DNA from: Catajapyx aquilonaris
Lineage: Eukaryota
Length of the DNA stretch: 64,000 bases
Assembly: GCA_000934665.2 (NCBI GenBank)
Contig: JYFJ02001333.1
Coordinates: 1-64,000, forward strand
Reading direction: 5' to 3'
The translations under genes were made by a program, and so were the position numbers. The notes beneath the pieces were generated by a model that was given only the letters and a program-made list of their open reading frames with translations, ran no database searches and was not told the DNA's origin. Positions within the stretch are counted from its first letter, which is position 1. Every line of letters begins with the position of its first letter. This document shows positions 1 through 64,000 of this stretch, piece by piece.

Positions 1-104
1 GCACGGTAATATTGATGACAATGTATTGTATGAAGGGAGTTGGATTCCCCCAAAGACCCCGTAAGGGGTGGCACGGGGTAATTGAAATAAATAAAAAAAA
101 AAAA
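1..104 (+). repeat. Probable 3' end (A-rich tail) of a retroposed element cut by the window edge
   Basis: Ends ...ggggtaattgaaataaataaaaaaaaaaaa, resembling the ggggtaatgcaaaaa tail of the SINE at 9402-9741. Confidence 0.35.
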
Positions 105-255
105 ACATTAGGTAACCTCATTTTATGAAACTTGGTTTTGGGAAGGCAAACTACGTCAGCAATGTACAAAGTTGTTTTGATATAGGATTCCAGGTTTATT
201 TAACAATTTTGATCATTTGACCTTTGATTTTTGTTATTTTAACCTGCAGTATGTC

Positions 256-550
256 ACTACAGGCAGCCCACCCTAACTTGCCATTGACGTCATCGTTTTG
301 TGTACCAATTACTAGTCAATGAAATCTGCTAAATGCACCCCTGGAACCTCACACTTTTCAAGTTTCCATGGAGATGCCCTAATGTGTCAATGGGAGTGAA
401 CCATTCTTTTTGTTGACACATGTGAGGGCATCTCCTTGGAAACCTGAAAAGTGGGGGGTTCCAGGGGAGCTTTCGGCAGATTTCCACTGACTGAAAGTAG
501 GTGAACAAAACAAGGACGTCATTGGCAAGTTAGGGTGTGCTGCCTATAGT
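256..550. mobile_element. ~300-bp almost fully palindromic foldback/MITE
   Basis: actacaggcagcccaccctaacttgcc... mirrors ...ggcaagttagggtgtgctgcctatagt; complementarity continues inward for about 135 bp. Confidence 0.8.
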
Positions 551-1917
551 CTACTAAGGAACGTCAGGCTTGGCCTGGATGAGCATACGAGACGAGCAAA
601 AATGATCATAGTGATTGATTTTTCTTGCCATGCCCCTCACAAAGTAACATGGGCATGAAGAATGCAGGCACAAAATGGATGCATGATAGAACTTTAATAA
701 ATAAGTCTGCATGTAATACGGTTCAGTAAGCCAGATGGAAATATTTGAAAAACATGAATGCCAGGTCATTCACTCTAGCTTCCCACAACTCTTCCCCTTG
801 TCAGACATCTCTCCTGTTTAAATGGAGTTTGCACAGACATTCTGTGGTTGCTCTCTGTGTTCCTCACAACATGGAACAGTGTAAGTTGCCAGCTTCTGTT
901 TTTAACAGTTTCTAAAGGCCGATTGTGACCAGATTTGACCATCACATGCCAGTTTATACCCATATGTTTGTGCACAAAGACTTCAGTTTCATTTCATAAG
1001 TGAACACCTATCACAGATGGAATAGTGATGATCATAGGCACTCTGAAGGCATTTTGACATTATAATAATTATACACTGGATATACTGTATGTTCTCACGT
1101 AATTTCAAGCAATTGTAAATGATGTGTCAATTGCAAGAAGCCAGGGGAAGATCGAGAATGTTGCCCTCTTGGTATAGTATAATCTTGAACCCTTTCACAT
1201 TTCATAGCATGTGTGATAATGCAGATAGTACATGACTAGGATGCTTTCCTGTGAGATGCATCATGCAAATTATCTCAAGAGTTACTGACCGCCCTGAACA
1301 TAGTTCAAGAAATTAATTAGAGGCATATTTGAAGGGAAATAGACAAACTCAAGAGAGCTTGCCAGGCAATCAGGGTTCAATATATTCATCCATTGGCTGA
1401 AAATTCAGTTGATGGATCGGGAAGGAAAGAGTTTACATAACCTGATAAAGAGTTGAACATCTTGAAACACTGAATTTATTTGGTTGAATTTGTTATGCAT
1501 AATTCTAGCTAAGAGAGTTATTGGGAAATGGTGGAAGCTAGGCTGCTGTACAGCACATGAGTTTGTCCTAGTTTGGCTTTTACTGTATATTGAATTCTTG
1601 GCAATGTTACATGCAACTAGCAACAACATGGGTGCAAAGTAACATCTCTTTATGACTGCTTGTTTGGCAGCTGTCAAAAGTAAAGTGCAGGCAAATGACT
1701 CGTGATGAAACAGCATTCCACATTCCAGCTCATGTCGTGTTAAGGAGTGATACTTCACATGATTGGCCATAAAGGAGGTGTCCTAGGATTGGTTTCATTA
1801 TGGTGCACAATTTTAGTGGAGGTTATATCATGTGAAAAAGTCAGTGAATTAGAAAAACTCACTTATGAGTTGTGAAAAACTGTGCATAAATTTAAGGGTA
1901 GGAAATGAATCAGTCTA

Positions 1918-2440
1918 CAATAAAACTTCTAAGTCGGATCTCCATGGGACCGGGGAAACAACTTCGAGCTAGAGAAGTTTGGAATTTTTGAAGCGCATAA
2001 CTCTACCAGGAAGCGTACCTTTATATCCAGCGACGAAATTTTTCAAACTATCACACTTACAATGTTCCTCATTGTTTTGTTGTAAAAAAAAACAAACTCC
2101 GTTATGGACATTGCCTAGATCAGCTCTCACTCTTAATAAAGGACCAGGTGCGGATGGCATGTGTCATTACTGGTAGACAGAGATTGGGAAAGAGCCTTTC
2201 TGTACATGTACTATCGACCCTTCACCGGGGAAATGAGACAATTTTCCGTACTCGCCAACATGAACTTCGTCTTAGGGAGACTGAAAATGCATTGATATCC
2301 CATCGTAAGGCCCTGCCTGCACTTCGAGTTTGGGAAATTTATTTCCTATTATTTTACATTGTGACCAACCAAGCTCATCATTTTCTTCGACTTATAGAGA
2401 ACTTTGACTTAGGCAAGTTCGACTTATGGAAGTTTTACTG
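1918..2440. mobile_element. Non-autonomous Tc1/mariner/pogo-like element
   Basis: TA flanks; imperfect TIRs caataaaacttctaagtcgg / cgacttatggaagttttactg. Confidence 0.55.
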
Positions 2441-2889
2441 TAGTTAAGATATCCAGAATCTGAAATATGTTGCGTCAGGAATGGTGGAACAATAGGCTGA
2501 CCCAAGTAGACAGAAAAACATCATCATTATTCTCTTCTCTACAAAGATAGAACTTGTAACAATAGGACACTTGACAAACAAAGATGTTGCTGGCGCAAGC
2601 ATGCTTGATGCTAGATTAGCTGCATGCTTTTGGATATATTTCTGTAGACAATAGTCACAGAACTGGCGACTGGTTTTAAAAATTGCAAATGACATATTAA
2701 ACCTTTAAACCTCTGTTAGGTTTATTACACATGCAGTTGTGAAATCAACAGTGAAGTCTTGAACTAAATTGGGAAAGAAATTAGACTCTGTGATCCACCT
2801 CAAATTATATGCCTGGCATAAAAATAATGTGCTCTAAGGGACATGACACTACAAGTTGAGTTCTCAAATTCGGGCAAAACAATCGGAAA

Positions 2890-3171
2890 GAGTAGGCCTT
2901 ATTGGCGTGCAGGAGGCAGCAGGGTGAATGGTGGCTGGGGGCAGCTTGGCTGTGTCACAAAGGCAAGGATTCAAGGATGGGTTTTTTATTATTTTGGAAT
3001 GGGTATGCTGTACCAATCTAACCTAACCAAGCCTAACCTTCCTTCCCTGCGGATACATACCTATCTTCAGCTGATACAGGTACCTATCCTTTATCCTTGC
3101 CTTTGTGACACAGCCCGCTGCCCCCACCGACTACTACCCTCTCGCCTCCCGCATGCCAGTAAAGCCAACTC
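2890..3171. mobile_element. Foldback MITE with CCTAA repeats in the spacer
   Basis: ~90-bp inverted arms (ggctgtgtcacaaaggcaaggat / atccttgcctttgtgacacagcc); ctaacctaaccaagcctaacct at 3018-3039. Confidence 0.7.
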
Positions 3172-3807
3172 GATCCAAACAATCTCGATTCTGAGGATGT
3201 GATAAGTTGCTCTCAGAACTGAGGGGTAACCCAGGATGAGAGGTCAAAGTAGGCTGGAATGACTTTCATCTGCTAGCTATGGGCACCACCAGGTGAAAAG
3301 CATTGCTTCACCTGGCATCTTGTTCTCCTGGTCGAGGGAATGTGGAAGTCAATTGTGTCTGAACATTTAGGCCCATTCACTCCCTACTAATCATCCTTGG
3401 CCAGGGAGATGCTAGCTGTACCCTAGTCGGATGAACCAACCGTAGCAGTTGACGTCCGTTTTTTGTAACTTTTGCCTGGTGCCTCAGGGTGACCTTTATA
3501 TTTTGAGCAAGAAATATTTCTGGCTTAATTTTAGAGCCCAACTTGTCAATAGAATGCACTGTCTTGACACATTAATGGGCTGAAGTCCGGGCCTTTCAGT
3601 GCTGGTTGATAGGCTCATTGTTTAGAAGACCAGAAAGGGAAAAAAGTAACTATCCGCACAATACCATCCCACATACGTTTACATGCTTTTCTTGTGGATA
3701 GTGTCCGCAGCAATTCTATGCCTATAGAAAATAATGTACGTCCTCAAAATAGGTCAACACACAACTGTGAAATGTCTATAGATATAAGTGGCATATAGAT
3801 TGAGGAT

Positions 3808-4055
3808 CCTGGAGAAGAGGGTACTGTACATCACTGTCGTCATCGTTGTCATAGTGACCGCTGTCTTCAGGTGGGAGACTGACATCTGATGATAGTTACC
3901 CACACTTGGGTGCAAAATAATGCGCAGGTGGATGGCCTGTGCTTCAAAGCACGTCTGATGTTGACTTGTTCCAATAACTACCTACGTTAACTTTATGAAA
4001 GGAAAACTTTTGGTAATTGAAGCTTTTTGGGTTTCAGAATTCTGAAAGGAGATTG
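3808..4055. repeat. Interspersed repeat with a second diverged copy at about 7639-7800
   Basis: Both copies contain cctggagaagagggtac...gttgtcat.gtgac.g.tgtc.tcaggt and gaagcttttt.gg...cagaa/gt.ttgaaggagagattg. Confidence 0.55.
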
Positions 4056-4514
4056 TGTAGCTGTATGGTGTATGCCTGCAGTTTCTACATGCACAAGAAT
4101 TTAATTTGGTCTCGACTAATGTTAATAGCAAGAGATTTCATTTTGTGCTAAGCTTGTGGTGTTATCACATGAGTGGACAGCAATAGTCAGCCAATATACT
4201 TGCCTGTCAGCACTTACGCTTTGCAGGTAGCTGCATGATATGAAAATTCCTCATAGCGCAATATAGCAGATCTCAAAAACTTAACGTGATGTACAAATTT
4301 CAATGTAATTGAAATGTAAGATTGCACTATGCCACTACGGTAATGTGGTGTCTTTTTATTATGATAACAAAACCTTGTAAACAAATTACATTGTCCACCA
4401 GTGGCATTCAACGGTAATTGTTTCTTGAGCTACTGGACACAGGTTCCTGGGGCTGATTTTTCTTATAAGGAAGTTCTTAAATCATGCTAATTAGAAGTGC
4501 CATGTGTGGCATTG

Positions 4515-4847
4515 CTTTTTTATTTTTTAATTTTTAATTTATATTTGCATTACCCCATTGGGATTTACCATAATCCTTTAGGGGGGTGCATTACCACCAT
4601 CGGAAATTGGAGCCATATAAGATCTTATTTAATTACTCCAGGGTAGGTAGGAGGGGATGTGCAAAGTGCAAGTGCAATGTCTCTAATCGTCATTTTGTTG
4701 GCTTAGTCTATCGGAAATTGCCACCCGAAATGAAGCCAGAGATGGCCCAACTCTGCACGGATAAAGGTGGGAACCCCGGGTGGGGATCGAACCCGGGACC
4801 TTCATATCCGTGGGCGCAAGCGTTGCCGCTGCGCCACTTCACCTCCC
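4515..4847 (-). mobile_element. tRNA-derived SINE (family A), full length
   Basis: Minus-strand A box tggcgcagcgg and B box ggttcgatccc, A-rich tail, 8-bp TSD tggcattg (4507-4514/4848-4855); homologous to 9402-9741. Confidence 0.85.
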
Positions 4848-5019
4848 TGGCATTGATTATTATTGAAACCTGAAATGGGATCCACAAGGATGCCATGGAT
4901 TTGGAAAAGGTCATGGAGACAAACTCAATTTCAAATGCGGCTTGTGCTGTCCAGAAAATGCAGTTGTCTTTTTAATTTAGCCTGTCACTTCAGACTTACG
5001 CATCAGGACATGTTGATCC

Positions 5020-5931
5020 CAAAGAGCTTATACTAGGAAGAGTGGAAAAAACAGCTGGTAGCATAGCAACCGTGTCGCCAATCGACTGACCTGCCACCTG
5101 GCGAGTCGACAGCGAAACTCGATACTGTATTGTACAATACGGTAGATCGAGGCAGTGCCGGAAATATGGCAATAAAAGCCCCAGAGGTTGGAAATAAGTC
5201 ATAAGTACTAGTATACTCCCTTCAAATTGCCGACAAAACACGTTGCAGAAGACCTGTGAATAGAATACCATCACGAAAAGCAAATTGTTTGCCAGAAGTT
5301 TATTGCCACTACAATAATCCCACACTCTGCGCTATACAATACACACCACGGTAGGCTACTGTACACACTGGTCATGATGCTGAACATGGTCATGACAGGA
5401 AGATGTACCCCCCCGCTGCTATGTCCATCTTGTGGCGGGACGGGCTTGTTCTTCTATACCGTGAACTCGAGAGCCGTGGAGGGTCCTTTGGTAATAAAAA
5501 GAATGTGATCCGAGACCCCGTGCGCGAACAGCCGTAGTAGCACTCGGCACCCAACCCCCGATCGTCTACGCCCCACTATGCCGGCCTTGGAACTGGTTCC
5601 ATTTCAAAATTCGAACGTGATTTCTAAGCAACGAGGTGATTATTTGGATTGTTAGGTGCAGGGTGGCAAGCTGCGTCGAATATCAGTTTCGAGTCCAAAA
5701 TTAGTTCCTTAACCCCGTACGACCTCATATTGGTCAGTTTTTAGATTTATAACTCTTAATTATGTGCCTCTTGATATTAAATACATACATTTTATTGAAA
5801 TTCATCTCGACAGCACTCGACCGTGGCGCCTCGTAGTGAGCTAACAGCAAAACACGTTGGCCAAACAACTGGCCAAAAAGTGGCGACGCTTGGAAACCGT
5901 TTTTTCCACTCTTCCTAGTATAAGCTCTTCG
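5020..5931. mobile_element. Non-autonomous hAT-type element
   Basis: ~33-bp TIRs (aagagcttatactaggaagagtggaaaaaac / gttttttccactcttcctagtataagctctt) with 8-bp TSD gttgatcc (5012-5019/5932-5939). Confidence 0.85.
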
Positions 5932-6247
5932 GTTGATCCTGTACAGTATACCGGGTGCCATGGAAACAGACAGAGGCTCCTTATTGACCTCAATGCCATA
6001 GAGAGATCAGCAGCAGCAGCAGGAGACCTCCCACCTGTTGCCATGGCATTAGATATAAATACATTTTCTCAGTATCACATGCTGGAGACTACATCAGGAA
6101 AAATCAGGGAGAGCTTGGTTCTACGCAACAACTGCCCTCCAATCAAGATGAAGCCTGTTGAATTTCTGTGACACTGATTATTTCTGTCACACTGAAAGGA
6201 AACCATTGAATGCTGTATTGATTGACAGCTTGCTTTGTGCTTTTTAA

Positions 6248-6529
6248 CCCTGGAACCGTGCTGTGGGGTCTTTTTGGACCCCAAGGGAAAAAATGCATTA
6301 AAATGATCATTACAATGAACTTTTGCAATTTTTTTACAGTATATAACAGGAAGTGCAGGTTTATTTTGAATTAGCGATCCTTTTAGGCATTGTTCAAAGA
6401 ATGATTGCATATAGTCAATACATTGACAAGTATTACATAATAATTAATAAAAACTAAAATATGGTTGGGTCCGAAAAGACCCCACGTCACGGTTGCCGTA
6501 ATACTCGTAGGCACGGCACGGTTCCAGGG
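6248..6529. mobile_element. piggyBac-type MITE
   Basis: TTAA on both flanks; TIR ccctggaaccgtgc / gcacggttccaggg; subterminal IR gtggggtctttttggaccc / gggtccgaaaagaccccac. Confidence 0.85.
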
Positions 6530-6794
6530 TTAAAAAGATCTCACTTGGGGAGGTTTAGTATCAAACTTAATTATGTAGCTTATTAGCATTAATGAACTCA
6601 ATCATATCGTATCTCGAGAGTTGAACTAGAACAGTCAAGTGCTGCTTGAGTGAGAATGACCATTCTGTTCATGAATAGTATGGGATTGCAAGCTTGAGTG
6701 ATTCTGTATGGATAAAAGGAGTGGGTAATGCATAAAGTGACAATGGAGCATACCATGTTATAGGCACATACTCACGGTTGCAGTGCAAGTCTGA

Positions 6795-7158
6795 CAACCA
6801 AACTGACACTTTTTACTCCCCTGAAATTTGATTTATTTATTTTTTGCATTTACTCATTCTCCTTGGCCTTTAGTGTTGTACAAACATCACTTCAGCTGCT
6901 AATGGTCATGTTAGCAGGGTCAAAATACAAGTCAAAAGGCGATATTTCGAAGCCACAACACTAGCAGCCGGTCCCTGGTCACCGCGACTGATGTGTGTAA
7001 TAATTTGTAATTGATTGATTCGACTTGATTCATAAATTGCTACACGTAGTTGATTTAAAAGCGTGTGAGATGGTACTTCTTGTTCGCGCCACCCCAGAGT
7101 GTGCTCCAATTGCGGTGACCGGGGAAATTCCGGGGAGTAAAATGAACCAGTTTGGTTG
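6795..7158. repeat. Inverted-repeat element, possibly with an internal retroposon tail
   Basis: caaccaaactg..cttttactcccctgaaattt mirrored by aaattccggggagtaaaatgaaccagtttggttg; T-rich tract at about 6830-6846. Confidence 0.45.
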
Positions 7159-8394
7159 TGAGTAGATGTTACTTTTGCCAAAACTTCCACTGCTAGGTAA
7201 GATAAGTACCATTTTTATGGGGTTGATATGAAGAGAAGAGACTTGAAACTCCATCGTTTCTCTCTAAGTGTGTACCTCACAGCAGTCAGGCGGCTATACT
7301 GTATGTGAGGGTTCACAGTCTTCCCTCTTTTACCCCTCCCCTCCAGTGAACTCGAGAAGTGGCACATGCCCACGTCGTTTAAATAAGTAATTGCCATGAT
7401 TTTCTAGAACAGTTTTTATGTTTCACATATTTGAGTCAATTGCACTACACTTGGTACAGTACAGGTATACAATCTCTTAGCCGAAAACCTCGCGACCAGA
7501 AATGTTTTGGATCCCTGGATGTTGTTACGGTATATGTACACTACGTACTACGCATCCTCATATCCCAGGAATAGGTTTTAACCCCTCACCTTTCTGCCTC
7601 GTACGTCTATCTGTAAAGGCGCACCTGGATTGAGGTTTCCTGGAGAAGAGGGTACGTAAATGCGTCATTGTTGTCATGGTGACTGTTGTCGTCAGGTTGG
7701 GGCTTGCTTGCCACGAAATGAGAGCTTGGGTGGCGACCTGATGAAAAAACTTTTGTTATTCGAAGCTTTTAGGTCTTCAGAGTTTTGAAGGAGAGATTGC
7801 ATAGGCCTACCTGTATACATATACAGTATATGCGCGTGGGTTTAAAAAAAAGTGATTTCCTCTTTGTTATTAACACGGCAAAAATGAAAGGAGAAGTGTG
7901 ATTTTCAATATACCGTAAGAAGTACAGCTGGCCTTTACCCCACAATGTGAAATTACAGTGATTCATAATTTAGATCACATGTGCATCAGTTGAAATGTCA
8001 TGCTCATTCCTATGCCATGTTGTAACTCCAGCAAATATGAGTAGTGAGAAGAATTGAAGATGCATCCGCATATGCAACTCTCCATATGCTACGCCCATCA
8101 GGGTATCAACGGGCAAGGGTATTGTGGGCAAATGTGAACTAAATATTATTAAACACACTTGCGAAAGATGACAGAAGCAAAGCACAGTAGGGCGATTCTT
8201 CAATTTCGAAATGTCAGGCATTCTGTAGAACCAGTTGGCTAAAATGACCAATAGGGTTGGAAATATTGTAGCTGCCACCTGTAGTATAGACAGTCTACTC
8301 TAAATTTTAGTAGTCGGTCAATTGGCCAAGTGTTCCTTCATGGGAAGGAAAATGAAAATCTCACCCGTTTCTGTTCTTGCCTAACTACCAGCAG

Positions 8395-11039
8395 GCCTGG
8401 AGATTCACTCCGTGAGCCCAGCAGATGACCCATCTTCTGGGGAGGACACACCTCATCTTGAGCCCCTGAACTTGCCCGACTCTCCCCCCTTGTCCGGCCC
8501 GTTGTCATGTGGCGGGGGGGAGAATGACACAAGAAAGGAGAAAAGGCCAGTGAGGCAGGCGGAAGTGGATGAGCCGATACAGTGCCTGCTATGCGATGAG
8601 GACTTCTGGCTGCCCACCCGCTCAGAGAGGATGCTCAAGCACTTGCTGTTTGTACACAAGCTGCTGGTGGGCGATGCTCATCTCATCGCAGATCTCAAGA
8701 GGTTGGTTTGTTGCCAGATTGATTAGTCTGGGTCCCACATGAGGCTTATTGTTGTTCTTGAATTAATCCTGCAGCTACATCAACTACTGGAGGGTGCGTT
8801 TCAAGGAGAGGCCCTTGACTGAGTTCTGCACCATCATGATGACCAACTCAGCCCCTACTGACACAGGCCCGCAGGAGTTTTATTACTTTTTGACTGATTT
8901 TTTGCCGGAGGACAAGGAGCTTCGGGACAAGTTGCAGCAGGCCAAGCTGGTGAGTTGTCTTTACAGCTCTTGAATTGACATGCACTTTGCACCAGTCAAT
9001 ATTTTCAAGCAATAATTGGTGCTAGTTCATTATTGTGCCTGACTGGAGCCTTAATATTATTTTTTGCAGGAAGAGATTCTGGAGCAGCAGCACCGTGAGC
9101 GTGAGGACACAACTTTCTCTCGTGACTGCCTCTTTTGCCGCCAGCGTTTTGAAGGCAACAGAAGCGAGTTGTTCAAGCACATGGTAGATGACCACAATTT
9201 TCACATTGGACGCCCTGACAACATTGTGTTTTGCGAGGAGCTGCTGGATCTGTTGGATGAGAAGCTCAGGAAGTAAGTGTCCCATTTCTCACAACAGCTT
9301 ATCCACGACTCGTTACAAATGAAGCCTTCAAGAGACAGTGCAGGCCATTGGAAAGTTGAGCTCAAAAGTCGTAACTCGTTGATTGCAAATATGTTGGCAG
9401 CAGGGGAGGCGAAGTGGCGCTGCGGTAACGTATGCGCCCGCGGATGTTAAGGTCCCGGGTTCGATCCCAACCCGGGGTTCCCCCCTTCATCTCGCGCAGA
9501 GTGAGACCGTCTCTGGCTTCGTTTCGGGTGGCGATCCTTTCACATATGCCACCCGGGGGAGTTCACAAAACGGCACATCAACGACATTGCACACGCACTT
9601 TGCACATCCCCTCCTACCTACCCTTGGAACACACTAAATACTATCTTAGTATACCGGTTCCACCCAAATGGTGGTATTCCACCCCCCTAAAGGAAATGTA
9701 ACTCCCAATGGGGTAATGCAAAAAAAAAAAAGAAAAAAAAAATGTTGGCAGCGTCATCAACGGGATAATTTACTGACTTTAAAATTTTACATTACTGTTA
9801 CTATGCAAACTGGCCCATATTTTAAATAGTGGGTCATACCTGCGTTATGGAACTCATAGTTGTGAAAAACTTGTTCCCTTTTTCTGTGGCAATTATTGCA
9901 GGTAACTCACACTGCTTCTCTTTGTGTGCAGATTGCAGTGCCTGTACTGCGAGAAGACATTTAAAGATCGCATGGTCCTGAAGGAACACATGCGCAAGAA
10001 GCAGCACAAGCGCATTCACCCTAAGAACAAAAGCTACGACAAATACTACCTGATCAATTATCTGGATGTGGGTCACAGCTGGGATGAGGTGCAGAGCGAG
10101 CTGGACGAGTCAGAATTGCCCGCAGCTTCCTCAGGCGCCAACGCAGCCTCCACTGCCACTTCCTCCTCCTCATCTGGTGCAGGTTCCTCGTCCTCTCCAT
10201 CATCCACATCTGAGGCACCTCCAGTGGTGGATCACGGTCACCCCCTGTTGGCAGCACTGTCCAGCAATGAGAGTGCTGACTGGTCTGACTGGGAGGATGA
10301 CTGCCCACCGCTGGCATTGTGCCTCTTCTGCACAGAGCAGTCTCTGTTGGTGGATGATATTTTGAGCCACATGGCGCAGGAGCACAAGTTTGATTTCCAG
10401 GAGGTTAGCGGCAACTTGGGCCTCGACTTCTACGGGCAGGTTAAGGTGGTCAACTACGTCCGCAGGCAGGTGCACCACCTGAGGTGCCCTTGCTGCAGCC
10501 AGTTCCATGCCTCCAAGGAAGCCCTGCTGCAGCACATGTACAGGTGCAAGCACTTCTGTCTCCCAGACACACGTTCCTGGGATCACCCACAGTGAGTATT
10601 GCACCAGTTTGAAACGTCAGTTTACCCATGCCACTCGGCTGACTCCTGAGATAATTTTCCGTCAGCCTATTATTATTGCATCATTAGCTTCATGAACCTG
10701 AAAATGTGCTGAAACCAATTTCAAGGTCTGCCGGTAGAATTAGGAATCGTTCTTTCAGAAAATGCAATTGTAGGTTTTATTCGCTTCCATAATATGAAGT
10801 AAAGAAAGAAATAAGTTCAGTCCAGTAGTGCCTTGATAACTGCAAGTTCATGCCACTTTTTTCCCTCCTCCCTCACAACCAGGTACTTCTTCCCCACCTA
10901 CGAGAATGACCGATTCCTGTACGGATTGGATGCAGACTCAGACTCTGAGCTAAGTGTTCAGGTGTATGCGGAGGACTCCATCCCTCCGGAGGTTGTCCAG
11001 CAGAAGAGATCTGAGCTGCTGCAGGAACTTCTCAGCTGA
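8395..11039 (+). CDS. ZNF277: Zinc finger protein 277 (C2H2); 5'-most coding exon not identified
   Basis: Exons 8395-8701, 8775-8949, 9070-9272, 9932-10591, 10883-11039 with GT-AG boundaries and continuous frame; motifs CLFC..HM...H.F.IG.PDNIVF, CLYCEKTFKD...LKEHMRKKQH, DFYGQVKVVNYVRRQ, QYFFPTYEND. Confidence 0.9.
9402..9741 (+). mobile_element. tRNA-derived SINE (family A) in a ZNF277 intron
   Basis: A box tggcgctgcgg, B box ggttcgatccc, poly(A) tail, 11-bp TSD atgttggcagc (9391-9401/9742-9752). Confidence 0.9.
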
Positions 11040-11221
11040 GTGACCTGGCAGATGAAATTACGGGATGGACAGGTGAGTCTGTCCATCACCTGCGGATCAG
11101 AATTGCGGCTGTTGAGCGGAGGGAATTTGGCAGAGTAGCAGCAGAAGCACCATCTCAAAAAAAAAGAAAAGAGGAAAAAAAAAGAAAACAAACAAAAAAA
11201 AATAAGAAGAGAGGCTGGGGG

Positions 11222-14200
11222 TCAATGGAAGATGGTGTTGAGTGGCTCTGCGCGGATGTTGGCTAAATCCAGCCTGGAGTCCAGCTCCTCGTCCAGCTCC
11301 CCCACCACAACCCTAGAGTAGGAGAAAAAGAAAAAAATGGGAGGGAAGGGCGAGAGAAGATTAAGATAAAGGCAAGGAAAAAAATAATTATATTACTGGC
11401 ATCTAGACATGATCGGTTTTAGCAGCAGCTCTTAATTATCCATGCTCCAGAGGAAGCAGGTTTATTTACTAATGGTCGTATCCCAATCAGTAAAATGTCA
11501 CGTTTTTACTGGCCTTTTTAAAGTGAAACAAGTGACCAGGGAGAGCAACGATCCAAGTCACAACCTTTGTCCGTTGGTTGTTTAATTTGATCCTCATCCG
11601 GCATAGGATAATTGAAAGTTTGCTGCATGTTGTATTGCACGTTATCAGTGTGTCTGCTCAGTGTTTGGTTACTACAATCATGGGCCATGGGCTGATAACT
11701 CCTGTCTTAAAAACTCGTCTTAGTTGTTTTTGTGTTTCTTTTTCTTTTTTGAGACATCACAATTGTCTTTCTCTGGCATTACACTAAGATCAGGAAGGGG
11801 AGGAGAACATTTTTCAATGTGTTTCTGCCGCCTAAAATGTGGCGAACCCCAAGTGTATCAGAGGGTGCTAATGGAAAAGTTTCGTCTGCACTCGGGCGCC
11901 TGGTGTGCAACTCACAACAAGGCAGGTCAGGTAGATTTTTATTTCCTCCCTGCATGAGCATACCCATGCTTCTATAGGTCCGTCTCCCGTCTCTTCCTGC
12001 AGGAAAGTGTAAACTGTATTTGACTGCTGCCAGATTAGAGGAAAGGGCGTTTATATTTATTGTGTAACGGCGATTCAGGTCCGAATAATAATATTAATCA
12101 TCATCCTCTTTAATTGTTCTGGCCTTTTATTACCACCTAGTCCCACTGCGATGCTTTCTAGCTAGAGGCATAGCTCCCACTTCAGTTTTGCTTGCAGCAC
12201 ATGCCGGTGGATGTAGTCCAATGAAATCAAGGAACCCGTGGTCGTGATGCCAAAAGAAAACATTGTCCAGTCAGAGAACATTCCAGGCAGTCTTGACCAC
12301 TCTGGAGACTACTTGATATTCCAGTTCATGATTCTGCACTAGACAAACATTGGACTGGATGTGTTCCCAGAAGAACATGGAATAAAGCTCACATTTCCCA
12401 TGGTAAGTAGAGGTGACAGGTAAGGCGTAAGCATATGATTCCACATTACACTTCCAAACTGTGGTGACTTAAGCACAAACATGTCTCAATGACAACTCGC
12501 AGCTGTGGTTGTCATCCTAAGGGAGGGTAAGGGAATAGCAGGACAAGTTCTATGCAGAAACACACAGCTACACTTTCATGTTGGCTGACGCAGCCCTTTT
12601 ACCTACTTTCCTATGCTTGTATCTGCTAATAACAGGTCTGTATCCACCGGGAAGGAAAGTTACGTCATGGGGGTACAGTGTACCCCTTCCAAGCATGCTA
12701 TACACCTTAGTGCTGGGCCCAAAAAAGCTGCTTTAGAAAAAAAAGCAGTACATACACTGCTTTGAGTTTGAGGAAAAGCTGCTTTTGGAGACAAACTGCT
12801 TTTTTGTTTTTTCTGCGCTCTGCCTTAAACCTGTTTAGATGTCGCGGAACACAGTCAAGTGAGTCAACAACACAGTCTGACTCTTCTGTAAGAATTTAAT
12901 TAGCTGTTTGAATATGTTTATCTAGAGGGGAGGTGTGGTGGCCGAGATGGTAACGTCTCGGCTTGCTGAGTGAAAGGCCCCAGGTTCGATCCCCGCCTGG
13001 GGAACTTTGATTTCACCTGTGTCGGGAGGGTCTCTGACCTGCACCAAGGAGGTGTGTGGCAACCTAACCTCCTGGGGGACTGCACATGGCCCAAAAGCCT
13101 AGACAATGCACCTGTACAAGTGTCCCCTCCCCAACAATCCCTTTCCCTACCCTATATCCTGAACCAGTCCTTGCACGGAGATAGAAGTTAAATAGAAAAC
13201 TGTATGGTGGTCTGCCACCCCCCTAAACGAGCCGAAGGCTCGAGCATGGGGCATCAGTTTTTTTTTTTAAATGTTTATCCAGATATTTCTCCTTCCTGTT
13301 TCCATATACGTACAAAATAACCTGCGGCATTGCGAGGCAATGTGAGAAATTTCTTTATAAAATAAGTTTGAATTCTTTTTATTTCATGTGTTCGGTCCAG
13401 TGCCCAAACCGCGGCACTGTATGTTACAACTGGTATTATTTTAGTATCTAACAATTTGAACGCCCTTTTTATATTCCTCACCTTCAAGTTTACTAGTGTG
13501 GGTCACATGCCGGATATCGCAGATATCCCTTTTGTCACTGGCCGTACTTGCTGTTTATGCAGCAATTGGAACTCCCAAGTATTTATACATGATGTTTTAA
13601 TATAAAATAGATAAAATAAAAGTATAAAACGTCACAGAGCTACTTTCAGTACTTTCATTACTTTGTTTAATCAACGTTCGTAAAAACTGCTTTTTAAAGC
13701 AGCTTTTGCCCAACACACCTATACTAAATCCCATTAGAATACGTTCCCTTTAAAAAGTACTTACACATTGTCCCCTCTGATAATGTGCAGGCCCAGCACC
13801 ACCTGCTCCACTCCCTGAGTAGTGCTGTAGACACGCTCATGAGTCTCATCTAGGATCACATTCACCGTCTGGTCAAACCCCTTCAGAGTTCCCTGTGGAT
13901 AATACAACAATGAACGCTTGCTAATGTGCAGTGCAGTATGGAAATTGAACACATGAATTTCCAAAGGGCCCAAGTCCATCAACGTGAAATTTCCAGGAGA
14001 ATGAAAAAACAATGCCACAAGAAAGGAATTACTGCCTGGCAGTCGGGATTTTAACACAATGAACCATATCTAATAACGGTTGCGTTGAAGCAATATGAAC
14101 ACCATACGACGAACAGGGTGCTAATCATAAATAAAATTAAGTGCCTGACTTGGGTCCTTTGGAAAAACATTTAGTGGATATGGAATCCTGGATAACACAA

Positions 14201-16072
14201 GAGGTAGCCTCATCATTCCAAGACTAATATTGAAGTCAATACCACCTGCTAATGCAGTGTGCAGTACATGGACATCATGAAATCAGAATTTGCAGGCACT
14301 ACTGCAGGCCATACTTGCTATTTTTGTGATGTCCTTTCATGCAGCTAATAACTTGTACAGTAATATGTTTTGCGGAACAGCCCAAATCGCTGACTTGGGC
14401 CTTTCTACCAAACATCGAAATTTCCCTATGCCATTTTCCTCCTGTTCGAATGGGACTTGGGCCTTCCTATGCAGCATACTTATGCAGCCCGGTACTGTGA
14501 ACAAATCTCCAGTCCTACCTCAGTTTTGCCCAAACAGATGACTTGGGCCCTTTGGAAATTCATGTGTTCAATTAGAATCTTTAAGATCAGTACAGGCATA
14601 CAAGACAGATCCATCGAGTTCAGTTTTTGGATTTATGAGTGATTTACACCCCCAATGGTCAGTTGTTTGAACCTGTGACATTGTATGCTCTTGTTTGCAT
14701 AGTTAACCCCAACTCATGCTAATACAACAGGCCAGAAGTCGCATTTTTTTTGTACAGTGTTGGTCATAAATCGAGGCAACTGCCAGCGACATTTTCCAAA
14801 GCGGCCGAAGAAGGAATCTTGCTCGCCCGGCTTGTAAGTATGCTTATCTTCGATTTCTTCTTCTGCCTCTTCGGAAAATGTCGCTGGCAGTTGCCTCGAT
14901 TTATGACCAACACTGTACTCCATTGCCTGGTGAAGGCCATATAACTCCTAAGGATTCATTATGAGCCAGGAAGAAGCCATAATTTTCTGTCTTTACTAAC
15001 ATGTAAACAAGTACTAGATCAAATTATTGCCATAGATTGTCTCGAAACTTTTAGATTTCTCCAGTATGTTGATGGAATGTAAGGGTGGACAGCACCAAAC
15101 TCGGTCAGACCCAATCCAGCCAGATTTCACCAAAAGAACCATGTCATCAATAGGTGGTTAATTTGTGATCCACAACAATGGTTTTGCAGCGAAATCCAGA
15201 CCGATTTATAATACTGACTAGTGCTCCCCAGCCTATTTTAAAACAAGTTTCAAAGTGCTAAGGCACACGCACTTGCAACCTCTCTGCACTGTACAACCAT
15301 TCATTCCAAAGGGAAATTTTGTACCGCATGTAGTAACTTACCACAAAGTTGCGCCCATCTGCTGTTATTATGGACACAGTATCTGTCGAGTTAGTTAAGG
15401 TGCACTATCCAGAAAATGCCTGCCACTTCTTATTGATTCAGTTGCCTGATTTCAAATAGGCCTACTTGATATTTGGGCACATCATCCATGTTAAACATTG
15501 CCTGGTCTCATAAGTAAGGTTCAAATTTGCATAGCCATAGTACATAATATTTTGGCTACGTATTTTTACGTATTACGTATTTTGGCCACGTATTTGGCTA
15601 CTACTGCACACAAATTCTATACATTTCCCCCAATTTTTCATAACATGGTTGCTCCAACAAGCAACATTCCTTAACTGCATAATTATAATTGCCACCCAGG
15701 TCCCAGCATGAACAAAACCTGATTATGCGCAATTGTCTTTCCAACCCAATTGCCACACCGTAAACGCAACAATTGAGAAAAATCATTCAGGGATGCGGGA
15801 AGAATCTAAATTCTGCTAATCTTTCTAAACTAGTCTGGAGCATCCAGTTAGACAGTGCCTAGCAAGCCAAATAGTGGACTGGGTCTAGACCAGGGTCAGT
15901 TTTCTCAGTGCCGTATAAACAACATTAGTAAACATGAAGCCCATTTCTATACACAAAAAAGATTTACCACAAGTTTATGCCTTGATCTACCCAAAACTCC
16001 AGGACTGCTGGCACACCTATTTTTGTTTAAAAAAAGGATACGGTTGATGTAGTTCTCCAGCGCCGAAGTCAT
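11222..16072 (-). CDS. LSM8: U6 snRNA-associated Sm-like protein LSm8 (96 aa)
   Basis: Exons 16072-16042, 15382-15342, 13892-13765, 11312-11222 = 291 nt: MTSALENYINHTVSIITADGRNFVGTLKGFDQTVNVILDETHERVYSTTQGVEQVVLGLHIIRGDNVVVVGELDEELDSRLDLANIRAEPLNTIFH. Confidence 0.95.
12860..13590 (-). pseudogene. Decayed non-LTR retrotransposon (LINE) RT C-terminal fragment
   Basis: Minus-strand YKYLGV motif (~13570-13588), then IIPVVTYSAAVWA...IKRIQTYFIKKFLTLP; removing the SINE restores ETGRRNIWINIFKQLIKFLQK. Confidence 0.7.
12927..13270 (+). mobile_element. tRNA-derived SINE (family B) with T-rich tail
   Basis: A box tggccgagatgg, B box ggttcgatccc, T-run tail, TSD atgtttatc(t/c)aga (12914-12926/13271-13283). 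Confidence 0.8.
13943..14573. mobile_element. MITE with ~34-bp TIRs and internal gacttggg repeats
   Basis: aattgaacacatgaatttccaaagggcccaagtc / gacttgggccctttggaaattcatgtgttcaatt; extra gacttggg copies near 14147, 14393 and 14454. Confidence 0.75.
14755..14915. mobile_element. Tc1/mariner-type MITE
   Basis: TA flanks; ~42-bp perfect TIR cagtgttggtcataaatcgaggcaactgccagcgacattttcc; relative at 24229-24387. Confidence 0.85.
15383..16041 (-). other. U12-type (minor spliceosome) GT-AG intron 1 of LSM8
   Basis: 5' splice site GTATCCTTT; branch-site-like ACCTTAAC (plus 15394-15401) about 10 nt before the AG; no polypyrimidine tract. Confidence 0.9.
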
Positions 16073-16474
16073 CCTGGACAATAAATATTTCCCTGGAGAA
16101 GGCTTTCCACCGGCAATAAATTCGCACGCCAAACGTGAAACGAACAACCAACGATCGTCGAATAAACATGAATCATACATGAATCGCCATCTACTCCAAA
16201 TGATGCACAACTAGATGCATCATAATTTTTTTTGTTAAATTAATGTCGACCTGCATATTTAAACGGTGTTTTGGCGTTAAAATGGCAGTTAAAATATTAA
16301 AAACTTTAAATTCAATAATGGGGATAATGTTGGCCGCTTGGAGGCGCAACGTGACTTGTTGACAAGATGGCGCTCATTTGAAGTTTGTTCGATTTCAGCA
16401 GCGGCATCGATCGAAGGAAGAAAAAATAGGTTTTTCCTTCAAAGGTTGAAAAAAGAAGAGGCTAGTGGGGTCCA
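16073..16474. promoter_or_regulatory. Putative bidirectional promoter LSM8/WDR63
   Basis: Head-to-head start codons about 400 bp apart; CpG-containing stretch with YY1-like aagatggcg near 16364. Confidence 0.55.
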
Positions 16475-19400
16475 ATGGGACCCAAAGGCAAAAAAGGAAA
16501 GGGGGGGAAGAAGAAGGGGGCTGTCATCGAGCCACCCAACTTCCCCACAGAATGGGACGGAGAAGGTAATAATATATATTCAATTGAGTCATATGCTAAC
16601 TGCAGTTTATTATTATTATTATTCCACAGTATCCACACAAATGTGAATAGACAGAAATTTTCACCCTAATCACACTCAAATTTGTGTCGAATAGTAATTA
16701 ACAATTATTTAATAGCTTATTAATTATTTAATTAAAGAATACAAGTTGCATATATCATATTTCATATACCAGCATATACACATCACGGCTTTTCCCAAAA
16801 TAGCCCAGTGGATAACGAGGTGGACCCCGCTACCCTCACATGACCAATTATATTTAAAAATAAGTCTAGTATAAGGTGGAAGAATTACTTATTGGTACAC
16901 TATGGAAAATTACAAAGCAAATATTTGTATGAGGGAACTACCTCCAAATAATGTACGTGTAGCGAATGGTCGTTTATTTTGTAAGGGGTACCACCTGGAC
17001 TGGTGCCAGTGTACCTTACAACTGGAACTCAAGATGCCTTGGCTCTTGTGATTGATGTTGATGTGACTCGAGCAGAGCCAAAGAAGTTCATCCCGAAGGA
17101 AGAACTGCTCAGCGACTTAAAAGATAAAGGGCCTGTGTCTGACTTTTATCTCCAGCGCAGCGGGATACATGTAAATACTGACAATCCTTGCTGCGTGTCG
17201 TGTGATTATTCTAGAGCTTTAAAAATATTACTTATTTTTTTTCTTTCCTTCATCTGCCTTGCAGTATTACCCGGATGAAGAAATTATGGTTTACTATGAT
17301 GCGGAGCAAGTTTACGGGGAGAATTTTGCTTTGTGCCTGACTGAGATAGCTCGTGAGTGGTTGATAACCCAGGTCAGCCAGGAGGATGAAGAGGAAGAGG
17401 AGGAAGAATTCCCACAGTTTTGGGAGCCCCTACCAGCACACCCATGGGTAGAGCTGGGCAGTGAGAAGGAAATCGAGGATGCCCAAGTGCGTCCAAACAG
17501 AAGCAAAGTACGTATATTATTAGTCCTTTTATGAGAATGGCATGTACTTAGAAGTATTTTACTACAGTAAAGAAAGTTTTAGATTTGCTTTTGTTTATAC
17601 TTGGTAGAGAGAGGCAAGAAAACTAATGCCTTTAACAGATAAAAGCTTCACTTGTTATATTTTAAAGTGGATATAACTGAGGTTTTAATATGACATAAAT
17701 TACCCACATGCAGATAGGTTTCCTAATGTCGCGGCCAAGGAAGGATTATGGAGTAAAAGCAGTGGACCTGAGCGAAGCGATGGCTCCGTACGAGGAGTTT
17801 ACCACTATTGAGGAGAGCAAGTTCACAATCTTCAGGAAGGAAATGGACACCGCAGTGCAGGTAAAGAGACATTGGTGCTTCCTGATTGGATGTGCAACAT
17901 TCCTGACCTCTTTCTGCAATGTTCAGGCAATACGAGACACAGCGAATCAGGCAACCCAGTCTGAGGTTCGCAAGCCTCAAAACAGGTGGACACAATATAT
18001 TGCCGAATCACTATCAGAAGATGAGCTTGACGATGTCCTGAATTCAGAAGAGCTTGCTGAATTTATGGCTAATGCCTGCGACAAGTATGTATTCGTTCTA
18101 TATCCAAACACCTAGTGTTGATTCATAATTATGTCTAGTACTAATCATGCATGTGATGCTATGGAATCATAATTGCAGTGTGGAGCGGGCCCTGCAGCAA
18201 AATGAGATCATGGATGTGGCAGCAAATGATATCCAGAGCTTGTTGGAGATATGGGGTGAAGACGGGGCTGAAGGAGAAGGTCGTCACAGGTCCGCCACGA
18301 CCGCTAGAGGCACTTCAGAGGCAGCCAGCTCCGACATGAGCATGATCGAGTACCAGTCCATGACAGACCTGCGCCGCAGCAAGGGAAAGCGCATATCCTG
18401 CATGCAGTGGCATCCAGTCTTCCGCGGAGTGATTGCCTTTTCCTGTATGGAAGACATGCTGTTTGAACAGCGGGTGGATCAGCTTTCCCGCCTGCAGCTG
18501 TCACCTCCCAGCATCATCATATGGACCATACAGGACCCCATCCATCCGCAGATTATCCTGCTCTCTCCTGAAGAAGTCTCAGCGTTTGCCTTCATGCCTA
18601 GTCCTCCGTACAACTTAGTGGTTGGTGGCTGTGTCAATGGACAGGTCATTCTGTGGGACATTGAGCAGTGGTGTGACAAGCTAAAGAACAACACTGTGCA
18701 CGTGAAGGAGACCAGGAAGCCACCATCATGGCTCGTAAGTTGTTTTTTTTTTTGCTCACTTTCTTGTACATATTGTGTAGATAATTATGGCAGTTTGATG
18801 ATGCAGTTAACTTGCCTGATACTGGGGTGGAGCAGGGTTTATGTAGTCGTTCCTCTGGTGAGCTAATCGAAGCTCGTGCTTAGTGTGATCTTTTGCATTT
18901 AATTAAGTCTGTCTGGGCATTCACATGCTGTTCCCTCAGTGTCCAGGTAAAAGCTGTCCATGCCATGATCAGAAACATCCAAACTGAGCTTAGCAACAAA
19001 GTCCTGGATTTGATTATTTGTCCTACTGAACTGTAGCAGTCCTAAGTCAACAACTAGTAATCGTGGCAGCCCATAGTGGCCTGTCACGTCAGTAGAATTA
19101 TGCTGCATATCCTGATAGACTAACTCCTTTATTGCAGACTTCAATTGAAAAGGAAATATCCCCCAATGAGCCAGTCCTCCTCGAGTATGCAGCATCCTCT
19201 AATGTTGAGTTCTCCCACAAGAGATGCATAACAGACCTCCAGTGGCTGCCCTCTTTCATGCAGCTAGGGAAGGGAAACCGCCTGTTCGAGGGCGACTATA
19301 ACATCTGCCACCAGATAGCCACCTGCTCTAATGATGGAGTTATAGCAGTCTGGGACATGCGATACGGGCAGGCTGGATTCAGGGAGAAGTCTGTGAACCC

Positions 19401-21412
19401 TACCGACATGGCCAGTGCTCTCGCAGCTGCCTACGGGAAGCAAAACCCGCAGCAAGTGACTGTAGGGAAGACGCCTGAGCAGCTCAAGCACTTGCACCTT
19501 GACCTCGCTTGGAAACCACTCAACAGGGTAGGTTGGCCAACACTTTTCGCCAATCACAGGTATCACTTTCTTTGGCATCTTTCCCCAACTTGTGCTTTCA
19601 TTTGTTCAGTAGGTTCAGTATAAACAGCTAGCTACGGGACTCCTAACAGACATACTGGTTTTTTGTTGAGGTGTAATTTATCAGACATAACTCTTGTCGC
19701 ACTGAATGTATCACTTACTGGTATATTTTCAATTGAAGACCTCGGGGAAAGAACACTCAAGGTCCACTTTTCGTCACAAATGAGTTACATATCTCATTCA
19801 GAAGATAGCTTCACTAGTGTAGAATAATGATGGTTTGCATTGGTTGGGGATAATGATCATAGTCCACTATGAAAGGCTCTGAATTTACAATATAGAACCT
19901 TGTGGACCTTCGAAATTTAAAATTAGAATGTCTCAGTTTCACTGAGGTGGACCTTGATCGTTCCTCCCCCGAGGTCTAAGTTTTTCAGGCATTATAACAA
20001 AATGTAATTGGCACCCAGGATGCCAATAGTGATGGACTAACAATGTCACAAATTCCCTTTTTTTTTTCTCAGATAATGGTTGTATCTGAGAAGCGCAAGC
20101 GTGATATGATGCTGACCCACTTCAGCTTCCATGAGCAGGCTTCAAAACCACGCAAGCTCACAAAGGAGCCAGATCCCGAGCCAGGAAGTGCAGCAGCGGC
20201 TGCAGCTGCTGCAGCAGCCGCTGCGGCAGGATTAGAACCGAAGAAGATGGTCCTCCTGGAAGAAGCTCAGACCCTGATGTACATAGGGTCAGAGGACGGG
20301 GAAGTGGCTCTGATTGACTGGCTACAGAAGACAGATGCCATTAAGGTTGGAGGTGAGTTGCATTGCATAAGTTTTACTCGCAGAGAGCGATGCAATTCTA
20401 CTGTGAAGGAACAAGAAATGCGAGCTATTACTTGTACTGTTCAGTATTTCTTGAAAGAGCTATCCTCTATTACAAGGAAGAACGACATCCAGGTTGATGT
20501 TGGACTTTATTAATAATGCAACTGTTTCCTCCTGCCAGCGGTGAGGCTGGTGAAGTGGGAGGACCCCCATGACGGACCAGTCTTGGGAATTTCCCGCTCC
20601 CCGTTCATCCAGAAACTGGTGGTGACAGTGGGAGGCTCTTGCGTTGCCTTGTGGCACGAAAGTCTGATCAAAAATCTCCTGGTGACAGCAAGCCAGAACA
20701 ATCGTCCAACCTGCGTGACATTTTCTCCGACCAGGCCGGCAGTTTTCTTTGTGGGAAAGCAGGACGGATCGATCGAGGCCTGGGATCTTCTGGAAAGGGC
20801 AGACGAGCCTATTTTGGTGCAGCAGATCTCCGGTGCCAGAATCACCTGCATCCTGGTGCACCATGCGGGCCCCAAGCATTTCTTCCTCACCTTAGGGGAT
20901 TCAGCAGGGACCCTTCACATATACCTTCTGCCCAGATATCTTTGGCGTGGGCACAACCAGGAGGTTGATTGCTCACTACTTTTCACTTATCTAGTGCCTT
21001 ATTTCAAAAGTCTGACAGAACAATCTAATTCACAGTTGTACGCAGTTGAGAGCTTCATTGAGAGAGAAATGAAGAGGCAAACGTACGTGGAAGTGAGGGC
21101 AGAAGAGCTTGTTGCGGAGAAGAAGGTGTTGGATAAAAAGTTCCAGGACATGAAGTCGGTGAGTGTCATAACTCTCAGCCAGGTCATATGCTTATCATTT
21201 ATTTGGCGCTGCAAATTCTTTTTCAGGCTCCACCACCCCTAATCCTGTCCAACAAGGATGAGGAGGCAATGATGATGGAGAAGTTCAGGCTTTACAGGGA
21301 AATGGAAGAGCAGCTGCTGAACTCCATAGGGGTGCAGAAAAAGGTGGGGGAGGAAAAGCCACGGGTGGAGGAGGATATCACCGGTGACAGTCAAGACACT
21401 CTGAGCGTGTAA
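16475..21412 (+). CDS. WDR63: Dynein axonemal intermediate chain 3 / WD repeat protein 63 (~927 aa)
   Basis: Exons 16475-16565, 16986-17170, 17265-17507, 17714-17860, 17927-18084, 18179-18734, 19138-19527, 20073-20352, 20539-20963, 21036-21158, 21227-21412 sum to 2784 nt in frame; WD40 motifs (ISCMQWHP, VVGGCVNGQVILWD, SHKRCITDLQW, SPTRPAVFFVGKQDGSIEAWD). Confidence 0.85.
19737..19977. mobile_element. Intronic MITE
   Basis: agacctcggggaaagaac.ctcaaggtccac / gtggaccttgatcgttcctcccccgaggtct. Confidence 0.65.
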
Positions 21413-23093
21413 AGGTGCGGGCAGCGACTGAGCAAGTCCAGGTGTGCCTGGCTGCCATCAACCAGCACGAGGAAAGTTGGGGTGCCATCCACCAGGTTGT
21501 AGCTGAAACAACACAGGAATACTATTAGTTGCAATGGTCAATTTGTTTGAAACCTGCTACAAGCAAGTTTGTTTTTTTTGTAGCATACACCAGTGAAGCT
21601 TGAAGTTAAATGACTTCAGGTACTTTTTCTCCTAAGCACAGTTTAACTACAACTGTAAAACTGGCCTTTTAGCAATCTTAATAAACTGTTACACTATGTA
21701 TGCATGTAGTTGTGATGTTACTGAAAACATTAACAAACCCAGGTGCAGACATGATGTCCCTCAGGGTGCTTTGTAGAGAAACCTCTTTGAGGCTGCCTGC
21801 TGCTCCCGTCACCTCATGGTAGACTTTGAGTCGGTTGAGTCTGTACTGCCTGGAAGGATCCCATTCTGGAGGATCCTGGAACATGACCCCCAGATGGTCT
21901 GCAAGAGTCTGATCCTCTCTGAATGCCTGGACAATGTCCGACTGGGCATGCTCTGGGTAGAGGAATAGGACAGGCCAGCACAGGAGGGACGGAGAGGTTG
22001 GATCAAAGTGGACCCGGGTTAGTCCAGGCCTGCTTGGCTCCAAGGATCCCAAATCCTTTACGGGAATTCCCTGGCTGCGGATTGATTCCAGCAGGCCTTG
22101 CTCTTCAGCTTCAAGTTTAGCCTTACGACGGCGGTCTCTCTCAACCAGTTTCTGGAAAACATGAGTCAATGTGAGGCACAAACTGCCACTTGTTACAGGT
22201 CGTCAAAGAGCAATGTTGCTCAGTCTCTACACATTTCAACAACCTGGAATTTTGCATTGCACACTGCAATTTTAAAATGTAATCATGATGTGACACACAT
22301 TACATATCACTACTTTTTTAATTTGCTTTATGTTTACGTACACATTTTACATGGAAATACTGAGCTGCTAATTTAAATTCCACCAAAAAGTAAGACACAT
22401 TCAATGCAGCAATTCACCAACCTTGAGCTTCTGCGCTTCCTTCTGCAGGTCATTCAGCACCTGGCTGGTTGGGTCCAGCCCGAGTCCTCCTTGGCACCAT
22501 TCCAGGGCCTCATCTGGCAGCCCCAGCTTCAGGCAGCACTTTGTCCCACAAACCCATGCTTTCAGATGATCAGGGCACAACTGCAGGCAGGACCTGCAGT
22601 CTCTCAGGGCGGAGCGATGGTTCCCCAGACGGAGGTGGGCAGCCGCTCGGTTGGAGAACAGGGTGGCATGCAGGGACTGGTTGGGGCAACGCTGCTTCAA
22701 ACCCTCTGTGTAGTTGGCAACAGCAAAGCGATACTTCTTCAAGCTGAAGTTGTGATTCCCATCCGCCTTGTAGTTGGAGGCCAGATCTTCTGCCGTGTTG
22801 TCGTCCGGATCGTACTTGAGCTGCTGCAGACCCTCCAGAAGGGGATGGAGAGGCTCCCCTGGTTTGGGCGGCTTAGTCATGAAAAAGGGGTGCTTCTCCA
22901 TCTCCTCCTCCCAGCGGTCCTCCGGCCATCCCTCGGTATACTTCTGTCTCGGCAGCCCCATAATGAAATCCTCCAAGTCGTCATTCAGCTTCTCACACAG
23001 CTTCTGCCTGTCCCCCTCTGACATTGGACCAGCTTTGGTGTCCCCAGGTCTTGTGTCCTCCTTACACTCTTGCGCACCATCAATCCCGTCCAT
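21391..23093 (-). CDS. TTC4: Tetratricopeptide repeat protein 4 (Cns1/Dpit47-like HSP70/HSP90 co-chaperone, ~398 aa)
   Basis: Exons 23093-22422, 22151-21739, 21502-21391; EEEMEKHPFFM, three TPRs (YKADGN...NRAAAHLRLGN), wheel domain WPVLFLYPE...DGTPTFLVL. Confidence 0.9.
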
Positions 23094-24228
23094 ATTTGCT
23101 TGATGTCTCTTTGCCCAACAGTTGTTGACTTCTCTCTGTCCACTCTTTCGGTCTGGCCCACTCAGCGTCTGGTCTGGTCCAGAGACGATCTTGCTTCACA
23201 GGGGTACTAGGGAAATAAAACCGAGAGATTCCTTTAGCACGTGGACATGGAAAGACGCCATTGCAAAGTCAAGGTTGGAAAATCACCGCTACTTTAATCG
23301 CCGCTACTTTGATCTCCGCGATCGCAGCTCTGTCGCACGCCACAATTTAATACATATGGACCGGGCACAGTTTTTTGGGGAAATTTCGGCCCAATTTCCT
23401 TCTGAAATTCCAACTGGTATGGGATTCATCTCAGGTCAAGGGATGGTGGAGTTCGGTACTTACCAAAGTTGTAGGCACTACCAACATTTTAATAAAATCA
23501 CATCTGCCTTGTAAGATTTATTTAATTTTTTTAAATTGTGATACTTAAATTTTTAAAACTCAGTAAATAGCAAAAAAAAAACTTTCATCACTTAATAATA
23601 TTATTACTGTATGTACATATCTCTCATCAGTATTCACAACTCTCCTATACTACATAACATTCTGTTAACCATCAACAATAAACATTATTATCAACGTCTC
23701 TCTGTATAGACTTTCTAGTTGCAGGATGACTGATGCAAGCTAAGCGCTATAGCAATTTTCACATTTCTCGGGAAAATACATTCACAAAACATAGGGATAC
23801 ACTTCACATTGTAAAACAAGATAAAAGTAACTAATCTGCAGTTCATAATACAAAATAATAAAATAAATCGACTCTTACCTCATTCTAAAACCACCTCAAA
23901 GCAGCAAAGTGCCATTTAAATCATCAGACTTGAGGACAACAATACATTCATGATCCAATACAAACACATAATTCAGCAGTGCAGAAACACCTCGTACAAG
24001 AAAGTGACAAGTCCGTCAACAGACAAACCGTCTCACACTGGTCTCCCTTCCTTCTTTCGTACGCCTCTGACCACATTGCGTACATCATCTTCAAATACGA
24101 CATTTCATTCACAAACATTTTACTTTAACTGTTACACTGACAGGCAGCATTTAAGTAGGTGACACTTTCAGTACCAAGTCATAGACATGACAATTGCTAT
24201 TTCAGAATTCACGTACACATGGGCTAGT

Positions 24229-24387
24229 ACAGTTTTTGACATAAATCGAGGCATACTGCCAGCAACATTTTCTGACGTGGCAGAAGGAATCTTGCTCGCC
24301 CGGTTTGCAGTGTCTTTATCTTTGATTCCTTCTTCTGCCGCTTCGGAATATGTCGCTAGCAGTATGCCTCGATTAATGTCCAACATG
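24229..24387. mobile_element. Diverged copy of the 14755-14915 MITE
   Basis: cagtttttgacataaatcgaggcatactgccagcaacatttt...gaaggaatcttgctcgcccgg shared with 14755-14915. Confidence 0.8.
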
Positions 24388-27300
24388 TGGTTGCTATTTC
24401 TTCTCGTTACAAGGGTTGGATTGAGTCATGTGCTTGCTAGGCAGCCTACCATGCTAAATTATTAATATGTCTACTGTTAGTCTTACATTACTTCTTTCTG
24501 AGAAATTGCTATAGCTCTTAACATGCTCGGGAGCTAGGGTTAAGTCATTTGAAATGAGCTGGCATTCATTTTTCCACCATGGAAATCCACTTTAGTGCAA
24601 CATGAAAAGTCGCTTGAGTCAGCCACAGTGCAGGAAACAAAAGACGAGTTCATCATGCCAGTTACAGAAAATAGGCCAGTAATCAGTTTCAGTTTAAGTG
24701 CATATTTACCACACGTCAGTGAGTAGTCTTCATAAAAACATTTCATAAGTTACTGCTTGCTTTTTGGCTAGAAAAGTTCACAAGAGATTCTTAAAGTACC
24801 AGCTTGTACCAGATCTTGCATATAATGTCTATTAAAGCATGAAAACAGTCCATCAATTTCCCTTGCATTAAATTATAAGCTCAGTAATCAGAACAACAAG
24901 GCAGGTTACAAGATTCATGAGATGAGAATAGGTAAGACGTGTTGCATAATATAATTTTACAACCAGGGCCAAGTAACTTACAACTGGCATGTGATATATG
25001 TAAGGCATGGAACACATCCCTTTGTTCAGTATCACTGTTAACCAGAAAGCTAAGATATATCTCTGGAATGTGGCACATAATTTTTGCAAAGTGATGCAGT
25101 GACATTTCAAATGACCATCAACCCTAATGCAGTTTACGCACATTTTTAAGGAAAAAGAATTCCTGTGGATGCCATTCAAAGCCTGTCAAGTTGACTAGTT
25201 GATAGATTCGTAGCTGATACATTCAGGGTGATGCATATTTTTTTTATTCCTACATGGTCCCCACTTGGTTTTATTTACCCACAGCTTGTAAAAGCTGTGC
25301 ACATTCCAAGTTCATCCATATCACGTGACAATTTGCAAAGGAACCACCAGAACTTGTCACTCACAAACTTAAGCAGAGAGGAAATGACTTTAAAAATTAC
25401 TTCATTACACTTTCGACAATTTCCAAGCTCTAAAAATTGTGTGCGCGTTTTTGCAAGGACTATGTGATCTTCGGGAAGCATGAAAAGTTGATTATGTAAT
25501 GCTTCAGTCACACTAAATCGTCCTGCTAATCTAAAGGTATCAATTCCACTCCAGAGGCAGTAAAGTGGCTGCCCTATTTTCCATTTTCAAGCATGGTTTT
25601 AACCAAAACTAAATAACAGTAGAAGAAAGGAACACATGCAACTTTTAAAGCCTAATTAGTTTGGTGAATGATCCTGCGCAGCAGAACTAGACTTGCTTTC
25701 CAGCAAATTTAATTTGAAAGCCATCAAAAAGAGACTTCAAAGAGTAACACAAGAAATTTTACATCACAATTTCTATGCAAATTGCTACAAGACAATTCTG
25801 GTAAATCCTTTGCTAGTGTGGTAATAACATGTGCATGCCAAAAACACAGCATCAGCTGGTTTTCAAGCATTGTCATCGCAGTTCCTCCTAACCAAATGGT
25901 AAAACTGTTTCTGACGCTAGTATTACATACCTATTTCATTTTAAGATGACCACTTTTACATTAACACCAATTCAGTCTGTCAAAATATTGAAGTACAACC
26001 AGGCAACACTGCCAACCCTTCAACTAATGCAGTTCAGGTGTTGACAAAAGGCAGTGTTCCAGTTACTGTGTGAAACATTGCATTAGGACATCCTCCCAAC
26101 CTACTCGGAACAAACGTGAGACAATGGAAATGCACGATAATCAACACAAAGAAAGCAGAGGTCTTGTATTGATGAATCATGACAGCTCTATTACTCCTAT
26201 CATTATTAAATGATTTTCAATACCAAATAATTATCTAGGTCACTGATACCTCGTGGTTAAAACTACTTTAAGAATCAAACTACAGAATTACAGCATGTTG
26301 ATTTAATGAAAGAAGCATATCTTCTAAGAAGTACGTTTGTGGTGACAGCTATTTTCGTATCTTTTTATTGAATTTCATAAATTGTTACGCTTGGGAGTGT
26401 TAGTCCTCTCAGCAATGCTCAGTCACAGCAATTCTATTGTAGATTATCAACCAAAATGAAATGGAAAAACATATGTAAGCGTTTCACCACAACCATATCT
26501 GCATAAATGTATCATCCACATATTTAGTGCTCAGTGGTTTACATCGCAACAGATCTCAGTCCACTCTTATATGTACTACTGTATAAACAATACGTGTAAT
26601 AAATAATAACCTATCATGTAGCTACAGAAAGATAACAGTGTCATTAGATCAACCCGCTACATAATAATCGTTTGACTTTCACGTACAAGGCAATTCTGGA
26701 TTAAAGACACAGTAATCATCCACTAGTGTTATATTAATTCTGTTGCCCTTTCAAACACGAACCAATAGCAGTTACAAAAAAAAAAGGCAATAATTATTGT
26801 ATCTTGAATTCTGGACCACCCTGTACTACAAAGTGATGGTGCAGTGTAATTTCAGCCACTACCAAAGTAAATAAATTATGAGACTCTTTCAAATACATAA
26901 AAAGACAATATTGGTTCACTGGAGTAAGGGACATCAGCACTGATTATGGCACACATGTCTAATTGAGCAGACGTAATAAGAATAATTATTAAACCTGCCT
27001 CAAGTCAGTCTACAAAAGGATGACTTGAAACAGGCAGAATCATCACTGGATTTATACACTGCAAAGGGCCATCAAGTCGGTGACAACTCGGGTGTCATAA
27101 CCGTGGAAGCACAAAGCCCTAGGTCACATTACCCACAAATATAATGACAAGAATAATGTGGCCTTAACTATTAATAAAATCACTGCATTTATGCATATCT
27201 CATGATATTAGGCGGCATTACGAATATAACCTTGCTAGCCTGACCACGTAGTAAATTAAAAGCATCCCATTCAAGAAAAACCACCCTCTATAGATTGGCA

Positions 27301-27676
27301 GAGACATTACAAATATCTGCTGCTTTTTTTCTGCTTGCATGCAACATTTCCGACAAAAACTTATTGCATAACTTCAGCATGACATATTTTCAGCCTTTAT
27401 ATAATTGCATCATGATTGTGAGGCGTGGTTTCCCTTACGATAAGGATTTAAACATAGTGTGACTTTGCAGCATGTTTATAACCCAGTGAAGCAAACTCAC
27501 ACTGAAGTATTTCTGTGTGTGTCGTATTTATCAGTTCCCCTGAACATGTAGGGATACCTGATTTCTTGGTATCTAATAAGACAAAAGAAAAAGCATACAC
27601 TTGCACTTTGGCAATTAAAACCACTTCAAATCACCTTTGATTTTCAAGTTCATCATGATGAATTGGCAACACGGCA

Positions 27677-29600
27677 TCAAGCATCATCATCATCATCCCA
27701 GTCGTCAGCCCCATTCTCATCATTTTCATTGTCATCGTCGTCGTCATCTGAGTCTGAGTCTGAATGTGTGGCCCGCATCCTCTCTGCCAAAGCACGTGCC
27801 AGTGCTCCTGCTAGTCCACCTAGCTGGTCGGCATCCATGCGCGAGCTGGCAGGGCGCTGCTCAGGTACAGGCCGTAGCTCAACCCCAGTACGAATCTGAT
27901 CGAGGAGTTCCCCACGGCTGTCAATTGAGCGACGAGGTTCAACTTCTGTGGGCTGTAAGAGAACAAGAGGGTCAAATATAATCATAGCCTTGAAAAATTA
28001 ATCTGAGAAGTTAGGAACCTAGCTGCGCAGAATCTTTCAAGCATCATTTGCGAGTTGAATCTTACCTTCAGGTTTCCTCCGGATCGTATTGCCTCCAAAA
28101 GCAAAGAATGTGAGTCGGTTAAAGATGGGGGTGGTGATGAAATGTTTGCAGGTGGGGGAGGAGGTGGAGGTGGAGGCGGAGGAGGAGGTGGTGGTGCTGC
28201 AACTGATGATACTGACGAGGGGGATGTGAGGACTTGTGTGTGTTGAATCTGTGGTGAAGGAGTGAGATGAAAATTAGGTGAAGCATTGCAAGTGGCATTT
28301 GGGGGTGGTGGTGGTGGAGGAGGATGGTGCTGCATTGGTGGGGTCCTGGCAGGTACAGGTGGGGGAGCAAATGGAATGCGAGGAGAGCTTGTGGGAGGCG
28401 CAGGGGCCAAGTGCTTAGGTGGTGGTTGCCGAACTGGGGGTGGAGGAGGTGCATGGTGGGTGTAGTGTGCTTGTGCCTGAGAAGGAGATGGTGGCGGAGG
28501 GGCAGCTGGAGGCGATGGTCGCACTGGGGGCTGGTTGGCAATGTCCCGCTTCAGAGCCTCCATTCCTCCATTTTTGTCGATGAAGTCATATATGAAGTCC
28601 TGCGTCTTCTTCTTCTTCAGATGCTTCGCAGTGATCCCAATTTGGTCAAATATTTGCTGCAGGTCTGGATCTAAATTGTCCATAGCAAAACCCTGGTTGG
28701 GATCCCAGCCAACGTGAGACACATGCTTAAAGTCAGTTGGAAGACTAATGTCCGCCTTAGTTAGCTTGCGCCCGCCTCCACCACTTCCCGCGCTGCTGAC
28801 ACTCTTTTTAGAGAGAAGGCTGGTCTTCCTGGTGGATGCAAGTCCAACTCCAGCCATCCCTCCCATGCCCATCCCACTCCTAGTGACGACCACCTGAGGA
28901 GAGGAAACGGGCATAATCCCTGGCGAGGACATGATGGTCCCATTGGGTATGGGCTGAGCAGATTGCGCTCGCCTCCTGTTGCGCTTCTGTTGAAGCTTCA
29001 TCTCCACAACTTGACCAAACACTTTTGCTTCATCCTCATCAGCGAAGTTCAGCCCAGCCATTCCATTCTGTCAAAAAATGTACATATGAAGTTCCTAATA
29101 ACGAATCCTGCAACATTATTTTTAAGCAAGCAGCGGACATTAGCAAGTACAGCAATAATGACTTACATCTGCTTCAAATGTGTGAAAGAAGGTCCTTGCC
29201 ATCTTGTATTTGAATTGGTTATAAACCTCCTGTTCCCACAGCTTGACATGATGTGTGAGGGAGAAGATCTGGATGAAGTAAGAACGCTTCACATTGTCAC
29301 GCACAAAGCAAGCTACCCCGCAGGCTTCTTTGAACCATCCATTGTGGTCTGGTGGACGAGTCATAAACAACTGCACTACAGTTGTGGCCAGGGTCTGCAA
29401 AAATTAATTGATTAAGAAAATTTAATTCATCAAATGTTCATCAACATGTCACGCTAAGGGTTACTCACAAGGCACCGATTGCCAATGAGCTGAAATATTA
29501 GATCATTCTCTTCCTTGTTCAGTAATAAAGAACATTTGTTGACTGCTGCAGGACGCCGAGAAGACGGAGCTCCAGGAGGAAGTGGTGGCGCTTGTGACAT
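27677..29600 (-). CDS. WASp: Wiskott-Aldrich syndrome protein family member, N-WASP-like (~545 aa)
   Basis: Exons 29600-29469, 29394-29167, 29067-28066, 27952-27677; WH1 domain, CRIB (ADISLPTDFKHVSHVGWD), polyproline, two WH2 motifs (LLEAIRSGGNLK, LLDQIRTGVELR), central and acidic DDWD tail. Confidence 0.95.
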
Positions 29601-30723
29601 TATGTTGCCGAGGCACCTGGAAATCACAGTCAGTTATAAATACATGCAAGGAACGTACATAAATTGAAATGAGCTCTCTAGGAGTTGAAATGTCTTATTA
29701 TGAAAGGAAAATAAAAAGTTGAACACCATCATTAAAAGTAACACGAAAAGCAAGATGTCGACTATTGTAGTGTTCAGTAATAATTTTTACAAGCACAATC
29801 CAGCAGTTTTATGTTGCCTCTGAAAATATTCGCATAAAATTAAAGGAAATCTCTCTCTCTCTTTCTCTCCCCCTCTCAACAAAATCTCAAGATTGTTTCT
29901 GTCACCAAATTATCTTGTAATCATTTCTAAACATTACTCAAGGGATTAGAGCATTTTCCTGGTGTGCTCAAACTGGAGTGGAACAAGCAACCATTTGCGT
30001 AAACTTTTTTAACTCATAAAAAGCTTTGTCATACCAAACAATATCAGCAGGAAAAGGTGGGAAAGTTTGCACATGAAGCAACGACACGTTTTTTTGTTGT
30101 TGTTCTTGCTGCATCATGCATCCCAGGTACCTCCCTCACCCATGTCTGTGACATCAGACCCTGACTAATACCTGGTCAGCAAATATGACCACACCCCTTT
30201 GAAACCTTGGCAGCTCATAAGCATGGCACTGATTTCAGCACGTACTCTTTGAATAATTGTTCAATCCTAAACATGAAACTGAGAACTTTAAAGTCAATTA
30301 CCCAGCTTGATATTAAATGTATGTGTCACTAATAAATAGGGCAAGTTCTGCTTAATGGCCACTAAAAAACAATTTGCATATTAATGAATTTTCTGCATCA
30401 CATGCTACGGCGGTACGTACGCAAAAATATTAGACTGACTACGTCATGGATTGATGGGCCTCTTTAAAGGCACTTTAAAGCTGCACATTAGAATTGTGCA
30501 GGCAGGATGACACCATCTCCTGCACCACCAGCTGCCAATAAAGCACAAGGCCAGGAAAAAAAGTGACCTTCACTGTGTAAGCCACCTGGTGTCCATGGTC
30601 ACTCAGAGCCGGGTCAGTAATTGAACATTACAGTTTGAAAAATTGTATACATATATGAAATGGACTGTTCCCGCAAAATTATTATTAATTAGCTGTTCTC
30701 TCATGTGATATGATAATGTATAT

Positions 30724-30909
30724 CAGGGTTTCTCAACCGGGGTTCCAGCATATAATGACGAATAGGCTAATCATATGCAAATGTTTTGTTAGTCATTACC
30801 CAGCACCTGGCCGGTACTTGTGGCATAATAATTTTTACGTCAAGAGTTCCCTGATACATCAGTTTTATTTTAAGGGTTCTGCAAGGGTAAAAATGGTTGA
30901 GAAACCCTG
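30724..30909. mobile_element. hAT-type MITE
   Basis: TIR cagggtttctcaacc / ggttgagaaaccctg; 8-bp near-TSD atgtatat/atgtatac. Confidence 0.8.
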
Positions 30910-31049
30910 ATGTATACGCACCTATTGTCTAGAGCTGTAATTTCCCTGCGGTACACACTCCCTGAATCCTTCCTAACAACCGAACTTCCTCTGTGGGTGA
31001 CACAATGCAGTCTGTCAGTGTCTGCTTGAAAAAAAGTAGGGTATGTGCA

Positions 31050-31500
31050 ACCCTCGAAAGTGGGACACGGGAAGTGTTGACCAACACCCTTTCCCCCGCC
31101 CCCCTGCCTTCCCTTTCCTGGACCAGGTACCGCCCCAGGGCCGCCCCTTTCCTGCCCCGCCTCTGCCCCCCCAACAGCAGAATCGAACGAAAAAAATCTT
31201 CTCGTGGCAGCAAGTGTTCCAAAACCCGCCCCTTGGTGAATATGGACTACCTGTTGTGCCGCCGTCAGTCGGACGTGCCAGCAGCAGGCAGGTCTGGCCC
31301 CTGGATCAAAGTACCGAGAAGGGACCGGGGGCGAACCACGGGCAGGACCACCTCGTTGCACTGTCCACGACTAACAACTATTTCTTACGGCGGATTCCAG
31401 CCCTCTACCGGCCTGATGCTTAACTAAACTTTGACGGACGGAACCGGACGGAACACTAGTTGGCGCTGATGGCTCATCAGGCGCCACTTTTTGGTTTGGT
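31050..31500 (-). promoter_or_regulatory. GC/CpG-rich probable WASp promoter and non-coding first exon
   Basis: CpG-rich patch upstream of the splice acceptor (~29617) that precedes the WASp ATG. Confidence 0.5.
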
Positions 31501-34500
31501 TGGAACGATTCGGAAGGAGCCAAAGCAATGGCTATTTAGAAGACAAAAGGTGGAACAGATGGAGACAGGAACGAAGATGAACGGCCGCTGCCTCCTATCC
31601 CAAAGACCTGTCTGTGCCCTACCAGTAGCTACCACCGGCATAGCTCTTGGGGTCACAGGAGAAACGCAAGATGCACCACAACGCAACAAGGTAAAAGGTA
31701 TGAACAGTTACATAATAATGCATAATCACTGTTTTTTTATTGGTTTTTTTTTTGCCATCACTTTCATAGTTTTCTATACTCATTATGTAAAAAAAAGAAA
31801 TGCACGTAAGGAGTGTTCAAAAATTGGCCAAAGAAAAACAATATCCGACACTTCACGCACGACCGGCGTGTTTTCACCAACAGCAAAATCTTGAGGGGAA
31901 TTGTCTGGAATTAAGTGCGTCCGTATACTGCATGTCCACACTTACAATGCGGTGGAAGAAGAAGAAAAAAAAGGAAAGACCACTGTTGACAATAACATTA
32001 AGTAACGAGTATGTTCAGTCTCACAACACTGCACATTAAAGTCCTCGTTGTCACATCAATGGTTTTTTTGTAATGGGGAGAAAGGGTAGGGGTGGCTGAA
32101 GAACTAGGGGGCATGTTTTTAAATAAGTACTTTGCTGGGATGAAACTCTATCGTAGTAAAGAGGTTTCCACAGCTGCCGAGCAATAATTTCTTTTGTAAT
32201 CATTCCTGGATCAATCAATCGTGATTCCTAGATAAAGTTGGGTACAAAAAGTATTTCCAGGCATTTAACAATCAATACCATGTATTGAAACAGTCAATGC
32301 AGTCAACTGGCAGCCAAAATTCTTGACGAGCTGAAATTACTTATTCTGCCAGCACAAGGCATGACTTGCACACCTTCAATACCGCTCAATACCACACCAG
32401 GCATGAAAAGACTTCATTCACTGCACGTGGTTAGGAATGGGAAAGACTGCAATTAATTGTCCATAAATCTCCTCCTGGATTGGTGACGTCCAGATTATTG
32501 CATGGTTTGTTTAGTCAAGCTCCAGTTCATCTGGATCTCCGTATTGGACAAAGGAGATGAACTTCAATGAGGCACCTTTGAATCATTCAACAATTAAATA
32601 AAATGTCATGGTATGATCACACATGAGGGTGTCACATTACGCTTTGTCTAATTCAAATAAATACTGGTAGCCTACATATGACACTTGCAATCTTGTCCAA
32701 TTTGCCATAGTCAATTTGCCAAAATCATCACAACATAGTGTTCCAAGCATTTGGATCCTTTTAGTTATTGCAAATTTCATCAGTTGTTGTTACTTTTGAA
32801 TAGCTTTTTCCACCCTGATTGAGCTGCTATATTCTACGGCACCTGAAAAGTAACAACTTCAGGCAAAATTTGTGATAATTAAAAGGACTTGCAATACACT
32901 GCAAAATTTACAGAATTTTTTCTTGGTACATCATAGCATCAGGAATTGCAAACACAAAGCAACAAAACATTTGAAACTACAGTAACCTCTTCACGTCATG
33001 CCCACATCACATACACCTGGATTTAGGTGTTCCCTTATTATTTAAGTCACGCAACATGTCTCTGGCGTTGTGGAAGTAGGCAAGCTAAGGAAGAATAGGG
33101 GGGAAAAAAACCCTGTCATTCCGCTTTTCAATTGACAGCCTCCTGATAAAAATTGATGAACACTCATGGTTTTGAAGCCAAAAGGACACAAAAATGCTGA
33201 AAGTACTGTTGCTCACTGCTGATGGAAGAAAATTAGAATCTGAACAATTCTAATATATCATTTCTATAGTAACAGGACACTCAATTAGACTTTTCTACTA
33301 ATTGATATTGTGGTGCTTGTGTCTTCCTTAATATCAGAATGGAAAATTGATCACATTCAATAATTGCAATGTTCATTGGACAATGTGGTGGGAAGGTGAA
33401 AAGATCTTTCTACTGTATTCTGCTCTTTACGTTCACCCGGCTTGGGATGTCATGCACAACCTTAAAACAGTCAGAGTAACTTTCTTCAGACTTTAGATTC
33501 GCAAAATGCTCCTGGCATCTCCATGACTACCTAAGAGGAATTATCATCCTTTGTGACACATAATGAAGGTGCACACAAGCAAGAATGTGCCCAATCATTA
33601 ACCATAACTGCTACAATCCATGTCACTTAATTTCTTTACTATCATTACCTTGAGCACAATTGTGCGCCTTATAAAGCACCTTAACACAGAGATAAAAAGT
33701 GACACATGCCTGGACACAATTTACTTGCAATTTACTCACACATTACTTCCAGGTATTGTGCAACATTCTTCTAGGTGTGCACCTACCACATATGGCTTCA
33801 ATTCAGGCAACCATTCATCAACATAATTCCAAATGACATGGAGTTGCTTGAGATTTAATATCAATCAGTTGTGAGTCGTAAAATTTGGCAATCCATTGAT
33901 TGAATGTCCTCTTGACTACAAACTGACTCATTATTTTTAACTGTGCGAAACTGCCGGATCCTGTCAACCAACAATTTACATTTCACCATCATTAAGAGTT
34001 TGAGTGCAATTTCAGTGTTAAATAATGGAATATTTAAAGCACAACCAGACACATGGAAGCCTGTTTTGAGCCACACTAATCCCAACTCCAACATCATGCA
34101 CTGAACAGTGGAAGAAAAATCCAAACAAGTTCTTGTATGAAAAGCAACATATTGAGATTATGACATGATGAAATTAGAGACCACAATGTACCCTGGAATG
34201 TACAAGGCAATTCCATGAATCCCTCTGATATAATGCATTTAATAGGCTGCCATAATTGGTGGAAGTCAGGAATGTTAACAATGGCAATTCTGCCAGCATT
34301 ATGAAATGATACACAAGTGTTTGGGAACGTTTGAGATTTTTGTCTGTGTAAATTCTAAATTCTGTGTTGTGCACTGCAGTCACAGTTGTGGGGTTTGTCC
34401 TGTACAAATTCAGATAAGATGTCCCCATAACAGGCCTTAGCCTTCCTTCCCCCACCATTTGCACACTGGTAAAGCAATATCTCACAAGAAGGTTCAATCT

Positions 34501-35354
34501 TATCTCATGATCATGATGATAATCGTTATCAGTGGCAGCTCATCACTGGGAGACAAGACTGACTCCCATCAATATCACAACAAAATAAATGGCTTCGTTA
34601 GATGCACTATGACAAAGTACATAGTTAGTACACACACAATCATAATGCACACCTCAGGAGAGACAGAAGTTGCAGCTCAAAATATTTACTTAAAAACCAA
34701 GCCTCCTGGTTGGCTACTTCATTTTATGAAAACAATTGCGGTTATCTGGCACAAAGAAATTTACATGATTCCTTAAACTTTCCTCTTGTCATAGGCAATT
34801 GTTGTAAAGAAAATTTAACTTCTTAGAGGAAGAATTATAAATCTTGATATTCCATTTTGATCATGTTTCACTAAAAATTAGGCAATGAGCCCCCAGTGAT
34901 AACAGTATAATCATCGAGTAGGTTGAGAACTTAATTTTTAGATTACTTGTCACTTGTAAATTTACACTTCTATGCTTCTAAATCATAGCTTCCATATTAT
35001 AAGGGGCCTAGTACAAATTCAAAGAGATTCACTGAATCACCCTGTGCATAAATTATCCATTCCACAAATTAAAATTAACATCTGAATTTGTTCTGATAAA
35101 TGTATAAATGAACAATATATTGCCCCAATCCCTCCATACCATGAACAAATCCAGGAAGTAAGTGTCATTCTAGGCACATACTTGCCTGTCATCCGAGAAG
35201 TACTCCTCGTGTGACTCGTCCACATGCCCAATAAACACCAGCAACTCAACACACACACAAAGGAATAGAAAAATAATTTTTGAAGCATGCACCGGTTTGC
35301 CAACCCCTTAAAACACACTTCTCACTTTGGAAAGTTCCATTGAATGCACTAAGT

Positions 35355-38300
35355 TCAGTTGTTATGCTGATGCGCTGCCATAAGCCTTGCATTTGCTAGA
35401 TGCGCTGCCCCCATCATCCCCGGCGAGGGCTGGAAAGACTGTGGGGGCTGTGGGGGAGGAGGCGCAAATTGGTAGTGGTGAGTAGGATGAGTAAAGGGAG
35501 ACGCTGGAGATGTGAACGCTGCGGCTGCAGCTGCAGCTGCTGCTGCCGCCGCCGCCGCCGCTGCTGCAGAGGATGGTGAGGAGGCAGGAGAGGAAGGGAA
35601 GCCCGCTTGTGGAGGCTGAGTTGGGGGTGGGGTAGGCTGGGCATTGACACATGACGACGATGGTGAAGGCCCTCCATTGCTACCATCAGGTGAGGAAGGG
35701 CCTCCCCCACCACCTCCACCCCCACCGCACGAAGAGAAGGGTGATGGAGAGTGGTTGAGTATCCCTCCACCAGTGGGCATCCCTGCTGCCGCAGACATCC
35801 CAGCGGCAGCAGCAGCCATGCCATCAAGGCCACCCATGGCAGAGGTTCTCCCAAGGAGCACCCCTACATTGCTCATGAAGAGGTTGGCCATGGAGGAGAA
35901 GAAGGAGGTAACAGCCGACATCATCTTGGCTTCATTGTCTGCCCTCCGCTCCTGCAGCTTCAGGCTCTCCTGCTCTATTTCAATCAGTTTGTGGAGCACA
36001 AAGTCATCCTCTGAGGAGGACCGAATGCGCTTCTTTGCTCGCCGGACGGGCTTTTTCCTGCACGTTAAACGAACCATAAGCAAACTTCATACAGAACAAA
36101 ATAACTAGTAACTTCTACAATCCTTCATAAAAATGATCCAACATTGAATGAATAGATTGTGATTAGTGCGTTTGGTTTTCCATAATCCTCTTTAAAACAC
36201 ATATCGAGTTCCTTAAGAAAGCTTCCGGCATGGTAGAATTTAGTCTCTTGAAATGTTACATGCAGTGAATATTAAACAGCATGATCATACCACAGTGACA
36301 AAAGTTTCATGCAAAGAGGGAAGCAAAGCCTCCTTTCATACACTACGAACAGAATCTGAGTAAAAAGTGCAACTGACTGGGAGGTTCCAGCATCAGGCAT
36401 GCTGACTCTGGATGGTGGTGGTGGAAGCTCTGGGGCCTCGTCTAGCTGGGGTTGGACGCTCTCATCAATCACTAGGCTGTGAGAATCGTCACTATAACCA
36501 TCTGACGAGCTGCACAGGCTGTTCGGCTGTGGGCTCTCCCCTCCTGCCCCTCCACCTCCAGCGCCCCCTCCACCACTACGCTCTCCTCCACCTCCGCCAC
36601 CTCCACTGCTCCCACAGCCTCCCATTGCACATGACCCTCCACCAAGTAGACCACGATGTGGATCCGCCCCACTCCTTCCTTCTGGAAAAAAGAAATGAAA
36701 TACTGTAAATATTACCTTACAATCCCATTGTGCAGATGTGACAATATAAAATTATTGACCCAACACATAAAGCAGCTGCCAGATTTCAAATAAAAGTACA
36801 CTTGAAAGACATTTCAACATGTAGCTTACAACTAAACTTTAAATATGTTTCATGCACATGCAAGCTACTGTAATACTGATTGTATAACATTTCAAAAGTC
36901 TAATAAATGACAAATTCAAAGTGAATTTTTTAAATGATACATCATTCACAGTGCATCTAAAATACAGCGAGATTTCCCCATCCTCCACCTCCTCCCTAAG
37001 AAGCAGTGGACAAAAGCTTAGGCTTGATTCTCCTTGGAAAGCATGGCCCAAAAATGATAGTATGAATCCCACCTTGATACCAACCAGGAGACATCCCTGA
37101 ACCCTGCTCGCAGTCTGCAGAATCAAGGCTGTCAGACACGTGGTGCTCTGCATTGGCTGCCCCCCCAGCAGAGGAGTTGGTCCCTGCACCACTTCCGCTC
37201 CCACCTGATGGCCTAGACTCAATAATGGCATGCATCTTATCCCAGTATGGCCAAGTTGGAGGCTCTGACCCATGCCGCCAACTGCGCTTCAGTCGCAAGT
37301 ATTCTGCCTTCAGGTTGCCAATCTTGACCTAAAAATATTTAGGCAATTCAATCACCAAGTTATATTGACAGAAGTGAGGAGAAAAATATAAGGACTACAA
37401 AACTAAGTCTATAAGTATTATGCAATAACCAGTTACAAATTTGAGGATCTACCCTTTCCTGCCATCTACGTCAAGTTGCATAAATCGAAAAATGAGTTAC
37501 TGCGCATAAAGAATGAAGATACCTTAGAAAAAGAGCTCCAAATGTTGTGGCGAAACAATAACTTCTCTGCTTGTATCATTTCTGATGGAATTTATGTTGC
37601 ATACCAAAATTTGTCAACACTCTTTGGCTAGTATCACAATTGGTACACTCACTGGCATTCCACTTATTCATGTGCAATACCTTCTGCAAGGTCTTTTGTC
37701 AATGGGGGCACTCAAGGAAAAATTGTTGGGAACACATGATGCTATAAAGCCAAAGGAATTCTGTGGAAGATCTGCAATCTTAACTATCCCCTTTTTCTTG
37801 ATGTGTCTGTAGGATGGTAAATTCAGCTTGTACAACATTTTGCATCAACTGACCTTGCACTCATTGTCATCACGGTCAAATCCCTTCTCTTGCATGTAAG
37901 CAGCAATGGAAGCCCATAGCCCAGAGTGTCGATAGAGAGTCTTGAATTTCTCTTGTATGGAGGACTGTCCCCAGATGCCCAGCAGAGCAATTATTTCTTC
38001 ATGACTGAAGTTCTTGCTGCGTTTAGTGCTGTTGGCCTTGCTGGGGCTTCCTCCCGACTCCCCCATGCCACTTCCTCCCCCACCACTGCCACTTGCACCA
38101 CCTCCCTTGCCCTTGCCCACTGCTTCTCGAATGGCACTTTTCAGGGCACTTCTGGATGAAGATGAGTAACGATCTGCCAGGAACAAACTTTACTCATTAT
38201 AATCACCAGCACAGCCAAAGGCCAAAATGACTGTGCACTAAGGCAAGAGAAGCACAATCCTTTCTTCCTGCAGACTAGGCTACATCAAGTATCAAAGGCA

Positions 38301-38936
38301 ATAAAGTGAAAAGTTACATATATCTGGAGCTGACCTTCAAACACAGTAGGGATTTAAAAAGGCAATCGAGGCTGACCCTATTGTTAGTTTATCTAGAGTC
38401 GCTGTTCAAGTTACTTAACTACCTTTTCAATCCAATATACCCACACGCATTGCATGTAAAACAAAGCAATAAAATGGTTGGCAGTGTACAGGGTGGGCTG
38501 AAAGTCTTATCACATTCTCATAATTTCTGAGCCAGTATACGTGTGAGGGAAGTCCAAAATGTAACAGTTACCAAATGAACCGAATTTCATAGTGACCATG
38601 GATCTTCTGTAGTTCACTAGCTATAGCCAACGTTTCATTTCCATTATGCAAAAGTCAGTTCTTCAGATTCTCACCTAAAGATTTATCAGGAGTATTATGC
38701 TCACTTCCTGTTGGACCTGCATCACTTCCATAACCTCCATCATCCCTTCCATGGTGACCATGAGGTGCAGGGCTTGACATCCCCATCTTGGCGCCAACGT
38801 GGTCCTCCCACATAGCTCCTCCACCTCCCTTGCTGCCCCCCTCCGAGAACACAGAAGAGAACATCTCCTCATCAGAACTGTCCGACCTTTCCACCTTTAT
38901 GGACCGTCCAATACGGTCTGAGGGTTCTCTCATCAT
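35355..38936 (-). CDS. Myb/SANT-like (trihelix, MSANTD-type) DNA-binding protein (~614 aa)
   Basis: Exons 38936-38675, 38173-37854, 37328-37073, 36681-36378, 36057-35355 in frame; NFSHEEIIALLGIW...LWASIAAYMQEKGFDRDDNECKVKIGNLKAEY...WPYWDKMHAII, then coiled coil and low-complexity G/A/P tracts. Confidence 0.85.
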
Positions 38937-40400
38937 CCTCTTCTTGCTATCTTCTTCTCATCTACTCCCTACTCACTCCGCAGGTGGTTAGGTCAATCAA
39001 ATCACAGCCAACTTATTCATTGCCAGAAATGCTGTCACAGCCTCATCAGTCCTCTTCTTTGGACCCCTCTGAAATAACAGCAGGGTTACAGTTTTACGTT
39101 AGAGTATGATTGTCTGATTTTATATTGGTCAATAATTAAGTAGTGCTTCCCATCCAAGCTAAAGCCAGAGGTTACCCAACTCTACACAACATGAACTAGG
39201 GAGGAAGGCTCTTGCTTAGAATGAAACCCAGGACCTTTCCACCTGTGGAGACATGCATGACTTCCGTCCCACTCTGCTTCCCTAAGTAATGCATCTATGA
39301 GGCAATCAAATCAAAATTGGCAAAGAAAATTCTTAAAGCCAGGTGTTGGCTCACAAAATTTGAGCAAGTTTTGGTATTGTGGCTCTTATCATTGTGGTGC
39401 TTAATGTCTTTGATGTGACATGCTCAACTGGCATTGTAATTGTGATGGTGAGCATCTGCAAAAAACCGTAGGAAAATGCAAACACCACTTGGTCTCATTA
39501 AGTTCTGCTATCGTAAAGAAGGGTTATGTCCCACAAAATATTCGACTCTAGCAATGGCACGAGTAGCAGAAAATGGTTTTTCAATAATTCACATAATTCC
39601 TCAATATTCCAGCCTATCCCTTACCTCATTCATTGTATACCAACATGGAGTTATTCATTTTACAAAGCACATAACTTTGATTCAGAGTGGTAGGCTATAA
39701 AAGATGAACACTTCCTCTTAGGCTAAGGTTCCTTGTGGTATTCTATGGCAAATAATTTCTCTGGTTGGTTATGTGAATTCAGCTCCATAATGGAAATAAC
39801 TTCACTTGAAATAGCATAATGGCATGGTCTGCACTGGCTTGCATGCTTGGGCAGAAGGGAAAGGGTAAGAACAAATGGTGGGACCAATATCCTTACATCT
39901 TTATGCATCGATGCGAATTTTTTTTGTGTTTCAGAAAATACTTATCAAGTACAATACTCAAATGGCCTCCAACATCGCCCTTACCCTGTTCCTCCAGCCC
40001 AAGTATACCAGCCAATGACAATACAAGATTTCAAGTGCGATTATGTGTCTTGGAGCTGAAATCGACAAAATCAACTACAGTTACTTCGCTTTAGAACACC
40101 TCAAAGAACTGCATCCAAAAGAGGAAGTGTGCACCTCTTGTAATGTTAACCAGCTGTATTGTTAACAAACCTTTTTGTGGGTTAAGAATTTTTATCCAGA
40201 ATTTCATAAGATGGATGTACAAGTTGCACATTTACCTAATGTAATCAGAAACTAATGTCCCATATGTGCAATAACATGAAAGTAGACAACAATGCCACAA
40301 CTGTAACCCTACTGGCGGCAGGTACAAAAACTTTGTCCCTGTTAATATGGACAGCAACAGGCAAAAAAAAACACACACACACACACTATGCAAACTCTTA

Positions 40401-40828
40401 GGGCCTAGCCACACTAGACGGAATCTCCGGACGGAAATTCCGGTGCGGTCCGCTCAAAATTTTCAAACACATGGAAGTAAACTGGATTCCGTCGGGATGA
40501 GACACACACGACGGTTTTTCCGTTGTTCCGTCGAGCACCAGCGGAAGACCCAGCGGAAGAAATCCGTTCCGTTTTCCGTCGGGGGCAATAATCCCACTGC
40601 AATGTATAGATTCCGGCGGGGCATGGCCACATCCCGACGGAGAAAGAGGGTCAGGTGCACCCTTCTTCTCGCCCTGGGCATTTTCTTGCAAGGAAGAAGG
40701 AGTTGTTTTTCACTAGTGGGCCGCAAGGCGGCAGCACAGTCGACGGAAATTCCGCATGACAAAAAGAACCTTCCGGACAACCGCACCGGAATCTCCGTCC
40801 GGAGATTCCGTCTAGTGTGGCTAGGCCC
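40401..40828. mobile_element. PIF/Harbinger-type MITE
   Basis: TTA TSD; near-perfect ~48-bp TIR gggcctagccacactagacggaatctccggacgga.attccggtgcgg. Confidence 0.85.
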
Positions 40829-42349
40829 TTAGTACTACATACTCATAAGCTTTTAGCTACTGTAAGAAATGGTTTATTTCTCACGCTTGTGTAGGTGACA
40901 TTAAAAACCACGCAGGTGGCAAGTTAATTGCAAAAGCTTTTTTATAAACAAACCATCACACACACATGGTCAAGGAAAATCACACTCTTTCTTTGTATAT
41001 TCCTATTGCCACATTAAATCTCCTTGCAACCAATCAAGTTGTAGTTGCAGACTGGAAAACACTCCTACAGAATGAGAAAATGCATTTTTACTTGCACCAG
41101 CTTGACCGTGAGCTTGACCTATTATTAAGAGTCCAACATAAAAAGTCTATGACTATTCTTCTGAAATGCCTGTGTGACAGCTCAAATTCATCATTAACGT
41201 TGCAGGTGTGCCAGAGTGCCGTCGTTAAAAAGTAATCATTTTCTCATTTAGGGAGTTGAACCCACCAGACATGGACGCATGACGAGCACTTTTGAAACAA
41301 ACCACTTCCTACTAAACAACATCTGAACATATAAATAATTTGTTAATAATTCATAGCAAATACGATGTAAAAAAAAACAACAGTAGCTACTTATGAAGCT
41401 GGGGAAATCACGTATAGTTTGATAATGACATACATCATCACAAGTGCATATGGTGAGTAATAAAAGAATCGCCTGGAAGCTGTATAAGTTTGCACATGAA
41501 CAGATGGTTTACCAGTTGTATACTGCAGGATAGGGAAGGTCGTGAATCACTAATTGGCAGCTGCTTAACTATACGAATAAAAGGGAACTTGGGTTCGAAT
41601 GACAAACATTTTGCTGAATAGCTAATTTCCTTCGTGTGTCAACATCAATTTGCTTCTGCATGGAGGCATGCACCACCTCAGTTAAAACAAACACAAACAA
41701 AACAAAAAAAGTTATTTCTGCTGCAAGGTTTCAATGAGTTCACTGAAAAATCATTGATGTTTCTATCAAACATGAACTTGCAGCATCACATTTTAAGCTT
41801 TGTGACTTTGTTCTTCTGACAGCGAGCAGAGAGCCACAAGAATAATGATGGAAGATCAGAAGATCCGATAAGTTCACTGCTGGTGATGCACCTAGTTTGT
41901 GCTCGACTTTCCTCATGGCAATAGCAATAGGTCTTACGTCCACAAAAATACCAAATCCCCCACCACACAAAACAACAATACAATGTGCTACAGAAGCTAG
42001 AATGCTATAAGTATATGAATGCCATTGGACCCCTTGATCAGGGCAGTATCCTCAGACAATGAACAATGCACTGATGAGCATTGCATCAACATAATGCCAA
42101 ATGCTACTCTAGGAGAACTTCAAATGTTTGATGTGAACTTTATGGCAGGCTATCAACTGGCTCAGCCAGCTTTCTATTATTGTTAAGCTTCTGCCAGTGG
42201 TCTACTACAATTGAGCACTTTTGCTTTTGTTTAGTCAAGCAAGCCATCAGGCCTACAACAAATTTATGTAACTTGTACTCCCACAGCCAATGAATCACCA
42301 CCATCAGACGTTACATCGCACAATATCAGCCTGAAACTGTACTTGAATA

Positions 42350-42500
42350 CACTGTAAACCACAAAACATTAAAAGAGCATCACTAGCGAGTCTCCCACGG
42401 AGCATCAATTTTTTAAATGCTCTTGTGTTGCTTTTTGGCAACAAAAAAACATCACAAGCGGACGCTCCATGGGGTCTTTTAACGTGTGTGGTTTACGGTG
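42350..42500. mobile_element. Internally deleted copy of the 56368-56588 MITE
   Basis: cactgtaaaccacaaaacattaaaagagcatcact shared with 56368-56588; ends ggtttacggtg. Confidence 0.7.
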
Positions 42501-42539
42501 TTCACGCTGCAAGGTTGGTCAGGGTTACATGTCGACACG

Positions 42540-43170
42540 ACTTACGGTAAATGCGCATGCCTCCAGTTGGTGTACGACCAACGTTCTGTAACCTCACCGT
42601 GCTCTGCATGTTCCAACCCTCCCAGCCCAACTAGGCTTGTCCAGTGTACCTCATCAGCTCACCTGGTGTTCCCTCCATCCCTTCTGTTCCGTGTCCGGGC
42701 AGGCACGCCCCTGTGCTCCACACACCCACACACACACTACCCGGCGCGTCCCTCTCTCTCTCTCTCTCAGCCTGGGAACATGACTCCGGGGCTAAATCCG
42801 GGCGGTTCGATGTCTGCCCGTGTCACGCACCGCACCGCACGCAGCCTGCTGCTCCTTCCAACCGCAATCGCTGGCTGTGCTGCACGCCTAATCTACCTGC
42901 CACCCACGGGGGATAGGGGGCGGGCCGGGCGGCCTCTAGACCTCCTCGTCTCTCTCTCTCTACCACACACTGCACGGGCCCCGCCACCGGGGAAAGGGTC
43001 GAGGGCGGGCGGGCAAGGAAGGGCTCTGAGGGAATAGTAAAAAAGAAAGAAGGGGAAGATTACAGCAGGGACTCGGGGGGGGTGTGGGTAGTGTGGATGA
43101 TCGCGCACCACGCAGCTCACAACGCTCATCGGATTTGTAGTACTATATCGATGCGACGTATCGATGCAGC
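42540..43170 (-). promoter_or_regulatory. CpG-rich probable promoter/first exon of the Myb/SANT-like gene
   Basis: GC-rich block, GC boxes, minus-strand donor-like sites (~42545, ~42663), two TATCGATG DRE-like motifs at ~43146 and ~43159. Confidence 0.5.
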
Positions 43171-43243
43171 CCACCCGGTTCAAATCAGGCATTATTACAG
43201 TAATATTGTTCTGTACTGTACTGTACGTATACTCATACACGGT

Positions 43244-43315
43244 ATCATCATCATCATCATCACCACCACCACCTCCTCCATCATCATCATCATCATCATA
43301 ATCAAGCACCACCAC

Positions 43316-43347
<32 letters not shown>

Positions 43348-43364
43348 TAATCAAGCACCACCAC

Positions 43365-43427
<63 letters not shown>

Positions 43428-43428
43428 A
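43244..43428. repeat. (ATC)n microsatellite with an internally duplicated unit
   Basis: Runs of catcatcat separated by a repeated aatcaagcaccaccacctc. Confidence 0.95.
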
Positions 43429-44238
43429 ATTCACAATCTGTCACTCCACCCCATAAACAAGTTGACTCATAACATCTTGCTCATCACCTACAGTAGCTTT
43501 CACTTTCCTTATTCAACAATTAGAGGACAGAGTAGTATCTGGTAGTATATAGTGCCCGGTGGTGATTCACTTAGATGACTGTCACTTACAAAAGTTGGGA
43601 ACACACCTTGATTTTGTTTTTTTAGCATATAAAAGAACATATTTTTTTAAAAAAAGGTGACGCGTAAGTTTTGCATGGCTTAGCGGTCATAGTGACACAA
43701 GTGGTGTGTGTGTGTGAGTTTCAGCTTCAGGGCTTTCCAAACATATTTATTATTGGCAATGTTACAACCTTACCCTGTTACAACCAACCCCAATCTCCCT
43801 TATAACATCATGGAGGAAGGTCAGATGGATCATGTTTCAATATCTCAAAAAGGTCGTGAAGCTCTCTGACTGTTTTTGACAATTGCCTGCAAAGTCAATG
43901 TGGGGTTGGGAAAGCATTTAAAAATTTCTACAAACAGTAGCCTACAATTAAAGTGTATTTAATGACACCAATGCAACACTGATTCCTCTGAATATATTCA
44001 CTTTTTTTTTGTTTCTTATAATATCTTGCATACAGTAGGTATAGAAGAACATCCTTGCTTATAATTGCTATATCTGCTGAAGTCAGCAAAAACATCGCAT
44101 TATAATCATCCTCATCAGAGCTTTACAATCATAGTCAGAACCTTGCGGACGACTCAACAACAATAAATTAAAATATCTGATAAATATGAAGTAAATAAAT
44201 ACACTGTACTCCTGATTATCCAGGGGGTTGGATTCATC

Positions 44239-44346
44239 AAATGTCATAAGTCAAATTTTCGTTGCAACTGGTAGTAACCATAGGTAATGAATTATTAGTA
44301 TCTATGGTTATTACCGGTTATTACGAAAATTTGACTTGCGACATTT
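44239..44346. repeat. ~108-bp imperfect palindrome
   Basis: aaatgtcataagtcaaattttcgt...acgaaaatttgacttgcgacattt. Confidence 0.75.
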
Positions 44347-44348
44347 AA

Positions 44349-44845
44349 GGCGGCGCAGTACCAAAAAAATTCGGTAACAATCCAAGCCCTTGGCGAAGAC
44401 CTAAACAAACTCGCTTATGCATGAGCAGCATACGGGGATTCGACATGTCTACATTTCTGGGGACGCATGGCTGCAAAAATGGTTCAATCGACATAGAAAT
44501 TGCATAGAAAATTAGTAGATGATCTGGCACAGGTGCACTAGTTCATCTTTTTCCCATTTTCGGCCTAGAAGTGTCAGTTAGGACGAGTTGAAGTGAGTGG
44601 AAAACGAAGCTTTCGAAAAGTCCATTTGAATAACATGGGAGGCAGAAATTGCATGAAAATCGGACACACTTCTGTGGACATATGTCCACAATTTTAATGC
44701 AATCTTGTCGAGTATGGTATCATTGTAAAGGCCAACCCTTTGCGCAGGTGCCCTAGTTCGTGTTTTTCCAGATTAATGCCTTGTTTCGCCACAAAAATTA
44801 AAGTTCCCTCAAAAAAGCCCACAATATTTTTACTACTGCGCCGCC
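44349..44845. mobile_element. TIR element, possibly Kolobok-like
   Basis: ttaa|ggcggcgcagta ... tactgcgccgcc|ttca: GG..CC termini with TTAA-like flanks. Confidence 0.55.
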
Positions 44846-45550
44846 TTCATGAATCCACCCCCAGGTGCGGATTATTATCTGTGCATCGCCACAAACAAAA
44901 GTTAGAAATTCAAGTCCGAAAGAATGCCAATATATCTCACAAACACAGAAATATAGCAGACTTTATCCAGAAGACAAAATAAAAATCTATGGTAAATGTT
45001 ATTTTTTTCCGATTAAACCTTATTCCAGTGCTTCCCAAAATGTGGGTCACGAACATAATATATGTAGAACCATTTCCAGATCATCCGTGTTTTCTGATTA
45101 TCCAGACACACCTGTTCATTAATCATCATGGATAATTGGTAGTACAGTGCATTGGAACTTTTCACTTAAATATCTGGTAACATCACAATTGAAAATGTCA
45201 TTCCTGATTCCACCTGAACATAACTTTCCAGAGACTTTGTTGTCTGGGCTTAATCCAAGGCAGGGAGTGGCAAAAGGTACCATGAAAAATAGTCTTGCGT
45301 ACTGTGACATCCCACTTTACTTTTCCAGCGGTCACCTACTTCTGCATACACTTCACACTTTGTTGCAAGCAGTTGTGCATTGTATTACGTTGGGATCGTC
45401 AGGTGGTCCGTTGTAGGATGACCAGCACTGGATGCTACTTGCATGTTTGGATGGCACAACCAATTCCTAGTTAGGTCGAGACCAGATGGGAAGTTTCTTG
45501 ATGTACCTGTAATCATTACTGGGTTAACCACTCACAGAGACAGTAATACT

Positions 45551-46681
45551 TTAACAACTGCAACATTGTGTCATTTCCTGACCTTGGTTGCAATGCTGAA
45601 TTGCAAGTATTGAAATCGCCTTGTTTACAAGGTATGATGACAAAAGGTCAGGGCTTTCGTCTGTGCAGTTTTTCTTGCCATTTTCTGCTTTCTTTTCATG
45701 TGGTTTTTGGGCAGTCTCCTCTGTTATCTGAGCAAGATCCTCTTTCGACAGACCTTTGGAGTTGTTTGAAGATTCATTCTTTGTACAGCTGGCATCATCA
45801 CGTGGAACTCCAAATGAAATTTTGTAAGATGTGTTGAATATTTTGCGGTACATGTTTTCGTAGGCCTTTGATTCTGGATACCTCTCTTTGTACATTAGGT
45901 AGAGCTTTCCTACAGAAAGATAAAATTTGGTAATTTAAATTAATATACCCTGTGTAAACAAGATCATGTAATGGGCGATACTTACTGACATTGAGATCTT
46001 CACTGAGGTAAAAGACCTTGGCTTTTTTTGTACTGTTATGTGACTTGTGAGCCATCAGTGACTTAATGTGCTCATGCACAGTCTGAATATCACTTTGTGG
46101 AACAAGACCGGGATTCTTTTTGTGTCTGCCACGTTGATCCTGAGGACTTCGAGCATACGTTGTGAGACTTTTCTTCAAGTATTGTAGCCGCCTGTTGGTA
46201 ATTCCAAAAATGCTCAGCATCGCCTTGTAGCAAACACGGATGTCCAAAGGACGCTCATCTCGGAGTACATGCAACTTGTACTTGTAAGAGTGGTCCTTCT
46301 CTTTAGCACCTGCACGTGGCCTTCTTCGCCTGACATGTCCGCACGTAATCATTGAGCAGAGGAACGCGTCCTGTTCATCTTTGGATCTGAGTATGTTCAT
46401 GTATGCGAGGAGTTCACATCTCTCCTGTTCAGTTACATTCTTGTAGCACTCCCATCTCACACACTTGCAATCTTCACCTGTAATGTTAAAATTATTATTA
46501 TTATTATCGCCCAGACTCTGCCAGTAAAATCAATATACAGACATATTTGTCGAGTAATGTCACCTGGCACATGTGATGCGAGTCTCAGCCTCTTCTTTTC
46601 TTCCCTAGCGTTGACCGTACCCCTCTTCCGCCTCTTTGGCTTGCTGGCCAGTTCAAGCGACGATTCCTGATCGCTCGACAT
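45551..46681 (-). CDS. Spliced DNA-transposase-derived ORF (~322 aa) apparently lacking the catalytic domain
   Basis: Exons 46681-46564, 46477-45986, 45909-45551 (969 nt, in frame); C-x-C..C N-terminus, EQDAFL, VCYKAMLSIFGIT..RL, DQRGRH, HIKSL..SH, YL.EDLN...LY..Y, YRKIFN...ISFG.PR.D, resembling Sola1/Chapaev-like transposase N-termini (family uncertain). Confidence 0.65.
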
Positions 46682-47375
46682 CCCTTTTTCTTCAATCACC
46701 ACCACCAGTACAAGAACTCAGGAAGATGTTCCATTCCAATATCCGAGTTTTCGAATATTTCCGCACCAGGGCGCTGGGGTGCCACATTTTCATTCTTAAT
46801 CCACATGCTGAATATTTGGAATTTAACCTCGTAGTGAATATTTAGATTTTTCATTTTTTATAATTCGGTAAAATCGACGTATTGTGCAAGACGGCCATTA
46901 CAGGGCGGGCCATTCGAATATTTCCACATTATAAACACAGTACATTATCAAAGAAGCCAATAGAAAAGGGCCAGTGTTAATAATAGGTTAGGATGTAAGT
47001 TTAACCGTGGAAATGCCCCTGTTAAATGAGTAACAATGTGCTTACAAAACTTAGCCATATAGTACACAATGGAGCATTTATCCTCTGCATAGCCCTGGAA
47101 AGATGGGATCATTGTAAACACAAAGCATAAACCAAATAAGAAACAAAAAAATGGAAAAATTTGGGCAGTATTTCTATAGTACTCAGCTTCTTGAATCATG
47201 AGTATATGAGTGGAAATAATTACAGACAAAATCACATCAATTTTTCATTCTTCTTGTCACAATAAAAAAATATAATGACGATCCATCCTCTGAATATGCG
47301 CAAGGAACACTTTTAATCTGGGACTGCAATATTGTAAATTGACCATGTCAACTAAGAATCTTAGAGTCTCAGCAA

Positions 47376-47566
47376 TGTACTATTAACCGCAGAGTAATGT
47401 CACACTGTCGTTATGTGACGGAATCCACGACTTGGTGTTTAGCATGGGTTTGCCGAGTTACAGATGTTAATTTGGCAATATTCCGCAATCCACAACCCAT
47501 GCTAAACAACAAGTCGATGACACCATCACATAACAATGCGACAGTACTTTTGCGGTTAATAGTACA
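47376..47566. mobile_element. MITE
   Basis: tgtactattaaccgca.agta..gtc.ca.tgt / acagtacttttgcggttaatagtaca. Confidence 0.7.
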
Positions 47567-47735
47567 CATATTTATCAAGGGGTGGTACGTCCTTCAGATG
47601 CAGCCATATTACTCTTTCTGGTGTAAAATACTCAACATTGAGTTTTTGACTACTGACTGCAAGTACAAAATTATAAAAACAACATGATGAATCCTTAACA
47701 GAATTATTATGCAAAAGTCTGCTACACCATGTGCC

Positions 47736-50700
47736 TTAAATCTCAAAGCTTAGTTCCTGAGTTATGTGAGAAAGATCGTTGATCTGGTCAGTTCGCAACC
47801 TCTCTGCAACCTGATTCACCTTGGCCTTCAGAGAGTGCACCACATGAGATCCATAGTTTCCCCCATGCCTTAAAGTCTTTTCATAGAAAGCTTGATACGT
47901 CAGGTAGAGCACCTCATCTCTCCGCAAATGTTCACAGCAGCCTTGAAGAGACATTCTTGCCCTCTTGGCCGGCAAGCCAAAATCAGTAGTAGCCCTCCGC
48001 TTGGTTCTCTTGTGACACTTGTCCTCACTAAGACACTCATTCACATTTGTGCACTGTAGTTCCACCTGTTGGCACTTGTTCCCAAATATACAGTCTGCAG
48101 GACTGCTTTCAGTGGGATGACCATAGTCGCCCCCAAAGCGCCAACTGCCACCACGCAGCATGTCCCACAGCCTGTCCCCAAACCCCAAGATGCAGTTTAT
48201 CAGAAATTTAGGGTTGTCCCTGAATGGCTGATGAGGACCCTTGCTACATTTTTTAGGAAAGGCAAGAAGGATGCCATGAAAACGCAGGGAGGCCATAAGG
48301 CAGGCCTGCCATACATTCCTCCTGATGCGCTCCAGAGAGTTGTAGGTGGGATCCACCAACATCGAGCCACACTTCAGGGTGTAGGGCATCCGGCGGAGGC
48401 TATTGCGGAGGGCTAGGCCAGGCTTGGCACACCGACTCATTCGCATAGAATGGATCATATCTTGTGATGAGTAACTACTGTAGTCGCCACGGGTGTGCAG
48501 AGTGCTGGGATCCAGTTGGATACCACAGAAGGAAAACCATGCATCAGACCTCAAGCAGTTGACCTGAAGGAGAAATAAGCTATGAAGTTGAATCTTATAA
48601 TTACTCCACCTACTATTAACAGAGTAGTTAATTACAAATGTTTTCTTTCACCCTTTTGAGATATCAGCTTCCGAAGAACACCATGAATGATACCATGCCA
48701 GAAATTCAACAACATCTGAAGCTTTGTGAGCAAGTGAGTACATATGCTTGTTACAAATTCAATCATACATGCAAAAGTTACTATTTTCTCATTTGTTCCC
48801 TTGATATTCCAGTTCAATTGATCTAGAAAAGTATTGATCATGCATTATCACTACAGCAAAGCAACTAACCATGGGATCAGGAAGATTGGTGGCTGTCTTA
48901 GTAACATTGATCTTGCAGCCATACTCAGCAATTCCACCAGACATCCTCTGCAAGAAACTCTCCGCCCTCTCCTGACATGGTGTTATGAACAAGTAGTCAT
49001 CCACTGCTCGAATGAATATTTCATCTCCATGCCCTGTATATTCTTTCAAGACAGTGGCATCCATGTGCCCATAGTACAAGTCACACAGTGCGGATGACAG
49101 ATTGGCACCCTGTGGAATGCCTCTTTTCATCTGGAACAGCTGACCTTTGAACCGAACTGTTGCAGATAGGTTCTGTATAATCTCATTTGCAATTATTGGC
49201 ACATTGACGTAGCCTACAACTTTGCGCTCTCCAATAACACAGTTTGGCAGCAGGTCCTCTGGGTAACCATCTCCAAGTAGGGTCACCTTTCGTGATTTCC
49301 CTACCTTTACAGGGTTGTTACGCAGTGGCCTTGAAATAACTAGTGCCATTTCCGGCAGGTTCTGGCTTGTGATCTCAATGAGTTGTTCTAGGACTTGCTT
49401 CATCTTTTCATGCAGTATGCTCCCATACGCATCACATATGTCAAGTCGAACGTAGTATAGCTTGTCGCCTGGTTCAAAACAGTTCTCCCGTAAATTACTC
49501 CACTTTTCATGCAGAAATGTCAGGTTGCGTGGGTTGACCCTGTCTGCATTCTTCTGCACCCAGTAATGTAGAAGCATAAGGTGTTTCTTGGTTTTTCCCA
49601 CAGGTACACTGGCAGGACGCATCATGAGCGGACGAATCCCATTCCCTTTGGGCATGAAGCGTAAGATTAGGTGATCCCCTGTGTTCTCTGGCTCCAGTTG
49701 TTCCTCCTGGTTATTCTCCAGGTTCACATCCTCAAATTCTGGCACAGTAAGAGGCTCCAGACACTTTTGCTTCAGCTTGTCTAAGGCCTCCACTTGCATA
49801 CCTTGCCACATTGGCTTGGGATAAAAATAGAGCTGATATCGGCGGCGATTCTGTGGAGTGACATACATGACACAGGATACCGCCACAAGGGCATAATGAA
49901 TCAAAAGCCAAGAAAACACCCGTGACAACAGTGATAACCGCAGTGAGTGCCTGGATATTGAGCCAAGCCATGCCACTCCTTTTACGCCCACTCCTGACAT
50001 GACCTGTCCCAGTGACATGACCTGATACTGTCCCATAAGCACTGCCTGCTTGGACACAGCCAATAATCGGTTGCGGTTTTTCTCAGTTCCCAGAAGCTCA
50101 ACAGGCACCACTTTTCGCAAAACAGTGCGCACGTACTTTGCTACCAGTTTTGGGTCAACACAACTGTTCAGTGAAGCACCGTTGCTTTTCACCAGACTCT
50201 TGAAGACAGACCAATACCTCGTGCTTTTGTGATTTTTGATAAAAGTTGCGAGAAGTGGTCTGAGGGGGTTGAGGGCCATGTTGGTTGACGTTATTTGCAT
50301 TACTCCAGGACCCACATCCTCTGTGATAATGGAATATACCAAGTGTTCTATTGGGTCACCTTGACGTACTTCCATTTGGGAGAGCACATGCTGCACAGGC
50401 CAGCTCATCCCGACAGTCGGGCTGTGCAGCATAGTCTTTATTGACACTGGATGTGACGCTCGGTAAGGGACTAATCCATCCGACGTCATCTTGACTGCCT
50501 TCGTCTTTCCACAAGGCAACACCTCCGTATTTATGTTGGTTGACGGGTACACTGATACTGTCATGACTGCAGTAGATCTCGACTCAGGCATTTGAGATGG
50601 AGCAACCACCGAGGGCATTTTTCCTGCCACCCTTTTCTTGCCTTTCACTTGCACTTTGATCTTCAGCGGTGACCCATTAAGCTGCAACCATATCCCCGGC

Positions 50701-51074
50701 TTCACCTCTCTAAACACGCAGCACTTGAGAACCAAAAACTTCAGAAGTGGCATCCCATACGAACTGTACAGCCTCTTCCAACAGGGATCCTTTTGAACCA
50801 TAAGCAGAAATTCACTCTCCATGCGATCTTCCGACTTGGTCACATACCTCCCAGCAAGTTGCTCACATGCTTCCTCAAAAGTTTGTATGGAGTCAGTAGG
50901 GGTCAAGTTAGGAGCATAGCTGTATGCAACTACAAGCTCCCCTAATGTGAAAGACGTAGGATTTGGCTGAATGTTCATAATAACTGACCCAGAATCCTTG
51001 CCTTCCAGGACATGTTTCGATATGAACTGAAGAAACGTTTCCACATGCGTATAGGTCTTAAGGAGCAGTTCCAT
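47736..51074 (-). CDS. TERT: Telomerase reverse transcriptase (~1010 aa, two exons)
   Basis: Exons 51074-48870 and 48563-47736 (phase-0 GT-AG intron); TEN/GQ-like W..L...G..LL..L....VF...W.QL.GSPL; QFP (VVPVELLGT.KN); T-like MYVTP..YQLYFYPKPMW; motifs 1/2 LRFMPKGNGIRPL; A LDICDAYGSI; B' GIPQGANLSSALCDLYY; C RAVDDYLFIT; D YGCKINVTKT; E WFSFCG. Confidence 0.95.
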
Positions 51075-51277
51075 CACTCCGGATGAATTTTTCTGCAGAT
51101 ATCAAGACGTATCAAGATGATCTATCTCTCCCTCTTGATGGCTTGTTTCTGTGCTGCCCCCTACGGCTGATGCCCCGGGGCCGCCCCTGCTCCAGTTACG
51201 CTCTCCCGCGCTCAATGCAAGCAGTCCACTGCCATTGCATGGATGTGATGGTGGTGGTACCTGGTGGTGGGAAAAAG

Positions 51278-51340
51278 AACTGAATATTCATCTTGCAACC
51301 CTGCACATTCAAGTATCGATACAACCCAAGAATATCGATA
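51278..51340 (-). promoter_or_regulatory. Putative TERT core promoter: two DRE motifs plus Inr
   Basis: TATCGATA at 51314-51321 and 51333-51340; minus-strand TCAGTT at 51283-51278. Confidence 0.6.
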
Positions 51341-52840
51341 ACCGCAACCTTTCGAATGTTGCACATCACTTTCCAATTTCATTTTAAAATGATGTGTTTT
51401 CAGGTCTCATTTCTGATATTTTCATCAATTGAATGCTATCAACAATACTACATTAGTACAGCACATTACTATGTTGCATAATGGTTCTCCAAATGCATTT
51501 AGAAGCAATTTCACCATCATTCATCACTTAACAATTTCACGGTAATTGAGATCAGCATATAAATACACAAAGACTTGTGATATCCTTCTTCAATTGAGGC
51601 CCAACATTTTTTATTCATTACAATACATGATAAGTAGTGATAATCCTCACTTTTCTTGTCACACAGTACCAGTGAAGTGACTCTTCCCAACAATCCTTTC
51701 TTAAATTGCCTTTTTTAAAATTTATTGATCACACAACATGCTTTTCTTTCTGTTGTTTATCTGGTTCCTTTTCTTTTTTTTGCATATGAAACAAGACCAC
51801 CAAAAAATGTACATGTCAAAAACAAGGGTCAGAAAGAAAAGTCGGTCTGCAATAATATTGGGGCTGGAATGGTCAAATAATATATTCTACACGGATAGTA
51901 ACACTTCACACACTAGGGAAAGTTATGTGAGTAGAGAGAAGATATATAAAACAAAGTAGGTACATGGAGAAAAGAAATTAACAATGAAAGCGTATGGGTT
52001 GCAAAGTTCATTGCATTAGGTTCCTATGAGGCCACTCCCTCTTGTGGAAATCACTCAAAAAGAATCCCCACCAACACACTGAAATGTTATGTACAATTTT
52101 ACAAGGGCAAACAAATACCAACCCTGCATTTTACGATATTTTGAAATAGTCATTGCCGTTATGATGTTCCAGTGGCTGAAGCAACTGGTTGTGAGGCCAG
52201 TCCACTGGAAGGCATGGATATCTCATGTCAACAGTATGCATGGTATCCGAGTGATTTATGATTAGCGTGGATTTTGTTCCTGATGTGTGTTCCTTGTGCT
52301 GCACTTTCGATAAAAGCATTTCCCAAGGGAAGAACAGAAAGGCTCTCTATCACTCTTGTGCTGCGACAACATGCTTGCTTCTCTACTTCCACAGCAAGAC
52401 AGGCAGATTACAGACACAATATCTTTATTTCTATGCTGTTAATGACATGGGAAATATGTGACAAGCACGTGAGACATTTAGGTGCCTTCTGCGTAAGACG
52501 AAAGACGCAGTGTCAAAATCTTGTCACTGCACCAAAATCCACACTAATAACCAGGCTCAGTATATTCAAATGTTTCCTACAAGTAGTGTGTATCAAAATT
52601 GAGGAGAAAAAAAAAATGATTCACCCCACTCAAGTTCATGCCTCTCCATATGAATGTGCCACCATCACTTATTTCTCTCTTCCACATCCTTAGCTTATGC
52701 CTTTTTGGAACCACTCGAGTAATCTTTGAAATATTTAATTTTTATTTTATTTTGTAACGTTCCATTTCCACCTGTCCAGCGGATGCAAGTTGTTCCAACT
52801 AACGCCCATCAGTTTCTCCTTTGCATACAAACTTGTATAA

Positions 52841-55885
<3,045 letters not shown>

Positions 55886-56367
55886 TTAGAGCTATTTCCT
55901 GGAATAAAGAATTTCTATCAGAATGCAACTCTGCAACTAATTTTGTACTGTAATGAATTACATACGAGTATAGGCTTTTACTGTACCAAGGCCATATGCG
56001 AAGCATTTTCATCAATCAGGCCAAAAAGTATTTAAAATGTACACATTTAAATGTGGTCTGTAAGATTGGAATTTACAAACTTTCATCTCTCGTGGCCACT
56101 CAAAATGGAAACCAAGCAGACAGATAATAAATTTGAGCTCAGAATTGTTGCGATTACTTTGCAAGAGTTTCAATTACAGAATGGCTGTGTCATAATAATG
56201 GCAACAATATTAATACAACTAATAATTAAAATATTGTGACAACTGTGCCATTCTTTGGCCTGGAGCAATGTGGGTAATTTAAATCCCAGCAACTCAAATT
56301 GCTGGAAAAAATATTCTACTATGTCAACAAAGCAGGCTGTCTGAATTTTTTAAAACCCCATACACTA

Positions 56368-56588
56368 CACTCCAAACCGCAAAACATTAAAAGAGCATCA
56401 CTGGTGAGTCTTGCATGGATCATCAATTTTTGATGCACTTCTAATGCTCTGCCAATGCTCTTGTGATGCTTTTTAGCAACAAAAAAGCATCACAAGAGCA
56501 TGAGCAGAGCATTAGAAGAGCATTAAAAATTGATGTTCCATGAGAGACTCACCAGTGATGCTCTTTTAATGTTTTGTGGTTTACAGTG
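56368..56588. mobile_element. Palindromic MITE in Rab7 intron 1
   Basis: TA flanks; aaaacattaaaagagcatcactggtgagtct mirrored by agactcaccagtgatgctcttttaatgtttt. Confidence 0.8.
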
Positions 56589-56879
56589 TAGTCAAGCAAC
56601 TTGCCAGTAATTGCATGCATAAATCAATGCCAGAAATCCTCATTAATGAATTTTTAAAAAATTTGTTAATTATCCTTAATTATTTTTTGCTTGCTGATTA
56701 TTGTCTGATATTTATGGATAGATAGTTTGTTTAATCCCAATGAGAAATTATACATGCCCGTTCTGGGCGACTTCTGATATAATTCAAGCTGGCCAACTGT
56801 CTGCGGGGAAACCTTAGGTGTGCGATCTGTCACCACCCGTCAAATTTACCTGGATGACCCCAGAATTAGACATGTGTAA

Positions 56880-57050
56880 AGGGGCGTTTACATGAGAGCG
56901 ATTTGACAAGTGAAGAATGAAGTCATCACTGAGTAACGTAACCAATATTGTTTGAGGTGACAGTAACAATCGATTTTCGTCTCAAACAATAGGCTACTGG
57001 TTACTCAGCGTTATTATCGCCAATCAAATCGCTCACATGTAAACACACCT
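56880..57050. mobile_element. Short TIR element, Harbinger-like
   Basis: aggggcgtttacatgagagcgatttga / tcaaatcgctcacatgtaaacacacct; TAA/TTA flanks. Confidence 0.55.
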
Positions 57051-57578
57051 TTAAGCAGAAACACGTTTATTACAATAATTCGTTTTAATACCATCTCATG
57101 ATTTTCAATGCATTACGACTGGAAACTTGTCAATATGGACTGATTGTACTGCTATAATCGGTAGAAATATTTCCTATCAGAGACCGACACAATTTGAAAT
57201 TGGAATAACTCCCTCGATAAATTGGGCACACCACTCAACTTCAATACGTTACAATCAAGTAATTTTCACTGCAGCGCACAGGACACTTGATATGCAAGCT
57301 ACCTTCTATTAAAAGCTACGCAGTGCTGGCAGCATGTCAACTGTCCCTAATCCCAATTAGCTCTTAACTATTATGCAAAACACACCTTATGCCAACCTTT
57401 TTTTCCCCAACCAAGATAGGCAAGTTCCCCCCCTCCCTCCCTTCCCGCCCACTTCCTTCCCCATCCGCCCACCACCGATCATTACGCAAGTACGGCCACA
57501 AACAAAAACGCGTACACATCGCAGCAACAATCCGTATGTACTCCGCAAATCCGGACCGATTGCGAGTAGTTCACTTAC

Positions 57579-58210
57579 TCTTCTGGCCTCGAATGCAGGT
57601 CACGGGTTCCGAGCCAGACGGCGAGACTGACGATTGCGGAGAGAGAGAGAGCTGGTGGGGGCGGCTAAGCCTGGGCAAGCTGAGGTCCGATTCGAAGCAG
57701 AGAGGAGGCGCCCAGGCAGCCAGGAACAGAGTGCAGTGCACCTCCAGTCAGCCGATCACGGGCACAAAATGGCGGGAGGGGGAGGGAGGGTGGGAAGGAG
57801 GGGGCGGCGAGGGGGGGGGGATGGATTGGAACAAAGTAGCACAACTGCTACAAATCGCAGCCACTCTGGTCACGTCCCGCTGCGGACGTTTCTGTGTGCA
57901 CTTAGTAGCTAATAGCTATTTGTAGCCGTTATTTTCTCTGTGTTCAAAGCTGTTCAAAGTGGGGGAAGGTGGGGCGATCACGGGATGGTGACGTCATCCT
58001 GAGGGAATAAGGGGGGGAGATGGGTGAAGGAACGTGACTGGCGGGTGGCGATTAAAAAAAAAAAGAGGGACATTGACGGAAAAAAAATGTGGAGGGGAAG
58101 GTTGAGAAAGGACTTGAAGAGGGGAGGGGAATCAGCTGTTTGAGCAGCTGCGTATGAGTGTGCGTTTTTGTCACATGCGTGGGCGCGACTCACACCACAC
58201 GTGGATTAGT
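57579..58210 (-). promoter_or_regulatory. Probable Rab7 non-coding first exon and promoter
   Basis: Minus-strand donor GTAAGT at 57578; GC-rich block; YY1-like aaaatggcgg (~57766), CRE tgacgtca (~57989), E-box cacgtg (~58198). Confidence 0.6.
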
Positions 58211-58901
58211 CATTCACACACATGCACATACATCATGGAATAGTTGGGAAAGAAAAAAAACAACATTCAGAACAATAATTATCTTATGTATGATTTCTTG
58301 TGCATTGGATGCAATTACTCATACTTTCAGTCTTATTTACTATTTACAGCTGCAGTATATGTGCATGTGTAGAACAAGTGGCTGATGGAAATCCATTCAT
58401 ATCTAGACAATGCTCACAGGGAATGATCATGTGGCCAGATGAATGGAGGTATGCAGGAGTTATGTGCATTGGTGACAGCCACATTCCACAGCTGTTAGGT
58501 ACAAAGTTTGATCCCTGAGCAAATGATGGAAGAGATCAACGGGTTTTCGCTGCAGTTTTGGGTGGTCATGCAGCAAAATAAACACAGTGGTTGAAAAATG
58601 GAACTTGTAACAACCACATCTATGGCCAAATACTTCAATTACAAACAATATTGTAACTAATACCAATATCTCCGTACAAAAATAATACTGCTGCTAACAC
58701 ATGTTGCAGCTCGTCACTGAGTTTCACACAGTTTCATGTCCCACAGACACTCGCACTCTCACATTAGTCTTGCTGGCACAGAGAAGATAAATGCACAATG
58801 AACACATGCTAACCACCTCTTCAGAATGCAGAACCAATGCAAAAAAATGACACTTGCATTTTGGCACGTCTGAAGTTGACAATAACATTGAGTAGAGCCA
58901 T

Positions 58902-63854
<4,953 letters not shown>

Positions 63855-64000
63855 CTGGAAAGGAATGGTTCTTTGAAATACTGATATCAAGTCTACTATT
63901 AAACACAAAGGGCGGATTGCAAAGACATGGCTTGTTTACACTGCTATCTAATTGAGCCACGGTTTAAACATCTCTCCATGCTAAACCCTGTCTTTGCAAG

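Follow-up and report, generated by a model that had tools for sequence, protein, structure and literature searches.

In other telomerases, the TEN domain serves as a DNA anchor and contributes to repeat-addition processivity. A published survey (PMC5405514) describes arthropods as having no GQ motif at all and counts one TERT intron in Daphnia (D. pulex), three in Parhyale, none in aphids or Lepidoptera, and 15 in human. TEN loss has elsewhere been described as limited to some arthropod groups, for example Tribolium and Lepidoptera (PMC11892584). For human TERT, the review PMC12712713 gives a proposal in which residues K499, E565, and R622 steer nucleotides of the template toward the active site. 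Here, we describe a gene on the minus strand of a 64,000-nt stretch of Catajapyx DNA (the window, referring to the whole stretch analysed). The gene is a divergent but ordinary hexapod-type TERT, intact and with all four usual domains.

Gene structure

48870–51074, minus strand: TERT exon 1 (735 codons, aa 1–735), from the open reading frame and its translation
48564–48869, minus strand: sole intron, of GT..AG type and 306 bp long, in phase 0, separating RT motif D from motif E
47736–48563, minus strand: TERT exon 2 (275 codons plus stop, aa 736–1010), with motif E plus the C-terminal extension (CTE)
48513–48539, minus strand: RT motif E (WFSFCGIQL, aa 744–752; WFSFCG, 744–749), aligning to the FPWCGLL consensus
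47736–47738, minus strand: stop codon TAA, closing exon 2
51075–51601, minus strand: upstream interval of ~527 bp that must contain the TERT promoter and 5' UTR

Two minus-strand open frames within 47736–51074 join to give a TERT product of 1010 aa. Exon 1 contains TEN, the linker, TRBD, RT motifs 1, 2, and A, the IFD, and motifs B', C, and D. The splice signals of the intron match consensus (donor ATG/GTTAGT; acceptor TTTCTCCTTCAG/GTC), and both the reading frame and the homology continue unbroken across the exon join. Contigs from the apparently RNA-derived run X5 were found neither over the annotated intron nor on exon 2, and because none spans the intron the TERT splice rests on sequence signals and two-sided homology. 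These results bear out the initial annotation of a TERT of ~1010 aa in only two exons.

The sequencing runs comprised four of DNA, probably from the source sample itself, plus X5 with a small share; X5 represents a different sample and study from the contig's source and has a depth of ~3 over the parts of exon 1 that it covers. X5 looks RNA-derived, because spliced joints in a neighbouring gene are visible in its contigs. Within exon 1, X5 contigs matched 48889–49209, 49329–49508, and 49843–50023, each with 0 differences and colinear with the genome.

The two-exon structure, or the odd T motif described below, could have been created by the assembly or by the gene model, through hidden introns or exons or from an error in a Pro codon. 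The lack of an RNA contig over the splice junction would fit this explanation, and the CTE carries a ~50-aa insertion relative to other TERTs that might conceal an in-frame intron. Against it, a scan for in-frame introns that required a GTRAG donor and an acceptor rich in pyrimidines, a rule blind to weak donors, gave 0 candidates in exon 1 and 0 in exon 2, and the X5 pieces that fall in exon 1 keep the genomic order. Upstream, abundant X5 contigs cover 51602–53063 and end beside AATAAA, where we infer that the transcript of the upstream neighbour has its 3' end; because this transcript stops ~530 bp before the TERT ATG, a further coding exon upstream would have little space. The frame has a stop 9 codons 5' of the ATG at 51074. 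The TERT N-terminus lines up, beginning at residue 1, with the starts of other TEN domains, which also speaks against an artefact. We consider an artefact of either kind highly improbable. The neighbouring TTC4 gene has its top matches in insects (47–56% identity).

Family identity and catalytic core

Pfam Telomerase_RBD (PF12009) matched aa 311–433 (1.6e-21; 77.2 bits, cutoff 25), RVT_1 matched aa 521–728 (3.8e-11), and TERT_C (PF21399) matched residues 62–136 of exon 2 (2e-10; 41.5 bits, cutoff 27), so the C-terminal extension, or thumb, is present. The best relative with a solved structure was human TERT (5e-35), and the family assignment thus lies well outside what chance would give. A word-indexed protein search with exon 1 as the query gave no match at E ≤ 0.001 among 7999 candidates; an exhaustive search of the protein library returned 1496 matches, the best being insect TERTs with 29–33% identity.

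In an alignment of 67 sequences, the columns of K476, R481, D545, D692, D693, and K726 show no variation, and those of Q655 and G656 show almost none. Exon 1 encodes motifs 1, 2, A, B', C, and D, and exon 2 encodes motif E; the RT motifs A–E and the catalytic aspartates are intact, as reported earlier. Strongly conserved columns are kept at 43/59, and TERTs of a planthopper, a stick insect, a cricket, and a centipede keep 68–76%. FastTree placed the protein within an insect grade with no resolved sister group, on a branch of length 1.74. The encoded enzyme is probably active. Rfam gave 0 matches over the whole window, and hence no telomerase RNA candidate there.

We conclude, with a probability of roughly 85%, that this gene is the genome's telomerase reverse transcriptase and encodes the full ancestral four-domain enzyme of an insect-like (pancrustacean) arthropod.

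Domain architecture

50664–51074, minus strand: TEN (GQ) domain, aa 1–137, from signature residues and predicted fold
50460–50663, minus strand: TEN–TRBD linker, probably disordered, aa 138–205 (pLDDT <50 at residues 141–191)
49755–50459, minus strand: TRBD, ~aa 206–440, with a CP-like stretch (aa ~283–296) and QFP, from Pfam PF12009

Multiple lines of evidence support the short TEN/GQ-like N-terminus that the initial annotation had proposed, which we place at aa 1–137. First, the signature residues W99, G107, and Q131 fit columns conserved in 42/44, 42/44, and 40/44 TERTs, respectively, and the same W, G, and Q are present in cockroach, Daphnia-like branchiopod, and oyster TERTs. Second, an AlphaFold2 model of the domain had a pLDDT of 82.8 and a pTM of 0.77. 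Third, a Foldseek search with this model returned TERT TEN domains at all of ranks 1–14, with human TMq values of 0.66–0.70. The presence of GQ/TEN here and in cockroach, Daphnia-type, and oyster TERTs is contrary to the statement on arthropods in PMC5405514, and its retention here and in cockroach and Daphnia-type TERTs supports a loss of TEN limited to some arthropod groups. Our literature searches found no paper describing TEN in non-holometabolous arthropods, although one may exist.

Within the TRBD, the stretches that we take to be the CP-like and QFP motifs were placed by alignment consensus. VIA alignments of the TRBD to structures of this domain from K. lactis, Tetrahymena, and vertebrates covered model residues ~202–446 with Z scores of 17–21, and alignments to TRBD-only structures began at residues 202–211 of the exon-1 model. 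Taken as the distance between motifs A and B', the IFD measures 110 aa, within an alignment range of 70–132 in which most sequences have 105–132, and resembles that of TEN-bearing TERTs. The IFD model has strands at 576–581, 594–599, and 612–619 between helices at 555–570 and 625–636, with a pLDDT of only 44–64 in this TRAP part.

Residues 1–735 of the exon-1 model superposed on human telomerase over 634 residues (Z 23.6, rmsd 4.9); because the fold models were built from a TERT alignment, some resemblance to TERT structures was to be expected. The domains follow the canonical ancestral order TEN–TRBD–RT–CTE, and a lineage-specific telomerase architecture, as first suggested, is not supported.

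The T motif and the K499-equivalent residue

49806–49874, minus strand: T motif, aa 401–423, CVMYVTPQNRRRYQLYFYPKPMW, with non-consensus M403, P407, Q408, and P419
50028–50030, minus strand: codon of Q349, in the human TERT K499 column, mapped through a phmmer alignment to human TERT

The T-motif string CVMYVTPQNRRRYQLYFY sits at residues 401–418. The motif can be aligned to the consensus FFYxTE ... FFYRKxxW. Y404, T406, and W423 agree with their columns, which are conserved in 62/66, 65/66, and 64/66 sequences; M403 replaces a Phe (63/66), and P419 replaces an Arg (55/66). P407 is encoded by CCA at 49854–49856 on the minus strand and lies in a column that holds Glu or Asp in 63 of 66 aligned TERTs, confirming that Pro stands where a conserved Glu was expected. 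Reaching CCA from a Glu codon (GAA or GAG) requires at least two base changes, which argues against an error in the Pro codon. Moreover, the X5 contig at 49843–50023, with its 0 differences, is identical to the genome over M403, P407, Q408, and most of the T motif. Because this contig from a second sample has the same codon, P407 is not an assembly error, and an artefactual Pro codon, including the sequencing error considered at the outset, is largely refuted.

The initial interpretation of the gene is supported in part. The T-motif deviation is unusual, but it is not unique in kind: in pairwise alignments, the P407 position was Glu or Asp in 121 of 147 relatives and neither in the other 26. 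Ten relatives without the T-motif acid were looked up; nine were named, and all nine were insects. Because similar T-motif oddities occur in other insects, we regard the Catajapyx gene as normal, though divergent.

Q349 occupies a column with Lys or Arg in 61/66 aligned TERTs, and the equivalent of human R622 is retained as R472. The Lys/Arg and Glu/Asp columns are both canonical in 60/66 sequences, and 2/3 of the acid-less sequences also lack the base (Fisher p = 0.014, ignoring relatedness), a count that depends on five odd sequences and on alignment accuracy. In these comparisons, the T-motif acid and the base in the K499 column tend to disappear together, a small and testable clue to how the template-entry residues work.

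The four deviant positions in the conserved T motif, together with Q349, could reflect relaxed constraint. Alternatively, the joint replacement at Q349 and P407 might be a co-adapted change in template feeding, with the full TEN and long-IFD apparatus otherwise kept, a proposal that we consider unlikely. If it were correct, the template strand would be handled differently, through altered stepping, an altered repeat-addition rate, or an unusual RNA structure flanking the template. The gene would then provide an experiment of nature in which the T-motif gate is altered, and a hexapod-side reference for timing the loss of TEN and TRAP in beetles and moths.

Intron content and copy number

The near-intronless state noted at the outset is real in that one intron is present, but TERTs with few or no introns have already been described (PMC5405514). 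Related protein P0005 breaks two residues past the NLP located behind motif D, which at the protein level is within a codon of the Catajapyx intron. A metagenome scan with P0005 as the query returned L001 and L002; L001 reads uninterrupted through motifs D–E and is either a spliced transcript or a relative without the intron. Daphnia-type TERTs have single open frames of 901–957 aa that run from Met1 through motif E and break in the CTE after ...KIE.

A small number of introns could also mean that the gene is a retroposed or duplicated TERT paralogue, which would have lost its introns through an mRNA and come under relaxed or altered selection, perhaps with a non-telomeric role, and this history would explain the degenerate T motif. 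Its single intron, compared with at least 10 exons in a termite TERT (PMC11976694), is consistent with such an origin, as are the departures from consensus at M403, P407, Q408, P419, and Q349 and the long branch in the FastTree phylogeny. Several results point the other way. First, the coding region retains a spliceosomal 306-bp GT..AG intron, and inspection by eye of 47150–47780 and 51040–51800 revealed no poly(A) tract or target-site duplication, both of which an old insertion could have lost. Second, the catalytic residues and the four domains are all intact, and the conservation score resembles that of other arthropod TERTs. Third, few introns are the usual state of TERT in crustaceans, aphids, and Lepidoptera (PMC5405514), and the Daphnia-type frames are unbroken from Met1 through motif E. 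Finally, one DNA contig from the source sample spans TERT with a word depth of 33.3, compared with 30.7 in the flank, and this similarity is a weak hint of a single TERT copy. The retroposition origin raised in the initial annotation is thus unsupported, and we judge a paralogue to be quite improbable.

Proposed function

The present analysis establishes the domain content, catalytic residues, and gene model of a telomerase reverse transcriptase, and the points made above about GQ presence and about acid and base loss leave this identity unchanged. As the telomerase catalytic subunit, the protein would copy a short telomerase-RNA template onto chromosome ends, with the TRBD presumably carrying the T-motif β-hairpin, the fingers holding the 110-aa insertion, and exon 2 supplying the C-terminal 'thumb'. 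Nearly all ancestral metazoan introns would have been lost, as in other pancrustacean TERT genes, leaving only the intron that separates motif D from motif E. Drift would have changed the T motif, as it appears to have done repeatedly in insects, with the E565 equivalent becoming Pro and the K499 equivalent becoming Gln, and handling of the template strand is probably unlike that in the human enzyme. With this gene, a complete TERT with four domains becomes available for an arthropod lineage without a close relative in the protein libraries searched (best identity 33%).

Comparison with known telomerases

Human TERT (7qxa, 7trd, 9shz) has the same four-domain order as the Catajapyx protein; model residues 1–735 align to chain residues 11–915 with Z scores of 21–24 and ~23% identity in the structural alignment, and Q131 of the Catajapyx GQ region aligns with the conserved Gln column. 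The Catajapyx TEN domain is ~40–55 aa shorter than its human counterpart because a central segment is missing, and human E565 and K499 are replaced by Pro and Gln. The human gene has 15 introns compared with one in Catajapyx (PMC5405514), and according to PMC5372583 human motifs D and E share exon 11, whereas the Catajapyx intron separates them.

Polyneopteran TERTs, including those of Periplaneta americana (XP_069689925.1), Anabrus simplex, and Bacillus rossius, are the best matches (29–33% identity) and the nearest rows in the tree. The P. americana protein is similar in length (1093 aa); its TEN domain shares the W, G, and Q signature and is likewise shortened in the central segment. Unlike Catajapyx TERT, these proteins retain the T-motif acid (YFYVTD, HFYVTE, FFYVTE), and the termite gene, with its at least 10 exons (PMC11976694), differs from the two-exon gene described here.

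Daphnia TERTs (D. galeata CAH0109737.1 and the Daphnia-type frames) are likewise pancrustacean, with a TEN/GQ region and very few introns, but the Daphnia-type break lies in the CTE and not between motifs D and E as in Catajapyx, and their T motif is the canonical HFY(A/E)TET, unlike that of Catajapyx. The 'minimal' TERTs of Tribolium castaneum and Lepidoptera are also intron-poor or intronless and have TRBD, RT, and CTE in common with the Catajapyx enzyme. The TEN-less Tribolium structure 3du5 aligned with model residues 206–735 only (Z 15.8), whereas Catajapyx TERT has TEN and a long IFD.

TERTs of Neodiprion, Cephus, Venturia, Microplitis, Fopius, Ooceraea, Schistocerca, Gryllus, Frankliniella, and Ranatra also lacked the T-motif Glu or Asp in pairwise alignments, which are not fully reliable in T motifs this divergent. 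Most of the insect TERTs with degenerate T motifs are shorter (595–864 aa), and in several the motif is degenerate over its full length; by comparison, Catajapyx TERT keeps the Y-x-T core and the distal FY..W.

Structure of the TERT gene

The minus strand carries two long open frames arranged head to tail (47736–48647 and 48789–51101); the upstream one has its first ATG at 51074, nine codons past an in-frame stop. Joined by the splice signals listed below, they predict a two-exon TERT of 1010 residues at 47736–51074, as the initial annotation had proposed. No additional in-frame intron beginning at a GTRAG donor turned up when the exons were scanned.

TERT gene model (slashes mark splice junctions)
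48870–51074, minus strand: exon 1; open frame and donor ATG/GTTAGT
48564–48869, minus strand: intron, 306 bp, phase 0; donor ATG/GTTAGT, pyrimidine-rich acceptor TTTCTCCTTCAG/GTC
47736–48563, minus strand: exon 2; open frame and acceptor TTTCTCCTTCAG/GTC

In the gene downstream of TERT (45210–46473, minus strand), a spliced contig from X5, a sequencing run from a second sample and study, confirmed two 76-bp introns with CT..AC joints, and X5 thus behaves like RNA-derived data. Pfam gave no match for the 243-residue main open frame of this gene (45798–46529). Upstream of TERT, at 51602–53063, plentiful X5 contigs (depth about 150) end beside AATAAA in a region with no long open frame. The stretch is likely a long 3′ UTR belonging to the neighboring gene on that side, and loose contig ends at 52977–53063 suggest splicing to exons further up. 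As only about 530 bp separate the end of this transcript from the TERT ATG, TERT is unlikely to have another coding exon upstream. X5 also contained three exon-1 pieces of TERT at low depth, compatible with weak TERT expression but not proof of it.

Family identity and catalytic residues

Pfam searches matched exon 1 to Telomerase_RBD (1.6e-21) and RVT_1 (3.8e-11) and exon 2 to TERT_C (2e-10), and a sequence search of solved structures found human TERT as the best match (5e-35) and Tribolium TERT at 1.6e-9. When 1.84 billion representative proteins were searched exhaustively, 1496 matched, the best at only 29–33% identity; cockroach, Mormon cricket, stick insect, centipede, planthopper, and oyster were named among the ten best. 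The window TERT appears to have no close relative in the searched protein libraries. A FastTree phylogeny of 30 TERTs placed it, with a long branch of 1.74, among insect TERTs that form an unresolved grade, and not within the supported clade (97) of Daphnia, centipede, lophotrochozoan, and vertebrate-like sequences.

Lys476, Arg481, Asp545, Asp692, Asp693, and Lys726 occupied invariant columns of a 67-sequence alignment, and motifs 1 and 2 thus keep these residues, the catalytic aspartate triad is complete, and motif D has its lysine, in agreement with the intact reverse-transcriptase motifs first reported. Among columns conserved in at least 80% of sequences, the window TERT matched 43 of 59, the fourth lowest score of 67; by the same measure, the planthopper protein scored 68%, a Daphnia-like protein and the stick insect 71%, and the cricket and centipede 76%. 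Its divergence is that of arthropod TERTs generally. The window gene most probably serves an insect-like arthropod as its functional TERT orthologue, with the ancestral four-domain layout.

TEN domain

Residues 1–137 aligned, starting at residue 1, with TEN domains from other TERTs and matched the conserved columns at Trp99 (42/44 sequences), Gly107 (42/44), and Gln131 (40/44). A central TEN stretch of vertebrate-like sequences was absent from the window TERT, as it was from those of cockroach and stick insect. AlphaFold2 modeled residues 1–150 with a mean pLDDT of 82.8, and the model's best 14 Foldseek matches in the PDB were all TEN domains, led by human TERT (TMq 0.66–0.70, probability 1.00) and followed by Tetrahymena and yeasts. 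The whole exon-1 model (pLDDT 80.8; TRAP part modeled with low confidence) aligned with human telomerase over residues 1–735 (Z 23.6, 634 residues, rmsd 4.9 Å) and with Tribolium TERT over 206–735 only. Because these models were built from a TERT alignment, the likeness in fold corroborates the assignment and is not an independent test of it. The spacing from motif A to motif B′ was 110 residues, as in the other TEN-bearing proteins aligned. The signature residues and Foldseek matches therefore uphold the TEN-like N-terminus, and the domain order is the ancestral four-domain layout rather than the lineage-specific architecture once suggested.

The Trp, Gly, and Gln residues of the TEN/GQ signature were also present in library TERTs of Daphnia type (P0006), Periplaneta (P0003), and Saccostrea (P0011), as checked row by row. 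Arthropods have been stated to lack the GQ motif (PMC5405514), a statement that now looks outdated by these alignments; the contrast between clear arthropod TEN domains and this published absence may interest specialists. By eye, two further Daphnia-type sequences (P0284 and P0286) have the same TEN stretch. At the other end of the protein, the CTE carries a Cys-rich insertion of ~50 residues relative to other TERTs (47900–48130, exon 2, about residues 880–955), in which KRTKRR and PAKRAR look by eye like a putative bipartite nuclear localization signal.

A deviant T motif

The T-motif string quoted in the initial annotation corresponds to residues 401–418. Column counts were taken from 66 aligned TERTs.

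T-motif columns of the window TERT
403: M; usually F (63/66)
404: Y, kept (Y in 62/66)
406: T, kept (T in 65/66)
407: P; usually E (48/66) or D (15/66)
408: Q; usually T or S (57/66)
419: P; usually R (55/66)
423: W, kept (W in 64/66)

The distal pair Phe417/Tyr418 was canonical. The reported proline in place of glutamate is thus borne out, as Pro407 occupies a column with Glu or Asp in 63/66 sequences. A sequencing error at its CCA codon (49854–49856) is ruled out by an X5 contig covering 49843–50023 with no differences. In pairwise alignments covering this column for 147 of the best 150 matches, 121 had Glu or Asp and 26 another residue; ten of the 26 were looked up, and all nine that were named were insects (thrips, six Hymenoptera, water bug, cricket). 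The TERTs of Neodiprion and Schistocerca likewise lack the acid. Absence of the acid is thus recurrent among insects and no singularity; the T-motif deviation is real, yet of a type that insects show repeatedly.

One review carries a proposal that Lys499, Glu565 (in the T motif), and Arg622 of human TERT regulate stepwise template nucleotide insertion (PMC12712713). By alignment to human TERT, these residues correspond to Gln349, Pro407, and Arg472. The Lys499 column has Lys or Arg in 61/66 sequences, base and acid occur together in 60/66, and two of the three acid-less sequences also lack the base (Fisher's exact test, p = 0.014, for a handful of sequences with relatedness ignored). These counts hint that the Lys499 and Glu565 positions may be coupled and both given up in the window TERT, which may interest specialists.

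Neighboring genes and repeats

The TTC4/Cns1 gene (21678–23195, minus strand) had, through its 22401–23195 part, its best matches in insects (mayfly, beetles, locust, dragonfly) at 47–56% identity. Together with the TERT tree, this points to an insect-like pancrustacean host. Three other features were ordinary animal genes:

9906–10595: C2H2 zinc-finger protein
18129–21242: WD40-repeat exons
27982–29070, minus strand: WASP-like protein with a PBD/CRIB domain and long proline runs

The TERT 3′ flank contains a short, highly repeated element (47450–47566; word depth about 1000 in source-sample DNA, versus about 33 in the flanks), in which joints between opposite strands indicate an inverted-repeat (MITE-like) structure. 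Simple-sequence DNA at 42893–43429 would encode long poly-Met, poly-Asp, poly-Ser, poly-His, or poly-Ile runs, depending on frame.

Intron loss and comparison with other TERT genes

Retroposition, raised initially as a possible origin, is not needed: the coding region retains an intron, and inspection of the flanks revealed no poly(A) remnant and no duplications on either side. A source-sample DNA contig spanning TERT and its flank were equal in word depth, a weak hint of a single-copy gene. Nothing here calls for more than the known intron loss in the clade. Of the earlier interpretation, the one-intron TERT, the TEN domain, and the deviant T motif stand, and the lineage-specific architecture and retroposition do not.

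TERT has 15 introns in human, one in Daphnia pulex, three in Parhyale, and none in aphids or Lepidoptera (PMC5405514). Another source describes the insect TERT genes it studied as intron-free and those of Tribolium and Spodoptera as lacking TEN and TRAP (PMC11892584), and termite TERT is listed elsewhere with at least 10 exons (PMC11976694). Because human exon 11 encodes motifs D and E together (PMC5372583), the window intron, which falls between them, would not occupy a human position. Daphnia-type open frames (901–957 residues) run from Met1 through motif E and end within the CTE at a point that the annotated D. galeata protein reads through; the Daphnia intron therefore lies elsewhere than the window intron. 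The library protein P0005, which groups with Daphnia in the tree, breaks two residues past NLP after motif D, within a codon of the window intron, whereas L001, a metagenome contig 84% identical to P0005, has no break there. The intron-poor structure of the window TERT is thus of an already described kind.

What the first reader, a model, noticed from the sequence alone, without database searches (positions are those of the whole stretch)
51075..51340. TERT appears to have a 2xDRE + Inr promoter and two uORFs
Seen: two perfect TATCGATA palindromes about 33 and 52 bp upstream of a TCAGTT Inr (putative TSS ~51281), a GC/G-rich ~205-nt leader, and two short uORFs (51240-51196, MQWQWTACIERGRA; 51235-51212, MAVDCLH). 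Known: TATCGATA is the DREF-binding element of proliferation and replication genes in Drosophila, where DREF has also been linked to telomeric retrotransposon expression; upstream ATGs occur in silkworm TERT. Inference: telomerase transcription is coupled to proliferation through DREF and dampened translationally.
Basis: partly seen in the sequence, partly recalled or inferred. Interest (0 to 1): 0.7.

Follow-up and report, generated by a model that had tools for sequence, protein, structure and literature searches.

The report
Paired DRE-like motifs upstream of TERT
Two identical eight-letter DNA words of a kind that switches on growth-related genes in fruit flies sit just upstream of a telomerase gene in an unidentified arthropod, which probably marks its promoter, but where the gene's RNA starts could not be tested.

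Summary
The sequence facts are all correct. The window's only two exact TATCGATA words lie at 51314-51321 and 51333-51340, 240-266 bp upstream of the ATG (51074, minus strand). The gene is a one-intron TERT (Pfam RBD, RVT_1, TERT_C).

The pair is far beyond chance: 0 of 1000 shuffles gave such a pair, globally or in 300-bp blocks. Identity stops at the motif edges, so it is not a recent tandem duplication. A second pair, CATCGATA x2 at 43146-43166 on the same strand, heads a CpG island that looks like a neighbour gene's first exon. The paired word is therefore probably a general promoter element here, not a telomerase-specific one.

The rest is weak:
- TCAGTT occurs at exactly chance frequency (50 found, 50.0 expected).
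- The two uATGs are fewer than shuffles give (2 against 4.19).
- The leader has no special fold (z -0.47).
- The same pyrimidine tract also reads as a TCT-like initiator or as a 3' splice acceptor.

No RNA run, whole genome or orthologous promoter was available, so the TSS, DREF binding, conservation and uORF use are untested. Verdict: real motif pair, probable DRE-type TERT promoter, modest interest.

The parts
51333..51340 (.). distal TATCGATA palindrome (DRE-type), -59..-52 from the putative +1
   Evidence: pair statistics
51314..51321 (.). proximal TATCGATA palindrome, -40..-33 from the putative +1; 19 bp start-to-start from the distal copy
   Evidence: flanks match the other copy at only 3/12 and 3/12 positions
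51278..51283 (-). Inr-like TCAGTT (A at 51281); putative, at chance frequency
51272..51279 (-). TCT-like polypyrimidine initiator match (YYCTTTYY, TTCTTTTT) overlapping the Inr
   Evidence: 49 matches on the minus strand of the window
51261..51279 (-). pyrimidine tract plus CAG (13 of 15 pyrimidines): 3' splice-acceptor look-alike, the rival reading of the Inr/TCT stretch
   Evidence: 30 such sites in the window, 0.23 per kb per strand; the only one on the minus strand in 47000-52500
51075..51281 (-). putative 207-nt leader if the TSS is 51281; 54% G+C; holds a GGGCGG box (51181-51186) and a TCCCGC E2F-core-like word (51204-51209)
   Evidence: fold z-score -0.47; no canonical G-quadruplex pattern
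51196..51240 (-). uORF1, 14 codons plus stop; T at -3 (weak context)
51212..51235 (-). uORF2, 7 codons plus stop; gcaATGg (purine at -3, G at +4)
51094..51260 (-). possible 5'UTR intron (CAG|GTACCA ... TCTGCAG|A); removing it leaves a 40-nt leader with no ATG. Untested
48870..51074 (-). TERT coding exon 1 (735 codons). The start ATG follows an in-frame TGA at 51104-51102, and the N-terminus aligns with the N-termini of TERT homologues
48564..48869 (-). the single TERT intron, 306 nt, phase 0, GTTAGT...CAG, between motifs D and E
   Evidence: read by eye from the sequence and the two frames
47736..48563 (-). TERT coding exon 2 with stop (motif E and C-terminal extension)
43146..43166 (-). second pair: CATCGATA twice on the minus strand (TATCGATG on plus), 13 bp start-to-start, at the upstream edge of a CpG island
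42663..43140 (-). GC-rich putative first exon of a neighbouring minus-strand gene. It has TCT-like pyrimidine tract 43028-43062, a possible ATG at 42678, and the donor CAG|GTGAGC. The next recognisable coding ORF downstream is Myb/SANT-like at 37845-38189
   Evidence: the exon is inferred, no RNA
51602..53000 (.). high-copy repeat bounding the TERT upstream region. Contig depth is 115-152 against 2.4-3.0 over the TERT exon, and the contig diverges from the window at 51602

Best explanation
The two TATCGATA palindromes are a real, maintained cis-regulatory pair in the compact proximal promoter of a one-intron TERT gene. About 0.5 kb of unique DNA lies between an upstream repeat and the ATG.

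Most likely they are bound by a DREF/ZBED-type BED-finger factor. By analogy with Drosophila, that factor recruits the TATA-less initiation machinery (TRF2-type), so that transcription starts a few tens of bases downstream, around the TCAGTTCTTTTT stretch at 51283-51272.

A similar pair heads another putative promoter in the same window. The element is therefore probably a general housekeeping or proliferation promoter module of this genome that TERT uses, not a telomerase-specific switch.

Shown: the motifs, their non-randomness, their motif-limited identity, and the TERT gene model. Inferred: the binder, the TSS, and the effect on expression.

The two uORFs are in the DNA, but whether they are in the mRNA, or matter, is open. 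I put about 0.25 on a measurable translational effect.
For: - The only 2 exact TATCGATA in 64 kb lie 19 bp apart and 240-266 bp upstream of the TERT ATG.
- 0 of 1000 global shuffles and 0 of 1000 block-local dinucleotide shuffles give such a pair.
- The flanks of the two copies agree at 3/12 and 3/12 positions, which is chance. Identity is confined to the 8-mer, so this is not a fresh duplication.
- A second pair of 7/8 matches (CATCGATA x2) lies on the same strand at 43146-43166. It sits at the upstream edge of the window's richest CpG island, which ends in a good splice donor.
- At least 2 close ATCGAT pairs occurred in 2 of 1000 global shuffles and 0 of 1000 local shuffles.
- Composition switches from 33% to 54% G+C just downstream of the pair.
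- The region has no other copy in the window and no ncRNA or tRNA match.
- The ATG at 51074 is the true start by N-terminal alignment.
- Literature, passages read: DRE is the commonest Drosophila promoter motif, and promoter 8-mers peak between -100 and +40 (PMC1779564). DREF sits in a complex with TRF2 and is enriched at TCT-type RP promoters (PMC5737516). DRE/DREF serves proliferation and housekeeping genes (PMC7471704). A putative DRE plus Inr was annotated in a springtail metallothionein promoter, and the allele with a mutated DRE had the lowest activity (PMC1913499).
Against: - No TSS evidence of any kind.
- TCAGTT is at chance frequency (50 found, 50.01 expected), and no TATA, DPE or E-box was found.
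- In Drosophila, Inr occurs in only 4.2% of DRE promoters against 13.8% overall (PMC1779564). '2xDRE + Inr' is therefore not the canonical pairing.
- The TERT upstream region is only weakly CpG-enriched: at most 12 CpG per 300 bp, o/e <=0.68. The window's clear islands have 16-26 CpG.
- The pyrimidine tract plus CAG at 51279-51261 is the strongest acceptor-like site on that strand within 5 kb, so an upstream exon is possible.
- A Daphnia TSS preprint finds a canonical Inr at about 2% of genes and never mentions DRE (10.64898/2026.08.31.748272, passages and term count). Fly promoter grammar may therefore not transfer.
- Whether this genome has a DREF orthologue is unknown.
- The second pair is non-palindromic, matches 7/8, and has a different spacing (13 against 19 bp).
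Confidence: 0.5

Rival explanations
1. The motif pair is functional but is not a DREF-driven activator. It could be bound by another ATCGAT/CGATA reader (a Cut/Onecut-type homeodomain or a BEAF-like boundary protein). It would then act as a boundary or repressor site between the upstream repeat and TERT.
For: - Each palindrome holds two CGATA words, giving 4 in 27 bp.
- The pair lies between a high-copy repeat starting at 51602 and the gene.
- In Drosophila, BEAF competes with DREF for such sites, and DREF/TRF2 act as negative regulators of TART (PMC3726405 and PMC7471704, passages).
- The second pair shares only ATCGATA, not the full palindrome.
Against: - That BEAF-32 is restricted to drosophilids is my recollection, not a call.
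- The other binders are recalled consensus similarities only, and nothing here tests them.
- Both pairs sit at the upstream edge of GC-rich leaders in gene orientation, which is what a promoter element does.
Confidence: 0.15
2. The TSS is elsewhere. TTCTTTTTCCCACCACCAG|G (51279-51261) is the 3' splice acceptor of a 5'UTR intron, or a trans-splice site, and a non-coding first exon lies further upstream. The palindromes would then be intronic, or an enhancer.
For: - 13 of 15 pyrimidines plus CAG. Only 30 such sites occur in 128 kb of both strands, and this is the only one on the minus strand in 47000-52500. It is stronger than the proven TERT acceptor, which has 12/15 by my count.
- A CpG-rich stretch lies 5.6-7 kb upstream, at 56726-58275.
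Against: - The DNA directly upstream is AT-rich and then a high-copy repeat.
- DRE-type words cluster near TSSs where this has been studied (PMC1779564).
- The second pair also lies directly upstream of a GC-rich exon-like stretch.
- About 6% of 266-bp segments would hold such an acceptor-like site by chance.
Confidence: 0.15
3. One reading: a focused Inr promoter at 51281 produces a 207-nt unspliced leader, and its two uORFs dampen TERT translation.
For: - Both uORFs exist, are short (14 and 7 codons), and end 121 and 137 nt before the main ATG. That layout permits re-initiation.
- uATG2 has a purine at -3 and G at +4.
- Bombyx and Tribolium TERT are reported to carry upstream ATGs and show weak telomerase activity (PMC10590340, a passage citing Osanai 2006).
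Against: - 2 uATGs against 4.19 +/- 1.40 expected, so if anything the leader is depleted.
- Fold z-score -0.47.
- Inr at chance frequency and without a DPE.
- A GT...AG pair at 51260/51094 would remove both uORFs.
- No conservation or ribosome data.
- One full-text search for TERT with uORF found 1 paper, by its title a review of RNA localisation, judged unrelated from the listing alone and not opened.
Confidence: 0.2
4. Chance or neutral sequence: the two words have no function.
For:
- Neither conservation nor expression could be tested.
Against: - 0 of 1000 shuffles in two designs gave the pair.
- Both CpG-containing words persist in a genome with CpG o/e of 0.475.
- A second pair stands at another putative promoter.
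Confidence: 0.07

Closest known systems
Drosophila DRE/DREF(-TRF2) promoters (PCNA, DNA polymerase alpha, a subset of ribosomal protein genes)
   Same: - The exact 8-bp palindrome TATCGATA, in two copies.
- TATA-less, with no DPE.
- A TCT-like pyrimidine stretch at the putative start.
- A gene linked to proliferation.
   Different: - The organism is not a fly. Earlier scan notes guess a springtail or crustacean-like arthropod, which I did not check.
- The genome is CpG-depleted (o/e 0.475).
- A DREF orthologue, binding and the TSS are all untested.
- Drosophila has no TERT, so this target gene has no fly counterpart.
DRE in the 5'UTR promoter of the Drosophila telomeric retrotransposon TART (PMC3726405)
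   Same: A DRE word at the promoter of the reverse transcriptase that maintains chromosome ends.
   Different: - There DREF/TRF2 mutants raise TART expression, so the effect is negative regulation.
- TART is a retrotransposon, not telomerase.
- It has a single conserved site, not a pair.
Bombyx mori and Tribolium castaneum TERT genes (Osanai 2006, as cited in PMC10590340)
   Same: Intron-poor TERT with upstream ATGs in the leader.
   Different: - Those genes are cited there as lacking the N-terminal GQ motif, which I did not test in this gene.
- They are cited as intronless, whereas this one has one intron.
- Their uATGs were seen in cDNA. Here the leader is only predicted.
Crustacean TERT genes (Lai et al. 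2017, PMC5405514)
   Same: Intron-poor structure. Daphnia pulex TERT has one intron and Parhyale has three.
   Different: That paper holds no occurrence of the word 'promoter', so it offers no promoter comparison. This protein is at most 32% identical to any cluster representative found.
Orchesella cincta metallothionein promoter (PMC1913499)
   Same: An Inr (TCAKTY) plus a putative TATCGATA DRE in a non-dipteran hexapod promoter. The allele with a disrupted DRE had the lowest activity.
   Different: - A single DRE, with a DPE present.
- A stress gene.
- The DRE there is also only a consensus match.

Membership tests
DRE/DREF-type promoter | exact TATCGATA (or WATCGATW) word(s) | tested here: met
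   two exact copies at 51314-51321 and 51333-51340
DRE/DREF-type promoter | word lies within about 100 bp of a mapped TSS | not testable with these tools
   No RNA holder was listed and the one run laid was low-depth DNA contigs. What is known is only the distance of 240-266 bp from the ATG.
DRE/DREF-type promoter | motif recurs at other promoters of the same genome | tested here: inconclusive
   One further pair of 7/8 matches sits at a CpG-island putative promoter, 43146-43166. The other CpG islands that I read (4526-6100 and 22526-23575) hold none. No whole genome is held.
DRE/DREF-type promoter | a DREF orthologue (BED finger plus hATC) is encoded and binds the site | not testable with these tools
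   no genome held; binding needs an experiment
DRE/DREF-type promoter | conservation of the word upstream of orthologous genes | not testable with these tools
   No close homologue was found. Of 6 metagenome TERT loci, none reaches a 5' end and none holds TATCGATA.
Arthropod Inr-focused core promoter | TCAGTY on the gene strand at the TSS | tested here: inconclusive
   TCAGTT is present at 51283-51278, but the word occurs at chance frequency (50 found, 50.01 expected) and the TSS is unknown.
Arthropod Inr-focused core promoter | partner element (TATA at -30, or DPE at +28..+33) | tested here: not met
   no TATAWAW or STATAAA, and no RGWYVT at +28 on the gene strand
uORF-regulated mRNA | uATGs lie inside the mature 5'UTR | not testable with these tools
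   This depends on the TSS and on a possible intron at 51260-51094.
uORF-regulated mRNA | uATGs kept against the usual depletion, or conserved | tested here: not met
   2 uATGs against 4.19 +/- 1.40 in shuffles; conservation is untestable
TERT | telomerase RNA-binding domain, RT motifs and C-terminal extension in one gene | tested here: met
   PF12009 1.7e-21, PF00078 3.3e-11 and PF21399 7.5e-11; human TERT 4.8e-35; 1506 homologues at E <= 0.001

The most novel reading that the evidence does not exclude
In an arthropod that still has telomerase, TERT is driven by the DRE/DREF-TRF2 promoter system. That is the same system that acts on the telomeric retrotransposon TART in Drosophila. A DREF link to chromosome-end maintenance would then predate the loss of telomerase in flies and have been inherited by the retrotransposon-based system. 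The paired YATCGATA plus pyrimidine-initiator layout, seen twice in this window, would be that lineage's version of the module.
Probability: 0.12. Interest if true: 0.6.

Novelty: new member of a known kind. Interest (0 to 1): 0.3.

Why it matters
How telomerase is switched on and off outside vertebrates is almost unknown. The searches made here found no paper that analyses an arthropod TERT promoter, and the metazoan TERT survey read here (PMC5405514) never uses the word 'promoter'.

A clean, statistically solid pair of DRE words in a 0.5-kb promoter gives a cheap, direct experiment: mutate two 8-mers in a reporter. It also gives a simple comparative test across arthropod assemblies.

If it holds, it links telomerase to the proliferation/housekeeping promoter class and gives context to the DREF-TART connection in flies. 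As it stands it is a motif-based prediction, not a demonstrated mechanism.

Tried and rejected
- RNA evidence: the look-up of sequencing runs listed no RNA holder. The single run, X1, proved to be low-depth DNA contigs and laid nothing on 50024-51601. It says nothing about the TSS, splicing or expression.
- Whole genome: none is held. Genome-wide motif enrichment and a search for a DREF orthologue were therefore impossible.
- Orthologous promoters, protein routes:
  - The word-index protein search gave no hit at E <= 1e-5.
  - The exhaustive search gave 1506 TERT relatives, but none above 32% identity and none with genomic context.
- Orthologous promoters, metagenome scans:
  - The scan with the single protein gave 0 confirmed loci out of 24 pattern matches.
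  - An 8-sequence alignment was too divergent for the tool.
  - A 4-sequence alignment gave 6 loci. L003 is cut off inside the gene at its 5' end. L005 and L006 show one TERT exon among introns holding transposon ORFs. I judged L001, L002 and L004 from the table alone: L001's match starts at base 6 of its contig, and L002 and L004 are short contigs matching only from query residues 471 and 653 on.
  - 0 of the 6 loci hold TATCGATA.
  - None is an orthologous promoter, so this is no evidence on conservation.
- Earlier scan notes: none in this genome mentions TATCGATA, and no window elsewhere holds a stretch like this TERT.
- Leader structure: no excess folding (z -0.47) and no canonical G-quadruplex, only a long-loop pattern at 51207-51157.
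- Other motifs scanned in 51075-51420: no E-box, TATA, strict E2F site, Ohler motif 1, 6 or 7, NRF1, Ets, CRE or human-type DRE. Only one GGGCGG and one TCCCGC turned up, both inside the putative leader.
- Transposon origin of the promoter: rejected within this window, since there is no other copy.
- Tandem duplication as the origin of the pair: rejected, since the flanks match only at chance level.
- CpG island at 40226-41025: it is a MITE-like element with 53-nt inverted ends, not a promoter.
- Small RNA genes in the region: none.
- Literature: two of the ten searches were badly framed and gave nothing useful. 'BmTERT' returned 0 papers. PMC6512322 is not held. The Parhyale cis-regulatory preprint holds none of the terms DRE, DREF, Inr or core promoter, and the locust core-promoter paper does not mention DRE.

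Full report
**What is in the sequence.** On the minus strand, the region reads...ggt TATCGATA ttcttgggttg TATCGATA cttgaatgtgcagggttgcaagatgaatat TCAGTT ctttttcccaccaccag gtacc....
- The two TATCGATA words (51333-51340 and 51314-51321) are the only exact copies in the 64-kb window. Shuffles predict 0.29.
- TCAGTT lies at 51283-51278. If its A (51281) is +1, the palindromes span -59..-52 and -40..-33.
- The stretch from 51281 to the ATG at 51074 is 207 nt, 54.1% G+C and 28.5% G. The 260 nt upstream of the pair has 33% G+C.
- That stretch holds exactly two ATGs.

**The gene.** The long minus-strand frame from 51074 carries Telomerase_RBD (1.7e-21) and RVT_1 (3.3e-11). The next frame carries TERT_C (7.5e-11).
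- The best solved relative is human TERT at 4.8e-35.
- By eye, from the sequence and the frames, exon 1 ends at 48870 (…PDPM|GTTAGT). One phase-0 intron of 306 nt follows, and exon 2 starts at 48563 (…ccttcag|GTC AAC…, giving VNCLRSDAWFSFCG, motif E).
- An in-frame TGA lies at 51104-51102.
- The N-terminus MELLLKTYTHVETFLQF aligns with the extreme N-termini of distant TERT homologues. ATG 51074 is therefore the start codon, unless an upstream coding exon exists, and I saw no sign of one.
- An exhaustive profile-free search found 1506 relatives at E <= 0.001. None exceeds 32% identity.
- A one-intron TERT fits the intron-poor TERT genes reported for crustaceans, where Daphnia has 1 intron and Parhyale 3 (PMC5405514, passages).
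- Earlier notes of this scan guess that the genome is an arthropod, possibly a springtail. I did not test that.

**Is the motif pair more than chance?** Yes.
- In 1000 dinucleotide-preserving shuffles of the window, none produced two TATCGATA within 30 bp. At least two copies anywhere occurred in 3%.
- CpG-containing words concentrate in CpG-rich patches, so I repeated the test shuffling inside 300-bp blocks. Again 0 of 1000 gave a pair. One copy fell in 51075-51400 in 0.6% of shuffles, and two copies in none.
- The 12 bases on either side of the two copies agree at 3/12 and 3/12 positions, which is the chance level. The pair is therefore not a recent tandem duplication, since identity is confined to the 8-mer.
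- The 526 bp upstream of the ATG have no other copy in the window.
- They hold no tRNA or Rfam family at gathering score.

**A second pair.** The hexamer ATCGAT occurs 8 times in the window, which is a chance number (7.24 expected). Four of the eight form two tight pairs.
- The second pair is TATCGATG twice on the plus strand at 43146-43153 and 43159-43166. On the minus strand, which is TERT's strand, this reads CATCGATA twice, 13 bp apart.
- On the minus strand it sits at the upstream edge of the window's richest CpG island (42251-43400; up to 26 CpG per 300 bp; o/e 1.19).
- That island runs through a pyrimidine tract with TCT-like matches (43028-43062), a possible ATG at 42678, and a good donor, CAG|GTGAGC, at 42663/42662.
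- The next recognisable coding frame downstream on that strand is Myb/SANT-like (PF13837).
- Two or more close ATCGAT pairs arose in 2 of 1000 global shuffles and 0 of 1000 block shuffles.
- That this is a promoter and first exon is my inference, with no RNA behind it. If it is right, the paired YATCGATA word is a recurrent promoter element in this genome rather than something special to telomerase.
- The CpG islands that I read at two other gene starts (4526-6100 and 22526-23575) hold no such word.

**The weaker parts of the finding.**
- TCAGTT occurs 50 times in the window against 50.01 expected. TCAGTY occurs 0.64 times per kb per strand. One such word in the 50 bp downstream of the pair has roughly a 3% chance, and one somewhere before the ATG roughly 15%.
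- There is no TATA box, no DPE at +28, no E-box and no strict E2F site.
- In Drosophila the Inr is under-represented in DRE promoters, at 4.2% against 13.8% overall (PMC1779564, table legend read). '2xDRE + Inr' is thus not the classical combination.
- The stretch directly after TCAGTT (TTCTTTTT, 51279-51272) matches the TCT polypyrimidine initiator pattern. In flies the TCT motif encompasses the initiator of the ribosomal-protein genes, which use TRF2, and the DRE present in a subset of them could recruit TRF2 through DREF (PMC5737516, passages). The second promoter also has TCT matches downstream of its pair. This is a post hoc observation and I treat it as a lead.
- The same stretch, TTCTTTTTCCCACCACCAG|G, also looks like a 3' splice acceptor (13 of 15 pyrimidines plus CAG). 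Only 30 such sites occur on both strands of the window, and it is the only one on the minus strand between 47000 and 52500. A distant non-coding first exon therefore cannot be excluded.

**The uORFs.**
- Two ATGs in 207 nt is fewer than dinucleotide shuffles of the leader give (4.19 +/- 1.40; P(<=2) = 0.12). Their presence needs no explanation, and mild depletion is what real 5'UTRs show.
- uATG1 has T at -3. uATG2 reads gcaATGg.
- Both uORFs are short and end 121-137 nt before the main ATG, a layout that usually allows re-initiation. That rule is general knowledge, not tested here.
- The leader folds no better than shuffles (-63.7 kcal/mol; z -0.47) and has no canonical G-quadruplex pattern.
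- A GT at 51260 (CAG|GTACCA) and an AG at 51094 (tcttgatatctgcag|A) could define a 167-nt 5'UTR intron. Removing it leaves a 40-nt leader without any ATG.
- If transcription started upstream of 51291, a 31-codon uORF would open there. It begins MNIQFFF... and lies in frame with uORF1.
- That Bombyx and Tribolium TERT carry upstream ATGs I saw only as a secondary citation of Osanai 2006 (PMC10590340, passage).

**Context.**
- The window's CpG o/e is 0.475 with discrete CpG-rich islands, the pattern of a methylated genome.
- The TERT upstream region is only weakly enriched, with at most 12 CpG per 300 bp and o/e <=0.68. The clear islands have 16-26. It is not a typical constitutively open island.
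- Low-depth DNA contigs from the one run available show depth 115-152 from 51602 upward, against 2.4-3.0 over the TERT exon. One contig diverges from the window exactly at 51602.
- A high-copy repeat therefore bounds the promoter, leaving about 0.5 kb of unique DNA with the pair in its middle.
- No gene is visible on the opposite strand nearby. The next gene upstream is a RecQ/BLM-type helicase on the same strand. A bidirectional promoter is therefore unlikely.

**What could not be done.** No RNA run was listed, no genome is held, and no orthologous promoter could be fetched. The TSS, splicing of the leader, genome-wide positional enrichment, presence of a DREF orthologue and conservation all remain open.

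**Literature.**
- DRE/DREF is known as a fly system, with a human relative, ZBED1, that binds a different word, TGTCG(C/T)GA(C/T)A (PMC7471704, passages).
- A recent Daphnia TSS preprint reports a canonical Inr at about 2% of genes and does not mention DRE (10.64898/2026.08.31.748272, passages and term count).
- A springtail metallothionein promoter was annotated with Inr, DPE and a TATCGATA DRE. The allele whose DRE is disrupted had the lowest activity (PMC1913499, passages).
- DREF and TRF2 mutants raise TART and HeT-A expression in flies, and TART has a conserved DRE in its 5'UTR promoter (PMC3726405, passages).
- My searches for TATCGATA with telomerase (4 papers, all on Drosophila) and for 'TERT promoter' with insect (51 papers, 15 listed) showed no arthropod TERT promoter analysis. 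Supplements were not consulted.

**Verdict.**
- The motif pair is real, statistically solid and probably functional. The most economical reading is a DRE-type proximal promoter element of TERT (confidence about 0.5), shared in kind with at least one other putative promoter in the window.
- The specific TSS, the Inr, DREF as the binder, and translational dampening by the uORFs are unproven. The sequence evidence for the Inr and the uORFs does not exceed chance.
- It is a new instance of a known kind of promoter element on a gene whose invertebrate regulation is unknown. That makes it a testable lead of modest interest rather than a surprise.

Noticed in passing
window 51602-53000 (and beyond): Contigs of the one public run have depth 115-152 here against 2.4-3.0 over the TERT exon, and one contig diverges from the window exactly at 51602. 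This is a repeat of roughly 40-50 copies directly upstream of the TERT promoter. Its 143-aa ORF (52262-52693) has no Pfam hit.
   Followed up: partly
window 40397-40832: MITE-like element with 53-nt terminal inverted repeats (96% complementary) around 330 nt. It accounts for the CpG-rich patch at 40226-41025, which is therefore not a promoter.
   Followed up: partly
window 54048-54264, 56364-56592, 56877-57053, 42342-42458: Three foldback (self-complementary) elements lie in the TERT-RecQ intergenic region. The one at 56364-56592 has a related copy at 42342-42458. The lone AATCGATT at 56969 lies near the centre of the 56877-57053 foldback.
   Followed up: no
window 23281-23325 (minus strand): The putative TTC4 promoter holds a perfect-register tandem pair, AAAGTAGCGG(C/T)GATT x2 (23310-23281), next to a GCGATCGC palindrome (23325-23318). 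This is another paired word at a CpG-island promoter.
   Followed up: no
window 5683-5688 and 5734-5739 (plus strand): Two TCAGTT words lie in the strongest CpG island (4526-6100), upstream of a plus-strand zinc-finger gene. One reads AATATCAGTT, much like the AATATTCAGTT at TERT.
   Followed up: no
window 45551-46529 (minus strand): Two ORFs of 243 and 127 aa directly downstream of TERT have no Pfam match. They may be a transposon-derived or orphan gene.
   Followed up: no
window 43240-43430: A long (ATC)n-type microsatellite lies immediately upstream (minus-strand sense) of the second CATCGATA pair.
   Followed up: no
whole window: CpG o/e is 0.475 overall, with discrete islands reaching o/e of about 0.85 to 1.67. 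This is the pattern of a substantially methylated invertebrate genome.
   Followed up: partly
L005 and L006 (metagenome contigs): Two closely similar contigs carry one TERT exon (motifs B'-C). The flanking introns hold ORFs that look like a pogo/Tigger-type transposase by eye. So some animal in those samples has an intron-rich TERT.
   Followed up: no
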